Below are positions 1 to 64,000 of a DNA stretch of 64,000 nt, one piece after another. How positions within the stretch are numbered: position 1 is the first letter of the stretch; every line of letters starts with the position of its first letter. The position numbers were made by a program, and so were the translations under genes. The notes beneath the pieces were generated by a model that searched no databases, had not been told where the DNA came from, and saw nothing but the letters and a program-made list of their open reading frames with translations. Where the stretch lies: positions 32,001-96,000 of the IMG/VR virus record IMGVR_UViG_3300044733_003647. One strand, given 5' to 3'. This DNA comes from a virus.

Positions 1-1
1 C

Positions 2-571
2 AATGCCATCAAACTTCATTTTACTTCTGATTCTTACGATTTTTTTAGGTATAACGGTAAGTCAAACGTTACTAAACAAAACTTCGCCAATCGAAAAGAC
101 AAGTATTCGTTCTATAAACTATCCAGAAAATATAGGAATGAAGACTTGATGAATTTCTATATTGCCAATTTCTTGGTCAAAGATGTGAACTGGATTGGTG
201 ATATAACAGGCGCAGAAGGTGAAGAGAATTACAAGATGTGGCAGAAAAGAAACCAGAGCTTGAATTATCGATTCAAAGAAGATATAATGTACCTCATGGG
301 CAAAGTTTCTATCGGTTCTGACATGATTAAAGTGAAAGATGGTCAGTATCCTTTACTGTTGAATGAGACTATGCAAGGTGCGGTGACCATCGAAACTTTG
401 TCCATACTAAATCACATGATGGGCTTTTTTGAAATGTGGAACAAAAAGATTTCTGATACAATTATTTGGCCCACCTGGAAAAGAAAGTGTGAGAAATACA
501 CACCATTCATTCATTACGATGAATCGAAATATAAAGAAACATTTAAAGAGGCAATCAAAGAATATGCCTAA
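2..571 (+). CDS. gp59: Helicase loader gp59 (5' truncated by window edge)
   Basis: The frame is open from base 2 (NAIKLHFTSDSYDFFRYNGK...RKDKYSFYKLSRKY) and continues into ORF 146-571. The KLHF..YDF..Y.GK motif and position directly upstream of gp32 fit T4-like gp59. Confidence 0.85.
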   Translation, partial: NAIKLHFTSDSYDFFRYNGKSNVTKQNFANRKDKYSFYKLSRKYRNEDLMNFYIANFLVKDVNWIGDITGAEGEENYKMWQKRNQSLNYRFKEDIMYLMGKVSIGSDMIKVKDGQYPLLLNETMQGAVTIETLSILNHMMGFFEMWNKKISDTIIWPTWKRKCEKYTPFIHYDESKYKETFKEAIKEYA

Positions 572-577
572 ATACTA

Positions 578-606
578 TTGACATGGTTTCTTTATCATGT
601 TACAAT
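578..606 (+). promoter_or_regulatory. Sigma70-type promoter for gp32 (TTGACA-N17-TACAAT with extended -10 TG)
   Basis: TTGACA at 578-583, a 17-nt spacer ending in TGt, TACAAT at 601-606; SD AAGGA precedes ATG 667. Confidence 0.75.
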
Positions 607-666
607 CCGTTTTTGTTATGAATCGTGTGGATAATCCGTTAATAATCCGTTTAAAAAGGAAATACA

Positions 667-1551
667 ATGAGCAATTTTGCTAATATGAAGAAATCGTCCG
701 GCAATCTGGACAAACTCACTAAAGCCATTGAAGCACTCAACGCTTCTTCTGAAGGTAAGTCCGACAAAGATAATTTCTGGAAACCAGAAGTTGATAAGTC
801 CGGCAACGGCATGGCAACCATTCGTTTTCTACCTGCACCAGCTGTTGATGGTGATGATGGTCTGCCTTGGGTCAAAATCTATTCTCATGGATTCCAAGGT
901 CCTGGTGGTTGGCTGATTGATAACTGTCTAACGACAAAGAATCAACAGTGTCCCGTGTGTGAACACAACAGCCGTCTGTGGAATTCAGGCATCGAAGCGA
1001 ACAAAGAAATCGTTCGTAAACAGAAACGCAAACTCAATTACATGGCAAACGTGTACATTGTTTCTGATCCAAAACATCCTGAGAATGAAGGTAAAGTGAA
1101 ACTATATCGTTTCGGTGCAAAGATTTTCGAGAAGATCACCGAAGCAATGAACCCACAGTTTGAAGATGAGACCGCAATCAATCCTTTTGATCTGTGGAAA
1201 GGTGCTAACTTCAAGTTGAAGATCACCAAGGTTGCTGGTTATCAGAACTATGATAAGTCTGAATTCATGTCACCTTCTGCACTTCTTGATGATGATGAAG
1301 AACTCGAAAAGATTTGGAAATCTGAACACTCTCTTAACGAAATGATTTCAGATAAAGAATTCAAGTCTTATGATGAACTGAAGTCTCGTTTGGATAAAGT
1401 TCTTGGTGGTGCTGATGCGCCTGCAAAGACTACTGTTGAACAGATGCGTTCTGGTCCTAAGAAACCAGTTGTTGCTGATGATGCACCTTTTGAAGTGTCT
1501 GCTGATGATGATGAAATGTCTTACTTTTCCAAATTGGCAAACGAAGATTAA
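667..1551 (+). CDS. gp32: Single-stranded DNA binding protein gp32
   Basis: FWKPEVDKSGNG..IRFLPAP, HGFQGPGGW..NCLTT...CPVCE Zn site, NPFDLWKGANFKLKI, NYDKSEF and an acidic C-terminus. Confidence 0.97.
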   Translation: MSNFANMKKSSGNLDKLTKAIEALNASSEGKSDKDNFWKPEVDKSGNGMATIRFLPAPAVDGDDGLPWVKIYSHGFQGPGGWLIDNCLTTKNQQCPVCEHNSRLWNSGIEANKEIVRKQKRKLNYMANVYIVSDPKHPENEGKVKLYRFGAKIFEKITEAMNPQFEDETAINPFDLWKGANFKLKITKVAGYQNYDKSEFMSPSALLDDDEELEKIWKSEHSLNEMISDKEFKSYDELKSRLDKVLGGADAPAKTTVEQMRSGPKKPVVADDAPFEVSADDDEMSYFSKLANED

Positions 1552-1585
1552 ACTGAGAAAAAACTGATCCTTTCTTCACAGTTCG

Positions 1586-1609
1586 ACCCCGCCTAGTGCG
1601 GGGTTTTTT
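1586..1609 (+). terminator. Rho-independent terminator after gp32
   Basis: ACCCCGC-ctagt-GCGGGGT hairpin followed by a T-run, at the junction of convergent genes. Confidence 0.85.
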
Positions 1610-1611
1610 GT

Positions 1612-3156
1612 TTATACGACCCTTGTATTGTCCATAATTAGTCGCATAAACGTTGAATCCACATTTCTAACAGCAATCGTATTCAAATCTGCTATTTTTT
1701 GTGGCATCTGTCGTTGTTGAGCATTGTTGACATTATTGACAACAGTTGGACCACTACTGGTTCTAGTTATTGGCAAATTGACATTCAGATTCTGACTAAC
1801 TGCATCATTTAATCTAGAGGTCAAACCCGTTCCAGGAACCGATGCAGGCATTGCTGGTGCTGTTTGTGCTGGTGAAGCTGTCACACCAGGAGTTGTAGAT
1901 GCTCCAGTCATGCGATTAAATTGACCCATTCGACCTGGCTGAGCCGCCGCAGATGCTGATGCTGGTGCTGCTGATGCTGGTGCTGCTGATGCTGGTGCTA
2001 CTGGAGCGGGAGCAGTTTGTTTACTTGCAGGAGGTTCAACACCCGTCTTTCTGGTGCCATCATCATTATAATATGGAGCATAAACTCTGTTCCATTCTTC
2101 TTCATTTCTTTTTGCTGCAAGACCTGTTCCAATAAATTGTTTTTTGGTGAAGGCAAGTTTATCTGCCGATCCTGGCATAACCGCTGGCGCTGCGGGAACT
2201 TCATAAACTTTTGTGTCCGCTTCAATTTCTTTGACTTTACTCTCACCACCCAAGTTCAAAATCGTTAGTTTTTTAGCTGCTTTTTCCTCTTCGGTGTTTT
2301 CTGGCATGGCTAGTGCTTCTACAGCACGTTGTCTGCCATTCCTTACAATATCTTCCAAATATTCGCGGCCACCAAGAGCATCTATGTCTCTGGGACTTCC
2401 TTTCAAAGCATTTTCTGCTTCAGATGGGCTCAACGCCTTCATATTGGGTGTATTTTTGGCCAATCTATCCAGACCAACTGACAACAAAGCAATAAGCCCA
2501 ACAAGACTAGCCACACCCAATAACGCAAGACCAAGTGGGCTAGCAAACCACTTTAACACATTCATTAATCTTGAAGCTAAAGATGCACTACCAAGCAAAT
2601 CCAACAGTGAAGGACGTTTCTCTTCTTCAGTAACTTTTGATGCAGTTCCCAAACTTAAAGAACTGAGAACCTTTAATAGTTCTTTGTGTCTCTTTTCTGC
2701 TTCCAATTTCTTTTCTTCAGCAAAGTTTAACTCTGCATCACTTCTTTTTAGGTCTGCTTGTCTAGTAACTTGCATCAGATAATATATTTTTCTGAGCATT
2801 TCGTTGACGCCTTCACCCATTCCTGTTCTGGGTTCTTTGCCTATTCTAGATGCAGTTCCTCTATCACGAATTGGTCGCATACGACCAGAGAAATATTGAA
2901 TGTCTCTATCGGAGCGGCCAGTGATTTTACCAAGTAGAGCTGGACCTAAACTTGATCCACCAGTCAAAAATTTTGCAATATTTAATGGATCAAATTTCTC
3001 TTTGAAACCTTTTACTCTGGCTTGAGCTTTTAGTGATATTGTCTTTTTAAGTGCGCCGCGAATTGTTGGTGAATCAGCTAACTGATCCGACAAAAGATCG
3101 GCAAAACTTGTACCGCGTACTCTACTTGCTTTTTGGTAATCTAAATTAGTAGCCAT
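1612..3156 (-). CDS. Tape-measure/baseplate-hub-like protein (paralog 2)
   Basis: 514 aa with a helical N-half, a hydrophobic segment (PLGLALLGVASLVGLIALLSVGL), an Ala/Pro-rich linker and a C-terminal TVVNNVNN motif. It lies downstream of gp26/gp51, where tape-measure-like genes are expected. Confidence 0.5.
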   Translation of the reverse strand: MATNLDYQKASRVRGTSFADLLSDQLADSPTIRGALKKTISLKAQARVKGFKEKFDPLNIAKFLTGGSSLGPALLGKITGRSDRDIQYFSGRMRPIRDRGTASRIGKEPRTGMGEGVNEMLRKIYYLMQVTRQADLKRSDAELNFAEEKKLEAEKRHKELLKVLSSLSLGTASKVTEEEKRPSLLDLLGSASLASRLMNVLKWFASPLGLALLGVASLVGLIALLSVGLDRLAKNTPNMKALSPSEAENALKGSPRDIDALGGREYLEDIVRNGRQRAVEALAMPENTEEEKAAKKLTILNLGGESKVKEIEADTKVYEVPAAPAVMPGSADKLAFTKKQFIGTGLAAKRNEEEWNRVYAPYYNDDGTRKTGVEPPASKQTAPAPVAPASAAPASAAPASASAAAQPGRMGQFNRMTGASTTPGVTASPAQTAPAMPASVPGTGLTSRLNDAVSQNLNVNLPITRTSSGPTVVNNVNNAQQRQMPQKIADLNTIAVRNVDSTFMRLIMDNTRVV

Positions 3157-5564
3157 TATGCTCTACTCTTTCTTGAGTATGGTGAACTGTCATCGACAAC
3201 ATCTCTATTTTGTTGTTGTGTTGCGTTTCCAGCCACGGTGTTTTGTTGGTTTATGACGACTGTTTGTGCAGGATTTTGGCTTGCTACATCAGTACGTCTT
3301 AAATTTGGAGTTGTATCAAGATTTAAAGGTGGACTTAGTGTAGATACAGATTCTTGCATTCTTTGTGGAGTGATGTTTAATTCTTCTATTTGTTCTTTTA
3401 TATAAATTTGTTTTGCTATTAGAAATTGTGAGACAGTCTGTGTAGCCAATTCTTTATTGGCAGTCATACCTTGCGTTGGATCAATTTTAATTCGTCTTAA
3501 GTAAGCTTCTCTTACCGTTACATTAGGATTTTTTTGCGCTTCATCCATAATGGCTAAAAATCCTCTAGCACCCAAGTAATTCGCTTGCAACATCATTGCT
3601 GCGGTTATTGGCCCCGTATAACCTATTTTTGGCAATCCCGCTTGCAACGATTTATATATTCCGTTAGAATTTATTTCAGAAAATTTTTTCTGATTATCTA
3701 GTGAAAATTTATCAGTCCATTTAAATCCAGATTCAAACCATAAACCAGCCGGATAAGTTTTTCCGTTAAATGTTGAAGTTCCATCCAAATTATATCCAAA
3801 AATTGTAGCAGGCATAAATCCTGCTATACCGACAGCACCATATGGTCCCTTTTTTCCTTCTTTTTTTGAAATCATTGTTGTTCTATATTTCACGTATTGA
3901 AGAAGTTCAGCAAAAGTGAAATCTGTTAAATCTTTTCTTTTTCCCAAATTATTTTCAGACCATTCTTGGGGCCTATCACCATGTTCGTTTAATATTCTTC
4001 CTGTTCTTTCCATCACATATTTTCCATTTTTAGCAACAATTGGTTTGCCGTCTTTTCCAAGTTTTGGTCTTCTTTCATAATAATCACCATAAACTGCGTT
4101 TTCATTTCCTTCATGTTTTGAAATTATTGCTCTCAAATCTTCCGATGTAATTGCTAAACCACCACCAATAGAAAATAAACGACCACCACTTGGTGCTCCT
4201 GTACCAGGTCTAGGTACTGGTGTAGCAGTTTGACCTGGTCTCGCAGGCGGCGGCGCTGGTTGAGCTGTCGCCGGTTGATCAGGTTTTCTCTCAACTCTCT
4301 CAGCACTTTTTCTGGCAGATTCTTCTCTAGCTCTTCTATCAGCTTCCCTTTTCGCCGCCTCACCAGCTGCTCTTACACCCTTTTCTTCTTCAGTGGTTCT
4401 ATCATTTCTTCTTTTATCTGCTTCTTTTCTAGCCAACTCTTCTCTGGCTTTTCTAGCAGTTTCTTCTCTGGCTTTCCTATCAGCTTCTCTTTTTGCAGAT
4501 TCGTTAGCCGCTCTTACACCTTTTTCTTCTTCGGTGGTTCTATCATTTCTTCTTTTATCTGCTTCTCTGGCTATTCTAGCAGCTTCAGCAGCTTCTCTGG
4601 CTTTTCTAGCGGATTCTTCAGCTTCTCTGGCTCTTTTAGCAGCTTCAGCAGCTTCTCTGGCTTTTCTAGCGGATTCTTCAGCTTCTCTGGCTCTTTTAGC
4701 AGCTTCTTCCGCATCTTTAGCTCTCTTGGCAGCTTCAGCTGCCTCTCTGGCTCTTCTAGCAGCTTCTTCCGCATCTTTAGCTTTCTTGGCAGCTTCAGCT
4801 GCCTCTCTGGCTTCTCTGGCTATTCTAGCAGCTTCAGCAGCTTCTCTGGCTTTTTTAGCGGTTTCTTCTTGAGCTCTTCTAGCAGTTTCTTCTTGAGCTT
4901 TTCTAACAGCCTCCTCTCTGGCTTTTCTCTCAACTTCTTCTTTAGCCTTATTTTCAGCTTCTCTTTCTGCTTTTCTGAAAGCCTCTTTTCTAGCAGTTTC
5001 TTTTGCAGTCTCAGCTGCCTGTCTTCTTGCTGTTTCTTCTGCTGCCCTTCTCGCGGCTTGTTGTCTAGCAATTTCACCAGCACTTGGTCCACTTGGTGCA
5101 CCAGGGCTTGGAACTGGTGCCGGAGTTCCTGGTTTTGGACCACTTGGTGCACCAGGGCTTGGAACTGGTGCCGTAGCGCCTGGTTTTGGACCACTTGGTA
5201 CACTAGGTTTGGCTGGAACAGGAACTGGTTTGCGACCAGGTAAAGTTGGTAATCTAAACGGCTTTTTTGCTTTAGCTTTCTTTGGTGCAGGCTTTCTACG
5301 AACAGTCAGTGCCTTAACTATTTCAGCATGTCGTCTAGCTTGTTCAATGTCTTGCTCTTCAGCGTAATTTTTTCTTTTCTCATAATCAAGTCTGTTCAAA
5401 TTTTCTTTTTGAACCATCAATTTGTATATACCGCCAAGAACTTCAGAATCGGATGCGTTTTTACCAAGTAGTTCCGAATCTTTATTACTGCCGCGCAAAA
5501 GACTCAATAGACCACCCATCAAACTTTTGGTGGTCTTTTTTGTTGAATCGTTTATATCTGCCAT
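3156..5564 (-). CDS. Tape-measure-like protein with Pro-rich and charged helical repeats and a putative lysozyme-like domain
   Basis: 802 aa with PSGPKPG repeats and a long E/A/R/K helix. The C-terminal region (LRAIISKHEG...YG...GAVGIAGFMPAT...NQ) resembles lysozyme-like muramidase folds. TAATG-coupled to both neighbours. Confidence 0.5.
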   Translation of the reverse strand: MADINDSTKKTTKSLMGGLLSLLRGSNKDSELLGKNASDSEVLGGIYKLMVQKENLNRLDYEKRKNYAEEQDIEQARRHAEIVKALTVRRKPAPKKAKAKKPFRLPTLPGRKPVPVPAKPSVPSGPKPGATAPVPSPGAPSGPKPGTPAPVPSPGAPSGPSAGEIARQQAARRAAEETARRQAAETAKETARKEAFRKAEREAENKAKEEVERKAREEAVRKAQEETARRAQEETAKKAREAAEAARIAREAREAAEAAKKAKDAEEAARRAREAAEAAKRAKDAEEAAKRAREAEESARKAREAAEAAKRAREAEESARKAREAAEAARIAREADKRRNDRTTEEEKGVRAANESAKREADRKAREETARKAREELARKEADKRRNDRTTEEEKGVRAAGEAAKREADRRAREESARKSAERVERKPDQPATAQPAPPPARPGQTATPVPRPGTGAPSGGRLFSIGGGLAITSEDLRAIISKHEGNENAVYGDYYERRPKLGKDGKPIVAKNGKYVMERTGRILNEHGDRPQEWSENNLGKRKDLTDFTFAELLQYVKYRTTMISKKEGKKGPYGAVGIAGFMPATIFGYNLDGTSTFNGKTYPAGLWFESGFKWTDKFSLDNQKKFSEINSNGIYKSLQAGLPKIGYTGPITAAMMLQANYLGARGFLAIMDEAQKNPNVTVREAYLRRIKIDPTQGMTANKELATQTVSQFLIAKQIYIKEQIEELNITPQRMQESVSTLSPPLNLDTTPNLRRTDVASQNPAQTVVINQQNTVAGNATQQQNRDVVDDSSPYSRKSRA
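4340..5200 (-). repeat. Coding tandem repeats: 60-nt period helix repeats (about 4561-4860), duplicated READKRRNDRTTEEEKGVRAA, 51-nt Pro-rich repeats (about 5080-5200)
   Basis: Lines 4561, 4621 and 4681 repeat gcttctctggct..tctagcagcttc with a 60-nt period; ccacttggtgcaccagggcttggaactggtgcc recurs. Confidence 0.9.
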
Positions 5565-5758
5565 TATTGTCTACTTCGTTCTTTTAGTTTTAGGTTTTCT
5601 TCTTCAAGATACTGTATTAATAATGTGATGTAGATATCCCTTTCCCAAGGTATCATACTCTCAAGCTCAGACAAACTATATTTGTGGTGTTGCATCAATG
5701 AGAAGTTTGTCTTGTAATAGTTCTTTAAATCATCATAACAAATTATAAGCCGAAAAAA
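5564..5758 (-). CDS. gp51: gp51-like baseplate hub assembly protein; first ATG at 5695, but the frame is open to the slippery site in gp26
   Basis: Manual translation (absent from the ORF track): RLIICYDDLKNYYKTNFSLMQHHKYSLSELESMIPWERDIYITLLIQYLEEENLKLKERSRQ*. The NYY.TNF.LMQHHKYSL.E.E.MIPWER.IY motif is typical of gp51-like proteins of aquatic T4-like phages. Confidence 0.8.
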   Translation of the reverse strand, partial: FFRLIICYDDLKNYYKTNFSLMQHHKYSLSELESMIPWERDIYITLLIQYLEEENLKLKERSRQ

Positions 5759-6474
5759 CTTTCGAGGCCCTCCACCTCTAAGCTGTGGTCAAAACCACAC
5801 TTTGAGCATGTTATTGCAATTTTCTTCTTCAATTTTGGAATATTGTTGAAGAAGTGTTCGACCCTATCAAATTGTTCTTGACTCATACTTTCAACGAATT
5901 CAAGCAACTCTTCTTTTGTTGTTTCTTTTGCATAATGAAACTGTTCACCATCATAGATGTGTTCAATCGAACTTGCGATCATATTAAATGTAACATCGGT
6001 GATATTGTCCATATCAATAGAATCTTTGATCAACCCAAATTGTGGATATTTCATCTTCACAACGATCTTATCATTGATTGCAATTTCTGGATCAACCACT
6101 TCCTCGGATTCTGGATATATCTCAGTCAAATTGATTTTCGACTCCATGATATTACCACATTCTTTCGTGTCAGTAACTTTATTGTTGCAACGATACTTTG
6201 ATTCCGAAATTTCACCAACAGACTTTGCTCTGAGGTTGATGAAATAATATTCAACATCAATAATTGGAAGTTCATCCAAATCAACACCTTCAGTCATTGT
6301 ACAAACATTCAGAATCTCTCTGATGTTGTGTTGAATAGTGTCCGCATCACCAGATTCCATTGCCATCAGAAGATTCTTTTGCTCTTTGACTAGGAATGGT
6401 CTGTATTTTATTTTCTTTTTTGAAAGTGGCAATTCAATTTCATATGTTGGCACTTCAAGTCTTGGTAAAGCCAT
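5743..6474 (-). CDS. gp26: Baseplate hub assembly protein gp26
   Basis: MALPRL..PTYE.ELP..K.IKYRPFLVKEQK.LLMA.E, LRAKSVGE, CxxC and a C-terminal EGLESFF. Confidence 0.9.
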   Translation of the reverse strand: MALPRLEVPTYEIELPLSKKKIKYRPFLVKEQKNLLMAMESGDADTIQHNIREILNVCTMTEGVDLDELPIIDVEYYFINLRAKSVGEISESKYRCNNKVTDTKECGNIMESKINLTEIYPESEEVVDPEIAINDKIVVKMKYPQFGLIKDSIDMDNITDVTFNMIASSIEHIYDGEQFHYAKETTKEELLEFVESMSQEQFDRVEHFFNNIPKLKKKIAITCSKCGFDHSLEVEGLESFFGL

Positions 6475-6491
6475 AGTAACTCCTTATAAAT

Positions 6492-7028
6492 TCAAACGAT
6501 AGTTTCCCATCTAGTATATGCAAATGTTGCATTCAGTTTATGATATCCATCAGAACTCCAGTCCAAGTCCATCTGATTGATTGAAATTGGATACGATTCA
6601 ATAAATCTCACTTCATGTGTAACTTTATCTGTAACATCATATTGTTTAACGGTGATATCGGTACAATATGTGTTTCTATAATTAAAGTTGTTGGTGGAAG
6701 AAGGATTGATAAGTTGCATCCATGCATCAAACAACTTCTTTTGTTTCATGTCGCTATCGACAATTAACGTTACATCAAGATCGTTGTATGTTGTAAGATA
6801 TGGAAACTTTTCAATTGGTCCATAGGTTCTCTGTTCGGTTGTTGCTAAAGTTCTTCCTGGTATCTGTGCATTCTCACATCTGAATGTCAATATTGCTTCA
6901 GAACTACCATAAATATCTACTTCTAGAGATGGAGGAAAATTGGGCAGAGGAAAAAATACCTGAAATCTATTAGGTCTAGCAAAATCGCTCCTAAAAGATG
7001 CGACTATTCTGTCAATTGATAATGACAT
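6492..7028 (-). CDS. gp54: Tail tube initiator gp54 (gp19 fold)
   Basis: ARPNRFQV, CENAQIPGR, WMQLI, YPISI..MDLDW and C-terminal FAYTRW. Confidence 0.75.
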   Translation of the reverse strand: MSLSIDRIVASFRSDFARPNRFQVFFPLPNFPPSLEVDIYGSSEAILTFRCENAQIPGRTLATTEQRTYGPIEKFPYLTTYNDLDVTLIVDSDMKQKKLFDAWMQLINPSSTNNFNYRNTYCTDITVKQYDVTDKVTHEVRFIESYPISINQMDLDWSSDGYHKLNATFAYTRWETIV

Positions 7029-7649
7029 TTATGAATTCCTTATTTCTTCGATAGAATCTTGCCAAACTGATTTGGCGGCTTGTTTTTTAAACTGGTGTAC
7101 TGGTAAATATGTGGCAACGTCCCACTCATCAGGTTGAACCGCCAGGATTCTGGATCTGACATGTGAGTACAAGTACTGTTTCACGCACGGCCTGAACTCC
7201 CTCAGTCGCCTGGTTGCGTCCAGTATGTCATAGGTTATGCGGATGCGTTTAATCTCATCATTCTCATCATAGATGGCTCTACCCATCAACTTACGCATGA
7301 ACAGGATTCGGTAATTAACCGGTAAATAATGCAGATTTAAACCTAAAAACCCGTCAGATTGCCTTTGGAGTGGCATCACCAGTGGAAATCTATCATAATA
7401 TGGCAATTCAACTTTGGTTTTGGGATCATATATGAAGAAATACAAGCCACCAAGTAAAAACTTCTGTCTATTTGATGGTGGTGTGTATCTAAACTTTTCC
7501 CTCGTCATTGGTGGGATGTATGCAGTTGGATTTCTGAGCTGCAACATCTTTTGTCTTAACCATGCAAAAGACTGGCGACTCATGTTCTGAACGCCAGCCG
7601 CAGATTTTTCTTCTGCTATTGTAGTGAGTATTGAAGGTTTTGTAGCCAT
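7029..7649 (-). CDS. gp2: DNA end protector protein gp2
   Basis: YDPKTK.ELPYYDRFPLV, FLGLNLHYLP and PCVKQYL..HVRS. Start reassigned to ATG 7649 (MATKPS), which follows a CTAAATA box. Confidence 0.9.
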   Translation of the reverse strand: MATKPSILTTIAEEKSAAGVQNMSRQSFAWLRQKMLQLRNPTAYIPPMTREKFRYTPPSNRQKFLLGGLYFFIYDPKTKVELPYYDRFPLVMPLQRQSDGFLGLNLHYLPVNYRILFMRKLMGRAIYDENDEIKRIRITYDILDATRRLREFRPCVKQYLYSHVRSRILAVQPDEWDVATYLPVHQFKKQAAKSVWQDSIEEIRNS

Positions 7650-7660
7650 GTAATATTTAG

Positions 7661-8107
7661 TTAGAGTCCAAGGTGTTCTTCGGTGATGATTTTGAACTCC
7701 CAACCACGGTCCAAACAGTATTCGGTCGCGGCTTTCCATTTTGCCTGATTGACACCCCAAGTTGCAACTTCATTGATATACTGTTTCGTTACTCTTTTCT
7801 TGACTTCTGGCGCGTGTGTTTGTTTCTTTGGTTTGACTTCCAACATCATCGTTTTTTGTTTTCCGTCTTTTGTTCGCACCTTGACTAGAAAATCTGGAAA
7901 ATATCTGTGCCACTTTCCATCAACCGGCGATATATAAGGAACAATCATTTCCTCAGAAGCCCATGATATTATATCTGGATTTTTGTCGAGCCAGTTCATC
8001 ACCCTACATTCCCAAGATGAACGATAAACAATATTTGTGTGATCACCCACATATTTCCGTGGATTTCTGGGTCTAAACAGACCCTTGTAAGATGATTTGT
8101 ATGTCAT
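7661..8107 (-). CDS. gp4: Head completion nuclease gp4
   Basis: YKG.F.P.NP.KY.GD...IVYRSSWE, WASEE..VPY.SP.D...HRYFPDF, EVKPKKQT and NQAKW.AA. Start taken at ATG 8107. Confidence 0.93.
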   Translation of the reverse strand: MTYKSSYKGLFRPRNPRKYVGDHTNIVYRSSWECRVMNWLDKNPDIISWASEEMIVPYISPVDGKWHRYFPDFLVKVRTKDGKQKTMMLEVKPKKQTHAPEVKKRVTKQYINEVATWGVNQAKWKAATEYCLDRGWEFKIITEEHLGL

Positions 8108-8114
8108 ATAAATA
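8107..8114 (+). promoter_or_regulatory. T4-type late promoter TATAAATA at the head of the plus-strand structural operon
   Basis: Exact T4 gp55 consensus about 40 nt upstream of the gp48 ATG, in the divergent intergenic region. Confidence 0.75.
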
Positions 8115-8153
8115 TTATGTATGCACTCTGCAAACAAGAAAATAAGGTATTAA

Positions 8154-9143
8154 ATGGCAACAGCAAATACAGCCACTCAAACTGTTTACAACGAAATTAC
8201 ACAGCAAGTTTTTGACCCTTCGGCTGGTCCTGCTGCCGACCTGTATAAATCAAAGTATACAGTTTCTTCAAATTATTCATTATCTTATCCCAAAGATTTG
8301 GAAAGTTCAAGAAAAGGGCATGCTGTTTATTTTGATATATATGAAATTAATCCTGTTTCTTTGGCAGAAACACTAAAGCCTTTTGGTATAAATTTGAATG
8401 CACCAGCAACCACAACTGTTAATGATGAAAGTGGTGGGCATAGTGTTACCAATCCCAATGAAGTTACTTCTCAAGGTTTGATAGCTGGTACTAAAAGTTT
8501 TTTTCAAAGTGTGATTAGCCCAACCGCGGTTAACATTTCTCCCAGAACTAAAGATAATGCAGTTGCAACCATTGCATTGTATATGCCGGAAACAATGAAT
8601 TTTACTTATGATGCGACATATAATAGTTTAAGTTTGTCTTCGGCTATAAATTCTACACCCATAACCAGTCTTGGTGGATTGACAAATGCTATAACATCGA
8701 TAGCGGAAAATTCAGCCGTTAAACTAGCAATGAGTGCTGCAGGATATGTTTTCAATCCACAACAACAAGTGTTGTTTGAGGGCATAGATTTTAGACCATA
8801 TGACATGACATTTACTTTTACACCAAGTTCACCTGAAGAAACCAGAAGTGTGAATGCTATCATAAAAACACTTCGTTATCATGCTGCACCACAAATAGGT
8901 GGCGTAGGAGGATTCTTCTTCATACCACCATCAGTTTTTAATGTTTCTTTCCGTTATAATGGAAAAGTAAATCCAAATATAAATCTTTTAAAAAGAAGTG
9001 TTTTGAAAAACGTAAACGTAAATTATGCACCAAACGGATGGGCAGCTTTCGAGGGCAACGGCGCACCAGTTCAAACAGTTGTGTCACTTCAATTTCAAGA
9101 AATCGTTCTTGTCGATAAGACTCAGATCAACCAAGGATTTTAA
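8154..9143 (+). CDS. gp48: Baseplate tail tube cap gp48
   Basis: LSYPKDL, IALYMP, VFNP.QQVLFEG.DFR...F.F.P.S.EE, VNYAPNG and LQFQE. Confidence 0.85.
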   Translation: MATANTATQTVYNEITQQVFDPSAGPAADLYKSKYTVSSNYSLSYPKDLESSRKGHAVYFDIYEINPVSLAETLKPFGINLNAPATTTVNDESGGHSVTNPNEVTSQGLIAGTKSFFQSVISPTAVNISPRTKDNAVATIALYMPETMNFTYDATYNSLSLSSAINSTPITSLGGLTNAITSIAENSAVKLAMSAAGYVFNPQQQVLFEGIDFRPYDMTFTFTPSSPEETRSVNAIIKTLRYHAAPQIGGVGGFFFIPPSVFNVSFRYNGKVNPNINLLKRSVLKNVNVNYAPNGWAAFEGNGAPVQTVVSLQFQEIVLVDKTQINQGF

Positions 9144-9742
9144 TGAGTTACTTTACAAAATATCCAAAAGTAGTCACAACTCAGAAAGATGGCACAAGAA
9201 GTGTCATGGTGAATTTGCTGGCTAGAAGTAGCATTATACAAACTCTATTGGATAATCCACTTCTATTCTATAGTTATGATGTACAAGATGGTGAAACACC
9301 AGAAATGATTGCACATAGATATTATAATGATTCCTATTTTTACTGGTTAATTCTTTATGCAAATCAAATAAGTGATCCACAATGGGGTTGGCCACTAGAT
9401 CGTGCTTCTTTCGAAAGATACATTGTTGACAAATACACAACACAAAATCCATATTCAACAGTACACCATTACGAAAAAATTATTTCACAATATGAATCAT
9501 CAACAAGAACCACGACAGAAAAAAAGGTAACGATTGATGAAGATACTTATAATGGTTTGATACCATCGAAAACCGTTTATCAATTTCCAACAAGTACAAC
9601 CACGATAACAATTTCGAAAGCAGCGATAACAATGTATCAATATGAGTTGGATTTCAATGAATCGAAAAGAAACATAAAAGTCATAAAGAAAGAATTTGCA
9701 CAAACTATTAATTCGCAATTTGAAACACTAATGTCTGAATAA
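9143..9742 (+). CDS. gp53: Baseplate wedge protein gp53
   Basis: YF..YP, LysM-like DGETPEMIAHRYY, WLILYANQI.DPQWGWP, VHHYE and NESKRNIK. Confidence 0.88.
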   Translation: MSYFTKYPKVVTTQKDGTRSVMVNLLARSSIIQTLLDNPLLFYSYDVQDGETPEMIAHRYYNDSYFYWLILYANQISDPQWGWPLDRASFERYIVDKYTTQNPYSTVHHYEKIISQYESSTRTTTEKKVTIDEDTYNGLIPSKTVYQFPTSTTTITISKAAITMYQYELDFNESKRNIKVIKKEFAQTINSQFETLMSE

Positions 9743-9743
9743 A

Positions 9744-11087
9744 ATGATTGATACTCCAAAAAACGTAGCTTACTATCCTCAAAGTGCGAGTGTAGATGAA
9801 TTAAGGATCTTTGCATCAACTGGTGAGTTTGATGTAACTAAGCTTTTTACAGAACTGTGTTTTTTCGAGGACATGTACAGCTTTGTTGTTTCTGGTTATG
9901 TTATCATACGTGATGGTGTTGGTTTGGTGGAAAAGTTTCAGTTGTCTGGTAAAGAAGAGATTCAAATCAGTTTTGGTCAAGTAAAAGGTGGGTCAGAAAA
10001 TATTGGTAAGTTGCCTGGAAATTTAAAAAAATATAGAATTTATTCTATACCAGATAGAAAACCGGTTGGAAATCAATCAAGTGAATATCTAAAAATATAT
10101 TTTTGTTCAAAAGAATTATTCGATTCTGAACAAACAAAAGTGGTGAAATCTTACAAAGGTAAGGCAATACATCAAATTATAACCGATATTCTTTTAACAC
10201 AATTGAAAGTTGATCCCAAAAGATTAGACTTACAAAATTTTGAAAAAACAGTTGGTGTTTATGATTTTATAATTCCAACACTTCGACCATTTGAGGCAAT
10301 AAGTTGGATGTGTACATATGCGAAACCACTAAAGAATGGTGGGCAAACTGCCGATATGTTGTTCTTTGAAACAAAAGATGGTTTTCAGTTTAGATCAATT
10401 TCTAGTATTTACAAAGATCAACCATACAAGACATACACATATAATATTAAAAACATTGAAAGTCAAACTTTTGAACAAAAGGCAACCTCTGTATTGGATT
10501 ACCAATTTGTCAAAGATTTTGATAGTTTGAATGAGATTAATTCTGGCACATTTGTAAACAGAGTTATGTTTTTTGATCCTTTAAATAGATCAATTAATTT
10601 TACAGATTTTGATTATACAAAATATACTGGTACAAGACTGAATAAAGGTTCACCAACAGATGTATCAGAATACACTGATTCAAGAGATACCAATTATTCG
10701 TCAGTCTTAAAATTGGTTGTGTCGAATTCAAATCAAAAATTGAAACCAACATTTCAAAACTTAGATGCTTTCCAAAAGAATTTGTCACCAGATGTTTTTA
10801 TTCAGGAAACTGTGAGAAACAGAACCGCACAACTGGCCTTAGCAAACTATACAATCCTAAAGATTAGAGTACCAGGCGACACAGGTTTAACAGCAGGTTC
10901 AGTTATCAATTTTAATCTGCCAGCTTTAGACTATAAAAGTGGTAGAAAAGAATTTGATAAATTTTATTCTGGTAAATATTTGGTGACAGCTGTGAGACAC
11001 ATAGTTCAATCACAAGGTGTGTTTCAAACTATTTTAGAAATAACTAGAGATAGTTCACCGGGAACATACGTTGATATACGTAGTTGA
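9744..11087 (+). CDS. Putative baseplate hub protein (gp27/gpD-like)
   Basis: 447 aa between gp53 and gp5. P..AI.W, FFET..GF.F.SI, VPGD..L.AG and FYSGKYLV.AVRH match contractile-tail hub proteins. Confidence 0.65.
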   Translation: MIDTPKNVAYYPQSASVDELRIFASTGEFDVTKLFTELCFFEDMYSFVVSGYVIIRDGVGLVEKFQLSGKEEIQISFGQVKGGSENIGKLPGNLKKYRIYSIPDRKPVGNQSSEYLKIYFCSKELFDSEQTKVVKSYKGKAIHQIITDILLTQLKVDPKRLDLQNFEKTVGVYDFIIPTLRPFEAISWMCTYAKPLKNGGQTADMLFFETKDGFQFRSISSIYKDQPYKTYTYNIKNIESQTFEQKATSVLDYQFVKDFDSLNEINSGTFVNRVMFFDPLNRSINFTDFDYTKYTGTRLNKGSPTDVSEYTDSRDTNYSSVLKLVVSNSNQKLKPTFQNLDAFQKNLSPDVFIQETVRNRTAQLALANYTILKIRVPGDTGLTAGSVINFNLPALDYKSGRKEFDKFYSGKYLVTAVRHIVQSQGVFQTILEITRDSSPGTYVDIRS

Positions 11088-11102
11088 TGGAGCAAAATTG
11101 AA

Positions 11103-11450
11103 ATGACAAATTTTTTAGGTAAAGATGGATTAATTTGGTGGGTTGGAACTGTTGAAAATAGAATGGATCCTCTTGGTTTGGGCCGTTGTCAAGTTCGAAT
11201 TTTTGGTTGGCACTATGATGGCAGTAAAGATTCACAACAAAAAATACCAGTAACTGATTTACCATGGGCTTTACCAATATTACCATGCAATAATCCAAAG
11301 TCCTTTTCTTCGCCAGAATTAAATGATTGGGTGGTTGGTTTCTTCTTTGATGGTCTGGCCGGCCAGTTTCCTGTGATGTTTGGTGTTATCCCTGGTTTTG
11401 TACCCACAGCAGAAGATAAAAATATTGGCGGAAACGATTATTTCATTTGA
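11103..11450 (+). CDS. gp5: gp5 N-terminal OB-fold module (stand-alone)
   Basis: WWVGTVENRMDPLGLGRCQVRIFGWH...LPWA, WVVGFFFDG..GQFPVMFG; ends at TGA after 115 aa. Confidence 0.85.
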   Translation: MTNFLGKDGLIWWVGTVENRMDPLGLGRCQVRIFGWHYDGSKDSQQKIPVTDLPWALPILPCNNPKSFSSPELNDWVVGFFFDGLAGQFPVMFGVIPGFVPTAEDKNIGGNDYFI

Positions 11451-11457
11451 GGTATAA

Positions 11458-12366
11458 ATGGCAACAGAAAAAAAACCAACAACAGTCAATATAGGCGGTT
11501 TTGACTTAATAAACTTCAAAATCACGGAAACATTTCCACCCAACTCAACGTTTTCCCGTATGTTTGCGAAACCTGGTGTGCAAACGACACCGGCTTTGGC
11601 TAGAGGTTATGTTCCGGGATCAGCAATTGATCTTATGAATAAGAACTTGACACACGTATGTGATTTCAGATTCATTTTTAATATTGATATTTTTGCGTCT
11701 TTGGGTTTGGTCAATCCAATTGCTGCAATACAACGTGCAATTCGTAATGCCAAATTGAAAGCAGCAATCCGCATGAGAGATTTGTTACAGAAAGCGATTG
11801 AAGTTGTCAAAAAAATAATGAAGGCGATAACAACGGCACTAAATTTCGATCCTTCTGGACAAATCTCTTTGGTCGTTGATTTTGCAAAAGATGCGATCAG
11901 AAGAGTAAATCAAGCTATCGAAGATGTGGCCGATGCGATTGAAAGTGTTTTGCAATGGGTATTTTTTGCACAACAAATTATTGAATTGATAAACTGGATT
12001 AGAAGTCTACCAGAAAAAATTAAAAATTTATTGCTTGCATGTATTGCAAACTTTACTAGTTCTCTGCAACAGGCAGTTCAAAGCTTACAGTCCATTCCTA
12101 GTCAGATTGAAAATGCAACTGTCGGCCAAGCAAGACGAATTGCTGATCAATTTGTTGGTGCAGTAAAGGAAGTTGAAGATGCCACAAGAATTGAATTTAA
12201 TAACGATTCACAAAATTATTCTCCGGAACTTCTGTCTTTAATAAACGATCCATCAGAAAATAGTGCTAATAATTTCATAACATATATAAATCAAAATACA
12301 CCGAATGCGAATGCTGCGTTTGCAAATACAACCGGAGCACTAATGGAACAATCATCTTCACCCTAA
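11458..12366 (+). CDS. Hypothetical helical virion protein between the two gp5 halves
   Basis: 302 aa with its own SD (GAGGT) and long amphipathic helices. Confidence 0.6.
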   Translation: MATEKKPTTVNIGGFDLINFKITETFPPNSTFSRMFAKPGVQTTPALARGYVPGSAIDLMNKNLTHVCDFRFIFNIDIFASLGLVNPIAAIQRAIRNAKLKAAIRMRDLLQKAIEVVKKIMKAITTALNFDPSGQISLVVDFAKDAIRRVNQAIEDVADAIESVLQWVFFAQQIIELINWIRSLPEKIKNLLLACIANFTSSLQQAVQSLQSIPSQIENATVGQARRIADQFVGAVKEVEDATRIEFNNDSQNYSPELLSLINDPSENSANNFITYINQNTPNANAAFANTTGALMEQSSSP

Positions 12367-12372
12367 TAAATT

Positions 12373-13245
12373 ATGACAACAACTGTAAAAAGACCCGACG
12401 GAGTATTGGCATGGACTGAACCCGAATCTGCTGCAAACAGCGATTATCAGCCTGTATATCCGTATAATAATATAACACAGACAAAAGGTGGGCATTCATT
12501 TGAACTGGATGACACACCAACCCGTGAACGAATTCGCCTACAACACAAATCCGGAACATTCACGGAGATACATCCAAACGGCGATGAAGTACACAAAATT
12601 ATCGGTGATGGTTATCATATTGTTTTGGGCGATCACAATATCTCTATTGGTGTGGATGATGGTCAATTAGCAAAAAAATTAAACATCACAGTAAATGGTG
12701 ATGCTTATTTCTATGTAAAAGGCAATAAAGTTGAACAAATTGATGGCAGTGTTGAACAGTACATTAAAGGTGATTATACACAGACTGTACAAGGTATACA
12801 CACTGTAACATCTTTTGGTAACATGAAAATTAATGCTGGTTCAAATCCTGGGCTTGTTCCTGGACTACAAAGTAAACTAACAATCAAAACATCTTTGGTT
12901 AATGTGAGTGGTGATCTTCAAGTTGAAGAAGCTTTGTCATCTGGTTATATTTTCTCTAGAGGAAGAATAGATGCTGGTTTGGGTGTTGCTGCAGGACCAT
13001 ATGGTTTCAATTCTCTTCTTGGCGGTATCTCTATTGGTCTACCAACTCCAGCAATACCAGCCACGATCATGTGTTCAGGTCCAATAACTTCATATTCAAG
13101 TATGTCTGCACCACTCGGTACTTATGGAATATCATCATCGATACTAGGTTTCGATGTTATAAACACACTTTTGAGAAAAGTACATACGCATATTGCGAAA
13201 GGTGGTCCAACAAGCCCACCACTTCAACAAGAAACATACATTTAA
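12373..13245 (+). CDS. gp5: gp5 C-terminal beta-helix/spike module with HxH apex
   Basis: YPYNN...GGH.FELDDTP.RERI...HKSGTF.EIHPNG, V.G repeats, and C-terminal KVHTH..GGPTSPP. Confidence 0.85.
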   Translation: MTTTVKRPDGVLAWTEPESAANSDYQPVYPYNNITQTKGGHSFELDDTPTRERIRLQHKSGTFTEIHPNGDEVHKIIGDGYHIVLGDHNISIGVDDGQLAKKLNITVNGDAYFYVKGNKVEQIDGSVEQYIKGDYTQTVQGIHTVTSFGNMKINAGSNPGLVPGLQSKLTIKTSLVNVSGDLQVEEALSSGYIFSRGRIDAGLGVAAGPYGFNSLLGGISIGLPTPAIPATIMCSGPITSYSSMSAPLGTYGISSSILGFDVINTLLRKVHTHIAKGGPTSPPLQQETYI

Positions 13246-13255
13246 GGATTATATT

Positions 13256-14143
13256 ATGGCTGGAGTATACGCACTATTAGAATTTGACACCACAGATCCT
13301 ATTGCCAACGGTGCGGTGGAAGAGTTGAGCCAATCGGTTCAAACGCAAATGAAAATGATGCCAAAGATGTTGCAACCTTGGCAAGAAACTGATTTGATTT
13401 CGGATGAACAAGAACAATATTTTGTTAATCCAATGGCCAACATTACCAATACGATTTGGTCTACAGCAAATTCTTGCGTTGCACAGTCTTTTAATTCACT
13501 TGCAACCGCAGGTTCTGGTGGTGCATCTAGTTATTGGGATGCATCCAATGGAAACATAATCATCACTTTTAGTAATCCTGGCGTTGCAAACGTTATGAAT
13601 GTCGCTTTGATGATGGTGAAAGAACTTTCAACAAATGTGTCAAATAATTTTATGATACATACAAATCGAATATCAAATGTTATTCCATTGGATTTCGATA
13701 TAACTTTACCACATTATGAAACTGCGATAGGTTATGGAAAGATGATAATGTATATTACCAATCAAACGGATAATATACAAAACAACTCACCAATGATTGG
13801 TAGTTTTTCCAGTCTTTTTTTAGCAAATACACTTAGTGGTTATGCAAATTCGTTTGTTTCTATTAATAATGTTTACTTGGGTTCAATTGTAAACAACGTT
13901 TCTTCACTAAGTTTGACGGATGCAAACCAATTTTCGAATGCAGCCAACCTAGTTTCCAGTACAATGGATACTTATAGACAAAAAGACACCAATTTCTTTC
14001 AAAACTCACAAATGATTGTTGATAGATACAATGATGTTAGTCAATTCAATAGGGTCGGTCAAACCGAACTGTTTTTAATTAACAATTACATCGGAACTCA
14101 GAATTTGAAGAATAATCTGGCAAATACCGGTAATACATCCTAA
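13256..14143 (+). CDS. Hypothetical virion protein
   Basis: ATG 13256 with SD AAGGA; Asn/Ser-rich, 295 aa, between gp5 and gp25. Confidence 0.6.
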   Translation: MAGVYALLEFDTTDPIANGAVEELSQSVQTQMKMMPKMLQPWQETDLISDEQEQYFVNPMANITNTIWSTANSCVAQSFNSLATAGSGGASSYWDASNGNIIITFSNPGVANVMNVALMMVKELSTNVSNNFMIHTNRISNVIPLDFDITLPHYETAIGYGKMIMYITNQTDNIQNNSPMIGSFSSLFLANTLSGYANSFVSINNVYLGSIVNNVSSLSLTDANQFSNAANLVSSTMDTYRQKDTNFFQNSQMIVDRYNDVSQFNRVGQTELFLINNYIGTQNLKNNLANTGNTS

Positions 14144-14215
14144 AATTTCGAAATTTTTCGTTCCGGCCCAAGAATTTTCTCCGACGAAACCAAAAGTCCA
14201 AAAAAGCGTTTTACT
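14143..14215. ncRNA. Intergenic structured element, copy A (candidate RNA or DNA hairpin)
   Basis: AATTTCGAAAT-TTTTCGT-TCCGGCCC...CCG-ACGAAA-CCAAAAGTC...TTTTACT; a homologous copy lies at 32666-32738. Confidence 0.4.
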
Positions 14216-14222
14216 CCTAGAC

Positions 14223-14229
14223 ATAAATA
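14223..14229 (+). promoter_or_regulatory. Late promoter core ATAAATA upstream of gp25
   Basis: The same ATAAATA core recurs just before other structural genes (20873, 27730, 29571, 42287, 43437, 53548, 58135). Confidence 0.55.
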
Positions 14230-14233
14230 AAAG

Positions 14234-14629
14234 ATGGCACAAACACTAAACAAACTATATTCGGACATAGATTTCACCTTCACCAGAGTACCGGTGACTG
14301 GTGATGTTGCCGTTAGTTATGATTTTCAAGCTGTCACACGTTCCGTCAGAAATTTGTTACAAACAAATAACTACGATAGACCTTTTAATCCTGATTTGGG
14401 TTCAAGATTGAATGCATTATTGTTCGAACCAATGAATCCTTTGACGGAAAACAGTATACAAAACGAAATTGCTCTGATGCTTGAAGCCTATGAACCTAGA
14501 GTAATTTTGCAAAAGGTGAATGTGGAAGCAGATGATGCTAGGAATGCCTACAATGTGACAATAAGTTTCTTCTTACAAAATGCTACCACACCAACATCAA
14601 TAACAATACTTTTAGAGAGAAACCGATAA
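14234..14629 (+). CDS. gp25: Baseplate wedge subunit gp25
   Basis: YSDID, AV.RSVRNL..TN.YDRPFNP.LGS....LFEP and YEPRV. Confidence 0.93.
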   Translation: MAQTLNKLYSDIDFTFTRVPVTGDVAVSYDFQAVTRSVRNLLQTNNYDRPFNPDLGSRLNALLFEPMNPLTENSIQNEIALMLEAYEPRVILQKVNVEADDARNAYNVTISFFLQNATTPTSITILLERNR

Positions 14630-16705
14630 ATGGCTGGAGCAAATAGCAATATTCAGATAACGGATTTGGATTTTAATGACATTAAAACCAATCTGAAGAA
14701 CTATCTAAAGTCACAAAACGCTTTAAAAGACTACAATTTTGAAGGTTCAGCACTCTCCGTACTATTAGACATACTTTCATACAATACGCAATACAATGCA
14801 TATTATTTGAACATGGTTGCAAATGAGATGTTTTTAGACTCTGCAATTCAGAGAGAATCTGTTGTTTCGTTAGCAAAATTACTGAATTATACACCAAAAT
14901 CCGCAATTGCACCTGAAGCCACTATCAATGTTCTTGTCAATCAGGTTACAGATGCATCACTAACATTACCAAAGAATACACAATTTTTATCTGAAAATAT
15001 CGATGGTGTCAACTACAATTTTGTTACAACAGATGCATCAACCGTTGCCGTTTCTGGTCAACAAGCATTATTTTCAAATGTATCAATAAAACAAGGTATT
15101 GTTGAATCAATATCATATGAAGTCGATTCAACTACAAATCCAACTTATACATTCTCTATTCCAGATGAAAATGTTGACACCACAACACTTTTGGTATCGA
15201 TACAACAATCTATTTCGAATACAACATCTGAAATCTATACAAAAGCATCAGATGTTTTGTTGTTAACAGGTGATTCAACAGTTTATTTCTTGCAAGAGAG
15301 TGTTAATGGATTGTATGAAATTAATTTTGGTGATGGTATACTTGGTAAACAACTTGTGGATGGTAACATTGTCAACCTAAGTTACTTGTCCACAAACGGT
15401 TCGGCTTCTGCTGGCGCAAATAGTTTCATCAATATGGACGCAATTGGAGGATTCTCCAATGTTGTGGTTACAGCTGTGCAAGCAACATCTTATGGGCAAG
15501 ATAAAGAATCCGTAAGTTCGATAAAGTTTCAGGCACCAAAGTCTTTTTCTGCACAGAAACGCGCAGTGACTAAAGAAGATTACATCACCGCAATTCAACA
15601 AAACAACTTGGGTTATTCTTTTGATGCTGTCAACGTTTGGGGTGGGCAAGAAAATGATACGCCAATTTACGGACAAGTTTTCGTTTGTTTGAAACCAGCA
15701 GGTTCTTACAATCTAACACAACTACAGAAACAAAAACTGATACAAGACGTTATCCGACCAATTTCTGTTCTGACAGTTACACCAACAATTGTGGATCCAG
15801 ACTACACATACTTGCAACTGACTGTAAATGTGTTGTATGACCCAAGTAAAACGAACTTGACTTCTTCACAAATTAAAACAAACGTAAAAAATGCGATTTC
15901 TAATTTGGCTGTAAGTCAGTTGAATACTTTCAATTCAACATTCAACATTACAAATTTCAATAATGCAGTCAACAATGTTAGCCCATCAATTATTACAAAT
16001 GAAATAAGTCTACAAGTTCAGAAAAAATTCTTGCCAATTTTGACTGTTCCAACAACATATAATTTGTACTACGGGACACCGCTCAAAAAAGGCATGTTTC
16101 AAAGTGGTATTAGCACATCACCATCTCTACAATTCAGAGATCCAGACAATTTAACAACAATTATTAGTGGTGTGCAGGTTGAAGAGGTGCCATCATCAAC
16201 TGGTGGTGTTGAATCAATTTCAATTATTAATCCAGGTTTTGGTTATCAGAGCGCACCAACAATCGAAATTCTTGGTGACGGAGTTGGTGCAACAGCTGTT
16301 AGTACAATTTCCGCCACAGGTACACTAAAATCAATCAATATAACCAAAAAAGGTTCGGGATACACAAGTGCAATTGTTAAGATCACACCAAAGTCTAATG
16401 ATACCACAGGTCAATTAGGAGCTGCAATTGCAAATCTTGAAGGTCGTTATGGTACATTGAGATCATATTATAACAACAATGAGAATGTAAAAATCATATT
16501 GAATAATTCTGTGGGTACTGTTGATTATAACTTGGGTGTCATTAATCTTGAAAACTTTAATCCCTTTGGTGTACAGAATGACCTTGGTCAACTGACAGTT
16601 TCTGCAAACCCGACAACATCGATTATATCATCGACTTATAACAGGATCATCACAGTAGATCCATTTGATCCAAATTCGATTATTGTCAACGTAACAGCTA
16701 AGTAA
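14630..16705 (+). CDS. gp6: Baseplate wedge subunit gp6
   Basis: DLDF..IK.NLK.YL, DYNFEGS.LS.LLD.L.YNT.Y, EMFLDSA..R.SVVS.AK, FGDGILGK, QKRAVT..DY and WGG. Confidence 0.95.
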   Translation: MAGANSNIQITDLDFNDIKTNLKNYLKSQNALKDYNFEGSALSVLLDILSYNTQYNAYYLNMVANEMFLDSAIQRESVVSLAKLLNYTPKSAIAPEATINVLVNQVTDASLTLPKNTQFLSENIDGVNYNFVTTDASTVAVSGQQALFSNVSIKQGIVESISYEVDSTTNPTYTFSIPDENVDTTTLLVSIQQSISNTTSEIYTKASDVLLLTGDSTVYFLQESVNGLYEINFGDGILGKQLVDGNIVNLSYLSTNGSASAGANSFINMDAIGGFSNVVVTAVQATSYGQDKESVSSIKFQAPKSFSAQKRAVTKEDYITAIQQNNLGYSFDAVNVWGGQENDTPIYGQVFVCLKPAGSYNLTQLQKQKLIQDVIRPISVLTVTPTIVDPDYTYLQLTVNVLYDPSKTNLTSSQIKTNVKNAISNLAVSQLNTFNSTFNITNFNNAVNNVSPSIITNEISLQVQKKFLPILTVPTTYNLYYGTPLKKGMFQSGISTSPSLQFRDPDNLTTIISGVQVEEVPSSTGGVESISIINPGFGYQSAPTIEILGDGVGATAVSTISATGTLKSINITKKGSGYTSAIVKITPKSNDTTGQLGAAIANLEGRYGTLRSYYNNNENVKIILNNSVGTVDYNLGVINLENFNPFGVQNDLGQLTVSANPTTSIISSTYNRIITVDPFDPNSIIVNVTAK

Positions 16706-16706
16706 A

Positions 16707-19511
16707 ATGATTCCTGATTTTCAGAAGACTTCGTTACTAATACCATCACAGCTTCCCTCTTTCGTTAGGGAAAATCCAGACTATGACAAGTTTGTTACGT
16801 TCTTGCAGGCATACTATGAATGGATGGAAGAGAATGGTAATGTCACAGAGAGAAGTAAGAATATTCTCAACTATAAAGACATTGATAGAACGACAGAAGA
16901 ATTTATAAAATATTTTACAGATGAGTTTCTTCAATATTTTCCGCAAGAAGTTTTAATTGACAAACGTACTGCTGTAAAATATGCTCGTCAACTATACTAC
17001 ACAAAAGGCACACCAGCATCTTATCAATTCTTATTCAGGATTTTATACGATTCTGATTTCGATATTTTCTATACAAAAGATGCGGTTCTAAAAGCTTCTG
17101 ATGGTTCTTGGTACGTTGCAAGAAGTTTAAAGTTGGCAACGGGAAATAAAAATTTCTTAAAAGTTAATAACTATAGACTGTTTGGTGAAACAACAAAATC
17201 GATTGCAACAATTGAAAATGCAACATCAACAGGCAACAGAGTTGAAGTGTTTATTTCCGATATTACAAGATTGTTTCAGTCGGGTGAATTTGTTAAAGTA
17301 GTTGACACAAACAACCAAGATGTTTTGTTTGGTGGGCAACCACTCAGAGCAAAGATTGTTGGTCAAATAAATCAAATCAATATTGATCCAAACAGAAGAG
17401 GTTTGCTTTATCAAACTGGCGACCCAGTGGTAATTTATGGTGGATTGAACTCCGCCAATGGAATTGGTGCATCAGCAACAGTTGGACAAACAACATCAGG
17501 ATCTATTCAACGTATAAATGTTGTTGATGGAAGTTATGGTTTCAGAACTGATCCAAATACAATCATCACACTAACAAATGCACCTGGTGCAACTGCTGTT
17601 GTTGGTTCTGTGGAACCAGATCCCACAAAAACTGCCAATGTTACTTTATTGTCTATAGAAGCTATCGGCCTTAAAAGATTTGTAACAATTGGTAACACAA
17701 ATTATGGATTCACCAATGTGGCTTCAGCAAATGCGAACACCAGATTATCTGATGCATTTAGTTTCACTCAATTTGCAGCATATCCAATATCTTCTGTTAT
17801 TGTTACAAATGGTGGTGGTGGAATCAGAACTATTCCAACAGTGCAAGCAACATCTGTGTATCAAAATGAATTAGGTGATTCAATTGATCTTGGTAATTTA
17901 GGTATACTCTCACCAATTCAAATTTTAAATGGTGGGCATGGTTATCAAGCAAATGATCGAATTGTTTTCTCTGGTGGATCTGGTGTTGGTGCTCGAGCAA
18001 ATGTGGTGGCTGTTTCCAACACGGGTTCTATTACAGATGTTGAATACGTTTATGGTACTATAAGAGATTATCCACTTGGTGGTTTGGGTTATTCTGAATT
18101 ATCTATACCAACAGTGACTGTGCAATCAGCCAATGTGCAAGCCGCAAATGCAAGTTTAGTTGTACCAGGAATACTTGGTAGAGGTGCAACATTCTCTGTC
18201 GTAACAAACAGAACTGGTTCGGTGACAACAATCAATATTAGTAATCCTGGTGAAGATTATGTTTCTGCACCTGGCGTTTCTTTAAAGGTTGAAGATATTT
18301 TAGTTTCTAATGTTTTACCATCACTAATAGAAAGTGGAGATGTTATTTTCCAAGGAGTTGATGCAAACACCTCAACATATTTGGCATACGTGGATTCTTT
18401 TTCTGTGTATCGTTTTAATGCTGATTCCGCACAAACAGTATATAATTTGCGTGTTTACAACTATAACTCAACACCAAATACTGCATTACCACTAAGAACA
18501 GAAAACAATGTCAACTTACAAATGGTTGGTGCAGCACTAGATTCAAATTATAATTCTAGTGGTATAAGAAGATATGGTGACGGTAACGCAAGAGCTAATG
18601 CATCTTTCTTGAATGGATTAGTTGTCAGTCAAGGGCAATACCTAAACTCAAGAGGTAAACCAAGTTCTTCGGACGTATTGCAAAGCAAAATATACAACAA
18701 CTTCACTTATATAATCAGTGTCGAAAAAGAAATTGAAAAGTATAGAGAAATTCTACTGAACTTGTTGCACCCAACAGGAATGAATTTCTTAGGTCGTTAT
18801 GTATTAAGATCAAATACCGACTTTCAACTCGACACCTACAGTGCAGTATTCCAAGGTTACCCATTAGACCACTTTACGGGTTATACTGGTACACATGCAC
18901 ACATTTATACCAGTTTCACAAATGGCAGTAACAACATAGTTTATTTTGATGACCTGGCTGGTGCAAATCTCGCCAACATCATATTTGCAAACACAGATAC
19001 ACTTGTTTTGAAGACAACAAATGGTCCAGATGTTTCATCAAGAGTTGTTTCTGTTAATAGTGCTGCGAATACAGTAACACTTGAAAGCAATGTTTGGTTG
19101 ACATATGCGAATGTTGCATTCGTATCTGGCAATTCTGGTTCGAACGTCATAAATATTAGATCATTGACCAGTGCTTATAATATTATGAACAATGGTCAGT
19201 ACAGCAACACAGACTATCCAATCAAAGATATCGTTTATGTTGGTGATACAATTTTGGTGGATAACAATACAAGTAAGGTTGTACAGAGTGTTGACTTTGA
19301 AAATGATCGAATTTATCTGACAGCCAATTTGACTTCGAATGTTGGTAACTCATACATGGCAGTTAACAGAACATTTATTGCAAACACTGCACTGAACTCA
19401 AGACAGATATTCATTTATGGTGCAGTTGGACAAGTTTATATACCAGAACTTACAACAGAAGATGGTTTTTCAATAACAACTGAGGATGGTAGAACACTTC
19501 TATTAGGATAA
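16707..19511 (+). CDS. gp7: Baseplate wedge initiator gp7-like
   Basis: QLPSFVRE.P...F..FL.AYYEW, YYTKGT..SY.FLFRILY, LQ...YNNFTY and LLHPTGM; follows gp6. Confidence 0.75.
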   Translation: MIPDFQKTSLLIPSQLPSFVRENPDYDKFVTFLQAYYEWMEENGNVTERSKNILNYKDIDRTTEEFIKYFTDEFLQYFPQEVLIDKRTAVKYARQLYYTKGTPASYQFLFRILYDSDFDIFYTKDAVLKASDGSWYVARSLKLATGNKNFLKVNNYRLFGETTKSIATIENATSTGNRVEVFISDITRLFQSGEFVKVVDTNNQDVLFGGQPLRAKIVGQINQINIDPNRRGLLYQTGDPVVIYGGLNSANGIGASATVGQTTSGSIQRINVVDGSYGFRTDPNTIITLTNAPGATAVVGSVEPDPTKTANVTLLSIEAIGLKRFVTIGNTNYGFTNVASANANTRLSDAFSFTQFAAYPISSVIVTNGGGGIRTIPTVQATSVYQNELGDSIDLGNLGILSPIQILNGGHGYQANDRIVFSGGSGVGARANVVAVSNTGSITDVEYVYGTIRDYPLGGLGYSELSIPTVTVQSANVQAANASLVVPGILGRGATFSVVTNRTGSVTTINISNPGEDYVSAPGVSLKVEDILVSNVLPSLIESGDVIFQGVDANTSTYLAYVDSFSVYRFNADSAQTVYNLRVYNYNSTPNTALPLRTENNVNLQMVGAALDSNYNSSGIRRYGDGNARANASFLNGLVVSQGQYLNSRGKPSSSDVLQSKIYNNFTYIISVEKEIEKYREILLNLLHPTGMNFLGRYVLRSNTDFQLDTYSAVFQGYPLDHFTGYTGTHAHIYTSFTNGSNNIVYFDDLAGANLANIIFANTDTLVLKTTNGPDVSSRVVSVNSAANTVTLESNVWLTYANVAFVSGNSGSNVINIRSLTSAYNIMNNGQYSNTDYPIKDIVYVGDTILVDNNTSKVVQSVDFENDRIYLTANLTSNVGNSYMAVNRTFIANTALNSRQIFIYGAVGQVYIPELTTEDGFSITTEDGRTLLLG

Positions 19512-19514
19512 AAA

Positions 19515-20873
19515 ATGTCAACAGTAAAAATTACAGACTTAGCATCAAAAACACTGGCAACAAACACTGCAAATACAATATTTGTTGGTGTGGATTTGCC
19601 AACTGGCGTAACAGGAAAGTATACAGCCAAAAATTTAGTTGATAATCTGTATGCGAATGATCCTTTACCCATTGGTAATACAATTATATTTGCTGACAGT
19701 ACCACACAAAACACCTCTTTCGCTGCGGCCGCATCATATGCTAATGCTGCGTTCTTAAGAGCCAATGCAGCATACGGTTCACAGAACACAACAGGAACTT
19801 ATGCCAATGCAGCATTTTTGGTGGCAAATACACCACACGCTATTGCAAACTCTGCTGCACTATATGCCAACGGCGCATTCTTACAATCAAATGCTGCATT
19901 CTTGGTAGCAAATACACCTACACATGTAGCAAACTCAGCAGCTCTCTATGCTAACGGTGCATTCGCAAAAGCAAATGCTGCACTGGCCAATACATCAGGA
20001 ACATTTGCTGGCAACCTATCAATAACAGGTGATTTAAACCTATTGAATGGTTCATTATATTCTGCTGGAAACATGTCTGTCAATGGAACCATGGTTCTGG
20101 CAAACAGTAATTTTTCAGCAACAGAAGCCGCAATAACAATCAAGGCAACTGCAAATACGGCCACACCGTCAAATGATGGTTACATGCTGCACATTTCAGG
20201 TAAACAAAACGTTGCTTCACGAATCGTATTTGATTCTTATAGTGTGACCGGTAATGCATATGCTGTTGTTGCTGGTAGAACAGCAAGAGGTACAGTCGAT
20301 GCACCATTAGCCGCAGCAAATGGTGATGTGTTGATGAGAGTTTCGGGTAACGGACATGGTGGTGCAGGTGCAGGCTTCACACAGTTTGGTGTTGCACGTA
20401 TTGATATCGTTGCAACAGAAAACTATTCGTCCACAAATAGAGGATCACAGATTCAATTCTGGAATTGCCCAGTGGGATCTAATACACTACAAAGAATTGC
20501 ATCATTCAATGGTAATTCTGTAACTTTCACGGGTGTTGTTGAACCACAAAAAGGATTCATTTACGTACCAACGGTTCTCCCTGGTTCACAAACGGCATTC
20601 ACAATTGATTTTTCAACAACATCATTGATTAAAGCAAGTTTGGTAGCAGATTGTACCATAACACTTTCAAATTATGTGGCAGGTAAAGTTGTTGAAGTGT
20701 GGTTAACAAACACAGGTGGCACAAATAGAACTATTACACACGGATGCACAGCAACCAATTCTTCCGAAAATGCCACCACATTTACGATTCCTGCAACAAG
20801 TTCAGCTTATCTGAGGTATTTCAGTATTGATGGTGATAACGCAAATACATTTGTAGCAATCCAACACGGTTAA
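19515..20873 (+). CDS. Fibre-like virion protein
   Basis: N-terminal KITDL motif, ANAAF/YANGAF helical repeats and a beta-rich C-terminus. Confidence 0.6.
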   Translation: MSTVKITDLASKTLATNTANTIFVGVDLPTGVTGKYTAKNLVDNLYANDPLPIGNTIIFADSTTQNTSFAAAASYANAAFLRANAAYGSQNTTGTYANAAFLVANTPHAIANSAALYANGAFLQSNAAFLVANTPTHVANSAALYANGAFAKANAALANTSGTFAGNLSITGDLNLLNGSLYSAGNMSVNGTMVLANSNFSATEAAITIKATANTATPSNDGYMLHISGKQNVASRIVFDSYSVTGNAYAVVAGRTARGTVDAPLAAANGDVLMRVSGNGHGGAGAGFTQFGVARIDIVATENYSSTNRGSQIQFWNCPVGSNTLQRIASFNGNSVTFTGVVEPQKGFIYVPTVLPGSQTAFTIDFSTTSLIKASLVADCTITLSNYVAGKVVEVWLTNTGGTNRTITHGCTATNSSENATTFTIPATSSAYLRYFSIDGDNANTFVAIQHG

Positions 20874-20886
20874 TAAATAACTCACT

Positions 20887-22254
20887 ATGACAAATAAAAT
20901 CGTAATCACACCTGAAGCCAAGCTCTTACAAGTGCAACAGAGTTATTATGCACCTGTTGCCGTAATCACATCAAAAAACAATTTGCCTGTCGAGACAGAC
21001 TACTGTTTTCTTTCTAGAGTTGACCCGTGGCCACAGGCAAACACTCCACCCACTCCTGGATTGGACCAGAAGAGTCGAAAAGAAGTCTTCAAAAACATCT
21101 TTGCAGTAAAAAAAGTAAACACATCCGATATTTCTCCAGTAATTCAGAGAATTGATTGGAGGTCAGGAACAATTTACGATTATTATCGCGACGATATTAA
21201 TATCTTAGAACAAGATGAAAATGGAAATTTAGTTTATAATTTCTATGTCAAGAATAGATACGACCAAGTTTTTAAGTGTTTGTGGAATGGAAACGGTGCT
21301 GCTGCAACAGACGAACCAATGTTCACACCAGGCACATACGGAACAAACAACATTTATGTCGGTTCAGATGGTTACAAATGGAAATTTATCTATTCGATTG
21401 ACACCGGTTTAAAAGTTAAATTCATGGACACCAAGTGGATGCCTGTTGGTGTCAGCACAACTTCATTGAATGCATTAACAGCTCCAGAAGGCATTGGTGG
21501 AGTTGAAGTTATAAATGTTTATAGTGTTGGTTCTGGTTACGATGCACCCAATGCAACGATTACTGTAACTGTAACTGGTGATGGCAACGGTGCAGTTGCA
21601 ACAGCTAACACATCAAACGGATCTATTATAGATATTATCGTTACAAATCCTGGTGCAAATTATACTTTTGCGAACGTAACTATCACATCAGCATTAGGTA
21701 ATGGCGTTGTTGCATATGCAAATACGTCACCTGTCGGTGGCCACGGATTCGATCCAATTTCTGAACTTGGTTGTTCACATGTTATGTATTCGGTTGAGTT
21801 TAATGGTTCTGAAGGTGGTGAAATACCAACCGATATCGACTTTCACCAATTGGGTTTGATAGTAAATCCAACATCTAAGCAATCAAGTCCGAATCCAGCA
21901 AATGGTACAATTTATAGAACGACAACCGATTTAATTGTTGCTCCGGGTTTTGGTACATTTGAAAGAGATGAGGTTGTTTATCAAGGTTCTTCTTTGGCTG
22001 CAGCTACATTTACTGCAAAAGTTTTAAGCTTTGATGTTGCAACTAATGTACTTAGACTCATAAATACAACAGGCACACCAGCACTTAATGGTTCCGTTTA
22101 CGGAAACACATCATCAACAGCAAGAACTGTACTAACCGTCAGTTATCCAAACTTTGTTTTATTCTCTGGTTACTTGGCATATATAGAAAATAGAGAAAGC
22201 ATTCAAAGAAGTTTTGACGGCATAGAACAATATAGATTCGTATTAGGTTACTAA
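20887..22254 (+). CDS. gp8: Baseplate wedge subunit gp8
   Basis: RIDW.SGT.YD.Y, FYV.N...QVFKCL.N, DGYKWKFIY, P.GGHG.D...ELG, YIENR..I.R and EQYRFVL. Confidence 0.88.
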   Translation: MTNKIVITPEAKLLQVQQSYYAPVAVITSKNNLPVETDYCFLSRVDPWPQANTPPTPGLDQKSRKEVFKNIFAVKKVNTSDISPVIQRIDWRSGTIYDYYRDDINILEQDENGNLVYNFYVKNRYDQVFKCLWNGNGAAATDEPMFTPGTYGTNNIYVGSDGYKWKFIYSIDTGLKVKFMDTKWMPVGVSTTSLNALTAPEGIGGVEVINVYSVGSGYDAPNATITVTVTGDGNGAVATANTSNGSIIDIIVTNPGANYTFANVTITSALGNGVVAYANTSPVGGHGFDPISELGCSHVMYSVEFNGSEGGEIPTDIDFHQLGLIVNPTSKQSSPNPANGTIYRTTTDLIVAPGFGTFERDEVVYQGSSLAAATFTAKVLSFDVATNVLRLINTTGTPALNGSVYGNTSSTARTVLTVSYPNFVLFSGYLAYIENRESIQRSFDGIEQYRFVLGY

Positions 22255-22263
22255 AGGAAAAAA

Positions 22264-25200
22264 ATGGCTCTGAATTTTAACGTTGATCCATATTACGATG
22301 ATTTCGACCCATCAAAGAATTTTCATCGTATTCTTTTTAAACCAGGCGTTGCAGTACAGGCAAGAGAATTAACACAATCTCAAACAATTCTGCAAAGCCA
22401 GATTTCTAAATTTGCAGATAACATTTTTTCACAGAACACACCAGTTACTGGTGGTAAAGTTACTGTAAATCAAAATTGTTATTATTTAAAACTAAACGCA
22501 CAATACAATAGTGCTGACATTGTTGCTGGTGATTTTACCAATAAAATTATTCAGGATTCAACCGGTCAAGTTATTGCGAAAGTAATTAAGACAGCAGAAG
22601 CAACAGGTACAGATGTAACTGCAGGTGATCCACCAACACTAATTGTTACATATCTTTCTGGTAGTCAGTTTAGTGATGGCATGGATATTTTCCCTGCTGA
22701 CGGATCAAACTTTGCAGCAACAATTATTGGTACTCTTGGTGGTTCAACTGGTGTCGGGCTTTCTTCTGTTGCATCCATTTCTGATGGTGTTTTCTACATT
22801 GTTAATGGTTATTCACAGTCAAGTACACAGAATGAAGATGGTTCTTATACCAAGTATTCAATCGGTAATTTTGTATCCGTTCAACCACAAACAACAATAC
22901 TGGACAAGTACAGTTCAACACCGTCCTATCGTGTAGGTTTGTCGATCCAAGAAACAATCGTAGACTATATCGATGATCCATCACTATTGGATCCGGCAGT
23001 TGGTGCATCGAACTATCAGGCACCAGGTGCAGATAGATATCAAATTAACTTGTCACTCACAACATTACCATTAGAATTGGGTAATGATGATGCATTCGTT
23101 GAGTTACTAAGAATTGAAAATGGTAATGTTCAGAAGCAAGTAAACAGCACAGTTTATTCTGTCATTGATGAATACTTTGCAAAGAGAACTTCTGAGACAA
23201 ACGGTGATTATATCGTCAGTAATTTCAAGATAACACCTTCTGCAAACACAATTGACGCAAATACATATATCTTAGGCGTTGGACCGGGCATTGCATATGT
23301 TCAAGGTTTTAGAATAGAAAATCAATCGACATTGCAAATTACATCTGGTCGTGCAAGAACAACAGATTCTATCAATAACAATAGTAACTTTATTGATTAT
23401 GGTAACTACATCTATATTGATAATTTGAAAGGTCAAGGCGGCAGTTTCTTTGATATCACAACCGGCAGCCCAGTAGATTTTCATATTGTTGGCACCACGG
23501 GTGTTGATAGATCAAACACAACAACTTACAATTCAACTTTAGCTGGCAGTGGTTATATTCGTGCATTAAGTTATGTTCAGGCCTCAAACGGTTCAAATAC
23601 ACAAACATATACTTACAAGGCACACATCTTTGATCTTGCAAGTAAAACACTTTCAAGCAACGTTTCAGTTGCCAACACCAATTTCACAACACTGTATGTT
23701 GGTTCAGCTGGTCAATTGTCAAACGTAGCAAATGCATACGTTGGTTGTTCTATCACAATTAATTCTGGCACAAATGCGGGTGATGCAAGAACAATTACCT
23801 ATTACGATCCGAACAACAAAACAATTCAAACCGATGCACCTTTCACCATTTTACCTGACGGAACATCTCAGTTCTCAATTCGTTTTGGTGTAAAAGATTT
23901 CGAAACAATTGTGCAACCTGTTGTAGGTACACCTTACACATTTGAAGGTAGTGCAAGTGTTAGCAATTTGGGTAAAGTAAACAATGTCGCATCTGGTTAC
24001 ACACAGTTATTCAATCCAGGAAATCCACAACTGATCTTCCCATTGGGTAACAAGTTTGTTTCTGCTGTAACAGATTCTTCTTACACAACACTACAAGAAT
24101 TTAGAGCACAATCTTTCGCAAGTTACCTAACTGGTTCAAGAAGATATCTGCAATTGGATCCATCATCTACAGGAACATTTGATTTAATTAGAACAGGTAC
24201 AACAGAATCTGCTGATGCGATTAGACAAAATTGGATAGTTGTTGTAACAAACAGATTAACCAATACCACCATAAACAACGGTGATATTATCGATTTCACA
24301 ACAGGCAGCAGAAGTATTGCTGTTGACTCGGACAAAAATGGTGTTTATCTAACATGCCCGGATCTTGCTCCATTCGTTGCAACAATCTATACAAAACTAT
24401 CTGTTACAGATGGCAATGACACAAACTACGTACTGAAAACAAAGACACTTGTTCAAGCAAATACAACAGTTGCAAGTTCTGCTGGACCAGATGGTGTTGT
24501 CAATAACACATACATCGATCTGACAAATGGTCAAATCTGGATTCCAACTGCTGGCGTATTGAGTTATGGCAACAACCAGAAATTGTATGTTTCTGATGTT
24601 AAGAGAATTGTTAAGATTATTGATACGAATGGTGTAACACCAAATACAACACTGTTGACAACAGGTACCGATATTACATCTTACTATACATTTAATGATG
24701 GTCAAACAGACAGTTACTATGGGCACTCATACATCACATTGAAACCTGGTCGTCAGAAACCAGTTTCATTGTGGATTCTATTTGATCACTTCAACCATTC
24801 TGGTGGTGATGGTTACTTTAGCGCACAGTCTTATACAAACGTTGGTTTCACCGACAGACCAAAATACTATGCTGGCAATGGTACACTTTATGATCTGAAA
24901 GATTGTTTAGACTTTAGGCCTGCTGTGTTGAATGGACAAGGTAACTTTGTATTCAAATACAAAATCACGCCAACGACCACAAACAACTCCGGTTTCTTTA
25001 TTCCTTCAGACTTGAGTGCGTTTACATCCGATTATGCATACTATCTGGGAAGAAAAGATATACTTATAATTGGTAAAGACAAAGGCATAAGATTAATTGA
25101 AGGTGTTCCAGATATTAATCCTATTTTCCCCAGTCAGCCAGAAGGTTCTATGTTGTTGGCCAAAATTTCTTTGGATCCATACACCGAATATGTGACTGGT

Positions 25201-27351
25201 CAAACAACAACTGGGCAAATTGCAAACATCAGTGTTCAACCAGTACTACACAAACGTTGGGCATTCAAAGACATTACAGATTTGCAAACACGTGTCAATA
25301 ATCTGGAATATTATACATCATTAAATCTGTTGGAACAAAAGGCCGCAAATCTACAGATACCTGACGGAAATGGTTTAAATCGTTTCAAGAATGGTATTTT
25401 AGTTGATGACTTTTCAACCTTTAGTGTTGGTGACACATTCAATCCAGACTTTAGTGCAGCAATCAATACAAGATTGCAATATTTGACACCTGCATTATTG
25501 ATTAAAAATTATTCTCTACAGAACCAACAGTTGTTAAGTGTTGGTGGTTTCAAAGGCTTGTCAAATACAGCCACTACCGGACTATCATTCAAACCAACAA
25601 ATTCTGATAATTCTCCAATTTATACTTTAAAGTATACAGAAGAAATAATTGCAAGTCAACCTCTGGCAAGTAGAGTTATTTCGGTTAATCCTTTTGCTGT
25701 AGCAGATTCGGTTGGTACACTGACTCTGACTCCACCAATGGACAACTGGATTGACAATACAGCACAACCTGATTTGTTGTTCATTGATCCTAATCTGAGA
25801 ATGTATCAGCCTTCAAGCACTCTCAATTTACTTGAAGGTGATCCAACTTTGGCTGTTGGTGACTGGAAAACAATTCCAGGAACAGAAACAACAACCACAC
25901 AAACAATGACAGAAACTGTTGATGATGGTTTTTTTAATTTTTCTTCTTCTTACAACGCAAACGTCACAACCGTAGATAAACAAAACATCTACACCTACGG
26001 TTATTGGTCACAAACATATTCTGTTGAAGGTAATTATATTACCAACGTTTCTCTGTTGCCATATATCAGAGCACAACAGATTGCTTTCAGAGCAACAGAC
26101 ATGTTGTTTAATACAACAGTGAACGTATTCTTTGATGAGAAACGTGTCTCGCGTATGATTAGAAAGCCAAACATCATCGAATTGAGTGGTGTAACCGGTG
26201 AATTCAAAGTTGGTGACACAATTGGTTATGTCGTGAGTTCAATTTTCACAAAGACCGGTATTATTTCCGATATTTACAAGTATGCAAACGGCAACGTTCG
26301 TCTGTATGTTATTGGTGATATTGGCACCGCATCTTATGGTACAACTGTTAGAAACGGATTCTTCAATACGTCCGGTGTGTATCAGAACAGTACAGCAAGT
26401 GGTACATTTGTTTCGTTAACTCACTATTCTGGTGCATTCACAGCCAATACATCTTCAGCAAACACCGTAACACTTGCATCAACAGCTTCTTCAAGCAACA
26501 CAGCATATGTTGGGCAAGAATTCTGGATTGTTAATGGATCAGAGTCAAGTGTTCTGTCGATTCCTATCGGTCAGAAGGCAACAGTTTCAAGTTACAATGG
26601 TGTTACAAAAGTCGCCACATTGAATAGAAATATTACCGCAAAAACTGGCGAAACATATTCAATTGGACCTTTGGTTACCAACGAAGTTGGTTCCGTATCT
26701 GGTGTTTTCAACTGCCCAGGCGGTTACTTCCATGTTGGTGAAAGAACGATGAAGATTGATAACAGAATTGTTACAGAAGGTATATCAGACTTCTTCTACA
26801 ACAAAGGTACCGAAACAACATCGGCTCAAGCAACTTTCTTTGCACAAGGTTTATCTACAACATCTCAGCAAATTAATTATTCTGCAAGCGTGTCTGGTCA
26901 AGCAAACACAATCACAACCATCAAAACTGTTAATGACTTTGTTACAAATACACAGAGAATACAAACTGGTGGTGGCGGCGGAGGTTGCTGTGTTATTTCT
27001 ACAGCAATGGCTGACATGGGTATTTGGTCGAAAGATCAGAAGTTTGATCTGATTGAATGGTGTGAGAAGTATCTGCACAACAAAACACTTGGTGAATGCT
27101 TCCGCCGTGGTTATCAAGTGATTGGTTCTAAGGTTGCTGTGCCGTTGTTGAGGGATCAAGGCATTATTGGTAAGATTATAAGACCTTATGGTAATTGGGC
27201 ATTCACAAACGGAACAAACATGGTTCGTGGTAAGAAATTCTCATGGTTGTCAGTACCAAACTCTGTAGTTTGGATTGCAGGTTTCATGGCAGTTGGTGCA
27301 GTTGTCACAACAAAGTATGCAAACAAGTGCTGGAAAAAACTGTACGAATAA
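22264..27351 (+). CDS. Large VrlC/DUF4815-like virion protein, N-terminal part, ending in a Gly-linked Cys domain
   Basis: NVDPYYDDFD..KNFHRILFKPG.AVQARELTQ.Q.ILQ.Q, APGADRY, RI.NLEYYTSL.LLE and RFKNG.LVD.F. Confidence 0.8.
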   Translation: MALNFNVDPYYDDFDPSKNFHRILFKPGVAVQARELTQSQTILQSQISKFADNIFSQNTPVTGGKVTVNQNCYYLKLNAQYNSADIVAGDFTNKIIQDSTGQVIAKVIKTAEATGTDVTAGDPPTLIVTYLSGSQFSDGMDIFPADGSNFAATIIGTLGGSTGVGLSSVASISDGVFYIVNGYSQSSTQNEDGSYTKYSIGNFVSVQPQTTILDKYSSTPSYRVGLSIQETIVDYIDDPSLLDPAVGASNYQAPGADRYQINLSLTTLPLELGNDDAFVELLRIENGNVQKQVNSTVYSVIDEYFAKRTSETNGDYIVSNFKITPSANTIDANTYILGVGPGIAYVQGFRIENQSTLQITSGRARTTDSINNNSNFIDYGNYIYIDNLKGQGGSFFDITTGSPVDFHIVGTTGVDRSNTTTYNSTLAGSGYIRALSYVQASNGSNTQTYTYKAHIFDLASKTLSSNVSVANTNFTTLYVGSAGQLSNVANAYVGCSITINSGTNAGDARTITYYDPNNKTIQTDAPFTILPDGTSQFSIRFGVKDFETIVQPVVGTPYTFEGSASVSNLGKVNNVASGYTQLFNPGNPQLIFPLGNKFVSAVTDSSYTTLQEFRAQSFASYLTGSRRYLQLDPSSTGTFDLIRTGTTESADAIRQNWIVVVTNRLTNTTINNGDIIDFTTGSRSIAVDSDKNGVYLTCPDLAPFVATIYTKLSVTDGNDTNYVLKTKTLVQANTTVASSAGPDGVVNNTYIDLTNGQIWIPTAGVLSYGNNQKLYVSDVKRIVKIIDTNGVTPNTTLLTTGTDITSYYTFNDGQTDSYYGHSYITLKPGRQKPVSLWILFDHFNHSGGDGYFSAQSYTNVGFTDRPKYYAGNGTLYDLKDCLDFRPAVLNGQGNFVFKYKITPTTTNNSGFFIPSDLSAFTSDYAYYLGRKDILIIGKDKGIRLIEGVPDINPIFPSQPEGSMLLAKISLDPYTEYVTGQTTTGQIANISVQPVLHKRWAFKDITDLQTRVNNLEYYTSLNLLEQKAANLQIPDGNGLNRFKNGILVDDFSTFSVGDTFNPDFSAAINTRLQYLTPALLIKNYSLQNQQLLSVGGFKGLSNTATTGLSFKPTNSDNSPIYTLKYTEEIIASQPLASRVISVNPFAVADSVGTLTLTPPMDNWIDNTAQPDLLFIDPNLRMYQPSSTLNLLEGDPTLAVGDWKTIPGTETTTTQTMTETVDDGFFNFSSSYNANVTTVDKQNIYTYGYWSQTYSVEGNYITNVSLLPYIRAQQIAFRATDMLFNTTVNVFFDEKRVSRMIRKPNIIELSGVTGEFKVGDTIGYVVSSIFTKTGIISDIYKYANGNVRLYVIGDIGTASYGTTVRNGFFNTSGVYQNSTASGTFVSLTHYSGAFTANTSSANTVTLASTASSSNTAYVGQEFWIVNGSESSVLSIPIGQKATVSSYNGVTKVATLNRNITAKTGETYSIGPLVTNEVGSVSGVFNCPGGYFHVGERTMKIDNRIVTEGISDFFYNKGTETTSAQATFFAQGLSTTSQQINYSASVSGQANTITTIKTVNDFVTNTQRIQTGGGGGGCCVISTAMADMGIWSKDQKFDLIEWCEKYLHNKTLGECFRRGYQVIGSKVAVPLLRDQGIIGKIIRPYGNWAFTNGTNMVRGKKFSWLSVPNSVVWIAGFMAVGAVVTTKYANKCWKKLYE

Positions 27352-27354
27352 ATT

Positions 27355-27804
27355 ATGGGACTAAGTGTAGCTGAATATTTCGCACAAAAGGAGGCATGTG
27401 CCTCCTGTGTGGATCATGGCACCGAAGAACATTGTGTTACCACATTGTTAAGTAGAAAAGAAAATTGTTTTGTTTATAGTATTATACATAATCAAATTGG
27501 TGAGTATAAACAAGAAGAGATTGAGTTACTTAGAAAAATGAGGGAAGATTCTTCAGAAGAAGAGAACGTAATTTATTATGTTAGAGGTGAAAGAATCATT
27601 GAAAAGATGCATCTGATGGAAAAACCTTTCTATGAGCAGGTATCCTTTTTCAGTTATATTAATTTTAAGTATATCAAAAGTGTCGTCGAAGCATTAGTTC
27701 AAAAACGAACAGATGACGCAAAACGTCTAATAAATACTATGTTAGAAGTTCTTGAAAAAGAAAATAACATACCGAAGGAATTAAATGAGTTCAAGTACTA
27801 TTGA
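27355..27804 (+). CDS. Hypothetical protein with CxxC...HC and a CFI-box-like pattern
   Basis: 149 aa: CASCVDHGTEEHCVTT...ELLRKMRED...YYVRGERIIE. Confidence 0.55.
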   Translation: MGLSVAEYFAQKEACASCVDHGTEEHCVTTLLSRKENCFVYSIIHNQIGEYKQEEIELLRKMREDSSEEENVIYYVRGERIIEKMHLMEKPFYEQVSFFSYINFKYIKSVVEALVQKRTDDAKRLINTMLEVLEKENNIPKELNEFKYY

Positions 27805-29440
27805 TCCAGTAGCGCAAACATTTATCATAGATGGTCAGAATTTTCCATCTGGAGCTTTTTTAAGTTCCGTTAATTTGTTTTTCAGAACAAAACCATCAAC
27901 GAGTGTGCCTGTTCGTGTTTGCATATTACCAACTCTTAATGGTTATCCAACTGGACAACCATTACAGTATTCTATTGTTAGTTTGCCTTCTACTTCTGTT
28001 AATGTATCTGAAACACCACACTATCTGAATTCAAATACATATACAAATTTTGCCTTTTCGTCACCGGTTTATATTAACCCGGATCAATTATACGCAATAG
28101 TTGTACAGTCATCTTCAGATGATTATACTTTATGGTGTTCACAACAAGGTGATACTGCACTATTATCAACATCAAAAGCTCTGCCAACAGACGTTAATCC
28201 ACCATCACCAACAAAGATTGTTACGACACCATATGTTGGTGATTTATTTGAGTCGCAGAATGGATTGACTTGGACAGCCGATTTATTAAAAGATTTGATG
28301 TTTACAATTAATAGATGTAAGTTTAGTACCAATACATCACCATCAATTTCATTTGTTGTTCCGGCAGGATTACCGGAAAGAAGAAGAATCGAATCGACTA
28401 CAGCTCTTGCTGCAGCCAATTCCATATATGATGCACTCAACCTATCCACAACAGACTTAACACCACCAGGAACATCTCTTACATATCAGTACACAACGAC
28501 ACTAGAGTCTGGTATATCCGATGGTCCATACAGTGTGGTTCCAGGAAAATATGGAACACCAAAATCAGAAGATGTTAGTCTGAATGACAACAAAGGATCA
28601 AGAGTATTAAATTATACCGCAAATGATTCATTCAAATTACAAGTTACTTTATCAACGGATAATGATGCGGTAAGTCCAGCAATTGCAGAAGATGGATTGA
28701 ACCTATGGACAATTCGTTATAGAATTAATAACATGGGTATTTCGAATGATGATATTTTCTTAATTACTGGTGGAATTGGCTACTTAGCTAATGCAAACGG
28801 AACAATTTCTTATCCTCAAATTAGCGTTTCTGCACCAGATTTGGATGTTGGCGAACAAGCTTATGTTTCCGCCAACATTCAGTCTGGAAATATTGTCAGT
28901 GTGTATGTTACATCAGAAGGTTCTGGATATCTGACAACACCAACAATTACTATTTCAAACACATCAAACGTGTCTGCGAACGTAATTATTGCTGGTGAAA
29001 CTTCACCTTCCGGTGGAAATAGCAGAGCCAGATACATTACACAGATTGTCACATTAGCTGAAGGCAGCGATTCGGGTGACTTAAGGGTTTACACATCAGC
29101 CTATAGACCAACAAATTCCGACATTCATGTGTATTATAAAATTGTGGCTAGAGATGATACACAGAAAATTGAAGAAGGTGATTGGAAACTAATGACAATT
29201 ACAAGTGGTGCTGGAAGATATTCGACAAGTTTTTCCGATATCATTGAATATGAATTTTCACCAGGAACCTTAAATGTTGCGGATGAATTTGTAAGTTATA
29301 CCAGTAAAGCCAATGGGCTTTCTTACACATCATTCTATCAGTTTATGATCAAGGTTGTTATGTCATCTTCTGATTCAACATTTGCACCATTCTTGGATGA
29401 TATAAGAGCGATTGCTCTACCACCAGGAACAGGACTATAA
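27785..29440 (+). CDS. VrlC/DUF4815-like protein, C-terminal part
   Basis: Begins DPVAQTF...F.SSV.LFF..KP and contains LF.SQNG.TW...DL.F, motifs that in my recollection of homologues belong to the C-terminal part of the preceding large protein. Confidence 0.75.
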   Translation: MSSSTIDPVAQTFIIDGQNFPSGAFLSSVNLFFRTKPSTSVPVRVCILPTLNGYPTGQPLQYSIVSLPSTSVNVSETPHYLNSNTYTNFAFSSPVYINPDQLYAIVVQSSSDDYTLWCSQQGDTALLSTSKALPTDVNPPSPTKIVTTPYVGDLFESQNGLTWTADLLKDLMFTINRCKFSTNTSPSISFVVPAGLPERRRIESTTALAAANSIYDALNLSTTDLTPPGTSLTYQYTTTLESGISDGPYSVVPGKYGTPKSEDVSLNDNKGSRVLNYTANDSFKLQVTLSTDNDAVSPAIAEDGLNLWTIRYRINNMGISNDDIFLITGGIGYLANANGTISYPQISVSAPDLDVGEQAYVSANIQSGNIVSVYVTSEGSGYLTTPTITISNTSNVSANVIIAGETSPSGGNSRARYITQIVTLAEGSDSGDLRVYTSAYRPTNSDIHVYYKIVARDDTQKIEEGDWKLMTITSGAGRYSTSFSDIIEYEFSPGTLNVADEFVSYTSKANGLSYTSFYQFMIKVVMSSSDSTFAPFLDDIRAIALPPGTGL

Positions 29441-29441
29441 G

Positions 29442-29669
29442 ATGTTAGTCAAAGTAGAAGGCACCAATCTGTATCGCGATACAGAAACCATGGCTTTAAT
29501 TAATAGAGACACCAAAGAAAAAAATGATTATATAATGAAGTCTCGTTTAATTAAGAACCAAAAAGATCAAATAAATACCGTCAAAGAAGAAATAGAAGTC
29601 ATCAAAGGCGAAATGTCAGAAATTAAACAGTTGATGATAAAACTACTCGAAAAAGGTTCAAATGGCTAA
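29442..29669 (+). CDS. Small coiled-coil protein
   Basis: MLVKVEG.NLYRD..T.ALIN...EI..IK..M.EIK.L; overlaps the next start. Confidence 0.65.
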   Translation: MLVKVEGTNLYRDTETMALINRDTKEKNDYIMKSRLIKNQKDQINTVKEEIEVIKGEMSEIKQLMIKLLEKGSNG

Positions 29670-32667
29670 TACAGTTACATCGTTAAGTTACGCAAACACA
29701 TTTGGTGAGTGGGTTGTTGCGACTAATAGTCTTATTAGAGAGAATAATGATCTTGCGGCAAATGATTATGTTAAAAGTACAGGTACAATTTACCTAAATG
29801 AAACTACACAAAACTCTCTTCAATCAAACGGAACTGTAATTATACAGAAAGAACTGCTTGTACAAGGTACAGGTTCATCTGCGACAGTACAAAATAATTT
29901 AAACGTTGGCAGTCAACTGTATCTAACAAATGGCGCACTAAGTTTAGTTGCATCAGGTCAAGCAAACGTTGCTGGTCAGATTAACGGGCAAGCTTCTGGT
30001 ATTGGTCTGTTTATTGCAAACAATGCACACATTGGTGGAACTACAGTTTCTGCTGTTAGACTGACAACAGGAGTTTTGCAGGCAAACTCTTCTGTTAATA
30101 CATCAAACGCATCGATTGTTAATACATTATTCACTAAAGATTTACAGGCAAATTCAACAGTTAATACAGCAACCGCTTCTGTAACTGGTACCACATTTAC
30201 CAATGTACTACAAGCCAACACATCAACAAACACAAGTAATGCTTCGATTGTTGGAACGACATACACCGGTATGTTACAAGCCAATACTTCTGCAACTGTT
30301 GGTACATTGCAAGCTAATACATCCACAAATACTGCAACTGCGTCCGTAACAGGCACAACATTTACTAATGTGTTGCAGGCAAATACGTCAACTAACACCG
30401 CGACAGCATCCGTAACTGGTACTACATTTACCAGTGTGTTGCAAGCCAATACATCGACAAATACTGCCACAGCATCTGTCACAGGCATCACATTTACTAA
30501 TGTATTACAAGCCAATACTTCTTCAAATACCAGAACAGCTTCCGTAACAGGAACAACATTCACTGGTTCATTACAGGCTAATACATCGACAAATACTGCC
30601 ACAGCATCTGTCACAGGCACAACATTTACGGACATTTTACAAGCGAATACGACCGCAATAGTTGGTACATTACAGGCCAACACAACTGTAATTGCACCAA
30701 CATCATCCGTATCTGGTACAACATTCACCAATGTTTTACAGGCCAATTCGACCGTCAACACAGCAACAGTATCTGTAACTGGTACAGTAATTACAAATGA
30801 AGTTGCAGCAAACACATCTGTAAATTCTCCATTAGTTGTTGCGAATAATATTACATCAAACAACACAATTACTGCAAATAATATTTTTCTTTCTAATGTA
30901 TTGAATGGAAATACAAGCACTGCTTATTTTAATAGTATACTTGTTCAAGGTGGTGGTCTAACAATTAATGGAAATTTTGTTTTAACTGGAACAACAGTTT
31001 ATACAGCAAATACATTCTTACTTTCCGCCAACGTATCAACCGCAGTATCCAGTTTCTACAATGTTGACAGAGGTTCAACTGGCGTCGATGCTGCATTTCG
31101 TTGGAATGAACCTGCCAAATATTGGGACACATTGAATGTCACTTCAAACACATATTATCGTGTATTGACTGATGAATATTTCAACGATACATTAACATCG
31201 ACTAGCACAACATCTGTTGCAACTGCAAACGCAGTTAACGCATTAAATACACTTTATAATACATCAAATACGTTCTTGCAAGCTGGTGTTATTTCTGCTG
31301 GTTTGTATGCAAACGGAGCATTCTTAAGAGCTAATGCTGCATATAATTCTCAAAATACAACTGGCACATACGCAAATAATGCATATGCACAGGCAAATAC
31401 AGCAACTAATAACGCAGCTGGTGCATCACTTTATGCCAATGGTGCTTTCATACAAGCCAATGCAGCGTTTTTGGTAGCAAATACAGCAACTAATAACGCA
31501 GCTGGTGCATCACTTTATGCCAATGGTTCTTTCATACAAGCTAATGCTGCGTTCTTGAGAGCCAATACACCAGATGCTATAGCGAATTCGGCTGCACTAT
31601 ATGCAAATGGTGCTTTTACACAAGCAAACACTGCGACCACTAATGCAGCCACAGCCGACAGTAAAGCAGTAACAGCTGGTTCTTATGCTAACTCCGCATA
31701 CGGACAAGCAAACACTGCTACAACCAATGCAGCAATAGCAGACTCCAAAGCTGTTACGGCTGGTTCTTATGCAAACTCAGCATATGGTCAGGCTAATACC
31801 GCAACTAATAATGCCGCAGGTGCTTCTCTATACGCCAATGGTGCTTTTAGACAAGCTAATGCTGGTTACGCTCAAGCGAACACTGCAACAACCAATGCTG
31901 CAACAGCAGACTCTAAAGCTGTCACTGCCGGATCATATGCAAACTCCGCATTCACTCAAGCCAATTCGGCTTTCTCAACAGCAAGTAGTGCATTGAATGC
32001 AAGTAATCTTTCCAGTGGTACTGTTCCTCTCGCTAGACTGAGTGGCATCACAACCACACAATTGAGTGCTAGTGCTGGTATTACGAATACACAGTTGTCA
32101 AGTAGCACAATTTCTGGTGTTTCCTTGGGTGGAACTTTATCTTCACACTCAGCGGGAACATATTTGGTTGGTGATGTTTACAATGGCAGCACATCAAGAA
32201 CATGGTCTGTTGATGCCACGACAACAGGTACCGCAAATAAAATTGCTGCAAGAGATGGTTCGGGTGACATATACGCAACAGTGTTCAGAGGTCTTGCAAC
32301 TAGTGCCAACTACGCTGACTTGGCAGAAAAGTATTTGGCTGATCAAGAATATGAAGTTGGAACAGTTGTTGCTGTTGGTGGCGAAGCAGAAGTTACCGCT
32401 GGTTCATATGGAGATAGAGCAATCGGAGTAGTATCTGCTCATCCTGCTTATATGATGAACAGTGAACTGGAAGGTGGAACTTATATTGCACTTAAAGGTA
32501 GGGTTCCAGTGAAAGTATCTGGCACTGTGCGTAAAGGACAACGTTTGGTTGCATATAACAACGGTACGGCTGTTGCAGCAGTGCCACATGCAAATGACGT
32601 TTTCGCAATCGCACTAGAATCGAGTGATGATACTGGAGTAAAACTAATTGAAGCAGTGATTTTATAA
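29662..32667 (+). CDS. Long tail fibre-like protein with a putative C-terminal autocleaving chaperone domain
   Basis: 1001 aa with 22-aa LQANT repeats and ANxAY helical repeats. C-terminal YADLAEKY...GVVS..PAY.MN...ALKGRVPVKV resembles peptidase G2/intramolecular-chaperone domains. Confidence 0.7.
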   Translation: MANTVTSLSYANTFGEWVVATNSLIRENNDLAANDYVKSTGTIYLNETTQNSLQSNGTVIIQKELLVQGTGSSATVQNNLNVGSQLYLTNGALSLVASGQANVAGQINGQASGIGLFIANNAHIGGTTVSAVRLTTGVLQANSSVNTSNASIVNTLFTKDLQANSTVNTATASVTGTTFTNVLQANTSTNTSNASIVGTTYTGMLQANTSATVGTLQANTSTNTATASVTGTTFTNVLQANTSTNTATASVTGTTFTSVLQANTSTNTATASVTGITFTNVLQANTSSNTRTASVTGTTFTGSLQANTSTNTATASVTGTTFTDILQANTTAIVGTLQANTTVIAPTSSVSGTTFTNVLQANSTVNTATVSVTGTVITNEVAANTSVNSPLVVANNITSNNTITANNIFLSNVLNGNTSTAYFNSILVQGGGLTINGNFVLTGTTVYTANTFLLSANVSTAVSSFYNVDRGSTGVDAAFRWNEPAKYWDTLNVTSNTYYRVLTDEYFNDTLTSTSTTSVATANAVNALNTLYNTSNTFLQAGVISAGLYANGAFLRANAAYNSQNTTGTYANNAYAQANTATNNAAGASLYANGAFIQANAAFLVANTATNNAAGASLYANGSFIQANAAFLRANTPDAIANSAALYANGAFTQANTATTNAATADSKAVTAGSYANSAYGQANTATTNAAIADSKAVTAGSYANSAYGQANTATNNAAGASLYANGAFRQANAGYAQANTATTNAATADSKAVTAGSYANSAFTQANSAFSTASSALNASNLSSGTVPLARLSGITTTQLSASAGITNTQLSSSTISGVSLGGTLSSHSAGTYLVGDVYNGSTSRTWSVDATTTGTANKIAARDGSGDIYATVFRGLATSANYADLAEKYLADQEYEVGTVVAVGGEAEVTAGSYGDRAIGVVSAHPAYMMNSELEGGTYIALKGRVPVKVSGTVRKGQRLVAYNNGTAVAAVPHANDVFAIALESSDDTGVKLIEAVIL
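30075..30800 (+). repeat. About 10 degenerate 22-aa repeats (LQANTSTNTATASVTGTTFTNV)
   Basis: Directly visible in the translation and as a 66-nt period in the DNA. Confidence 0.9.
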
Positions 32668-32738
32668 ATTTCGAAATCCTGAGATCCGGCCCGAAAAAAA
32701 TCGCCGCGCATCTCAGGTTCCGAAAAGTCATTTTTACT
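32666..32738. ncRNA. Intergenic structured element, copy B, directly upstream of the radical SAM cassette
   Basis: AATTTCGAAAT-CCTGAGAT-CCGGCCC...GCCG-cgc-ATCTCAGG-TTCCGAAAAGTC-ATTTTTACT; perfect 8-bp stem CCTGAGAT/ATCTCAGG. Confidence 0.45.
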
Positions 32739-32749
32739 TTTTGATTGTT

Positions 32750-33265
32750 ATGATTACACTAGATGAGTTTGAAAACTTCTTACACACCGATTTGGTATAT
32801 GAACAGAAAATAATCTCTGTCATTGATGATCAATCGCGTCAAATATTTCTGGATGGAATTGGTGAACTATATAAACATACAGGCAGCACCATAAAACTGG
32901 AACAAATGGAAAAATACAGTCAAAGTATTTTTCAGAAATGCCAGAACCTTAGAAAAAAATACTCACATAATGGTCCGGTAACTTGTCATGCATTTCTGGC
33001 ATTCAAAGGTTCCAAAAGTTTTGGTTTGCATATAGATCCGGATGATGTTATAATTGAATGTATTTTCGGCTCAAAAACTCTGTTTGTTAATGATGTGAAA
33101 AATGTATTGAAAAGTGGTGACTGTATCTATATACCAGCCAACACACCACATGAGATCATTAATGAAGACAAGTCTTTGATATTGAGTTTTGGATTAGAAA
33201 AATTTTATGTTGAAAAGATAAATCATGGACTTAATGTTCTATTTGAAGACGACGGAAACTTGTAA
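32750..33265 (+). CDS. JmjC/cupin-type oxygenase
   Basis: SFGLHIDPDDV (HxD), G.K, and GD.IYIPANTPH (distal His), as in YcfD/ROXA-like cupins. Confidence 0.7.
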   Translation: MITLDEFENFLHTDLVYEQKIISVIDDQSRQIFLDGIGELYKHTGSTIKLEQMEKYSQSIFQKCQNLRKKYSHNGPVTCHAFLAFKGSKSFGLHIDPDDVIIECIFGSKTLFVNDVKNVLKSGDCIYIPANTPHEIINEDKSLILSFGLEKFYVEKINHGLNVLFEDDGNL

Positions 33266-34280
33266 CTTAAACTGTTTACATTGTTTTACCAGTGGTTCCA
33301 AAGGCGCAAAGATATATTGGAATCACATCAAGGTTGCCGACTGGTTACACAGAATGGCAGCACAAACACAATATGCACCACACGTTCACTTTGAATTTCA
33401 TGGTGGCGAACCATTCTTGGCAGATATATCTTCTATGCAGTATGTGTATGACAATTGCCAGAACTTATGGAAAAGTCAAAGTTGGGGCATCACAACCAAT
33501 CTGGCTTTCAAACTAGACCAAGAAAAAATAGACTTCATTATGGGTCCATTGGGTGGCAGAGTCGGTACCAGTTGGGATCCAGATATTCGATTTGCAAATC
33601 CTAAACAGTATGATCTGTGGAGAAAGAATGTGCAGACACTGATTGATATGGGTGTCGTTGTGAAACTATTCATCAGTGTAACTAAAGGCACGATTGCAAT
33701 TGAACCTATCGAACTACTAGAGTGGGTCAGATCACTCGGTGTCAAAGAACTGGCACTAGAAAGACTGACGATGAACGGCAGTGCCAAACAAAACCTACAT
33801 ATATTTCCCACAAATGTGGAACAGGACGAATGGTTTCTGAAGATGCACCATCAGAGTGAAGAACATGGTGCAAGAGGTTGGTTTGATAATGAATTTCTGG
33901 AAACGGTGTACAATAAATTCGAAACGGGTTTCACCGCAGGCGGAACATTCTGTAGAGATTGTGAAGAGAAGTTATTCACACTAAATGCGGATGGAACCAT
34001 ATCTGGATGCCCAAATTCTGCACCGGAGTTTCAATTTGGCACGATAGATGATGATATAGAAAGCCTTATAAATAGTCCAACCAGATTGGAAAACATTGCA
34101 TGTGAAAGGTCTAGGGATCCTAGATGTTATTCGTGTGATGTATTTGAATATTGTGGCGGAGATTGTCATCAACTAGAATGGGAAAATGATGTGTGTGGTG
34201 CACCAAAAAGTTTGATGAGATTCTTAAAAAGCAATCAAAAAAGAAAAGTATGGATATTAAAAGATGGCAACATTAACTAA
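33225..34280 (+). CDS. Radical SAM/SPASM protein 1
   Basis: TETCNLNCLHCF (CxxxCxxC), FHGGEP, and C-terminal CRDC...GCP...CYSC...CGGDC...C. Confidence 0.9.
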   Translation: MDLMFYLKTTETCNLNCLHCFTSGSKGAKIYWNHIKVADWLHRMAAQTQYAPHVHFEFHGGEPFLADISSMQYVYDNCQNLWKSQSWGITTNLAFKLDQEKIDFIMGPLGGRVGTSWDPDIRFANPKQYDLWRKNVQTLIDMGVVVKLFISVTKGTIAIEPIELLEWVRSLGVKELALERLTMNGSAKQNLHIFPTNVEQDEWFLKMHHQSEEHGARGWFDNEFLETVYNKFETGFTAGGTFCRDCEEKLFTLNADGTISGCPNSAPEFQFGTIDDDIESLINSPTRLENIACERSRDPRCYSCDVFEYCGGDCHQLEWENDVCGAPKSLMRFLKSNQKRKVWILKDGNIN

Positions 34281-34836
34281 CCCTATAAGAACACAAAACA
34301 TCGTTGATAGATTTGCAGATTACGTAACCGCAACATCAGCTTCAGGTATTTCATGGGGCACAAACGCATATCCATTTGCAGAATTTGATGGTGGATATTT
34401 TGGTGGTTCAACTAGTGGAAGAGCAATAGGCATAAATGGAGGAAGTATTGGTTCTTCCGGCACAAGAATTACAGCATCAAATATTTACAATACACTTGTG
34501 AATGAAACTGCGGCATACACTTCAATCAGGAACTTACGTGCGATATTGTTTGTCGATGGCGCCGGTGGCAACACCGGTTCACGCCCAACACCCGGTGTTA
34601 TTTACGACCAAACAGCTGTTGCGTACATGAACGGTAGTTATCTTCAAAGCATTGGTACACCAGCAAATAATGGTGTAGCTTCCGGAAATGTCGCGTCTGC
34701 CACAAATCTAGAATCATTCTTTAACACATTAAGAAGTACATATAATAGTGCAAGAGGAAGTACAGTGACTATACAAGTTAACGTCTGTCATGCTTCTTGC
34801 CATTCGTCATGCCATGGTTCGCGTTCTAGGAGATAA
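34264..34836 (+). CDS. Virion-like protein with C-terminal (CHxS)3 motif; candidate substrate of the cassette
   Basis: 190 aa, rich in G/S/T/N/A like the neighbouring fibre proteins and unlike the K/E-rich enzymes. All three Cys and all three His are in the terminal VCHASCHSSCHGSRSRR. Confidence 0.7.
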   Translation: MATLTNPIRTQNIVDRFADYVTATSASGISWGTNAYPFAEFDGGYFGGSTSGRAIGINGGSIGSSGTRITASNIYNTLVNETAAYTSIRNLRAILFVDGAGGNTGSRPTPGVIYDQTAVAYMNGSYLQSIGTPANNGVASGNVASATNLESFFNTLRSTYNSARGSTVTIQVNVCHASCHSSCHGSRSRR

Positions 34837-34838
34837 TA

Positions 34839-35558
34839 ATGAATGTCGTTGAAACAACTGCGCCAGTATCTATTGATAATTTAAAAAAATATTTCACAGA
34901 CAAAACAACTTTTTTTGTTATCAACTATAAAGACAGTACCTTAAAAGGTTCAAAACTTTTGACATATATTTCCAACCTGGACATACCATGTGATATCTCT
35001 TTTAAAGATTGTTCGAATGAAGAATGCTTTGAAATGATCAAAGATTACTTGAATACATCCATGATTGTTAATGTTCCATCTTTAGAAAGTTCTACGATTG
35101 CAATTCTTCATCAAGCAAAAGGATTGATACCGCCGATTGATAAAGAATTCATTGAACAGAATAGAGAAATTTTGAATAAATGGATATCTAAACTGGAAAG
35201 TTTGACTCTTTATAATATGCATATCATCAAAGATGATGCATTTAAACAGTTCGTTGATAGTTTTCCGGTTGATGATACAAAAGAAATGAACGGAGTTAAT
35301 TTCATAAGTCTGTTAAAACACAAAAATTTATATTCGTTCTTTCAGAACACAAATCAAAACAGTTTAAAATTTTATTCACACTATTTTAATGAGTACGTTT
35401 TTAAAGGTAAGAATTTATTTTCTTACTGGGCAAACGAAAACAATCCTTTATTTTTGCTTACATATGGTATCGCTGAAGGGCTGGTTAAAGAAAATGAATA
35501 CGTTGAAATGAAAAATAAAACTATTCAGGAGTTTAAAGATGTTTCATCTGTTCAATAA
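34839..35558 (+). CDS. Hypothetical protein of the radical SAM cassette
   Basis: 239 aa, coupled to both neighbours; no motif recognised. Confidence 0.7.
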   Translation: MNVVETTAPVSIDNLKKYFTDKTTFFVINYKDSTLKGSKLLTYISNLDIPCDISFKDCSNEECFEMIKDYLNTSMIVNVPSLESSTIAILHQAKGLIPPIDKEFIEQNREILNKWISKLESLTLYNMHIIKDDAFKQFVDSFPVDDTKEMNGVNFISLLKHKNLYSFFQNTNQNSLKFYSHYFNEYVFKGKNLFSYWANENNPLFLLTYGIAEGLVKENEYVEMKNKTIQEFKDVSSVQ

Positions 35559-36576
35559 AGTTTATATCGTTTCAGATAGTTTGATTGATATAAACTTTGA
35601 TAGAGTGGTGCTATCGGAGAAGTATGGAATTAAAATGTCCGAACAATTGGACAAAGTTTCATATGGTGAGTTATTAATGTATGCAGACAAATTTGCAAAT
35701 CTGGGAAAATCTTTCGATAATTTTGTAAAAGCACTACACGATCATAGTTCAAAAACAAACAAAAGTGTTTTGGTGTATGTTGATGACAAAAATTTTATCG
35801 AATTGACAAGTAATTGGTTAATTAGACTATTCAAAAATATGGATGCAAGCACTGCTTGGTTCGTTGTTGATTCTTATCTAAAGAAAACGAAGAAAAGCCA
35901 ATCTTGGAGAAATAATCACTCTTCTTCACAAGTAGAAATATACAAAGATGTGAGTGAAACAGAATTCAAAAAAGTATTTGGTGGTCTTACTATTGACAAA
36001 GTTGATGCAGTGTATACCACAATCAGAGAACAGATAAGTTTAGAATTTTTAGTCGCGTCTTATAAACATGATGGTTCAAACTTACCACAATTAATTGTTT
36101 CTTTAGAAAAAATTCTAAAAAGAACACTACAAGAAATATTGTTGGAGATAAAACACACTGTGTATAAGAACCAACATAAACCCAACTTTAATATTCCATT
36201 CGATGAAACATTTTTTGGCAATTCAACACTGTATAAATCTGAACTACTTGGTAAAGTTGGTGAAGCATCGAATGTTGATATCATAAATTCTTCCGAAGAA
36301 GACATTAAGAAATTCAAAGATATAGCCAAACAAGTCTATATGAATTGGGATAAATTCTCTGAGAATTCTCCCATCATCAAGAAACTGGACTTGCTTGATC
36401 TGCTGCGCGGCGGCTTAACAAAAGAAGAAGTCGATAAAGTTTTACAGATGGAAAAAGAAGATACATCGAACAGTAGAGTTTATCCATCTAGCGACGAAGA
36501 ACACATCAACATCTACTTGTTGGATCATGTATTAAATCAAAACTCGGAACAATTGAAATCATATCAACTTAGATGA
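35539..36576 (+). CDS. Hypothetical protein of the radical SAM cassette
   Basis: 345 aa, SD AGGAG, overlaps both neighbours; no motif recognised. Confidence 0.7.
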   Translation: MFHLFNKVYIVSDSLIDINFDRVVLSEKYGIKMSEQLDKVSYGELLMYADKFANLGKSFDNFVKALHDHSSKTNKSVLVYVDDKNFIELTSNWLIRLFKNMDASTAWFVVDSYLKKTKKSQSWRNNHSSSQVEIYKDVSETEFKKVFGGLTIDKVDAVYTTIREQISLEFLVASYKHDGSNLPQLIVSLEKILKRTLQEILLEIKHTVYKNQHKPNFNIPFDETFFGNSTLYKSELLGKVGEASNVDIINSSEEDIKKFKDIAKQVYMNWDKFSENSPIIKKLDLLDLLRGGLTKEEVDKVLQMEKEDTSNSRVYPSSDEEHINIYLLDHVLNQNSEQLKSYQLR

Positions 36577-37202
36577 AACAAAATGATTATTATGATTTAG
36601 GTTTTTTTCAATCGAATGTACCTGATGATATCTTGAAATTACTTTGGTCGGAAGTTTATCTGACTGAGTGGATGAATGATTCGGAAGAGGGTATCTACAA
36701 ACAAATACCTTCTTGGTACAAAAAGAAAAACAAATATGAATTGAAGAAAGATGGTTCAAATAGATCCGAATATGAACGTCTGATTGGAAAAGAAGTTTTC
36801 GAAAAGACTCCGATCACACTGATAAAAATTGGCAATAAACTTATAGAGAATGATCAATTTGATTTTTTCAGAACTTACTACAAATCACACGAATTAAAAT
36901 ACATTGATCTCTGGAATGGTTCAGAGAGTATAGATTACCATTTCGATACGATAAATGGATGTGACACGCTCATTCTGATTTATCTTACAGACTCCGAAAA
37001 GTGGTCGAGTGAATGGGGCGGTTCTATAACCATGAAGAAACAAGTCGGCAACATTTGTCATTATGAACAAAAAATTCTTCCTAATAATGGAACTATGTTG
37101 GTTATAAACAATGCAAACCCACTTGTCATGCACAAGGTAGAAAAACTTCATAACACATCAATAAATAGATACACCTTCTCTTTTATTTACAAGTGGTTTT
37201 AA
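36573..37202 (+). CDS. 2OG-Fe(II) oxygenase (prolyl-hydroxylase-like)
   Basis: YHFD (HxD), LIYL...W..EWGG, HKV (distal His) and RYTF (2OG-binding Arg). Confidence 0.85.
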   Translation: MKQNDYYDLGFFQSNVPDDILKLLWSEVYLTEWMNDSEEGIYKQIPSWYKKKNKYELKKDGSNRSEYERLIGKEVFEKTPITLIKIGNKLIENDQFDFFRTYYKSHELKYIDLWNGSESIDYHFDTINGCDTLILIYLTDSEKWSSEWGGSITMKKQVGNICHYEQKILPNNGTMLVINNANPLVMHKVEKLHNTSINRYTFSFIYKWF

Positions 37203-37203
37203 A

Positions 37204-38223
37204 TTGATAGCTGAACATGTATTGAATATACACAATAAGAGACCAGATACTGGTGAAATTATTGTAACACTGTTTGAATATTGTGATCTGAGTTGTTTAT
37301 TCTGCAACCAAGACCACGATAGCTATGAGGGTATCGATACAATAGTTGGTAAATTTGACTCAATTAAATTGTCAATTGACCAGCAAATAAAAAAAGGCAA
37401 AAAGCAAATCTCCATACACATGATGGGTGGAGAATTATTCTCGGATACAGTAGAAGATAAAGTATTCGACGACTACGCCGAACTCACCAAGAAATTACTG
37501 GCATACGGCAAAGAAATAAACATACCTTTAGAAGTTTCTTTCATTACCAACTTTATATGGGAAAAGAAACAAAGAATAAAGAAATTTCTGGACGATAACG
37601 AAATATCGGTTATGACTAGTTATGACCCGTCAGGTAGATTCAACAAAAAAACTTTTGAAGTCTACAAAAAAAACATACAAGATTTTAAAGAATATATAAT
37701 CAGTGTCAACGTCATTATGACGAAGCCAAATATAGATAAATTCATGTCGGACAATGTACCGTTTTTTGATTACTTGTACGAAAACTTTCCAATCTATTTT
37801 GATTATTATGGACCAGGAAAAAACCATGAATTTCTAATGGCGAAAGACATTGAGATTCGTGACTTTATGAAGTACATGTTTGAGAACTGGAACAATTGTC
37901 ATCCGTTCAAAACATTTGCCAATAAAACCGCAAACAAAATGTCATGCATGGATACGCATACTGTTATGCCATCTGGAAAATGGGGTGGTTGTGGTTACTT
38001 TGAGAATTTGGAGAAAGTTATACCTATTAAAGTTGTGACTGAACAACAATGGTTTGATAGTTACAATTGTTACGAATGCGAACACCTACAAAGGTGTACT
38101 ATGGGGTGTTTTATGAGCAATCACGTGAAAGACATGAGAACTCAAGACACATGTTGGTTAAAAGAAGTCTATGACTATGTTGATTTAAAAGTTGGAAACG
38201 AAAATGATATTACCATTAATTGA
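37204..38223 (+). CDS. Radical SAM protein 2 with Cys-rich C-terminus
   Basis: EYCDLSCLFCNQ, MGGELF, and SCM...GCG...CYEC...RCTMGCF...C; TTG start. Confidence 0.88.
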   Translation: MIAEHVLNIHNKRPDTGEIIVTLFEYCDLSCLFCNQDHDSYEGIDTIVGKFDSIKLSIDQQIKKGKKQISIHMMGGELFSDTVEDKVFDDYAELTKKLLAYGKEINIPLEVSFITNFIWEKKQRIKKFLDDNEISVMTSYDPSGRFNKKTFEVYKKNIQDFKEYIISVNVIMTKPNIDKFMSDNVPFFDYLYENFPIYFDYYGPGKNHEFLMAKDIEIRDFMKYMFENWNNCHPFKTFANKTANKMSCMDTHTVMPSGKWGGCGYFENLEKVIPIKVVTEQQWFDSYNCYECEHLQRCTMGCFMSNHVKDMRTQDTCWLKEVYDYVDLKVGNENDITIN

Positions 38224-39304
38224 ATTAAACAAAGATTTCATTGCCTCGGAGGCAATTCATTACGTTCAAAGAACATATACAGATTTTAAATTTGAATATG
38301 ACTTGCTTCGCAGAGACATACACATGGTCATCGACATATTCATGGGTGAATTGCATGTGGAAGGTGGTGTTTACTCCTATGATATCGAAGAAGGTAAAGA
38401 TGATTCTTACTTTCAACTGAACAGATACAAAAGGTCGTTTACAGTTTTCAGAAATCATTCAGATGAAACAATAAACTGTATACAATACACGGCAAACTTA
38501 ATAAAAGATGTAATCACAAATAAAAAAATTCAACCAGTTTACAATACACAATTTGAACAACTGTATGATACTAAACAAAAATTCAATGAAGAAAAACTAG
38601 GTGAATTTGATACGATTTGTGGATTGATTGTTGCGAATTCTGCCGCAGGTTCAAACAGAAATTACCATATTGATTTCATTGAAGAATATTTCGATAAAGG
38701 TTTCGTTGTGACCAAAATTCCTCCTCATATTCACGAAAGATTATGGGAAGAAGTCAGAAATACCAAATGGATCGATGCAAAGAAATCAACTTACAAAAAA
38801 GTTCCAGACTGGTATCACGAAAACGAAAAACATTATGTTGATCCTACCGGATATGATAGACCATCTTACGAAAGAAAAATTGGTGCAGACATTTTCACAA
38901 ATGCACCAAAGAGTTTAATTGATATTTCGGATGATCTGATCAAAGATGATACATTCTCACCTTTAAGGATGTATAGACCACCAAATGCCATCACAAAGTA
39001 TCTTCATTTCTGGAATGGCAGTGAGAATTCACCACATCACGTTGATGCAATCGATGGTTCTGACCTAATGGTTTTCTGTTATCTGACAGAAGAAAAGGAC
39101 TGGAAAGAAGAGTGGGGTGGTTACATTAATATTATGAAAGAAGTGAATTCAGAAATAACAAACACCAAAACCATTTTACCAAACGATGGTGTCATGGTAT
39201 TGGTAAACAATTCTGCACCAATCTTCAAACATGGCATTCGGAACTTAATCAAACGCGACATTAATAGATACACATTCATCTTTCATTACACTTGGACATA
39301 TTGA
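38204..39304 (+). CDS. 2OG-Fe(II) oxygenase with N-terminal extension (paralog of 36573-37202)
   Basis: WNGSE..PHHVDAIDGSD, YLT....W.EEWGG, HGI and INRYTF; about 160 aa of extra N-terminal sequence. Confidence 0.85.
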   Translation: MILPLIELNKDFIASEAIHYVQRTYTDFKFEYDLLRRDIHMVIDIFMGELHVEGGVYSYDIEEGKDDSYFQLNRYKRSFTVFRNHSDETINCIQYTANLIKDVITNKKIQPVYNTQFEQLYDTKQKFNEEKLGEFDTICGLIVANSAAGSNRNYHIDFIEEYFDKGFVVTKIPPHIHERLWEEVRNTKWIDAKKSTYKKVPDWYHENEKHYVDPTGYDRPSYERKIGADIFTNAPKSLIDISDDLIKDDTFSPLRMYRPPNAITKYLHFWNGSENSPHHVDAIDGSDLMVFCYLTEEKDWKEEWGGYINIMKEVNSEITNTKTILPNDGVMVLVNNSAPIFKHGIRNLIKRDINRYTFIFHYTWTY

Positions 39305-39319
39305 ATCTAAAATTTTGTC

Positions 39320-40390
39320 ATGGAATTAATTATTAAACCCACTGAAAAGTGTAACTTCAAGTGTACCTTTTGTTCAAGTACGCACATCACCGATGATAAG
39401 ACAGCGGAGTTGGATCACGAATATATCTTTAAGTTTTTAAAGAGATATCCAGAAACAAATACCATAATTGTTAATGGTGGCGATCCACTAATGATGAGCC
39501 CAGAATATTACTGGAAAATAATTGAACATCTGAATGAAATTGGTAGTGATGCTCGCATATCATTTACCAGTAATCTATGGCCATTCTATAAGAATCCCAA
39601 AAAATGGACCGAACTGTTTACGCATCCTCGCATGGGTATTACAACCAGTTTCCAATATGGTGGTGGTAGACTCAAAGGTGACTTGACAGAGTTCAGTGAA
39701 GAAGACTTCTGGAACGTCAGTGATATGATGCTGGACGTTGTTGGTTATCGCCCGGACTTCATAAGTGTTATCACTAAGGAGAATGAACATCTAGCCATCA
39801 AGAACGTTGAACTGGCCAAGGAAATGGATGTGGAATGTAAATTGAACTATGCGTTCAGTAGTGGACCTCCGGTAAAATTTAAAAACATTACCATGGGCCA
39901 ACAAGGGCAACCATATTTACTGGCATATATGTATAAAATATATGTTGAAATATGGAAAAAAGATTTGACAAAGTGGGAATATAACACAAAACAGATGGTA
40001 AAAAGACTGGTTGGTCATGCAACCACTTGCCCACAAAATAGAAACTGTGATGCAAACATCCGAACATTACAACCTAGTGGTGACTATTATAGTTGCGGTG
40101 CATTTGGTGACGATAAACTTTATCAAATAGATTTCGAAAAAGAAATGTCAGGTGAAAAAATATTTCCTTTGAGATTTCAACCAGAAATACAGAGCCTTAA
40201 AAGTTCTTGTTTCACTTGCCCAATGTTTCAAATTTGTAATGGTTGCAAGAAAACAATCAAAGATTTAAAAGACCATGACTTGGTGGAAGAACACTGTTCT
40301 AAAATGAAACTGTTGGCACCAGATATTATCGAGTCAAATGGAATGACAGGTATTCTGGAGCCTACACCGTATGTTAGAGAATACCCATGA
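39320..40390 (+). CDS. Radical SAM/SPASM protein 3
   Basis: KPTEKCNFKCTFCS, NGGDPL, and CP..RNC...YSCG...CFTC.MF.ICNGC...HC. Confidence 0.9.
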   Translation: MELIIKPTEKCNFKCTFCSSTHITDDKTAELDHEYIFKFLKRYPETNTIIVNGGDPLMMSPEYYWKIIEHLNEIGSDARISFTSNLWPFYKNPKKWTELFTHPRMGITTSFQYGGGRLKGDLTEFSEEDFWNVSDMMLDVVGYRPDFISVITKENEHLAIKNVELAKEMDVECKLNYAFSSGPPVKFKNITMGQQGQPYLLAYMYKIYVEIWKKDLTKWEYNTKQMVKRLVGHATTCPQNRNCDANIRTLQPSGDYYSCGAFGDDKLYQIDFEKEMSGEKIFPLRFQPEIQSLKSSCFTCPMFQICNGCKKTIKDLKDHDLVEEHCSKMKLLAPDIIESNGMTGILEPTPYVREYP

Positions 40391-41295
40391 ATGTTTCTAT
40401 TAATCCCAGTTACTTCTGTAACTTCAGATGTGACTTTTGTTATCTGACGGAAGAACAGTTGTCTGACCAGAAGAAAATAGAATTAGAAAAACTAGATGAT
40501 TTGTTATCACAGATACCAAACATAGAACATGTTGATTTGTATGGTGGTGAAATTGGTACATTAAAGAAAGACTACTTTTATGGATTGAGAGACACGATTC
40601 GCAAACACTATAGTGGCAAAATCAATATCAATACCAACTATTCAATGTTGCATGAAGGTTTTTATGAAGATGATTTCTACCTGAGTGTTAGTTACGATTG
40701 GGTAGCCAGAGAAAAGTCAGACAGAGTTTATCAGAACATGTTGATGAGCCCAGTACCCATAGCCGTACTGGTCTTGGCTAGCCCCAAAGTATTACAGATG
40801 GATGTAGATGATTTTATATTATCGATGAACATGTGTAGTAGTGTGAGAAGTGTGGAAATAAAACCTTACAGCACCAACCAGGCAAATCAACATCCCGTCA
40901 CACACAAAGACTTTGAGGAGTTTGTTAAAAAGTGGATCGAAAGCCCGTTACAAAAAAACTTTGAATTCATTAACGAATATTATATTGAAGATGTTCTGAA
41001 TGGTAACCGAAATGCATTCAGTGATGACCACATCTACATCACACCAAATGGTAAATTTGCTGTACTGGAATTCGATTTAAATGACAATGAATATTTTTTG
41101 GAACTGGATAGTTGGGAAGACTACCTTAAATGGACACAAAAAGAAAAACGAAACAACGTTAGTGATATCTGTAGAAGTTGTGAGTTTTATGGTAAATGCC
41201 TGACAGAACACTATCGTTACGTCAAGGATCTAAATAATAGTTGCAATGGTTATAAATTTTTAATAGAGTGGTATCGTGAAAGACTGGAAAATTAG
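40387..41295 (+). CDS. Radical SAM protein 4
   Basis: NPSYFCNFRCDFCY, LYGGEI, and C-terminal CRSC...KCLTEH...SCNG. Confidence 0.88.
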   Translation: MNVSINPSYFCNFRCDFCYLTEEQLSDQKKIELEKLDDLLSQIPNIEHVDLYGGEIGTLKKDYFYGLRDTIRKHYSGKININTNYSMLHEGFYEDDFYLSVSYDWVAREKSDRVYQNMLMSPVPIAVLVLASPKVLQMDVDDFILSMNMCSSVRSVEIKPYSTNQANQHPVTHKDFEEFVKKWIESPLQKNFEFINEYYIEDVLNGNRNAFSDDHIYITPNGKFAVLEFDLNDNEYFLELDSWEDYLKWTQKEKRNNVSDICRSCEFYGKCLTEHYRYVKDLNNSCNGYKFLIEWYRERLEN

Positions 41296-41671
41296 ACAAG
41301 AAATTTATCATAGACTCAACACCGATTTCGATGATGATCTGAAAACCAAATCGGTTGAAATGTCAGATGATATTATTGGTAATGCTGTTCGTTATTTCAA
41401 TGATCGTAACATAGGATGGATATATCCAGCCAAAAGTTACATGGTCGGCATATGTTATGCACGATGGTTGTCTGAATATTTTGGTGGAGAACCACTAGAA
41501 TATTTGAAAGAACAGTCTCTTCTTTTCGACAACGACCCATACTATAAAAATTACGAACTGGATCAAAAAACATATGATGAAATTCTGAGTAAGATCAATC
41601 ACTGGAACTTTGAAGAAAAGGGTTTGGTGCCAGATGTGAAAAAGTATTTTATGGAAGAGTTCATGTTATGA
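41276..41671 (+). CDS. Hypothetical protein of the radical SAM cassette
   Basis: 131 aa with GTG start, overlapping both neighbours; WIYPAKSY...YARWL...DPYY. Confidence 0.7.
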   Translation: MKDWKIRQEIYHRLNTDFDDDLKTKSVEMSDDIIGNAVRYFNDRNIGWIYPAKSYMVGICYARWLSEYFGGEPLEYLKEQSLLFDNDPYYKNYELDQKTYDEILSKINHWNFEEKGLVPDVKKYFMEEFML

Positions 41672-42240
41672 TTCAGAATTTGTGGCCAACACCATTTCTG
41701 AAAACGGATTTTTCGGAAGAAATAAGAAATAATCTTCTCAGTCATTTTTTAACCAAATATGACATGTTCAATTCTTCAGGTGATTTAAGTAACATAAACA
41801 TATTCGACGATGAATCGGATATTATTTGTAAGTTTACTGATGAAGTTGTGTTATCACTTTTTGATACATTTCTGAAAGAGAGTTTGGGAAAAGAAATCTC
41901 AGATTGGAAAAGTCACAATCTAAAAGGCTGGTTGACTGGTTCCGGAAAAAACTACGCCTCAAATTTCCACAACCATAAGGGTGCGGCAGTATCATCCATC
42001 TTTTATATCTTGTGTGAAGAGATAGATGTTGGTGGTGATATTTACTTCACAGATCCGAGACAGAACTCAAATAGAGGTTATGATAATCAATTCTCAAAGT
42101 GGTTTGATAATCTATCTTTCACACCAAAGAGTGGTGATGCCGTGGTTTTTCCAAGTTTTCTATATCATTTTGTTGAAACTTATAGGGGAAACATCAGAAT
42201 AGCTATGCCAGTTGATCTGTTCCTCTATACAAATGAGTGA
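41668..42240 (+). CDS. 2OG-Fe(II) oxygenase (TIGR02466-like)
   Basis: LWPTP, HNH (HxH), F.DPR, G..VVFPSFLYH.V and RIA. Confidence 0.8.
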   Translation: MIQNLWPTPFLKTDFSEEIRNNLLSHFLTKYDMFNSSGDLSNINIFDDESDIICKFTDEVVLSLFDTFLKESLGKEISDWKSHNLKGWLTGSGKNYASNFHNHKGAAVSSIFYILCEEIDVGGDIYFTDPRQNSNRGYDNQFSKWFDNLSFTPKSGDAVVFPSFLYHFVETYRGNIRIAMPVDLFLYTNE

Positions 42241-42324
42241 CGATAAGTCCAAAATGTCCTAAATATTTTAGTGTCTTTCAGACATGATAAATACCGATAT
42301 AATAATAAAAGGTAGAAATAACCC

Positions 42325-42666
42325 ATGGCAGCAGGATATCAAGAATTATTCATTGAGCAAGGCGCCGACTTCTCGACTTCTATCACCTTGGATGATGCAG
42401 ACAACGAACCTTTCGATTTAACTGGTTATCAAGCAAAAAGTCAGATAAAGAAGTCATACTATTCAAGTACCTCGGCAGCTCAATTCGTCATAACCATTCC
42501 CACACCAGTGAATGGTGTGTTAAGCATGTCTATAAGTGCAGCAAATACAGCAAACATATCTGCTGGAAGATATGTCTATGACGTTTTAATTAAAAATTCT
42601 AGTAACAATACCACTAGAGTTCTGGAAGGAATCGTTAATATTGTGCCACAAGTTACTAAATTTTAA
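42325..42666 (+). CDS. Conserved small virion/adaptor protein
   Basis: L.IEQGADF, DLTGY.A.SQI.K, GRYVYDV and RVLEG.V...PQVT; preceded by CTAAATA (42259) and ATAAATA (42287). Confidence 0.7.
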   Translation: MAAGYQELFIEQGADFSTSITLDDADNEPFDLTGYQAKSQIKKSYYSSTSAAQFVITIPTPVNGVLSMSISAANTANISAGRYVYDVLIKNSSNNTTRVLEGIVNIVPQVTKF

Positions 42667-42675
42667 AGGATAGAA

Positions 42676-43212
42676 ATGCCTACAGTAACTGTCTCACAAC
42701 CTTCAGTAATAAAAGTAAAGATTGATAGTCAACAGACTAAAGTCAGCACTATCAATTATGCAACAAAGTCGATAAAGGACTCTCCAGACGTTGACATGAC
42801 CGGTGCAGCCACCGGTGATGTGCTTGTCTATAATGCGAACACACAAATATTCAGTGCAAGAAGAATTGGCTCGGCGACACCAGTTACAGGCGCATTGTTA
42901 CCAACATCTACAAGAGCTTTCGATCTTGGTAGTAGAACACAAAGATTTAGAAGTATTTATTTGTCCGGTAATACCATTGATATGGACGGAACACAGTTAA
43001 AAGCTGACGCAGCAAATGGTACATTATCATTTAGTGCAGCTCCAACAGCCGAATTTCCAAATCCAATTGCAATTTTAATAACTCCGCAAGGAGGTTTTGC
43101 TCCAGTGCAAACTGTGGGTGGAGAAATACCCGCAAACACAAATGTACAAAGTATTATTGCAAACACCGCAACATATTTACAATTCACCGGTGGTGACGCA
43201 GGATTTTTTTAA
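42676..43212 (+). CDS. Fibre-associated protein
   Basis: DV......GDVLVYN, P.....DLGS...RFR.IYLSGNTI; ends DAGFF. Confidence 0.6.
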   Translation: MPTVTVSQPSVIKVKIDSQQTKVSTINYATKSIKDSPDVDMTGAATGDVLVYNANTQIFSARRIGSATPVTGALLPTSTRAFDLGSRTQRFRSIYLSGNTIDMDGTQLKADAANGTLSFSAAPTAEFPNPIAILITPQGGFAPVQTVGGEIPANTNVQSIIANTATYLQFTGGDAGFF

Positions 43213-43437
43213 ATGGCTAATACCGTAATACAGATTTTAAGGTCATATTCAAACGTTGCGCCAACAACTTTGGCGGATGGTGAATTGGCATATTCTTTTC
43301 TCGCAAACGCACTGTATATTGGTTCAAATACCGGTCAAGTTATATTGATTGGTGGTTCAAGTTTTGCACAAAACGTTACTGTTGCAGTCGCAAATACGTC
43401 AATTGAAACTTTAAATGCTGACGGTGGCGAATTTTAA
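43213..43437 (+). CDS. Small fibre-associated protein (GELA N-terminal module plus DGGxF terminus)
   Basis: MANTVIQILRS...PTTLADGELAYS...LYIG; ends DGGEF. Confidence 0.65.
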   Translation: MANTVIQILRSYSNVAPTTLADGELAYSFLANALYIGSNTGQVILIGGSSFAQNVTVAVANTSIETLNADGGEF

Positions 43438-43486
43438 TAAATAGACCGTAGGATTGTTACAAAAAACAACAAAAAGGAAAATAATA

Positions 43487-45388
43487 ATGGCAAACACCTC
43501 GATTAGAATTAAACGCTCAACCACAACAGGAACACCAGGGAGTTTGGCCTCAGGTGAATTAGCGTACTCATACCTATCAAATACGATTTTTATCGGTTCG
43601 CCAGCTGGCACCGGTGTAGTCAATGTTGGTGGTCAATTTTACACCTCACAAATTGATTCTGCAACCAATATAAACACTGGTGGAGCAATTGTTCGCCGTG
43701 ATTCAAACGGTAACGCAGCGTTCGGTACCATTACCGCAACATCGATCAATGCAACAATTGAAGGTAATGCGAACTCTGCAACACAATTCCAGACAGATAG
43801 ATATATTAATATCTCTGGTGGTGATGTAGTTGCAACTGCACAACTGTATAACGGTACTGCAAACGCAACATTAAGTGCATCTCTATCAACAGTCTCTGGT
43901 TTATCTGCCGGCACATATGGTGGTACCACAACAGTACCTATTGTTACTGTTGCTGCAAACGGTCGTGTTATGGCCATTGCAAACTCCGCAACCATCGCAA
44001 CATCTTTAAATATTCAAGGTGATACTGGTACAGATACAGTTAATCTTGCAACAGACACACTAGATTTTGAAGGTGGTTCTGGTGTAATAACAGCCGTTTC
44101 GAACAATAAAGTTACAATCGCGGTCGATAATGGAACGGTACTGAGAACAAACACTGCGATTCAAAGACAGATTATTGATGGTAACGTAGAAATCAGCGGA
44201 AACTTGGTTGTTCTTGGTACAGAAACAGTCATTAACGTTGAAACACTAAACATTGCTGACCCGTTAATTTTCTTGGCGGCTAACAACAACATATCGGATA
44301 CCGTAGATATTGGTTTTTCTGGTAACTATAGTGATGGAACCATAAGACACGCTGGTGTGTTCAGACATGCGGGCACAAAAGATTTCTATGTTTTCGATAA
44401 TTACACTGGAGGTCATGCTAATAACGTTCTTGATATTGGTGATTCTAGTTTCCGCGTTGCAAACTTACGTGCAAACTTAATTTCTCAATATGCAAACGTT
44501 GAGACATTACAAGTCAGCACACTGAATGTAACTACTTTGTCATTAACAAATGACCTGACTGTTCCTAACGGCGGTACAGGTGCAAGTTCCTTCACTAACG
44601 GTGCAATTCTGGTTGGTGCTGGTTCAGGCGCATTGACAACACTAGCAAATAGTACATATACCCCAACAGGTACAGGTGCAGCCAATAATACATTATCTTC
44701 ACTGACAGTTGATGCATATGGCAGAACAACGGCAGCAACATTCGAAGCAATCTCTGGATTAACTGTTGCACAAGGTGGTACTGGTGTTAACACATTCAAT
44801 GCTGGTCAAATTGTTGTTGGTGATGGCACCAACGGCCTGAAACAAATTGCTAACGTAACATACACTCAAACAGGTACGTTAACAACCGCAAATACAGTTT
44901 CCGCAATTACTGTAGATGCTTATGGTCGTGTTAGTGCATTAACATCTTCAGCAATTGCTCTAGGTGCAGATCAGATTACTAGCGGAACATTAGGTGTTTC
45001 AAGAGGCGGTACTGGTGCATCGTCATTCACAAGTGGTGCTCTGCTTGTTGGTAACGGTTCTGGTGCAATCAGTGAACTTGCAAACTCAACATACACAGCA
45101 ACAGGTTCTGCTGGTGCAGCAAAGACAGTCACTTCACTGACAGTTGATGCATATGGTCGTGTAACTGCCGCAACATTCGCAGACATTTCCGGTCTGACTG
45201 TTTCACAAGGCGGTACAGGTGCATCCACATTCACCACAAGCGGTATCGTATACGGCAATGGAACTGGTGCATTACAAGTCACTGCGGCTGCTGGTACATC
45301 AGATCAAACATGGTCTAACCAAATTCTGACAGTAACCAATGCTGGTGTTCCAGTTTGGTCTTCTGCACTAGACGGAGGTCAATTCTAA
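43487..45388 (+). CDS. Tail fibre-like protein
   Basis: MANTSIRIKRS..PGSLASGELAYS; repeated TVDAYGRVTA and L.V..GGTG units; ends DGGQF. Start set at ATG 43487 (SD AAGGA). Confidence 0.7.
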   Translation: MANTSIRIKRSTTTGTPGSLASGELAYSYLSNTIFIGSPAGTGVVNVGGQFYTSQIDSATNINTGGAIVRRDSNGNAAFGTITATSINATIEGNANSATQFQTDRYINISGGDVVATAQLYNGTANATLSASLSTVSGLSAGTYGGTTTVPIVTVAANGRVMAIANSATIATSLNIQGDTGTDTVNLATDTLDFEGGSGVITAVSNNKVTIAVDNGTVLRTNTAIQRQIIDGNVEISGNLVVLGTETVINVETLNIADPLIFLAANNNISDTVDIGFSGNYSDGTIRHAGVFRHAGTKDFYVFDNYTGGHANNVLDIGDSSFRVANLRANLISQYANVETLQVSTLNVTTLSLTNDLTVPNGGTGASSFTNGAILVGAGSGALTTLANSTYTPTGTGAANNTLSSLTVDAYGRTTAATFEAISGLTVAQGGTGVNTFNAGQIVVGDGTNGLKQIANVTYTQTGTLTTANTVSAITVDAYGRVSALTSSAIALGADQITSGTLGVSRGGTGASSFTSGALLVGNGSGAISELANSTYTATGSAGAAKTVTSLTVDAYGRVTAATFADISGLTVSQGGTGASTFTTSGIVYGNGTGALQVTAAAGTSDQTWSNQILTVTNAGVPVWSSALDGGQF

Positions 45389-45430
45389 TTTGACTATATA
45401 ATGTATGTTTCTTTATGATAGGAGTTTGAA

Positions 45431-46186
45431 ATGGGAAATGAAAAATATTTAAATTATTACATTGAGACATTGACAAGCACAGTAACAGATTGTGTTATTC
45501 GAAATGTCTCAATGCAAGCAAACGCAAAAGTTACTGATGATGTTATCAAAGAACAAAGTGAAAAGATTGATGCATTAACAAAGTTGAATGCCGATTTACA
45601 AAAATCTGTTCAAGATTTGAAAAACATTAATACGTCAAATGAAAGTGCTTTGGTTCAAGATTTGAAAAATAAGTTGGTCGAAAGTGAAAAAACTGCAACT
45701 AACTTAAGAAATGACATAGATCAATTGATAACAAAATACCGTGATTATGACAGTATTAAAAATCAATCGACTCATGTTGAAACTTTTAAATCCGAATTGA
45801 TCAAGGCTAGAGAAGAGACTAATAGAGTTCGTACTGAACTGGAAACAAAAGTCAACTCTTTAGTATCGGAAAATGCAGCTGAATTGAACAAGGCTAGAGA
45901 AGAGACTAATAGAGTTCGTAGTGAACTAGAAACAAAAATTAATTCTCTAGTATCAGAAAATGCGGGAAAAATTTCCACATTAACTGAACAACATAATAAA
46001 GATATTGTGCGTTTAAATGAAAAACATGATAAACAAGTTAATGAATTAACTGATAAAATTGACTATTTACAATTACCTCCTGCCAAAAGAAAAAAAATTG
46101 ATGAGCTAAATAAACAGATAGAACCAGAAATGGTAATCGATTCTGGCGAATTAAATAGCCCAATCAAAGATGGCGGATCGTTTTAA
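45431..46186 (+). CDS. Coiled-coil protein with internal 29-aa duplication
   Basis: KAREETNRVR(T/S)ELETK(V/I)NSLVSENA occurs twice; ends DGGSF; SD AGGAG. Confidence 0.7.
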   Translation: MGNEKYLNYYIETLTSTVTDCVIRNVSMQANAKVTDDVIKEQSEKIDALTKLNADLQKSVQDLKNINTSNESALVQDLKNKLVESEKTATNLRNDIDQLITKYRDYDSIKNQSTHVETFKSELIKAREETNRVRTELETKVNSLVSENAAELNKAREETNRVRSELETKINSLVSENAGKISTLTEQHNKDIVRLNEKHDKQVNELTDKIDYLQLPPAKRKKIDELNKQIEPEMVIDSGELNSPIKDGGSF

Positions 46187-46190
46187 GTAA

Positions 46191-49100
46191 ATGTCAAACA
46201 CATCAATACAGTTAAAAAAATCAGGCGCAACAGGTAACACACCAACAGGTTTATCCTTTGGTGAGGTTGCCATTAACTACGCCGATGGTAAACTATATTA
46301 TAAGAATTCATTGGGTGGAACATCTTACATTTCCAACCAGTTTTCATTCGACACCATCAATGCAAATAACTCACTGATACTTGCTACTGGTGTTTCAGAT
46401 ACTCTTTCTTTTGTTGCTGGTGATAACATCAGTATCAATACAAATACTGCAACAAAAACAATTGTTATTTCGGCCACATCTGGTGGTTCAACTTCAGGTG
46501 GAATATATGCTAACGGTGCATTTGCACAGGCAAATGCTGCTTACACACACGCCAATGCAGCATTCAATGCAGCAAACACTGGTGGATCTTCAACAGATTC
46601 TGTAGCAAGAACTACTGCAAATGCTGCTTACACACACGCCAATGCAGCATTCAATGCAGCAAACACTGGTGGTTCTTCAACAGATTCTGTAGCAAGAACT
46701 ACTGCAAATGCTGCTTTCGTTCAGGCAAATGCTGCTTACGCTTCTCAAAATACTACCGGATCATACGCAAACTCAGCATATACACAAGCCAATACTGCCA
46801 CAACCAATGCATCAACAGCAGACTCCAAAGCAGTAACAGCTGGATCATACGCAAACTCAGCATATACACAAGCAAATACCGCAACCAATAATGCGGCTGG
46901 TGCTTCTTTATATGCTAACGGAGCATTCATACAAGCCAATGCGGCTTTCAATAGAGCAAATTCTGTATTAGGTGGTTTCAGAGCCAACACTTTAATTGTT
47001 GCAAATGGTACTGGTTTCCTATCTAACTCAAATGCTGAGTTTAGTTTATCAAACAATACTTTGTATGTTCCAAATGCAAACATATCAAATGAAATAGTTG
47101 CAAACTCACTTATCTTCTATGATGGTACAAGATTAAATAGTGCAACTGGTATAAATGCGAATACAGCAAATAGTGCTGCAACAGCAAACGTGTCCATATT
47201 CGCAAGAGTAACAAACGTAACAACAGGAACTTATTTCCCAATTGTTACGGACACAACAATTACAGGTGCCGACACATTCCATTATTCAAGTGGTGACTTC
47301 TTAATGTATGCTGCGAATAATACATTCAGAGCCACTGGTAACGTTTGGGCTGGAGAATTTCTTGCTGTTGGTTCAAATATACCCGTTGTCAATTCGACTG
47401 GTCATTGGGTTGGTCAAACCATATCGGCTGGTTCAGCTGGAAGTGCTAATACAGCTAATGTTGCAATCAATGCAAGAATCACTAATGTAACAACAGGTAC
47501 TTATTTCCCCATTGTTACCGACACAACAATTACCGGCAGCGATACATTACACTATTCTAGCAATGATTTCTTAATGTATGCTGCGAATAATACATTCAGA
47601 GCCACTGGTAACGTTTGGGCTGGAGAATTTCTTGCTGTTGGCACAAATATTCCGGTTGTCAATTCTACTGGTCATTGGGTTGGTCAGACAGTAAACGGAA
47701 TAGATTCATTTGCGAGAACGACAGCAAACGCAGCACTACCTACAACTGGTGGTACAGTAACTGGTAACCTAACATTGTCCACAACATCGACAATGATTAT
47801 ACAAAACACCAGACCAACCACATCAAACAGCACAGGTGCATTAATTGTTAGGGGTGGTGTAGGTATAGCGGGCAACTTGTTTGTTGGTGGCATATTCACT
47901 GTAGACGGCGATTTTCAGGTTGGTAACACAACAAGTACCGGTAACGTTTTCAACTCTGGTTTTGTAACGTTCTCTCAACCAACACTGTTCACATCAAACG
48001 CAGCAACAACGTCAAATACAACTGGTGCAATAATTTCAACTGGTGGTATCGCCACTAGAGGAAACTTATTTTCTGGTGCAATCAGAATCACAGGACCATC
48101 ATCAAACGGATTAACTTTTGCTGATGGTACAGTACAATACACTGCGAATGCTCCATCTTCTTCTATAGCAAACGGAAGTAGCAATATTGTCATTCCAACA
48201 GCAAATGGAAATATAATAGCCAATGTTAGTGGAAACACAATTGTCACCATAACAGCTAATGGATTCTCAACATCTGGTGCAAATGGTGATATCAGTGGTG
48301 CAAATAATATTTTTTCTAATTTTATCAATGTTACATCAGCTTCAATTGTATCCGGTGTTAATGTAGTACCATTCATTCAAAGTGCATTCAACAGAGCAAA
48401 CAATTCATTGAATGCAAATACTGGTGGTAGAGTTACTGGAAATACCGTTATAAGCAACGTTGATATGGCTAACGCCATTTATAGTAACGTATCATTCTCT
48501 GTCGCAACACAAGAAGATGCACCTTCAGCCATGTCTATTAGTGCTGATGGTAAGAAAATGTTTGTGATGGGTACGACAGGCGATGATGTAAACGAATACG
48601 ACTTAACTACTCCATGGTTGGTTTCTTCAGCAACATTTGTCAGAGTATTTTCTGTTGCTTCACAAGAAAATTTTCCAACAGGTTTATTTTTCCGACCAGA
48701 TGGTCTTAAATTCTATGTTGTTGGACAAACCAATGACACCGTTTACCAATATGCGTTGACGACACCTTGGGATTTATCGACAGCTTCTTACGAAAGTAAA
48801 TCGTTCTCCGTTTCTAGTCAAGATAATAATCCAACAGGTATATTCTTTAGACCTAATGGTTTGTCAATGTATGTGACAGGATCTTCAACAGACTCTGTTC
48901 ATCAGTATACTTTATCAACAGCTTGGGATGTTTCAACAGCCACATTCCTGCAATCTTTTAGTGTTGCCTCTGAAGAAACAGTACCACAAGATTTGTCTTT
49001 TGCTAACGATGGTTCCCGAATGTTTGTTATGGGCAACATCGGTGATGATGTTAACATATACAATCTATCAACTTCGTGGAATGTTAGTACCGCCGTATTC

Positions 49101-50075
49101 TCAACAACATTCAGTGTTGCTGCACAAGATGATGCACCAATAGGTATGTTCATTGAAGTGGACGGAAGTAGATTTTACATGCTTGGTTCAAGCAATGATA
49201 CCGTCTATCAGTACAGACTTCCGATGGCAACGATTGAATTGACAGGAAACACATTTATAAATGGCGACATTAATGTTTTACAAAATTTAAATGTTGATGG
49301 ATCAGCCACATTCCGCAATGAAATTATTTCGAATAATGTAATATCAAGCAACATTTATGTTTCTGGGTATAATGTATTTACCTATATTACGAATGCTTAC
49401 ATACAAGCCAATGCTGCATTTGCTGCAGCTAATGCTGGTGGAGCCGGCACAGACCAATTTGCTAGAAACACAGCTAATGCAGCCTTCATACAAGCTAATG
49501 CCGCTTTCGCAGTGGCGAATACTGGCGGCGGTGGTGGCGGTCCAGGAACAGATAACGTAGCTAGACAAACGGCTAATGCAGCCTTCATACAAGCCAATGC
49601 TGCATTTGCTGCAGCTAACGCAGGAGGATCAGGCACAGATCAATACGCAAGAGACACAGCAAATGCTGCATTGATTGCAGTTAGTAATAACGCAGTGAAT
49701 TTGTTAGTTTATAGTAATTTCTTTATTGCAAATGGTAATACATCAACATTTAGTGTCACAACAAATCCTGAAAGTAAAGAATACACAGTAGTAAACATAG
49801 ATGGTGTTATTCAATTAAAGAATACATATTCATTAAGTGGAAACACAATTATTTTATCGGAAAATGTTGCAGCAAATGCAAATGTTGAAATAACAGTTTC
49901 TGGTGGAGGCGGCGGTGGTAATACTACTGTAGGTTTCGTTACTCAAAATAAAACTGTTATAGATAGTAATGTAACAATAGGTGCTGGTTTCAGTGCAGTC
50001 AGTGTTGGTCCATTATCTATAGCAAACAATGTCGTTATAAACATAGCTGCTGGACAAAAATGGGTAATTTTATAA
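46191..50075 (+). CDS. Mosaic fibre protein with a beta-propeller-like domain
   Basis: 1294 aa with a GEVAINYADGKLYY N-module, ANAAF repeats, a duplicated segment of about 90 aa, and about 5 repeats of FSV..Q...P.G..F..DG...YV.G...D.V.QY.L.T.W. Confidence 0.7.
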   Translation: MSNTSIQLKKSGATGNTPTGLSFGEVAINYADGKLYYKNSLGGTSYISNQFSFDTINANNSLILATGVSDTLSFVAGDNISINTNTATKTIVISATSGGSTSGGIYANGAFAQANAAYTHANAAFNAANTGGSSTDSVARTTANAAYTHANAAFNAANTGGSSTDSVARTTANAAFVQANAAYASQNTTGSYANSAYTQANTATTNASTADSKAVTAGSYANSAYTQANTATNNAAGASLYANGAFIQANAAFNRANSVLGGFRANTLIVANGTGFLSNSNAEFSLSNNTLYVPNANISNEIVANSLIFYDGTRLNSATGINANTANSAATANVSIFARVTNVTTGTYFPIVTDTTITGADTFHYSSGDFLMYAANNTFRATGNVWAGEFLAVGSNIPVVNSTGHWVGQTISAGSAGSANTANVAINARITNVTTGTYFPIVTDTTITGSDTLHYSSNDFLMYAANNTFRATGNVWAGEFLAVGTNIPVVNSTGHWVGQTVNGIDSFARTTANAALPTTGGTVTGNLTLSTTSTMIIQNTRPTTSNSTGALIVRGGVGIAGNLFVGGIFTVDGDFQVGNTTSTGNVFNSGFVTFSQPTLFTSNAATTSNTTGAIISTGGIATRGNLFSGAIRITGPSSNGLTFADGTVQYTANAPSSSIANGSSNIVIPTANGNIIANVSGNTIVTITANGFSTSGANGDISGANNIFSNFINVTSASIVSGVNVVPFIQSAFNRANNSLNANTGGRVTGNTVISNVDMANAIYSNVSFSVATQEDAPSAMSISADGKKMFVMGTTGDDVNEYDLTTPWLVSSATFVRVFSVASQENFPTGLFFRPDGLKFYVVGQTNDTVYQYALTTPWDLSTASYESKSFSVSSQDNNPTGIFFRPNGLSMYVTGSSTDSVHQYTLSTAWDVSTATFLQSFSVASEETVPQDLSFANDGSRMFVMGNIGDDVNIYNLSTSWNVSTAVFSTTFSVAAQDDAPIGMFIEVDGSRFYMLGSSNDTVYQYRLPMATIELTGNTFINGDINVLQNLNVDGSATFRNEIISNNVISSNIYVSGYNVFTYITNAYIQANAAFAAANAGGAGTDQFARNTANAAFIQANAAFAVANTGGGGGGPGTDNVARQTANAAFIQANAAFAAANAGGSGTDQYARDTANAALIAVSNNAVNLLVYSNFFIANGNTSTFSVTTNPESKEYTVVNIDGVIQLKNTYSLSGNTIILSENVAANANVEITVSGGGGGGNTTVGFVTQNKTVIDSNVTIGAGFSAVSVGPLSIANNVVINIAAGQKWVIL

Positions 50076-50104
50076 AATTTGATATTGACAAAAACGGATA
50101 AAAA

Positions 50105-50743
50105 ATGCCAAGTATTATTAACGCATCAACTTCATCAACAGGTCTTTTACAATCGGCAGATGCCAGTGGCATTCTACAGTTACAGAGTAATGGCACAACA
50201 GGATTAACTGTGAATGCTAATGCAAATGTAACAATAAGCAACAGTTTATTTGTGAGCGGAAATGAAGTTCAACCATTGGTTTCTGGAACATCACAAACTA
50301 CAACTAGTGGAACTAGCATAGATTTCACTAGCATACCAAGTTGGGTAAGAAGAATTACAGTGATGTTTAATGGGGTAAGCACAAATGGAACTAGCATAAT
50401 TCAAATTCAAGTTGGATCTGGATCCTTTGTTACATCTGGTTACTTTGCAAATTATGGTGCAATTAATTTGGGTACCGGACAAGCAAACATTACAACAGGA
50501 ATTCCTGTATATGCGGGTGCATCAGCAGCTTCTGTATCCACCGGACACATTATACTCACTTTAATTGGATCAAATACTTGGATTGCATCTGGAGTTGTGT
50601 TATACACAAATAATGCTGGAGCTATGTATATGATTGCTGGTAATACCCCTTCGCTTGCCGGTGCGCTCGACAGAGTAAGATTAACCACAGTAAACGGCAC
50701 TGACACTTTTGACGCTGGCTCAGTTAACATATTATACGAATAA
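50105..50743 (+). CDS. Fibre-tip-like protein (paralog A)
   Basis: Shares SGTSI.FT.IP.WV.RIT.M..GVST and LDRVRLTTVNGTDTFDAGSVNILYE with the next gene. Confidence 0.65.
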   Translation: MPSIINASTSSTGLLQSADASGILQLQSNGTTGLTVNANANVTISNSLFVSGNEVQPLVSGTSQTTTSGTSIDFTSIPSWVRRITVMFNGVSTNGTSIIQIQVGSGSFVTSGYFANYGAINLGTGQANITTGIPVYAGASAASVSTGHIILTLIGSNTWIASGVVLYTNNAGAMYMIAGNTPSLAGALDRVRLTTVNGTDTFDAGSVNILYE

Positions 50744-50755
50744 CAGGAACAAATA

Positions 50756-51343
50756 ATGCCATACGGAACATTAGCACTAGACGCAATAGAAAGTTCTGGT
50801 AATTTAAGTATTACTGGTAATGTTACAACTACGGGCACAATTACTAGTTCTACAGGTGTTACTTATCCTTTAGTGGCAAATACAGCTAAGACCACAACCA
50901 GTGGCACCAGTATAAATTTCACTGATATTCCAGATTGGGTGAAAAGAATTACACTTATGTATAGCGGCGTTAGCACTAGCGGTACTAGTAATTGGTTAAT
51001 ACAGCTCGGAGATTCAGGCGGAGTTGAAAACACTGGCTATTTGGGGGTTGGAACTTTTCTTGGAGCTACAACTAGCGGTACAAACTACACGGCTGGATTT
51101 GGATTCTCAATTGGCGGTGCTGGTCATATATTGCATGGGTCAGCTGTTCTTACTTTGCTTTCTAGTTCAACAAACTCTTGGACTTGTATGGGTAGTTTAG
51201 GTGGAACTGGTACCGCCGCCGGATTTATATACTCAACTGCTGGTGCCAAATCACTAAGTGGAACTTTAGATAGAGTTAGACTAACCACAGTAAACGGTAC
51301 AGATACTTTCGACGCTGGCTCAGTTAATATTTTGTATGAGTAA
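50756..51343 (+). CDS. Fibre-tip-like protein (paralog B)
   Basis: Its C-terminal 25 aa are identical to those of the upstream paralog. Confidence 0.65.
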   Translation: MPYGTLALDAIESSGNLSITGNVTTTGTITSSTGVTYPLVANTAKTTTSGTSINFTDIPDWVKRITLMYSGVSTSGTSNWLIQLGDSGGVENTGYLGVGTFLGATTSGTNYTAGFGFSIGGAGHILHGSAVLTLLSSSTNSWTCMGSLGGTGTAAGFIYSTAGAKSLSGTLDRVRLTTVNGTDTFDAGSVNILYE

Positions 51344-51349
51344 ACAATT

Positions 51350-52363
51350 ATGGCAATAACATTAGACGGATCCTCTGGATTAGTATTACCATCTTGGGCT
51401 ACTGCTGGTCGCCCGAGTAATCCTCAAAATGGTCAAATGGGATTGAATACAACATTGGGGTATATAGAGTGGTACAATCAAGCTTATGGATCATGGCAGG
51501 GAATTTTTCAGGGTCTCAATTATGCTATAAATTATCTAGTTGTCGCAGGCGGCGGTGCTGGAGGTGGTGCTGGTTCCACTTGGGCATCGGCAGGCGGCGG
51601 CGGCGCCGGCGGTTATCGTACTGGAACACTTGGTGTAACTAGTCAAACTAATTATACCATTGTAGTTGGAGCTGGTGGCACATCTACATCAGTATATGGT
51701 GGAGGCACAGCTGGCAGTAATTCTTCATTAACAACAGACATAGTTTCAGCTGGCGGCGGCGGAGGTAGTGGTTTTAATGGTGCTGGAAGTACCGGTGGAT
51801 CTGGTGGCGGTGGCGGTGGATATACAAGTGCTCCAGGCACAAGTACGGGATATACCGGTAATATTCCAGTAACATCACCATCACAAGGTAACAATGGTGG
51901 AAATGGGTCTGGTGGAAATGGGTCTGGATCATCTGCCGGTGGTGGTGGCGGTGGATCTGGCGCAGTAGGTTCAAATTCAGCTAGCACCAGCGTAGGTGGT
52001 GCTGGTGGAGCCGGTACAGCTTCAACAATCACTGGATCATCTGTAACCTATGCTGCAGGCGGAGGCGGTGGAGCAGGTGGAACTGGTGGAGCAGGTGGAT
52101 CATCTATAGGGGGTGCCGGCGGATCTGGTAATAGTAACGGAAGTGCATCACCTGCTCCAAATACTGGTAGCGGTGGCGGAGGAGGTGGCGGCGGTGCCAG
52201 TGGTGGTGGAACATTGGGCGGATCTGGTAGTTCAGGTATTGTAATTGTTTCGTATGCTAGTACAGCTCAAAGAGGTACTGGAGGAATAGTTTCAACATAT
52301 GTGTCTGCTAATACTACCTATTGGGTACACACTTTTACCTCATCTGGAACATATACAGCATAA
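51350..52363 (+). CDS. Glycine-rich virion protein
   Basis: YLVVAGGGAGG...GGGGAGG, Y.IVVGAGG, GGSG.SGIVIV.Y and HTFTSSGT. Confidence 0.7.
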   Translation: MAITLDGSSGLVLPSWATAGRPSNPQNGQMGLNTTLGYIEWYNQAYGSWQGIFQGLNYAINYLVVAGGGAGGGAGSTWASAGGGGAGGYRTGTLGVTSQTNYTIVVGAGGTSTSVYGGGTAGSNSSLTTDIVSAGGGGGSGFNGAGSTGGSGGGGGGYTSAPGTSTGYTGNIPVTSPSQGNNGGNGSGGNGSGSSAGGGGGGSGAVGSNSASTSVGGAGGAGTASTITGSSVTYAAGGGGGAGGTGGAGGSSIGGAGGSGNSNGSASPAPNTGSGGGGGGGGASGGGTLGGSGSSGIVIVSYASTAQRGTGGIVSTYVSANTTYWVHTFTSSGTYTA

Positions 52364-52373
52364 ACGAAATAAA

Positions 52374-53162
52374 ATGGGAATTAATATAGGCCGAGGAATT
52401 AATGTTGGTGGTGGATTAACATTTGGTTATTCTCCGTCACCCATTTCAGTTGAATATTTAATTGTTGCTGGTGCCGGTGGCGGCGGCGGCCGTGGAGTTA
52501 ATGTAGGAGGCGGTGGCGGCGGAGCCGGTGGTTTATTAACTGGTATGGATTTTTTTAATTTCGATCAATCTTACGCAATTATTGTTGGTGCTGGCGGCGC
52601 CGGTGCGGCGTTCAACACTAACGGAACTTCTGGGCAAAACTCATCATTTAACACAGTATCGGCAATTGGTGGTGGATTTGGTGCAATATTTGGACCCGCA
52701 GGAAACGGCGGAAGTGGAGGTGGTGTTAGTGGTGCAAATCAAACCGCTGGTTCAGGCACCGCTGGCCAAGGAAATAACGGTTCTATAGGAGCAGGCACGA
52801 TTGGAGTAACACCCTGTACCGGCGGTGGAGGAGGAGGTGCGGGTTCTGCGGCTAGCGGCCGCATTGGAGGTACAGGTTTAACAAATAGTATATCTGGATC
52901 TTCAGTAACATATGCAGTCGGCGGCGATGGTGGTAACACAGGAGGAGCAGGTAATACTTCAGGAGCTTCCAATACAGGCAATGCTGGTCGTGGATCGGAC
53001 GGCGATGCATCTTTATCGGGTAGCGGTGGATCCGGCATCGTAATTATAAGATATTCTGATACATTGCCAGCAGCTAAGAGCACAACCGGTAGCCCCACAA
53101 TTTCTGTGTCGGGTGGATATAGAATATATACTTTTACAGGATCAGGTAGTATTACATTTTAA
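52374..53162 (+). CDS. Glycine-rich virion protein (paralog)
   Basis: VEYLIVAGAGGGG, GGSGIVIIRY and YTFTGSGSITF; start set at ATG 52374. Confidence 0.7.
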   Translation: MGINIGRGINVGGGLTFGYSPSPISVEYLIVAGAGGGGGRGVNVGGGGGGAGGLLTGMDFFNFDQSYAIIVGAGGAGAAFNTNGTSGQNSSFNTVSAIGGGFGAIFGPAGNGGSGGGVSGANQTAGSGTAGQGNNGSIGAGTIGVTPCTGGGGGGAGSAASGRIGGTGLTNSISGSSVTYAVGGDGGNTGGAGNTSGASNTGNAGRGSDGDASLSGSGGSGIVIIRYSDTLPAAKSTTGSPTISVSGGYRIYTFTGSGSITF

Positions 53163-53173
53163 GAGGTTAAAAA

Positions 53174-53551
53174 ATGGCACATTTTGCACAATTGGATGAA
53201 AATAATATTGTCACACAAGTAATCGTAGTAAACAACCAAGAATTATTGGATGAGAGCAATGTCGAGCAAGAAGAAAAAGGTATTGTTTTTTGCCAATCAC
53301 TTTTGGGTGGTAATTGGAAACAAACAAGTTACAATGCAAACATAAGAAAAAATTATGCAGGTGTAGGTTACACATATGATGTTGAAAGAGATGCTTTTAT
53401 TCCACCAAAACCATATGCATATGCATCTTGGATTTTGAATGAAGATACATGCAGATGGGAAGCACCAATTGCTTATCCAGAAGATGGCAAAGCATACACA
53501 TGGAACGAAGAAACTGTTTCTTGGCAAGAAGTGATTCTAGATTTAGAATAA
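53174..53551 (+). CDS. Conserved fibre-associated small protein
   Basis: MAHFAQLDENN.V.QVIVV, WKQTSYN..IRKNYAG.GY.YD..RDAFIPPKP..SW.L.E..C.W.AP. Confidence 0.65.
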   Translation: MAHFAQLDENNIVTQVIVVNNQELLDESNVEQEEKGIVFCQSLLGGNWKQTSYNANIRKNYAGVGYTYDVERDAFIPPKPYAYASWILNEDTCRWEAPIAYPEDGKAYTWNEETVSWQEVILDLE

Positions 53552-53578
53552 ATACTTTATTTAAAAGACATTTAAAAC

Positions 53579-56500
53579 ATGCCACTAACTAGAATTCAAC
53601 CGCAAGGTTTAGATAGCACTGGAACTTATACATTCAATGGTATTATAGCAAACACTGCTATTGTTGCTGGTAATGATATCTCTTCTGGTGGCGGACCTAA
53701 AATAACAAATATACAGGTAACCGATAGTTCATACAATGTATTGGATGATACATCTGTAAGTACATCTGGTGGTTACATTAAAATTACAGGCACAGGCTTT
53801 GCATCTGGTTGTCAAGTATTAATTAATAATACTCCAGTAACATCAGTAACTTTTGTAAGTGCGACAGAAGTTAGGGCACAAGTTCCTGCAACCTCGGCCG
53901 GAACATATGTTGTTTATTTGGTAAACAGCGATGGTGGCGTAGCAATACGGGTTAATGGTATTACATTTAGTGGCACACCTAATTGGGTAACATCAAGCAC
54001 ACTTCCAAATAGTGATCCGTTAGTATCCATTCAATTGAGTGCAACAAGTGATAGTGCAGTTGTATATTCATTGGCCGCAGGCAGCACTTTACCTACTGGT
54101 ATAACACTTTCAAGTGGTGGTTTGTTGAGTGGAACTGTAACAGGAACAGATCAAACAACTTATAATTTTACTATAAATGCAATTGACGCAGAGTTGCAAG
54201 ATAGCCCAAGAACATTTAGCATAACGATAACTTTTAGTGATTTAAACTTTCCTTATGTAACTACTTTGATTAGTGCAAACACTGCAACTTTGCCATACGA
54301 CAGTGATGCCAGTAATAATAATTTTGCAATAACACCAAATGGTGATGTTAGACCGAACGGCTTTAATCCATATACACCTGGCTACTATAGTAATTATTTT
54401 GATGGTACTGGTGATTATTTGACTGTTCCGAGTACATCAAGTTTATCTATGGGCACTGGTGATTTTTGTATTGAAATGTGGATTTACCCAACCGCATTGT
54501 CCGCTACATCACAAGTACTGTATGCAAATTTTTCTGCTGGCACCACTCAAATGGGTGTTTTTATTAGAAACACAAGCACCATTCGTTTTTCAAGTTGGGA
54601 TACTGCGTATTTGGATAGTGCTTCCGGAAGTATTGTAAATAATATATGGCATCATATTGTTGTTTGCAGGGCTACGACTACTACATCATTGTTTATAAAT
54701 GGTGTTAGGGCTGCAACTGCGACAGGTGCTTCAAATGATTTTTCATCCAGTTCTGCTTTTTCAATTGGTCGTAATCCAAATAATACTGAATTTTTTCCCG
54801 GTTACATATCTAATCTTCGGGTTATAAAAGGCAGCGCTCTATATAACCCTTCTAGCACTACAATTACAGTCCCGACGACACCATTGACTGCTATAGCCAA
54901 CACCAGCTTACTAACCTGCCAAAGTAATGGATTTATTGACAACAGCACAAACGCATTTACTATCACACGCAATGGTGACACACTGGTATCAGGATTTGAT
55001 CCGTTTGTACCCGACACCAGCTACGGTACCTATGGAAGCACTTACTTTGATGGCACTGGTGATTATCTAGCACCCGCAACTAATTCTGCTTTCGCATTTG
55101 GCACAGGCGATTTTACTTTTGAATGCTGGATTTATGCTACTACTGCTAATGATTCTCCAATTTATGAGAGCCGTTCAACAAACTCAACCACAGATGGATT
55201 TACTGTAACGGCATTTTCTTCAACTGTAATTAGAGTTTATACAACAGCAGTACTTGTTTCTGCTACCGTTTCTAACTATGTAAATACATGGACACATGTC
55301 GCATTTACACGACAGGGTAGCACCAACCGTTTATTTGTAAATGGTGTACTTGGTGCAACGGCAACAGCCGCTGACAACTTTAGTAATACTACTGCATTCA
55401 TTGGTGCAGGACGATACGCAAGTAGTAGTTTATCTGCTTACTTTACAGGATACATCTCTGATGCTAGGATAGTAAAAGGTACAGCAGTCTATACCTCAGC
55501 GTTTACTCCACCTACAACACCATTAACCGCAATAGCCAACACAAGTTTGTTGACCTGCCAAACCAATCAACCCGATAATAACAATATATTATTAGATTCC
55601 AGCACCAACAACTTCTTAATTACAAGAAACGGTAATACCACACAAGGCACATTTAGCCCATATGGTCCGTTATGGAGTAACTACTTTGATGGTACTGGTG
55701 ATTATTTAACAATTCCTTACAGTGCATCTATGGTTCAGTGGTGGGACACTGATTACACCATTGAAATGTGGGTGTATAATGTTACCAACTCACAAACATC
55801 TAATGGCTTTCCCCTTCAAGTTGCTTACGGACTCCCTGCCCAAGCTGATACTTATTGGTCATTCGGTACTCTTACTAATGGTACACTAATGTTCTATTAT
55901 TATAACGGAGGCGCAGTAACATCAGCAGTTAGTAGTGCTACAGTGCCTTTGAATACTTGGACGCATGTTGCGATGGTTTATACTAATTCAAGCACGACTC
56001 TTAAAGGTTACATTAACGGAGTTCAAGCATTTTCAGTATCAAAATCCGGCACGCCTCAGGGTCCTTCGGGGCAGACTGTAAACTTGGGGGCAGTACAATC
56101 TACAGGATACAATGGTTATATTTCAAATCTTCGTATAGTAAGAGGTACGGCAGTATATACCTCAGCATTTACTCCAAGTACTTCACCACTAACTGCCATA
56201 GCCAATACCAGTTTACTAACTTGCACAGATAATAGATTCGTAGACGATAGCCCAAACAATTTTACCATCACCCGTAACGGCGATGTTAGTGTACAAAGAT
56301 TTAGTCCTTTTAGTCCACAGACAGTCACTACTTTTTATAGTGGTTATTTTGATGGTACTGGAGATTGGCTAGTTACAACAACATCTCCTGCAACATTGTC
56401 TGGAAGTTTTACTATAGAAGGATGGGTTTATATAACATCTTTAGCAGCTGGCAGAAGCCTAGTGTGTGTAGGCGACGACAATACTTCAACTGGCGCCTTG

Positions 56501-58138
56501 TTTTTTGTAAACACATCTGGAAGATTAGCAATTTTTGGAAACGGTGGTAATATTTTAGTTGGTACTTCACAGACTGTGGCAGTAAATACTTGGAATCATA
56601 TTGCATTTGTTCGATCATCAGGTACAATAACAGCATATCTTAATGGAGTTGCAGATTCAACTACAGCATCTAACAGTACAGCATTTACAGGTGCAAACAG
56701 AATTGGTGGAGAATTATTTGCTGGAAATGCCGGTGGTACTATAATGTTGGGTTATATCTCTAACTATAGATTAGTAAATGGAACCGCAGTATATACCTCA
56801 GCATTCACTCCACCTACTCAACCATTAACTGCAATATCCGGTACAAGTTTACTAACATGTCAAAGTGCAACTTTTATAGACAATTCAACTAATAACTTTA
56901 CTATTACAGTTGCTGGTAACACCACACCAACAACAGTTGCACCATTTACACCCACAGCAACAACAGGAGTTGCTTACTCACCAAGTGTGTATGGTGGTAG
57001 TATGTATTTTGATGGTAGTGGAGACTATTTAACTGTTCCGCCCAGCACAACAACATATTTGTCTAATAGAGCATTCACCATTGAAGCATGGGTTTATCTC
57101 AATGCGAACTATGTAGTATTAGTATCTCGTCGAGCAGAGGTTTCAGCTCGTGGATTTTTCCTTACATATGGTAACATTACAGATAACAAATTCACTTTTT
57201 ATGCTGGTGATACTGATGGTGGTTTTTGGAATGTGCAGTTGACTTCAACAGATACTTTTTCTTTGAGACAATGGCACCATGTTGTAATAACTAGAAATTC
57301 CAGTAATGTATTCACTCTATGGGTCAATGGGGTATCTCAAGCAACTGGTACTGCTTCATTTACTATAGCAGATGACACAAGCAACTTGTTAATTGGTGCC
57401 ATAGACAGCGGAAATGCACCAATGAACGGATATATTTCCAATCTACGAATTATAACAGGTCAAGCACTTTACACCAGCAATTTTGCACCCCCTGTTAGTC
57501 CACTAATAGCAATTCAAAACAGTGTTTTACTGTTAAATGGTACCAGTGCAGGCGTTTATGACAGTTCTATGATGAACGATTATGAAACCGTGGGCAATAG
57601 TAACTTGGTAACAAGCATTAAAAAATACGGCAACAGTAGTTTATATTTTGATGGCACTGGGGATTATTTGGCTACAAACAGTACACTAATAACAAATTTT
57701 GGAGCAAGACCGTTTACTATAGAATCTTGGGTATATTTTAATTCTGTGTCAGGTACTCGATATATAATGTCAACTTATCAAGATTCAGGCACAGGCTGGG
57801 CCCTTGGTTTATTCAACTCAAAGTTTAATTTTTGGGCAACAGGAGACGGGGCAGATATTGTTGGCACAACCACTCCTGTTATTAACACATGGTATCACTT
57901 GGCAGTATCGGGCCAAACAGGATCAATAAAACTTTTTGTAAACGGAATTCAAGAAGGATCTACATATACTGGCGCAACAGCATTAAACTCTACATCCACT
58001 TTGCGTGTTGGCGACGGAGCAGGTGCCGCAGCCGGCCAAGCCTTAAACGGCTATCTAGACGATGTTCGTATCACCCGCGGTGCGGCCCGTTACACTGCAA
58101 ACTTTACCCCACCTAGCAGTCCCTTTATAACCAAATAA
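53579..58138 (+). CDS. Large adhesin with IPT/Ig-like domains and six LamG/concanavalin-A-like domains
   Basis: Six YFDG(T/S)GD(Y/W)L...FT(I/F)E.W.Y...W.H...GY(I/L)S(N/D).R...G.A.Y units; N-terminal ITGTGF and LP.G.TLSS.GL.SGT Ig-like motifs. Confidence 0.8.
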   Translation: MPLTRIQPQGLDSTGTYTFNGIIANTAIVAGNDISSGGGPKITNIQVTDSSYNVLDDTSVSTSGGYIKITGTGFASGCQVLINNTPVTSVTFVSATEVRAQVPATSAGTYVVYLVNSDGGVAIRVNGITFSGTPNWVTSSTLPNSDPLVSIQLSATSDSAVVYSLAAGSTLPTGITLSSGGLLSGTVTGTDQTTYNFTINAIDAELQDSPRTFSITITFSDLNFPYVTTLISANTATLPYDSDASNNNFAITPNGDVRPNGFNPYTPGYYSNYFDGTGDYLTVPSTSSLSMGTGDFCIEMWIYPTALSATSQVLYANFSAGTTQMGVFIRNTSTIRFSSWDTAYLDSASGSIVNNIWHHIVVCRATTTTSLFINGVRAATATGASNDFSSSSAFSIGRNPNNTEFFPGYISNLRVIKGSALYNPSSTTITVPTTPLTAIANTSLLTCQSNGFIDNSTNAFTITRNGDTLVSGFDPFVPDTSYGTYGSTYFDGTGDYLAPATNSAFAFGTGDFTFECWIYATTANDSPIYESRSTNSTTDGFTVTAFSSTVIRVYTTAVLVSATVSNYVNTWTHVAFTRQGSTNRLFVNGVLGATATAADNFSNTTAFIGAGRYASSSLSAYFTGYISDARIVKGTAVYTSAFTPPTTPLTAIANTSLLTCQTNQPDNNNILLDSSTNNFLITRNGNTTQGTFSPYGPLWSNYFDGTGDYLTIPYSASMVQWWDTDYTIEMWVYNVTNSQTSNGFPLQVAYGLPAQADTYWSFGTLTNGTLMFYYYNGGAVTSAVSSATVPLNTWTHVAMVYTNSSTTLKGYINGVQAFSVSKSGTPQGPSGQTVNLGAVQSTGYNGYISNLRIVRGTAVYTSAFTPSTSPLTAIANTSLLTCTDNRFVDDSPNNFTITRNGDVSVQRFSPFSPQTVTTFYSGYFDGTGDWLVTTTSPATLSGSFTIEGWVYITSLAAGRSLVCVGDDNTSTGALFFVNTSGRLAIFGNGGNILVGTSQTVAVNTWNHIAFVRSSGTITAYLNGVADSTTASNSTAFTGANRIGGELFAGNAGGTIMLGYISNYRLVNGTAVYTSAFTPPTQPLTAISGTSLLTCQSATFIDNSTNNFTITVAGNTTPTTVAPFTPTATTGVAYSPSVYGGSMYFDGSGDYLTVPPSTTTYLSNRAFTIEAWVYLNANYVVLVSRRAEVSARGFFLTYGNITDNKFTFYAGDTDGGFWNVQLTSTDTFSLRQWHHVVITRNSSNVFTLWVNGVSQATGTASFTIADDTSNLLIGAIDSGNAPMNGYISNLRIITGQALYTSNFAPPVSPLIAIQNSVLLLNGTSAGVYDSSMMNDYETVGNSNLVTSIKKYGNSSLYFDGTGDYLATNSTLITNFGARPFTIESWVYFNSVSGTRYIMSTYQDSGTGWALGLFNSKFNFWATGDGADIVGTTTPVINTWYHLAVSGQTGSIKLFVNGIQEGSTYTGATALNSTSTLRVGDGAGAAAGQALNGYLDDVRITRGAARYTANFTPPSSPFITK

Positions 58139-58160
58139 ATAGTCCATAAAGGACAAAAAA

Positions 58161-58934
58161 ATGGCCACAATAACAACAAGAGCAGATTTCAAAGATTATT
58201 GTCTAAGACGTTTGGGTTTTCCTGTCATCGAAATCAATATTGATGATGACCAGGTGGAAGATCGTATCGATGATGCATTACAGTATTGGCAAGACTATCA
58301 TTTTGACGGTCTGCAAAAATTATACTTCATCAAACGAATCGATCAAACCGATATTGACAATCATTATTTGGATCTTAGTCAAGCCAGAGACACCGCAAAC
58401 AACGTTTCGGAAATTACTGGTGTGACCAGAATATTTCCAATGTATGATTCTCAAGCATCGATTAACATGTTCGACTTGAGATATCAGTTGCGTCTAAACG
58501 AATTGTATGACTTTACTTCCGCATCATACATTAACTACACAATGACGATGCAACATCTACGTATGTTGGAACAGTTATTCGTTGGTGAAGTTCCTATCCG
58601 TTATCAAAGACATATGCAAAAACTGTTTATTGATTGGGCTTGGGGATCCTCGCAAGCACCAGTTGGTACAGTAGTTGTTGTTGAGTGTTATGGTTTAATT
58701 GATCCTGGTGCGTATGGTAGAGTCTGGAATGATCGTTGGTTAAAAGAATATGCAACTGCACTCATCAAGAGAAGTTGGGGCAATAATCTGAAGAAGTTTG
58801 CCGGTGTTCAATTACCAGGCGGCGTAACTTTGAACGGAGATAAAATATACACCGAAGCTGTAGATGAAATAAAGATGCTGGAAGCCGACATGGAAAAGAA
58901 TTATGGTGGTATTTTGGAATTCTATTTGAATTAA
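58161..58934 (+). CDS. gp13: Neck protein gp13
   Basis: YCLRRLGFPVIEINID.DQ.EDRIDDALQY..DYHFDG and WLKEYATALIKR.WG.NL.KF.G.QLPGGV.LNG. Confidence 0.95.
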   Translation: MATITTRADFKDYCLRRLGFPVIEINIDDDQVEDRIDDALQYWQDYHFDGLQKLYFIKRIDQTDIDNHYLDLSQARDTANNVSEITGVTRIFPMYDSQASINMFDLRYQLRLNELYDFTSASYINYTMTMQHLRMLEQLFVGEVPIRYQRHMQKLFIDWAWGSSQAPVGTVVVVECYGLIDPGAYGRVWNDRWLKEYATALIKRSWGNNLKKFAGVQLPGGVTLNGDKIYTEAVDEIKMLEADMEKNYGGILEFYLN

Positions 58935-58935
58935 T

Positions 58936-59493
58936 ATGAAGCATAAACACCATATAATTCCAAAACACATGGGAGGAACAGATGATCCTTCCAATTTAAT
59001 TGAGCTCACTGTTGAAGAACATGCAGACGCTCACCGTTTATTATGGGAAAAATATGGTAATTGGCAAGACAATGTTGCTTGGAAAGCTTTAAGTGGTCAC
59101 ATTGGTAAAGAAGATATTATACACATGATTCATAAAAATATGAATAAAGGCAGAATACCGACATTGGAAACCAGAGAAAAAATGGCACTCGCTAAAAGAG
59201 GCAAAAAAATATCTAAAGAACATGCGAAAGCCCTACACAATGGTAGAAAAAACTCAAAAAATAGTGAAGAACATTTAAAAATATTGTCGAATGCCAATAA
59301 AGGCAAAACAATATCAGAAGAACAAATAAAAAAATCAATTGAAACAAGAAAAAAAAATAACGACACTTCTAAAATTTCAAGTATAGCTGGAAAAGCAAGT
59401 GCGGAAAAATATAAAAATGATCCTATCCGTCAACAAGCACACTCACAAAGAATGAAAAAGTGGTGGAATGAAAGAAGAAAGGTAGGAACCTAA
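58936..59493 (+). mobile_element. Free-standing HNH homing endonuclease with NUMOD3-like DNA-binding repeats
   Basis: HHIIPKHMGGTDD.SNL..LT.EEH..AH.LL, followed by ETREKM...K.GK and SEE basic repeats; inserted between gp13 and gp14. Confidence 0.85.
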
Positions 59494-59494
59494 A

Positions 59495-60379
59495 ATTGCG
59501 ACCTCGGTGTACTTTAACAACTACAACTCGATTGCAGAACAACGGGTTGTTGAAGACTTAATAGTTGAGTCGATAAAAATTATGGGATTTGACTCCTATT
59601 ACTGCCCAATCTTCAATGAAGAAGATAGAGATATACTGTATGGCGAAGATCCAGTTAAAAAATTCAAGTCTGCTTTCCCTGTCGAATTCTATCTTTCAAA
59701 TGCTTTGGAGTATATGGGAGACAAAGAGTTCTTTACCAAGTTTGGTTTAGAAATACGAAACAACGCAAACGTTATCATATCAAAGCGTTCGTTCTCTCAA
59801 CGTGTTCCACAGAACGTATTTACAAGACCACGTGAAGGTGATTTGATTTATGTACCTTTCTTAAATGGTACTGGTGAATTGTTTGAGATTAAGTTCGTGA
59901 ATCAAACAAAAGACTTCTTCACATTAGGTCGCAAGATTCCATTCTTCTATGAACTGGAACTTGAGAAGTTTAAGTATTCTCAAGAAGTTATCGATACCGG
60001 TATTGCTGATATTGATGATGTTGTGACACAATCTAGTTACACAATCGATCTGACAGTTCGTAACGGAAATGCAATAAACTATTCACAAAAAGAAATTGTG
60101 TATCAATCTAGTGATCAAACACTGGCAAATGCATCTTCTAGTGCAACTGTACAGAATTGGGATGCATCATCAAATACCATAAGTGTTACAAACATTTATG
60201 GAGAATTTACAGACAACGTTACAATTATTGGTGCAACAAGTAATGCTCGATATATGTTAACAACTTACAATCCTTTGAGAGATAGTACGCCAAATGAAAA
60301 CTATGACAATATGTACATAGAAGATCAGGCAAATAATATTATTGATTTCACGGAAATTAATCCGTTCGGAAAAATTTAA
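59495..60379 (+). CDS. gp14: Neck protein gp14 (probable ATT start at 59495; first standard start is GTG 59507)
   Basis: EQ...EDL..ESIKI.G...YY.P, D.LYGED, KFGLEI, RP.EGDLIY.P and DF.E.NPFG. Confidence 0.92.
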   Translation: MATSVYFNNYNSIAEQRVVEDLIVESIKIMGFDSYYCPIFNEEDRDILYGEDPVKKFKSAFPVEFYLSNALEYMGDKEFFTKFGLEIRNNANVIISKRSFSQRVPQNVFTRPREGDLIYVPFLNGTGELFEIKFVNQTKDFFTLGRKIPFFYELELEKFKYSQEVIDTGIADIDDVVTQSSYTIDLTVRNGNAINYSQKEIVYQSSDQTLANASSSATVQNWDASSNTISVTNIYGEFTDNVTIIGATSNARYMLTTYNPLRDSTPNENYDNMYIEDQANNIIDFTEINPFGKI

Positions 60380-61404
60380 TGGCAGCAATTCAATACAATC
60401 GCATCATACGAAAAATTGTTGTTGGGTTTGGTGACCTATTCAATAATATTACACTGGTGCGTTACGACTCAAATCAAATCGAAAAGGAAAGATTCTTAAT
60501 ACCTATTGCATACGCTTCCAAAGAACGTTATGTGATGCGTTTAGAGGATGATCCAAACCTGGACAAAAAAGTACAGATCGCTTTACCTCGTCTGTCTTTT
60601 GAAATGACTGGGCTTTCTTATGATAGTTCCAGAAAACAAAATACAAACGTTAAGAATTTTGCTTCTAATGCAACTGGAGCAATATCACAATATAATCCAG
60701 TACCATACAATTTTGATTTCAATCTGTATTTGTATGTACGTAATATTGAAGACGCAACTCAAGTTATTGAACATATCGTACCATATTTCACACCGGATTA
60801 TACAGTAAAATTGAATCTGATTCCTGAAATGGGTATCGTGAAAGAAATACCTGTAATTTTAAATTCTACAGATCACGAAATAGTTTATGAAGGTGATAGA
60901 GAACAAGCCACAAGGATGATCATTTGGACTTTAAGGTTCACCGTCAAAGGCTTTATATTTGGTAAACACACAGAAACAAATTTCATTACACATTCTATTT
61001 CTTCAATATACAGTTTAAATTCCACAAATGATGTTGTATCATTTACAATGAATCCAGCCACAGGAAATGGATATTATGGAATAGGAGATGTTGTTTACCA
61101 AGGGTATTCTTTTGGTACAGCCACAGCCACTGCAAAAGTTACACAGTGGATACCTTCTCTAAATATTTTGAGACTGACAGATATAAAAGGTAATTTCAAT
61201 TCAACATCTCCAATTATTTCTGCTCAAACAAATGCAAGTTATACATACACATCGTACTCACCATTCGAAGGCAAGTATGCACAAATTGATACTGCAACTG
61301 CAACATTCGATTTGAATACATATACCATGGACAGCACTGCTGGTGATATTACGATGGACCTGGATTCAGGTAAATATCCATCATCAATAAGGGAATACAA
61401 CTAA
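60379..61404 (+). CDS. gp15: Tail sheath stabiliser/terminator gp15 with C-terminal extension
   Basis: IRK.VV.FG.LFN.I, PI.Y..KE, LPRLSFEM....YD..RK, PVPY and Q..E.I.PYF.P. Confidence 0.92.
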   Translation: MAAIQYNRIIRKIVVGFGDLFNNITLVRYDSNQIEKERFLIPIAYASKERYVMRLEDDPNLDKKVQIALPRLSFEMTGLSYDSSRKQNTNVKNFASNATGAISQYNPVPYNFDFNLYLYVRNIEDATQVIEHIVPYFTPDYTVKLNLIPEMGIVKEIPVILNSTDHEIVYEGDREQATRMIIWTLRFTVKGFIFGKHTETNFITHSISSIYSLNSTNDVVSFTMNPATGNGYYGIGDVVYQGYSFGTATATAKVTQWIPSLNILRLTDIKGNFNSTSPIISAQTNASYTYTSYSPFEGKYAQIDTATATFDLNTYTMDSTAGDITMDLDSGKYPSSIREYN

Positions 61405-61405
61405 A

Positions 61406-62245
61406 ATGGCTCAAGAAGTAATAAACACAGGAACATTACCAAATGATGGTAAGGGCGATACTTTAAGAATAGCCGGTCAAAAAATAAACAATAACTTTTT
61501 TGAGTTATATAATGTCGGCGCCGTAACAGATAACACAGCCAGACAAAGAGCTAACGCAGCTTTCGATACAGCAAACACAAAAATCGCAAAGGCTGGTGAT
61601 ATTGTTACCGGCTCATTGATTTTTAGAACGAATGCAAATAATGCATATCCAAATACAAGAATAGGTAATATTCAAGAAGCAAACAGTATTGATGTTTTTG
61701 CAGGAAATGAAAATGACTTTGCTCAATTAAATTGGGCAAATACAAATTTTGCAATTGTTGATAGTGTTGGTGTTGTTGCCACTACAGCAAATACTTCTGT
61801 TGAATTGAAAGATGAACAGGAATTAGTTTTAGTCAGAGTAAATACACAGAATTGGTCATTTACTAGTAATGGAAGAGTAACTGTTTTTGATACTTCAACA
61901 GCTGCCAAAACAACTTTGGCTCCAGGTTTTAGAAATGCAATAACAGTAACTTCAAATACACACAACGCATCAAATACAAATGACATTTTATTTTGTGATC
62001 CAACCACTGCGGGTGGCAATGTAGTTGTAAATCTTTCAGCCAACGTAGATGCCGGTAAATGTTATACAATTAAAAATATAAATCCCGGTGGATATAGTGT
62101 CAACGTAAGTGGTACGGAAAGAGCTTACCCATACATAGAAGATCCTGATGCTTTAGGAAATTTTGTGACAAGAGTAAGAATGTCAAACACTGGAGAAGTA
62201 TACACATGGGTTTTTGATTCCGGAGTCTATAGATACATACAATAA
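61406..62245 (+). CDS. Virion protein with gp9/gp10-like N-terminal NDGxGD motif
   Basis: MAQEVINTGTLPNDGKGDTLRIAGQKINNNF.ELY. Confidence 0.6.
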   Translation: MAQEVINTGTLPNDGKGDTLRIAGQKINNNFFELYNVGAVTDNTARQRANAAFDTANTKIAKAGDIVTGSLIFRTNANNAYPNTRIGNIQEANSIDVFAGNENDFAQLNWANTNFAIVDSVGVVATTANTSVELKDEQELVLVRVNTQNWSFTSNGRVTVFDTSTAAKTTLAPGFRNAITVTSNTHNASNTNDILFCDPTTAGGNVVVNLSANVDAGKCYTIKNINPGGYSVNVSGTERAYPYIEDPDALGNFVTRVRMSNTGEVYTWVFDSGVYRYIQ

Positions 62246-62248
62246 AAT

Positions 62249-62668
62249 ATGAATACTTTTGATAAAAATATGGAAAAAATATTTGATGTTACTCCGGTTG
62301 AAGTGCCGGAGAAACAATCATTGATACCTGTGAAAAGTGATTCTGAAGAATTGGATTTGAAACAAGACTTGACAGATGCATACGAACAATCGAAAAGTAA
62401 TCTTCAAGATATAATCGAACAAGGCAAAGATGCAATGGATGAAATCCTACAGATTGCAAAAGCAGGTCAGCATCCAAGAGCGTTCGAAGTCTATGGTACT
62501 CTACTAAAGAATATGGTAGAAGCCAATGATCGTCTATTAAAAATGCAAAAAGAAATGCGTGAGATGGACGGAAAGAAAAAAGATAATGGTGATACTAAAA
62601 TTGACAAGGCTATTTTTGTTGGTTCGACTGCTGAACTATCAAAAATTCTAAAGAATAATGGACAATAA
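62249..62668 (+). CDS. gp16: Terminase small subunit gp16
   Basis: HPRAFEVY..L.K and A.FVGST.EL.K.L; directly upstream of gp17. Confidence 0.9.
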   Translation: MNTFDKNMEKIFDVTPVEVPEKQSLIPVKSDSEELDLKQDLTDAYEQSKSNLQDIIEQGKDAMDEILQIAKAGQHPRAFEVYGTLLKNMVEANDRLLKMQKEMREMDGKKKDNGDTKIDKAIFVGSTAELSKILKNNGQ

Positions 62669-64000
62669 AGATTCTTACCGCGACAATCCGTTATTAAAGA
62701 GAGCCGGTGTACAACTAGAATATACTCAAGAACAAATCGATGAGTATATAAAATGTGCAAAAGATCCAATTTATTTCGCAAAAAATTATGTAAAGATCGT
62801 CAACGTTGATGAAGGTCTTATTAATTTTAGGATGTGGCCTTTTCAGGAGAAAATGCTCAACCTTTTTAAGGACAATCGTTTCGTAATTACAAAATGTCCT
62901 CGACAGGTTGGTAAAACCACAACAACGGTTGCATATCTATTACATGCAACATTATTCCAAGACTCTCAAAACGTTGCCGTTCTTGCCAACAAAGGCTCTC
63001 TGGCCAGAGATATTCTTGGTAAATACCAACTTGCGTATGAAAACCTACCAATGTGGTTACAACAAGGTGTCATCACATGGAATAAGGGTAACGTAGAACT
63101 GGAAAACGGTTCAAAGATTATTGCTGCATCCACATCATCAAGTGCTATCCGAGGTGGTGCATTCAACATCGTATTCTTGGATGAATTTGCGTTCGTTCCA
63201 CAAAACATTGCTACAGAATTCTTCAACTCTGTTTATCCCGTTATCTCATCCGGTAAGAAAACAAAGATCATTATTGTTTCTACGCCAAATGGTATGAATC
63301 TGTTCTACAAACTCTGGATGGATTCAATCAACAAAAAGAACGATTACGTTTCATTTGAGATTCACTGGTCAAACGTACCAGGAAGAGATGAAAAGTGGAA
63401 AGAAGAAACGATTCGTAACACTTCATTACGTCAGTTCCAACAGGAATTTGAAACTGAGTTCTTGGGTTCTTCAAACACACTGATCTCCGGTTATAAACTT
63501 CAGCAATTGGTGTACAGAGATCCAATTGCTGATCACGACATGTTGAAAATCTATGAACATCCGATCAAAGAAATCAACGGGCATCCAAAAGACAATCTGT
63601 ATGCAATTGTTGTTGATGTGTCGGAAGGTAAAAACTTGGACAGTTCTGCATTCTCTGTGATTGATATATCTCAGACACCATACAAACAGGTTGCAACGTA
63701 CAAGAGTTCATCGATTTCACCGATATTGTTCCCGACAGTCATCTATAACGCAGCAAAGTACTATAACGATGCATACGTTCTGGTAGAAATCAATAACAAC
63801 CCACAAGTTGCAGACTCACTACATGCAGATTTTGAGTATGAGAACCTATGGAAAGTATTCACGGGTAATAAGAAACCACAACAACTATCTGCCGGTTTTG
63901 CAAGAGGTGTGCAGATGGGCATTAAAATGTCTCCCCAAGTTAAAGCAATTGGTTGTTCAAACCTAAAAACTTTGATCGAAGGCGACAAACTTTTAATCAA
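62658..64000 (+). CDS. gp17: Terminase large subunit gp17 (3' truncated by window edge)
   Basis: Manual translation from ATG 62658: MDNKDSYRDNPLLKRAG...KCAKDPIYF...PRQVGKTTT (Walker A)...ELENGS...LDEFAFV (Walker B)...STPNG...QEFE...DVSEG. Confidence 0.95.
   Translation, partial: MDNKDSYRDNPLLKRAGVQLEYTQEQIDEYIKCAKDPIYFAKNYVKIVNVDEGLINFRMWPFQEKMLNLFKDNRFVITKCPRQVGKTTTTVAYLLHATLFQDSQNVAVLANKGSLARDILGKYQLAYENLPMWLQQGVITWNKGNVELENGSKIIAASTSSSAIRGGAFNIVFLDEFAFVPQNIATEFFNSVYPVISSGKKTKIIIVSTPNGMNLFYKLWMDSINKKNDYVSFEIHWSNVPGRDEKWKEETIRNTSLRQFQQEFETEFLGSSNTLISGYKLQQLVYRDPIADHDMLKIYEHPIKEINGHPKDNLYAIVVDVSEGKNLDSSAFSVIDISQTPYKQVATYKSSSISPILFPTVIYNAAKYYNDAYVLVEINNNPQVADSLHADFEYENLWKVFTGNKKPQQLSAGFARGVQMGIKMSPQVKAIGCSNLKTLIEGDKLLI

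Follow-up and report, generated by a model that had tools for sequence, protein, structure and literature searches.

Results

gp26 and gp51 as a probable single recoded gene

The gp26 gene and the gp51 segment that follows it in a 64,000-nucleotide stretch of DNA from an uncultured T4-like phage (positions 32,001 to 96,000 of IMG/VR record IMGVR_UViG_3300044733_003647; hereafter, the window) probably form one recoded gene, in which a programmed −1 frameshift of the lambda G/GT type would join the two reading frames. On the sequence comparisons described below, we put the probability of this reading at about 0.8. Most ribosomes would read gp26 to its stop codon, producing a short form of 243 aa. 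We infer that the slip itself is ribosomal, and that some ribosomes would move back one base at U_UUU_UUC, with the P-site tRNA-Phe re-pairing from UUU to UUU and the A-site one from UUC to UUU, and then read 62 more codons to complete a long form of 303 aa. Because some ribosomes would slip on TTTTTTC, one gene would yield two proteins (243 and 303 residues) that share the gp26 body, the long form carrying an extra helical tail. Both forms would be expected to chaperone assembly of the tape measure and hub and then, like T4 gp51, to be missing from the finished virion. In T4 and its close relatives, the same pair comes from two paralogues, gene 26 for the short form and gene 51 for the long one.

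Arrangement of the gp26/gp51 junction

The 3' end of gp26 on the minus strand reads ...GGC CTC GAA AGT TTT TTC GGC TTA TAA (Table 1). Given the zero-frame codons AGT, TTT and TTC at 5760-5752, T_TTT_TTC is an in-phase X_XXY_YYZ heptamer, and it lies two codons ahead of the gp26 stop, as the original prediction stated. Reading in the −1 frame from position 5758 gives FFRLIICYDDLKNYYKTNFSLMQHH..., and the first stop encountered is the TAA at 5566-5564, which overlaps the ATG (5564-5562) of an 802-aa ORF; the proposed −1 position of gp51 and the extent of its open frame were thus both confirmed. The predicted fusion would comprise 241 + 62 = 303 aa, with a junction reading ...GLESFF-RLIICYDDLK.... 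Among relatives, 140 of the 146 cluster representatives have a gp26 protein ending 0-3 residues past an FF or FL motif. Taken alone, the heptamer is unremarkable in a window of 35% GC, where TTTTTTY is seen 75 times against 95 expected. What goes beyond chance is the combination of its position, phase and conservation with the −1 ORF. The first canonical start codons in the gp51 frame, TTG (5698-5696) and ATG (5695-5693), occur 18-19 codons past the slip site, and the sequence 5' of them holds no purine-rich Shine-Dalgarno element.

Table 1. Features at and around the gp26/gp51 junction (window coordinates).
Feature	Position	Strand	Basis
Tail-tube-family gene, directly upstream of gp26	6492..7028	-	PF23849 Phage_TTP_2, E 5e-8; phrog_45 tail tube, E 2e-41
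Shine-Dalgarno AAGGAG of gp26, 5 nt 5' of ATG 6474-6472	6480..6485	-	sequence
gp26 zero-frame ORF, 243 aa (short form)	5743..6474	-	PF12322, phrog_150
SD-like GGAGG, 3' end 10 nt 5' of heptamer; candidate dnaX-type upstream stimulator	5769..5773	-	
Zero-frame codons at the site	AGT 5760-5758, TTT 5757-5755, TTC 5754-5752	-	sequence
Slippery heptamer T_TTT_TTC, X_XXY_YYZ phase; proposed −1 shift site	5752..5758	-	sequence
gp26 zero-frame stop TAA, two codons past heptamer	5743..5745	-	sequence
gp51 part ("T-like" extension), 62 codons in −1 frame	5567..5752	-	phrog_634, T4-type gp51 profile
First TTG + ATG in gp51 frame; start of gp51 where annotation makes it a small gene of its own	5693..5698	-	
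−1 frame stop TAA, overlapping next gene's ATG as TAATG	5564..5566	-	sequence
802-aa protein, tape-measure position	3156..5564	-	position, size, repeats, composition

Conservation of the frame and the heptamer

Constancy of the gp51 frame among relatives had been proposed as a check on the fusion, and the frame was always −1. All close IMG/VR loci showed it (80/80), as did 13 annotated phages from widely differing families and the HTVC008M-, phiAS5- and Ackermannviridae-like loci, and it held for all single-gene relatives examined (71 distinct junctions and five more phages). Since single-protein IMG/VR scans with distant seeds gave close relatives only, the deep sampling rests on 22 annotated GenBank/RefSeq records.

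T_TTT_TTN is in phase at 52 of the 71 distinct junctions, and the remaining 19 retain T_TTC. The in-phase heptamer is present in about a dozen deep lineages, among them the window clade, S-SKS1, syn9, C48C1, HTVC008M, phiM7, DLP_6, the phiAS5 clade, two Schizotequatrovirus-like Vibrio phages and RHph_I34. The expectation that the heptamer would be retained therefore holds for single-gene lineages generally, but not for the Ackermannviridae-like clade, which has no canonical heptamer, just an in-phase T_TTC tetramer inside a run of four to five Ts. When both synonymous T choices were predicted from the codon usage of each gene, the joint probability across 11 deep lineages was, as a rough value, ∼10^-7.4; DLP_6 makes the slippery T choice at the site, yet uses TTT at 0/11 other Phe codons. 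Of 141 cluster representatives, 135 have D, S or N directly before FF; E, K and Q, the codons of which cannot have T as their last base, never occur there.

T4-type phages in which gp51 is a gene of its own provide a natural control: the heptamer is gone in 5/5, the codons at its place being GAG TTC TTT, GAA TTC TTC or GAA TTT GTY. Among the sequences compared, loss of the heptamer, as distinct from its reduction to T_TTC, is confined to these phages, whose gp51 is a separate full-length gene.

The gp51 segment varies like coding sequence upstream of its first ATG

The 62-codon gp51 part matches phrog_634, "baseplate hub assembly catalyst" (E 6e-28). Across the 18 gp51-frame codons located 5' of the first ATG, variable columns number 8, 5 and 16 by codon position, so that, as judged from the alignment, these codons vary mostly at the third position, as coding sequence does. 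The first Met in this frame is not conserved, and is replaced by Ile (ATH) in three relatives (L016, L057 and L070). The earlier suggestion that conserved gp51 sequence precedes an ATG (5695) lacking an obvious Shine-Dalgarno sequence agrees with this coding-like variation and with the lack of such an element in the sequence. A rare gene call of 300 aa reads ...GLGSFFRISMAHENL... in a single frame. The gp51 tail is helical in the predicted model, for which the structure used was that of a natural 300-aa in-frame homologue rather than the window fusion. As a separate observation, Pfam PF28602 is assigned to the in-frame gene calls P0274 and P0275.

The predicted fusion resembles T4 gp51

T4 gp26 and gp51 are chaperones of hub assembly (Leiman et al., 2010, PMC3004832, Table 2); gp51 is required for this process and absent from the virion, and for decades it has not been clear what part each of the two proteins plays in it (PMC3004832). 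Both match PF12322, and T4 gp51 consists of a PF12322 domain (residues 1-201) followed by a tail matching phrog_634. When the window fusion was compared with a T4-type gp51 profile, a single ungapped domain spanned the junction (43.2 bits, E 1.7e-14), whereas the two parts scored separately gave 18.7 and 20.8 bits. The window gp51 part aligns to profile positions 200-244, and a MAFFT alignment was also colinear. The predicted −1 product would have the long-form layout of T4 gp51, with a PF12322 body and a gp51 tail in one chain; it is colinear with T4 gp51 (249 aa), and the tails share the motif Y-S-L...M-I-P-x-E-R. The ends of the short proteins are likewise comparable, ...GLKEFFELL in T4 gp26 (208 aa) and ...GLESFFGL in the window. 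However, T4 carries two divergently transcribed paralogous genes with no slippery site (GAG TTC TTT), while the window genome carries a single gene, and recoding would be needed to make the long form. Only one PF12322 gene is present in the 156.7-kb genome to which the window belongs.

Family and predicted fold of gp26

The window gp26 (P0001) matches PF12322 (T4_baseplate) with E 2.4e-58 and 197.8 bits (cut-off 24.5) over profile positions 2-218 of 219, and phrog_150 with E 8e-61. Its layout is an N-terminal chaperone-like domain followed by a four-Cys beta domain, and its AlphaFold2 model has a pLDDT of 95.8. When residues 1-90 of the model were compared with 48,161 chains by VIA-align, the best three were 3KLU (Z 7.5), 3FGX (7.4) and 2OB9 (6.8), against 3.9 for the next unrelated chain, all three values falling in the grey zone of Z < 8 that unmatched models can reach. 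The three chains are tail assembly chaperones (PMC9603447), namely B. subtilis YqbN (3KLU), Rbstp2171 (3FGX) and HK97 gp13 (2OB9). Each superposed over 85-86 residues, with an rmsd of 3.7-4.0 Å and 6-9% sequence identity. This likeness suggests that the N-terminal domain has a tail-assembly-chaperone fold, at Z scores within the grey zone. Unlike gp26, the solved chaperones consist of one domain and are about 100 aa long. A Foldseek search of gp26 against the PDB gave no E below 0.9 and, for these chaperones, only weak local matches (E about 2), and a profile search of PDB sequences returned no solved gp26 relative and no chaperone. No Pfam Phage_TAC family or gpG homology was found in gp26, PF12322 being its sole Pfam match.

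Comparison with lambda G/GT

In lambda, as in the window, two overlapping ORFs lie between the tube gene and the gene in the tape-measure position, a slippery heptamer closely precedes the stop of the zero frame, the second ORF occupies the −1 frame, and the short and long forms, predicted ones in the window, share an N-terminal body. The tube-family gene of the window occupies the position that lambda V has relative to G, T and H. The two systems differ in that window gp26 has no sequence similarity to lambda gpG, is about twice its length and has the additional four-Cys beta domain, and in the heptamer itself (U_UUU_UUC in the window versus G_GGA_AAG in lambda). The lambda gpG/gpGT pair and the conserved tail-chaperone −1 frameshift were reportedly described by Levin et al. 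in 1993 and by Xu, Hendrix and Duda in 2004, 2013 and 2014, and are reviewed by Atkins et al. (2016, PMC5009743). The claim that gp26 and gp26-51 are the equivalents of G and GT draws support from the T4 gp51 layout of the predicted fusion and from the chaperone-like N-terminal domain.

The gene order tube, gp26, gp51, long protein recurs among relatives. In the window, the long protein has an extended Ala/Glu/Arg/Lys-rich repeat region, and its gene contains internal tandem repeats of 30/60/90 nt and 141 nt. No Pfam or PHROG family matched this 802-aa protein, whole or cut into parts, and neither the HTVC008M tape measure nor the DLP_6 "lysozyme" protein gave a significant BLASTP match to it. 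Because there is no family match, its description as tape-measure-like, made in the original prediction, stands on position, size, repeats and composition, and not on a family assignment. The syntenic HTVC008M protein matches tape-measure PHROGs (E 8e-12). Leads to SLT/tail-lysozyme proteins (Atlas) were weak, at 0.83; the C-terminal part of the 802-aa protein is possibly lytic-transglycosylase-like.

Candidate stimulatory elements

The E. coli dnaX −1 frameshift uses A_AAA_AAG together with an SD-like element 10 nt upstream and a hairpin. The GGAGG of the window has the same spacing as the dnaX element and is a candidate upstream stimulator, but the dnaX site has a downstream hairpin and none is predicted in the window (fold of 5670-5751, z +0.35; 70-nt fold, z +1.1). 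An SD-like core is found 8-10 nt 5' of the heptamer in 32/47 distinct contexts. The GGAGG of the window is confounded with the conserved Glu-Gly codons at its place. An Rfam scan of 5450-5900 gave no frameshift element and one chance snoRNA row (E 0.59). With neither a predicted downstream structure nor an Rfam frameshift element, the slip efficiency may be low. The lambda G/GT frameshift is not known to need a downstream RNA structure. Downstream hairpins occur in some other lineages only (the L060 group, S-SKS1, D527, phiAS5 and phiM7), and therefore we do not claim a conserved stimulator.

Alternative explanations

gp51 might instead be an independent small gene, translated either from a start of its own or through termination-reinitiation coupling, with no fusion produced. 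This is how GenBank/RefSeq present it, as a small separate "baseplate hub assembly catalyst" of 40-60 aa, and a joined CDS appears in 0/13 single-gene (non-T4-type) phage records; the fusion is indeed not the usual annotation, as had been supposed. Moreover, an in-frame ATG lies 2-3 codons past the site in S-SKS1, phiM7, DLP_6, D527, RHph_I34 and Limestonevirus, overlapping or abutting the gp26 stop, often as TAATG or TGATG, and coupling there could also yield a free small gp51. However, 13-32 codons of the conserved region precede the first ATG in the window clade, HTVC008M, the phiAS5 clade, syn9, C48C1 and Kuttervirus-like phages. The window ATG has no Shine-Dalgarno sequence and gives way to Ile in three relatives, and the codons 5' of it evolve as coding sequence and, in alignments, fall opposite residues inside T4 gp51. 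Since independent translation also gives no account of a heptamer kept against codon usage, nor of its loss in T4-type phages, we consider it unlikely.

The same long protein could arise by transcriptional slippage, if RNA polymerase added an extra U on the T6 run, one inserted U having the same effect on the reading frame as a −1 shift of the ribosome. T runs are the substrate of such slippage, and reach T7-T8 in phiM7, HTVC008M and C48C1; the rare in-frame gene calls could reflect variation in run length. Known cases of efficient polymerase slippage use about 8-9 or more Ts, and six is short by this measure. The run is also always in X_XXY_YYZ phase, which matters for ribosomes and not for the polymerase, the Ackermannviridae-like clade has only its in-phase T_TTC within a T4-T5 run, and the zero-frame stop 0-3 codons past the site is typical of ribosomal sites, making a polymerase origin improbable. 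It is very improbable indeed that the arrangement is a product of chance or artefact, with the T run a by-product of the FF motif and the split due to homopolymer sequencing error or ordinary gene overlap. TTTTTTY is common in this AT-rich genome and not over-represented in the window, and FF is a conserved protein motif also found in T4 gp26. Against this, the same split recurs in >100 assemblies made independently and also in finished genomes of isolates from several families, the zero-frame stop is at a conserved place, the synonymous choices are non-random, and T4-type genes retain F-F or F-V by non-slippery codons.

Discussion

The tail-chaperone frameshift is among the most conserved viral recoding events, kept in long-tailed phages "except T4" (Atkins et al., 2016, PMC5009743). 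Our results suggest that the T4 superfamily is no exception: the frameshift appears to operate in most members, and T4 encodes both products separately. A search of openly readable full texts found no paper describing a gp26/gp51 frameshift. We lean slightly toward a broader proposal, in which gp26 and gp51 together are the tail assembly chaperone system long missing from the whole T4 superfamily, with a single gene and a G/GT-type −1 frameshift as the ancestral state and the two genes of T4 as the derived one. In that proposal, the ancestral state would have been kept by Kyanoviridae, pelagimyophages, Schizotequatrovirus, Chrysonvirus and rhizobiophages, and weakened in Ackermannviridae-like phages, and the sampled T4-type lineages (Tevenvirinae, Twarogvirinae) would have resolved the gene into two by duplication.

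A gp26 homologue is present in 1,274 phage records, and the non-T4-type ones annotate "gp51" as an ORF of 34-60 aa whose start is arbitrary; a large share of the records with this small ORF come from cyanophages. If the proposal is true, the small "gp51" ORFs of non-T4-type phages would be mis-annotated fragments of a recoded gene. A testable role for T4 gp26 and gp51 would follow, and these phages would offer a natural comparison between one protein pair made from a single recoded gene and the same pair made from two genes.

Organization of the gp26/gp51 Junction

The original prediction placed a -1 frameshift of the lambda G/GT type at the end of gp26, and its coordinates, frames and gene names proved correct on reading the sequence and in family searches. 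In Pfam the gp26 ORF matches PF12322 ('T4_baseplate') over its full length (E 2e-58), and among PHROGs it matches phrog_150, 'baseplate hub'. The -1-frame peptide matches phrog_634, 'baseplate hub assembly catalyst' (gp51; E 6e-28), and also the C-terminal end of the gp26 PHROG (positions 231-276 of 282). The position of the T_TTT_TTC heptamer, the -1 frame of gp51 and the TAATG overlap are all seen in the sequence, and from the heptamer the -1 frame runs 64 codons before its stop. With 75 copies of TTTTTTY present in this AT-rich window and 95 expected, the heptamer alone is meaningless, and the argument depends on context. We put the probability that a frameshift of this type joins gp26 and gp51 into a 303-aa long form at roughly 80%.

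Features at and around the gp26/gp51 junction
Feature	Position	Strand	Comment
gp4-like head closure gene	7661-8137	-	
gp2-like ORF	7029-7760	-	listed TTG start
gp26 Shine-Dalgarno sequence	6485-6480	-	AAGGAG
gp26 ORF	5743-6474	-	243 aa; 3' end ...GAA AGT TTT TTC GGC TTA TAA
GGAGG	5769-5773	-	ends 10 nt 5' of heptamer
Slippery heptamer T_TTT_TTC	5758-5752	-	X_XXY_YYZ in zero-frame phase, two codons 5' of stop
-1-frame stop TAA	5566-5564	-	overlaps ATG of 802-aa ORF as TAATG
802-aa ORF	3156-5564	-	

Conservation of Frame and Site in Relatives

Two properties had been set as checks, the gp51 frame among relatives and the integrity of the heptamer. The frame was always -1: gp51 lay in this frame, after TTTTTTC in the same phase, in 80 of 80 IMG/VR loci with a gp26 at 67-100% identity to that of the window, the zero-frame stop varying (TAA, TAG or TGA, one or two codons 3' of the site). 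Homologues of gp26 were present in 1,274 phage records. Beyond the close loci we examined 13 distant annotated records of phages with a single gp26 gene (Synechococcus S-SKS1 and syn9, Kyanoviridae C48C1, Pelagibacter HTVC008M, Sinorhizobium phiM7, Stenotrophomonas DLP_6, Aeromonas phiAS5, Vibrio D527 and 1.081.O (Schizotequatrovirus), Rhizobium RHph_I34, Dickeya RC-2014, Aeromonas TSW001 and Vibrio D528), and all 13 carried a gp51-like ORF in the -1 frame. A joined gp26-gp51 CDS was annotated in none of these 13 GenBank/RefSeq records.

The heptamer was conserved less completely. T_TTT_TTC, T_TTT_TTT or (once) T_TTT_TTG was in phase in 10 of the 13 distant phages, and the 71 distinct junction sequences comprised 46 with TTTTTTC, 5 with TTTTTTT, 1 with TTTTTTG and 19 with the tetramer T_TTC only, so that the expected heptamer held in 52 of 71 and failed in 19. 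The tetramer-only loci (L105-L124, L086, L131 and L132) belong to Ackermannviridae(-like) phages, in which gp26 ends GAR ATT TTC ATY TAA, and to two unclassified Aeromonas/Vibrio phages; TSW001 and D528 resemble the Ackermannviridae loci, with CTT TTC at the site. In these loci gp51 remains in the -1 frame, and its first ATG lies 13 codons in for the Kuttervirus-like group. Since only T_TTC is in phase, both the site and the frameshift claim are weaker for this clade; the tetramer may serve as a non-canonical site at which only the A-site tRNA shifts, and the clade may have a different working mode.

The Heptamer Beyond the FF Protein Motif

Among representatives of 50%-identity clusters, 140 of 146 gp26 proteins stop 0-3 residues after a C-terminal F-F. 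D, S or N precedes FF in 135 of 141; E, K and Q, none of which has a codon ending in T, never occur there. Given FF, the heptamer arises only if the preceding codon is NNT and the first Phe is written TTT instead of TTC, each a synonymous choice. Based on each lineage's own codon usage elsewhere in gp26, the joint probability of both choices across 11 deep lineages was ∼10^-7.4, a rough figure because the lineages were treated as independent. GC-rich genomes were the clearest cases: the site reads AAT TTT TTY in both DLP_6 and phiM7, although TTT accounts for 0 of 11 and 2 of 13, respectively, of the Phe codons elsewhere in the gene. Phages with a separate full-length gp51 gene provided a natural control, and the slippery site was absent from gene 26 in 5 of 5 (T4, GAG TTC TTT; Acinetobacter 3014, GAA TTT GTT; Klebsiella KaAlpha, GAA TTC TTC; Tegunavirus, GAA TTT GTC; Erwinia COW86c, GAA TTC TTC).

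The Predicted Long Form is Colinear with T4 gp51

In T4, gp26 and gp51 act as chaperones in hub assembly, and gp51 is required yet absent from the particle (PMC3004832). Their genes are divergently transcribed, and both products match PF12322, gp26 (208 aa) as the domain alone and gp51 (249 aa) as the domain (residues 1-201) plus a tail of ∼48 aa matching phrog_634. In MAFFT alignments the T4 gp26 C-terminus (...GLKEFFELL) resembled the zero-frame end in the window (...GLESFFGL), and the T4 gp51 continuation ...SLNSISKMIPAER aligned column by column to the predicted ...ESFF-RLIICYDDLKNYYKTNF...SLSELESMIPWER. When compared with a profile of five T4-type gp51 proteins, the predicted fusion matched as a single domain with an ungapped junction (43.2 bits, E 1.7e-14; profile 15-244 of 250, fusion residues 23-286 of 303), while the zero-frame protein and the -1 peptide alone scored 18.7 and 20.8 bits, respectively. 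The genome of the window (156,657 bases, estimated 94% complete) has only one PF12322 gene, and the long form can therefore come only from recoding.

Longer proteins with the gp51 tail were limited to three metagenome gene calls (P0274, P0275 and P0276) among 5.8 billion clusters. One of them, 300 aa long, reads through from gp26 to gp51 in a single frame (...GLGSFFRISMAHENL...) with exactly the predicted junction, and may be a true fused variant or a homopolymer miscount. The precomputed Pfam assignments of these calls name PF28602, possibly a new family model covering the gp51 tail.

The slippery run has been lost from gene 26 where a separate gp51 paralogue exists (T4, with the 3' end of gene 26 at L081:3803-3830, and the loci L127, L128, L129 and L130), and the -1 frame of gene 26 overlaps gene 25 instead in these phages. 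Straboviridae hold both states, with one gene in phiAS5 and Schizotequatrovirus and two in Tevenvirinae and Twarogvirinae.

Mode of gp51 Expression and Possible Stimulators

X_XXY_YYZ sites allow both tRNAs to shift back together, and the proposed slip in gp26 would take this form: the two tRNA-Phe decoding UUU-UUC can pair without mismatch to UUU-UUU once moved by -1. Slippage of the polymerase, instead of the ribosome, would produce the same long form, and we consider it improbable. Expression of gp51 from a start of its own was also considered. The first TTG/ATG of the gp51 frame in the window lies 18-19 codons past the site, without an SD sequence, as originally noted, and the segment upstream of it is indeed conserved, with coding-like variation in its 18 codons. 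Among 38 distinct window-clade sequences, variable columns at codon positions 1/2/3 numbered 8/5/16 in these codons, a pattern shared with the rest of gp51 (17/9/38) and upstream gp26 (11/7/18); counting in either of the remaining frames moved the peak to the corresponding codon position. The Met itself is not conserved, being replaced by Ile in three relatives (L016, L057 and L070), where the first ATG is then at codon 32. Late first ATGs were also found in HTVC008M, the phiAS5 clade, syn9, C48C1 and Kuttervirus-like phages. In six lineages the ATG is 2-3 codons past the site, often as TAATG or TGATG, and judging from this arrangement a free gp51 peptide could also be made there.

Returning to the ribosomal shift, no downstream stimulatory RNA structure was predicted after the heptamer in the window; lambda G/GT likewise is not known to have one, so that the long form would be expected as a low, fixed fraction. 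The GGAGG upstream of the heptamer has the 10 nt spacing of the SD-like element in dnaX, and an SD-like core lies 8-10 nt 5' of the heptamer in 32 of 47 contexts. As a possible stimulator it is only a lead, since it is encoded by conserved Glu/Arg-Gly codons and is present in T4 gp26 too. Stable hairpins were predicted 3-8 nt 3' of the heptamer in other relatives (the L060-L080 group, L082, L084, L087 and L088; z -2.5 to -3.9 against mononucleotide shuffles) and none in the window's own lineage, and stimulators therefore seem to be lineage-specific.

Gene Neighborhood and the 802-aa Protein

Genes in the region are ordered head closure (gp4-like), DNA end protector (gp2-like), tail-tube family, gp26, gp51, 802 aa and 514 aa, so that tube, chaperone, shifted chaperone and long protein follow the lambda V-G-T-H order. 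The same order from tube to long protein was seen in HTVC008M, phiM7, phiAS5 and D527. The genes downstream of gp51 had been called tape-measure-like. For the 802-aa protein this description is suggested by position, size, helical Ala/Glu/Arg/Lys-rich tandem repeats, and weak SLT (transglycosylase)/tail-lysozyme leads from the Atlas in its C-terminal part, but there was no Pfam or PHROG family match. The HTVC008M long protein matches tape-measure PHROGs (E 8e-12), and T4 gp29 belongs to Pfam T4_Tape_measure; the 802-aa protein has no significant similarity to either. Tandem repeats are nested in its gene, with 30-, 60- and 90-nt units in ∼8, 5 and 3 copies, a 141-nt unit in 1.8 copies and a Pro-rich 51-nt unit in 2.4.

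Pfam places a Tn7_TnsA-like_N match (E 1e-25) in the gp4-like protein. From its listed TTG start the gp2-like ORF overlaps the gp4-like gene by 100 nt, so that this start is probably placed too far upstream.

Predicted Fold and Possible Role

With 145 diverse homologues as input, AlphaFold2 gave a confident model of gp26 (pLDDT 95.8), for which Foldseek returned no significant match in the PDB. A structural search of 48,161 chains gave 3KLU (YqbN, Z 7.5), 3FGX (Rbstp2171, Z 7.4) and 2OB9 (HK97, Z 6.8) as the top three, all within the tool's stated grey zone and each aligned over 85-86 residues to model residues 1-90, followed by Vibrio PLE ORF19 (Z 5.4) and then Z 3.9. Even so, the top three are well separated from the remaining ranks, cover whole domains, and are the three solved structures named as phage tail assembly chaperones in PMC9603447. 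Four nearly invariant Cys (C95/C106, C223/C226) lie in the beta domain that makes up the remainder of gp26. The extension, modelled in the natural 300-aa in-frame homologue (pLDDT 93.6), folds into three helices, and a helix runs across the junction. Comparison of model mfec8bdd0cdf7 with BFVD also returned gp26-like folds, some in proteins of 380-670 aa, from large myoviruses that do not belong to the T4 superfamily, among them Bacillus SP-15 and BCD7, Campylobacter CP220, Ralstonia phiRSL1, Pseudomonas PaBG and Achromobacter Motura.

We found no report of a gp26/gp51 frameshift in the openly readable full-text literature. As read from sequence, the mechanism would be of a known kind, and the protein family and phage group would be new for it. 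The review by Atkins et al. (2016; PMC5009743) treats the tail-chaperone frameshift as conserved and names T4 as the exception. On the lambda model, tail assembly would depend on a set ratio of the short and long forms. By analogy with lambda (Atkins et al., 2016; PMC5009743), the body shared by the two forms would bind the tape-measure/hub protein, and the tail of the long form would recruit another tail component.

Follow-up and report, generated by a model that had tools for sequence, protein, structure and literature searches.

Among the closest described systems is HXS, an antiphage system of bacteria now known to rely upon a protein with His-x-Ser repeats matured by radical SAM enzymes (PMC13128918). 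It consists of HxsA, the radical SAM enzymes HxsB and HxsC, and the partner HxsD (TIGR03976-03979), and its features include a +8 Da modification, periplasmic export, and a block of DNA entry. A second point of reference is the triceptide or three-residue cyclophane group, for which Ser, Asn, Ala, and Asp are the β-carbon acceptors of known enzymes (PMC11002830). In addition, the pQBR and IncP-2 megaplasmids of Pseudomonas carry a pilus-linked "arylsulfatase/radical SAM" region, the function of which is stated to be undetermined and the substrate of which is not named in the portions of the reports considered here (PMC4989453, PMC13391042). The locus described below is from a T4-like lake phage and was found in a window of 64,000 nucleotides, which is the whole stretch of DNA analyzed. 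It comprises 12 plus-strand ORFs from 32750 (ATG, with an alternative TTG start upstream at 32741) to 42240, encoding four radical SAM enzymes (R1 to R4), one JmjC-type cupin, three 2OG oxygenases (O1 to O3), three unknowns (U1 to U3), and one tailed protein. These and the neighboring features are as follows.

29662..32667, plus strand: upstream flank, 1001-aa repetitive fiber-like protein (PHROG tail-fiber matches, E 1.7e-8)
32750..33265, plus strand: core gene for a minimal JmjC-type cupin that may act as a His/Arg hydroxylase (JmjC_2, Cupin_2)
33225..34280, plus strand: R1, radical SAM/SPASM enzyme with 8 auxiliary Cys and without an N-terminal RRE (own clade)
34067..34074, plus strand: T4-type late promoter consensus TATAAATA, inside R1, ~190 nt 5' of the tailed gene
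34264..34836, plus strand: tailed protein of 190 aa (19.8 kDa) with a folded body and a flexible tail at the C-terminus, putatively the substrate of the enzymes and part of the virion
34786..34833, plus strand: the tail, (C-H-x-S)3-R-x-R-R, residues 175-190, with conserved C, H, and R columns
34839..35558, plus strand: U1, conserved, candidate adaptor or chaperone (directly 3' of the tailed gene in 75/75 loci)
35539..36576, plus strand: U2, N-terminal domain like dual-specificity phosphatases plus a helical domain (model pLDDT 92.6)
36573..37202, plus strand: O1, 2OG-Fe(II) oxygenase of a variable accessory family common to O1 and O2 (2OG-FeII_Oxy_3)
37204..38223, plus strand: R2, radical SAM/SPASM enzyme with 7 auxiliary Cys (family models, Cys set, clade)
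38204..39304, plus strand: O2, 2OG-Fe(II) oxygenase with an N-terminal extension (2OG-FeII_Oxy_3; ATG as the likely start, TTG at 38192)
39320..40390, plus strand: R3, the most conserved radical SAM/SPASM enzyme, 8 auxiliary Cys (family models, Cys set, clade)
40387..41295, plus strand: R4, radical SAM enzyme with 4 auxiliary Cys (family models, Cys set, clade)
41276..41671, plus strand: U3, small conserved protein (fused to R4 in locus L180)
41668..42240, plus strand: O3, near-core 2OG-Fe(II) oxygenase, often multi-copy (2OG-FeII_Oxy_5)
42325..45388, plus strand: downstream flank, LtfC-like fiber-assembly gene plus fiber-like genes (context)

A preliminary description of this DNA had proposed 12 coupled, closely packed genes with ATGA overlaps at 36573, 40387, and 41668, and neighboring genes are indeed spaced by -41 to +15 nt, all three of these positions being 4-nt overlaps. 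The whole stretch is covered piecewise by near-identical contigs from four further lake samples that carry no frame-breaking indels, and a chance grouping can be ruled out because the gene order is kept across distant phages. The fiber-gene setting claimed previously applies here on both flanks, and Atu_ph07 and Phosso have the C-terminal domain of the upstream protein ahead of the cassette as well; in relatives, however, this setting is frequent rather than universal, as some related cassettes have no fiber gene close by. Pfam/PHROG-type searches of the cassette proteins matched no protease or transporter family, in agreement with the earlier reading, whereas the corollary of a non-exported product should be limited to the phage form, because the plasmid tail sits on a signal-peptide protein.

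The tailed protein is rich in S/G/T/A/N and has every Cys and His within its final 16 residues, just as the structural-type composition and Cys/His tail ascribed to it had implied. In an alignment of 41 members with a mean column identity of 29%, the C, H, and R columns of the tail are invariant or nearly so, and a search with the body alone (tail omitted) still recovered a canonical tail in 129/150 proteins and at least one tail unit in 149/150. Outside the tail, the folded protein is variable, and no other part of it is invariant. The residue following the tail Cys is His in 437 cases, Tyr in 6, and Phe in 1 (the 3 others follow extra Cys at variable positions), while the position two past the aromatic residue is S (367), N (63), A (9), D (6), or Q (1) and never Gly (0/446); Gly does occupy 65/446 middle positions. 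Some tails have lost a Cys and retained H-x-S/N, some have Tyr or Phe in place of His at most positions, and the plasmid versions read C-H-x-A and C-Y-S-N. This pattern (His to Tyr/Phe; S/N/A/D/Q, never Gly) is that of three-residue cyclophane substrates. In the predicted structure, the body is a confidently folded domain and the tail a terminal, low-confidence region. The modeled fold had no match in the PDB (Foldseek E>0.7; VIA best Z 4.1), which does not prove a new fold, and its best unrelated match in the Atlas had a TM of 0.32. The tail is also portable, as it is found on unrelated bodies, and the body in turn occurs in natural fusions to an S74 fiber chaperone and to a Gly-rich domain, the S74 chaperone being able to stand in for the basic end of the tail. 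Tails without R-x-R-R occur in three lineages, and the cassettes concerned yielded no R2, R4, or U3, a comparison based upon few, incomplete contigs after leaving out P0242 and P0218, whose contigs are too short.

The cassette recurs in T4-like, Atu_ph07-like, and phiKZ-like phages as well as in Bdellovibrionota. Thus, the label "phage-encoded" fits various phages but is too narrow, since the cassette is also present in bacteria and related enzymes and the tail reside on plasmids: Pseudomonas megaplasmids encode distant radical SAM enzymes and the same tail on a secreted (signal-peptide) body, behind type IV pilus genes. The proposed pairing of enzymes and tailed protein held up well. Among loci that are redundant rather than independent, a radical SAM gene is present in 79/79 tail-centered loci, R1 lies immediately 5' of the tailed gene in 77/79, and the 53 loci with full flanks all contain R1, R2, R4, U1, and U2 (the cupin gene in 51). 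When loci were instead retrieved with R3, the tail was found in 56/80; most of the misses are short contigs, and the three with long flanks stop at U1 (L018), carry an expanded cassette (L008), or are split (L080). The cassette genes travel together, and the earlier concern that homologous cassettes might lack a Cys/His-tailed partner was not borne out, as the tailed protein is a fixed partner. R3 shares 57-64% identity with enzymes of cultured jumbo phages; a tblastn search of cultured phages with the tailed protein yielded no match, and its counterparts there were located via R1 synteny. The cassette is widespread but unstudied: a literature search found no paper describing it, the word "radical" is absent from the main text of a jumbo-phage survey (PMC7824862), and the publications on FLC6, S13, and RP12/RP31 list annotations with nothing further on the enzymes.

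All four radical SAM families carry CxxxCxxC near the N-terminus (98-100% conserved). The SPASM/twitch-like Cys clusters likewise attributed to the four fit less uniformly, as R4, with just 4 auxiliary Cys, falls short of a full SPASM and does not correspond to a classic twitch enzyme either. R1 passes the SPASM model TIGR04085 (35 bits, cut-off 27) and R3 falls just short at 25.7 bits. The chemistry cannot be read from the family, because all radical SAM family models score far under their cut-offs (best 49 bits versus 340-450). The best-scoring models are nonetheless peptide/protein maturases, with QueE, MoaA, and NrdG lower, so the enzymes do not fall with the cofactor- and nucleotide-related families that had been named as the contrary outcome. 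In a quick tree without an outgroup, used just for clade separation and not for donor or direction, the four enzymes form four stable, separate clades. There is no room for an N-terminal RRE because the radical SAM motif starts at residue 11-27. The facial-triad motifs reported in four genes were all recovered. The cupin (JmjC_2, 37.9 bits, cut-off 22; Cupin_2, 33 bits) has an invariant H97-x-D99/H137 triad and K112 in 98%, making it a candidate JmjC-type His/Arg hydroxylase; O1 and O2 carry HxD...H...R and O3 carries HxH...H...R instead, and each passes its respective Pfam model. All three oxygenases claimed are present, although O1 and O2 belong to a variable accessory set. As for the unknowns, profile searches of U1, U2, and U3 against the PDB gave chance-level matches only. 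The U2 model produced ~35 rows of PTP/DSP-fold matches of middling quality (best Z 7.2, rmsd 3.8, 135 aligned) and nothing in the Atlas. U2 here is devoid of Cys and none is conserved in its family, so the CX5R catalytic motif is absent; the protein is probably a pseudo-enzyme with a DSP-like domain. U3 is probably the partner of R4 because the two can be fused.

All of the close viral loci (70/70) have the late-promoter core TAAATA ≤300 nt 5' of the tailed gene, versus 77/550 (14%) in the background and 0/12 phiKZ-like loci. From this we infer that, in T4-like phages, the tailed gene is served by a late promoter of its own. We dismissed the idea that the motif simply reflects R1 coding, as it occurs in two frames and several codon contexts, is also found outside R1, and is absent from the phiKZ-like loci. 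The Atu_ph07 counterpart, gp170 (20% identity over the structural alignment), is present in the published virion proteome, from which the cassette enzymes are absent; this is one phage, a PEG-purified stock, and a proteome list that includes non-structural proteins. gp170 was represented by 8 peptides (35% coverage) and peaked in the top gel slice, as was the case for only 2/46 proteins of 25-45 kDa by hand count. No reductant is mentioned for the loading buffer, so disulfides or a stable oligomer could explain this peak. By analogy, the tailed protein is quite likely a particle component in this phage. The earlier claim that the enzymes modify a protein of the phage's own virion accordingly gains from the fixed partnership, the presence of gp170 in particles, and the late promoter, with the modification step itself still inferential.

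On balance, we favor a dedicated protein-maturation cassette whose enzymes would cross-link and hydroxylate the tail of a particle protein. That the tail is the substrate seems very probable, and an aromatic cross-link has about an even chance of being among the products. The tailed protein would be made late in the infected cell from its own promoter. R1 and R3, aided by U1/U2, would abstract a β hydrogen from residue four in every C-H-x-S unit, and that β carbon might then, at roughly even odds, be bonded to the His (or Tyr/Phe) ring two residues earlier to give three-residue cyclophane-like rings. Joining it to the Cys sulfur is a more doubtful alternative, and both could occur. Cys is as conserved as His in the tail and cyclophane precursors need no such Cys, which counts against the cyclophane reading. 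R2 and R4/U3 might perform a further step linked to the R-x-R-R end, while the cupin and 2OG enzymes would hydroxylate. The outcome would be a fiber- or baseplate-associated particle protein with a tip that is rigid, probably resists proteases, and is possibly linked between subunits. Its purpose, the weakest step, might be to strengthen or arm a cell-contact appendage, proposed because relatives adjoin fibers in phages, S74 fiber genes in predatory bacteria, and type IV pili on plasmids.

The same tail could instead be a metal or cofactor site, with the enzymes building or installing the cofactor and no residue cross-links being formed. With 3 Cys and 3 His in 12 residues, it also reads CxxxCH, like a variant heme c motif; its Cys is no less invariant than its His, many enzymes serve one short tail, and relatives carry accessory B12-dependent radical SAM enzymes. 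Metal binding leaves the strict S/N/A/D position unexplained, however, and fits poorly with the replacement of His by Tyr/Phe, with tails that drop Cys and keep H-x-S/N, and with best family matches to peptide maturases, so we consider this unlikely. Phage radical SAM and 2OG enzymes do take part in DNA hypermodification, and the cassette might correspondingly act on DNA bases or produce a small metabolite, with the tailed gene as a passenger; given the model ranking, the SPASM-type Cys sets, the location in virion modules, and an obligate link to the tailed gene that extends to bacteria and plasmids, this is highly improbable.

Two further possibilities concern what the modified tail would do. 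Since the radical SAM-matured HxS repeats of HxsA bind periplasmic DNA (PMC13128918), the basic tail with its Arg-rich R-x-R-R end might bind DNA or else the envelope; the virion protein would then be a non-structural ejection escort, anti-HXS decoy, or superinfection-exclusion factor. The signal peptides of the plasmid forms would suit such a role, but none is evident in the phage protein, the promoter is late rather than early, the basic end is replaceable by the S74 chaperone, and neither the genome nor the 41 tailed proteins contain a match to HxsA (TIGR03979), leaving it quite unlikely. A true RiPP, with the body serving as a large leader from which the modified 16-mer is released as a small antibacterial, signal, or metallophore, would account for a core-like, portable C-terminal tail and for a tailoring set typical of RiPP clusters. 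It is very unlikely with no protease or transporter in the cassette and a body that is predicted to be confidently folded, has its Atu_ph07 counterpart in particles, and is fused to fiber modules.

To our knowledge, covalent virion maturation is confined to proteolysis, HK97-type self-cross-linking, and a few cases of glycosylation or hydroxylation. If the dedicated maturation cassette is real, a ten-gene radical-enzyme pathway serving one particle protein would constitute a new layer of phage biology and a previously undescribed route for the chemical finishing of a virus particle. It would yield the first radical SAM-matured virion protein that we have found described; several of the enzyme reactions would be new, and the fold of the substrate has no solved relative. 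New cross-linking chemistry could be drawn from four divergent clades that act upon a 16-residue tag. The maturation cassette would also account for the radical SAM blocks that lack an assigned function in the cultured biocontrol phages RSL2, RSF1, FLC6, S13, and Atu_ph07 and, by analogy, for the conserved pilus-linked region of the Pseudomonas megaplasmids (PMC13391042). The phages are in culture, and the modified peptide may already sit in public virion MS data.

The preliminary description knew of no characterized system with this architecture; a radical SAM-matured HxS-repeat protein is now characterized in HXS, although it is not homologous. Like the cassette, HXS combines a full-size protein with tandem His-x-Ser repeats, adjoining basic residues, several radical SAM enzymes, and a small partner. 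The tail here has three H-x-S units as well, but in a C-terminal, four-residue period with Cys, and the cassette differs in having four radical SAM clades plus oxygenases, in being phage-encoded, and in having a tailed relative found in particles. Matches to HxsB (TIGR03978, 36 bits versus a cut-off of 370) and HxsC (TIGR03977, 28.5 versus 267.9) are poor, and the tailed protein has no Pfam match and lacks the peptidoglycan-binding domain of HxsA. Triceptide enzymes (HaaB, ScaB, YhhB, YxdB, MscB, XncB, OscB; PMC11002830) share the aromatic-x-(Ser/Asn/Ala/Asp) pattern, His/Tyr interchange, and SPASM, and their aromatic-x-X3 motif with a β-carbon acceptor is present in the tail. Unlike these, the cassette has a folded 20-kDa substrate, an invariant Cys ahead of each aromatic residue, and no protease/transporter, and the maturase models (XyeB, GrrM/OscB, FxsB, YhhB, AmcB) score 19-30 bits versus cut-offs of 310-445. 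The ranthipeptide and protein thioether maturases (PapB, CteB/SCIFF, QhpD) resemble it in CxxxC spacing. Among the NCBIfam models, PapB scores highest for both R1 and R2; QhpD cross-links a structural subunit of a protein, and R2 has 7 auxiliary Cys. Here, however, no RRE lies ahead of the radical SAM domain, the acceptor would be Ser/Asn at i+3, and the models reach 14-48 bits versus 340 (PapB 47.6 versus 340; SCIFF maturase 22 versus 425). Cys-x-x-x repeat targets (TIGR04114-type) have no NCBIfam match here and weak matches in 1-2 relatives, and in one Atlas cluster (score 0.81) PF27846 is found in 25% of members. anSME, a minimal radical SAM/SPASM enzyme with 8 auxiliary Cys that acts upon protein Cys/Ser, is the sole PDB sequence match of R3 (E 8e-5), but the cassette has no sulfatase or CxPxR motif and scores 43-47 bits versus 349. 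With all models far under cut-off, the cassette does not appear to belong to the HXS, triceptide, or ranthipeptide families. The megaplasmid region, to the extent covered in its reports (PMC4989453, PMC13391042), likewise lies next to an appendage operon and encodes related radical SAM enzymes (25% identity) together with a tail of the same type, differing in its small signal-peptide body and separate clades. It is an evenly balanced possibility that unrelated large phages, predatory bacteria, and megaplasmids share a portable tag-and-enzyme system that places RiPP-type radical cross-links (aromatic-to-β-carbon and/or thioether, perhaps inter-subunit) on a protein of the cell-contact apparatus.

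The source record of the window (viral, 156,657 bases, 94% complete, the window being its positions 32001-96000) reads as a T4-like myovirus by gene content, since a single-strand binding protein, baseplate, neck, and terminase genes are followed by those for sheath, portal, and capsid. Lake metagenomes hold near-identical DNA, and contigs from four further samples cover the cassette region piecewise with no frameshifts. The 12 ORFs, their coupling, and their motifs were as first described, except that the oxygenase gene at 41668 (O3) carries HxH and the radical SAM (rSAM) gene at 40387 (R4) has only four auxiliary Cys. The G+C content is 34.8% in the cassette versus 41-43% in the flanking fibre genes, while the tailed gene alone is at 41.7%. 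Elsewhere in the window, the stretch 27200-27804 covers the end of a 1695-aa baseplate-region protein, which closes with a run of Gly and a 'CC...' segment that is Hint-like or toxin-module-like, the 149-aa Cys-bearing ORF after it had no Pfam or PHROG match, and a putative homing endonuclease gene (58936-59493; 185 aa, HNH/NUMOD3-like) lies amid the neck genes.

The body of the tailed protein has a confident predicted fold (pLDDT 84.9), and the tail runs on past the last strand at low confidence. Its structural matches are its own relatives only, including Atu_ph07 A0A2L0UZF9 (E 8e-8); BFVD holds structural relatives of 504-660 aa in Myoviridae sp. ctijX18. Body and tail are inseparable among the best matches, because 129 of the 150 representatives from a body-only profile search have the canonical tail and 149 have at least one tail unit. 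Clustered at 90% identity, the family gives no fewer than 862 groups. One variant carries the Peptidase_S74 fibre-chaperone domain (S74) after the repeats, where R-x-R-R would stand:

L177:10001-10948, body and repeats fused to Peptidase_S74, with a reduced cassette of the rSAM genes R1 and R3 and the unknowns U1 and U2

A second variant has a Gly-rich domain N-terminal to the body, and both fusions tie the body to fibre-type modules. Residues ~42-68 of the tailed protein are a variable patch. One lake sample swaps a 78-nt segment of the gene for 72 other bases in frame (window 34388-34467), and contigs of another run break at the same place. Longer tails of ~9 and ~5 repeat units occur at L066:6012-6716 and L077:7379-7936, respectively, and two tandem short tailed genes (125-137 aa) follow a fibre gene, with extra rSAMs, at L028:585-1354, L055:3477-4237, and L093:6062-6879.

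Relatives of R1 and R3 at 40-64% identity are found in Atu_ph07, Phosso, RSL2, RSF1, FLC phages, S13, RsoM3USA, and pPa_SNUABM_DT01, and all four cultured-phage records examined keep the order JmjC-type cupin, R1, tailed gene together with a canonical tail. The tail is present in 56/80 IMG/VR loci retrieved with R3, and an rSAM in 79/79 loci retrieved with the tail. Among the 53 tail loci with full flanks, the rSAMs R1, R2, and R4 and the unknowns U1 and U2 each occur in all 53, R3, the unknown U3, and the cupin in 51 each, the O1/O2 oxygenase family in 47, and O3 in 48, although many tail-centred contigs are near-copies and the locus counts are not independent. Phosso has a second R2-like gene ~4 kb past its cassette (L003:23597-24514), and U3 of Atu_ph07 (L001:23978-24400) is on the opposite strand, 5 kb off. 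A B12-dependent rSAM, possibly a methyltransferase, is a common accessory of related cassettes (L094:7255-8982, L180:7033-8694, L183:16420-17985, L189:4638-6569) and is absent from the window phage's own. A divergent cassette (L096:5861-13540) that has multiple R1-like enzymes and whose tail lacks R-x-R-R is found on a 208-kb contig listed as Gemella, which may come from a large Bacillota phage.

All of R1-R4 match PHROG 1802, share only ~20-29% identity over partial alignments, and have PapB, anSME, and DynA as top family scores, yet far under the cut-off; R4 had no good match among enzyme family models. In a quick tree without outgroup, they form four separate clades, each with T4-like, phiKZ-like, and bacterial loci inside, which argues that the four enzymes took up distinct roles long ago and cannot stand in for one another. 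The predicted model of U2 resembles phosphatases moderately in a structure search and lacks the catalytic Cys; this protein may be a binding scaffold.

One distant counterpart of the tailed protein is present in particles. The Atu_ph07 virion-protein cluster is located at CDS 170-215, and Table S5 of the same study lists gp170 at 31.89 kDa, the mass we calculated for the Atu_ph07 tailed protein, with 8 peptides, 35% coverage, and slices 1-9 peaking in slice 1 (PMC6102473); none of gp164-169, gp171, and gp172 is in that virion list. By hand count, only 2 of the 46 Atu_ph07 proteins of 25-45 kDa with ≥2 peptides peak in slice 1, which suggests that gp170 is an SDS-resistant oligomer, although the loading buffer as written contained no reductant and the stock was PEG-purified. 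In 70/70 close viral loci, a TAAATA core, usually part of the complete consensus, sits no more than 300 nt ahead of the tailed gene; control windows have it in 13/140 and 77/550 cases, and the phiKZ-like loci in 0/12. In the window phage, TATAAATA, the T4 late promoter sequence, stands at 34067, ahead of the tailed gene. Together, these motifs suggest that T4-like phages probably boost the tailed gene late and separately from the enzymes, as expected for a structural substrate.

Three-residue cyclophane enzymes join a ring at i to the beta carbon of an S/N/A/D-type acceptor at i+2 (PMC11002830). Natural variation places His after the tail Cys in 437 cases, Tyr in 6, and Phe in 1, and two past this aromatic residue stand Ser, Asn, Ala, Asp, and once Gln; Gly is found there in 0/446 and is common (65) one position before the acceptor site. 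Plasmid tails read C-H-x-A and C-Y-S-N. Thus, the tail motif fits the cyclophane substrate rule. Since the acceptor is also i+3 from the Cys, a thioether there is possible; the seven auxiliary Cys of R2 would presumably leave an open iron site, and CteB has an open iron site. Tails without R-x-R-R belong to three lineages by R3 identity (L030/L177/L190, L189, and L096), and the cassettes at these loci contain R1, R3, and U1; no R2, R4, or U3 was detected in them, nor anywhere in the 99-kb L030 record (34% complete). This pattern, along with an R4-U3 fusion in L180, hints that the repeats are worked on by R1/R3 and the basic end by R2/R4-U3.

Distant rSAMs (~25% identity) occur on 137 plasmid records, 130 of them from Pseudomonas, and in 4/4 Pseudomonas and Vibrio records examined a type IV pilus operon is followed by three rSAM genes. 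The three Pseudomonas records among them, and a Rhizobium replicon, have, after the rSAMs, a 118-135 aa signal-peptide protein with the same tail type.

Plasmid-type rSAM/tail regions on Pseudomonas megaplasmids (including pMPPla107) and a Rhizobium replicon
L176:3986-7857
L187:8989-12872
L188:8986-13046
L186:5977-9833

The Pseudomonas megaplasmid tails are C-(H/Y)-x-(A/N/S) repeats followed by R-G/S-W-R, and no tail was seen in the region of Vibrio plasmid L185, where the rSAMs are present. Papers on these plasmids call the role of the pilus-linked rSAM region undetermined. Five Bdellovibrionota assemblies hold the cassette amid ordinary cellular genes, in two of the five beside prepilin-type S74-domain proteins and once with a prepilin peptidase too. 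Proteins adjoining the cassette at L094:17699-18745 and L095:4529-8271 are pilin/phage-fibre hybrids, starting with a prepilin methylation-like motif and carrying the S74 chaperone at the C-terminus; S74 fibres of Bdellovibrio are prey-recognition proteins (PMC10769870).

From these observations, we infer that the cassette probably serves multi-step modification of a particle protein that is made late and belongs to the fibre/baseplate region, in which process the rSAMs and oxygenases would cross-link, by radical chemistry, and hydroxylate its C-H-x-S tail. The same Cys- and His-bearing tail could instead be a cofactor site, which we consider unlikely. In HXS, a bacterial antiphage system, HxsB, HxsC, and HxsD mature the HxS repeats of HxsA (+8 Da; PMC13128918), and an HXS-like role at DNA entry seems less likely still. 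Release of the modified tail as a peptide is, in our estimation, slightly more doubtful again, and action of the enzymes on DNA or a metabolite is very improbable. By enzyme models and substrate family, the cassette falls outside HXS, the triceptides, and the ranthipeptides. The gene linkage, the conservation, the promoter motif, and the occurrence of one distant counterpart in particles are observed, and from them we deduce the modification itself, its bond types, the split of tasks among the enzymes, and the purpose.

Cultured-phage papers list the cassette enzymes without function, a pelagimyophage host-recognition cluster with rSAM cassettes has been reported (PMC7029224), and our literature search turned up no paper that describes the tail or the cassette system. 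The rSAM maturation of full-size proteins is of an already known kind, and in working mode the cassette can be likened both to HXS and to the triceptide and ranthipeptide maturases.
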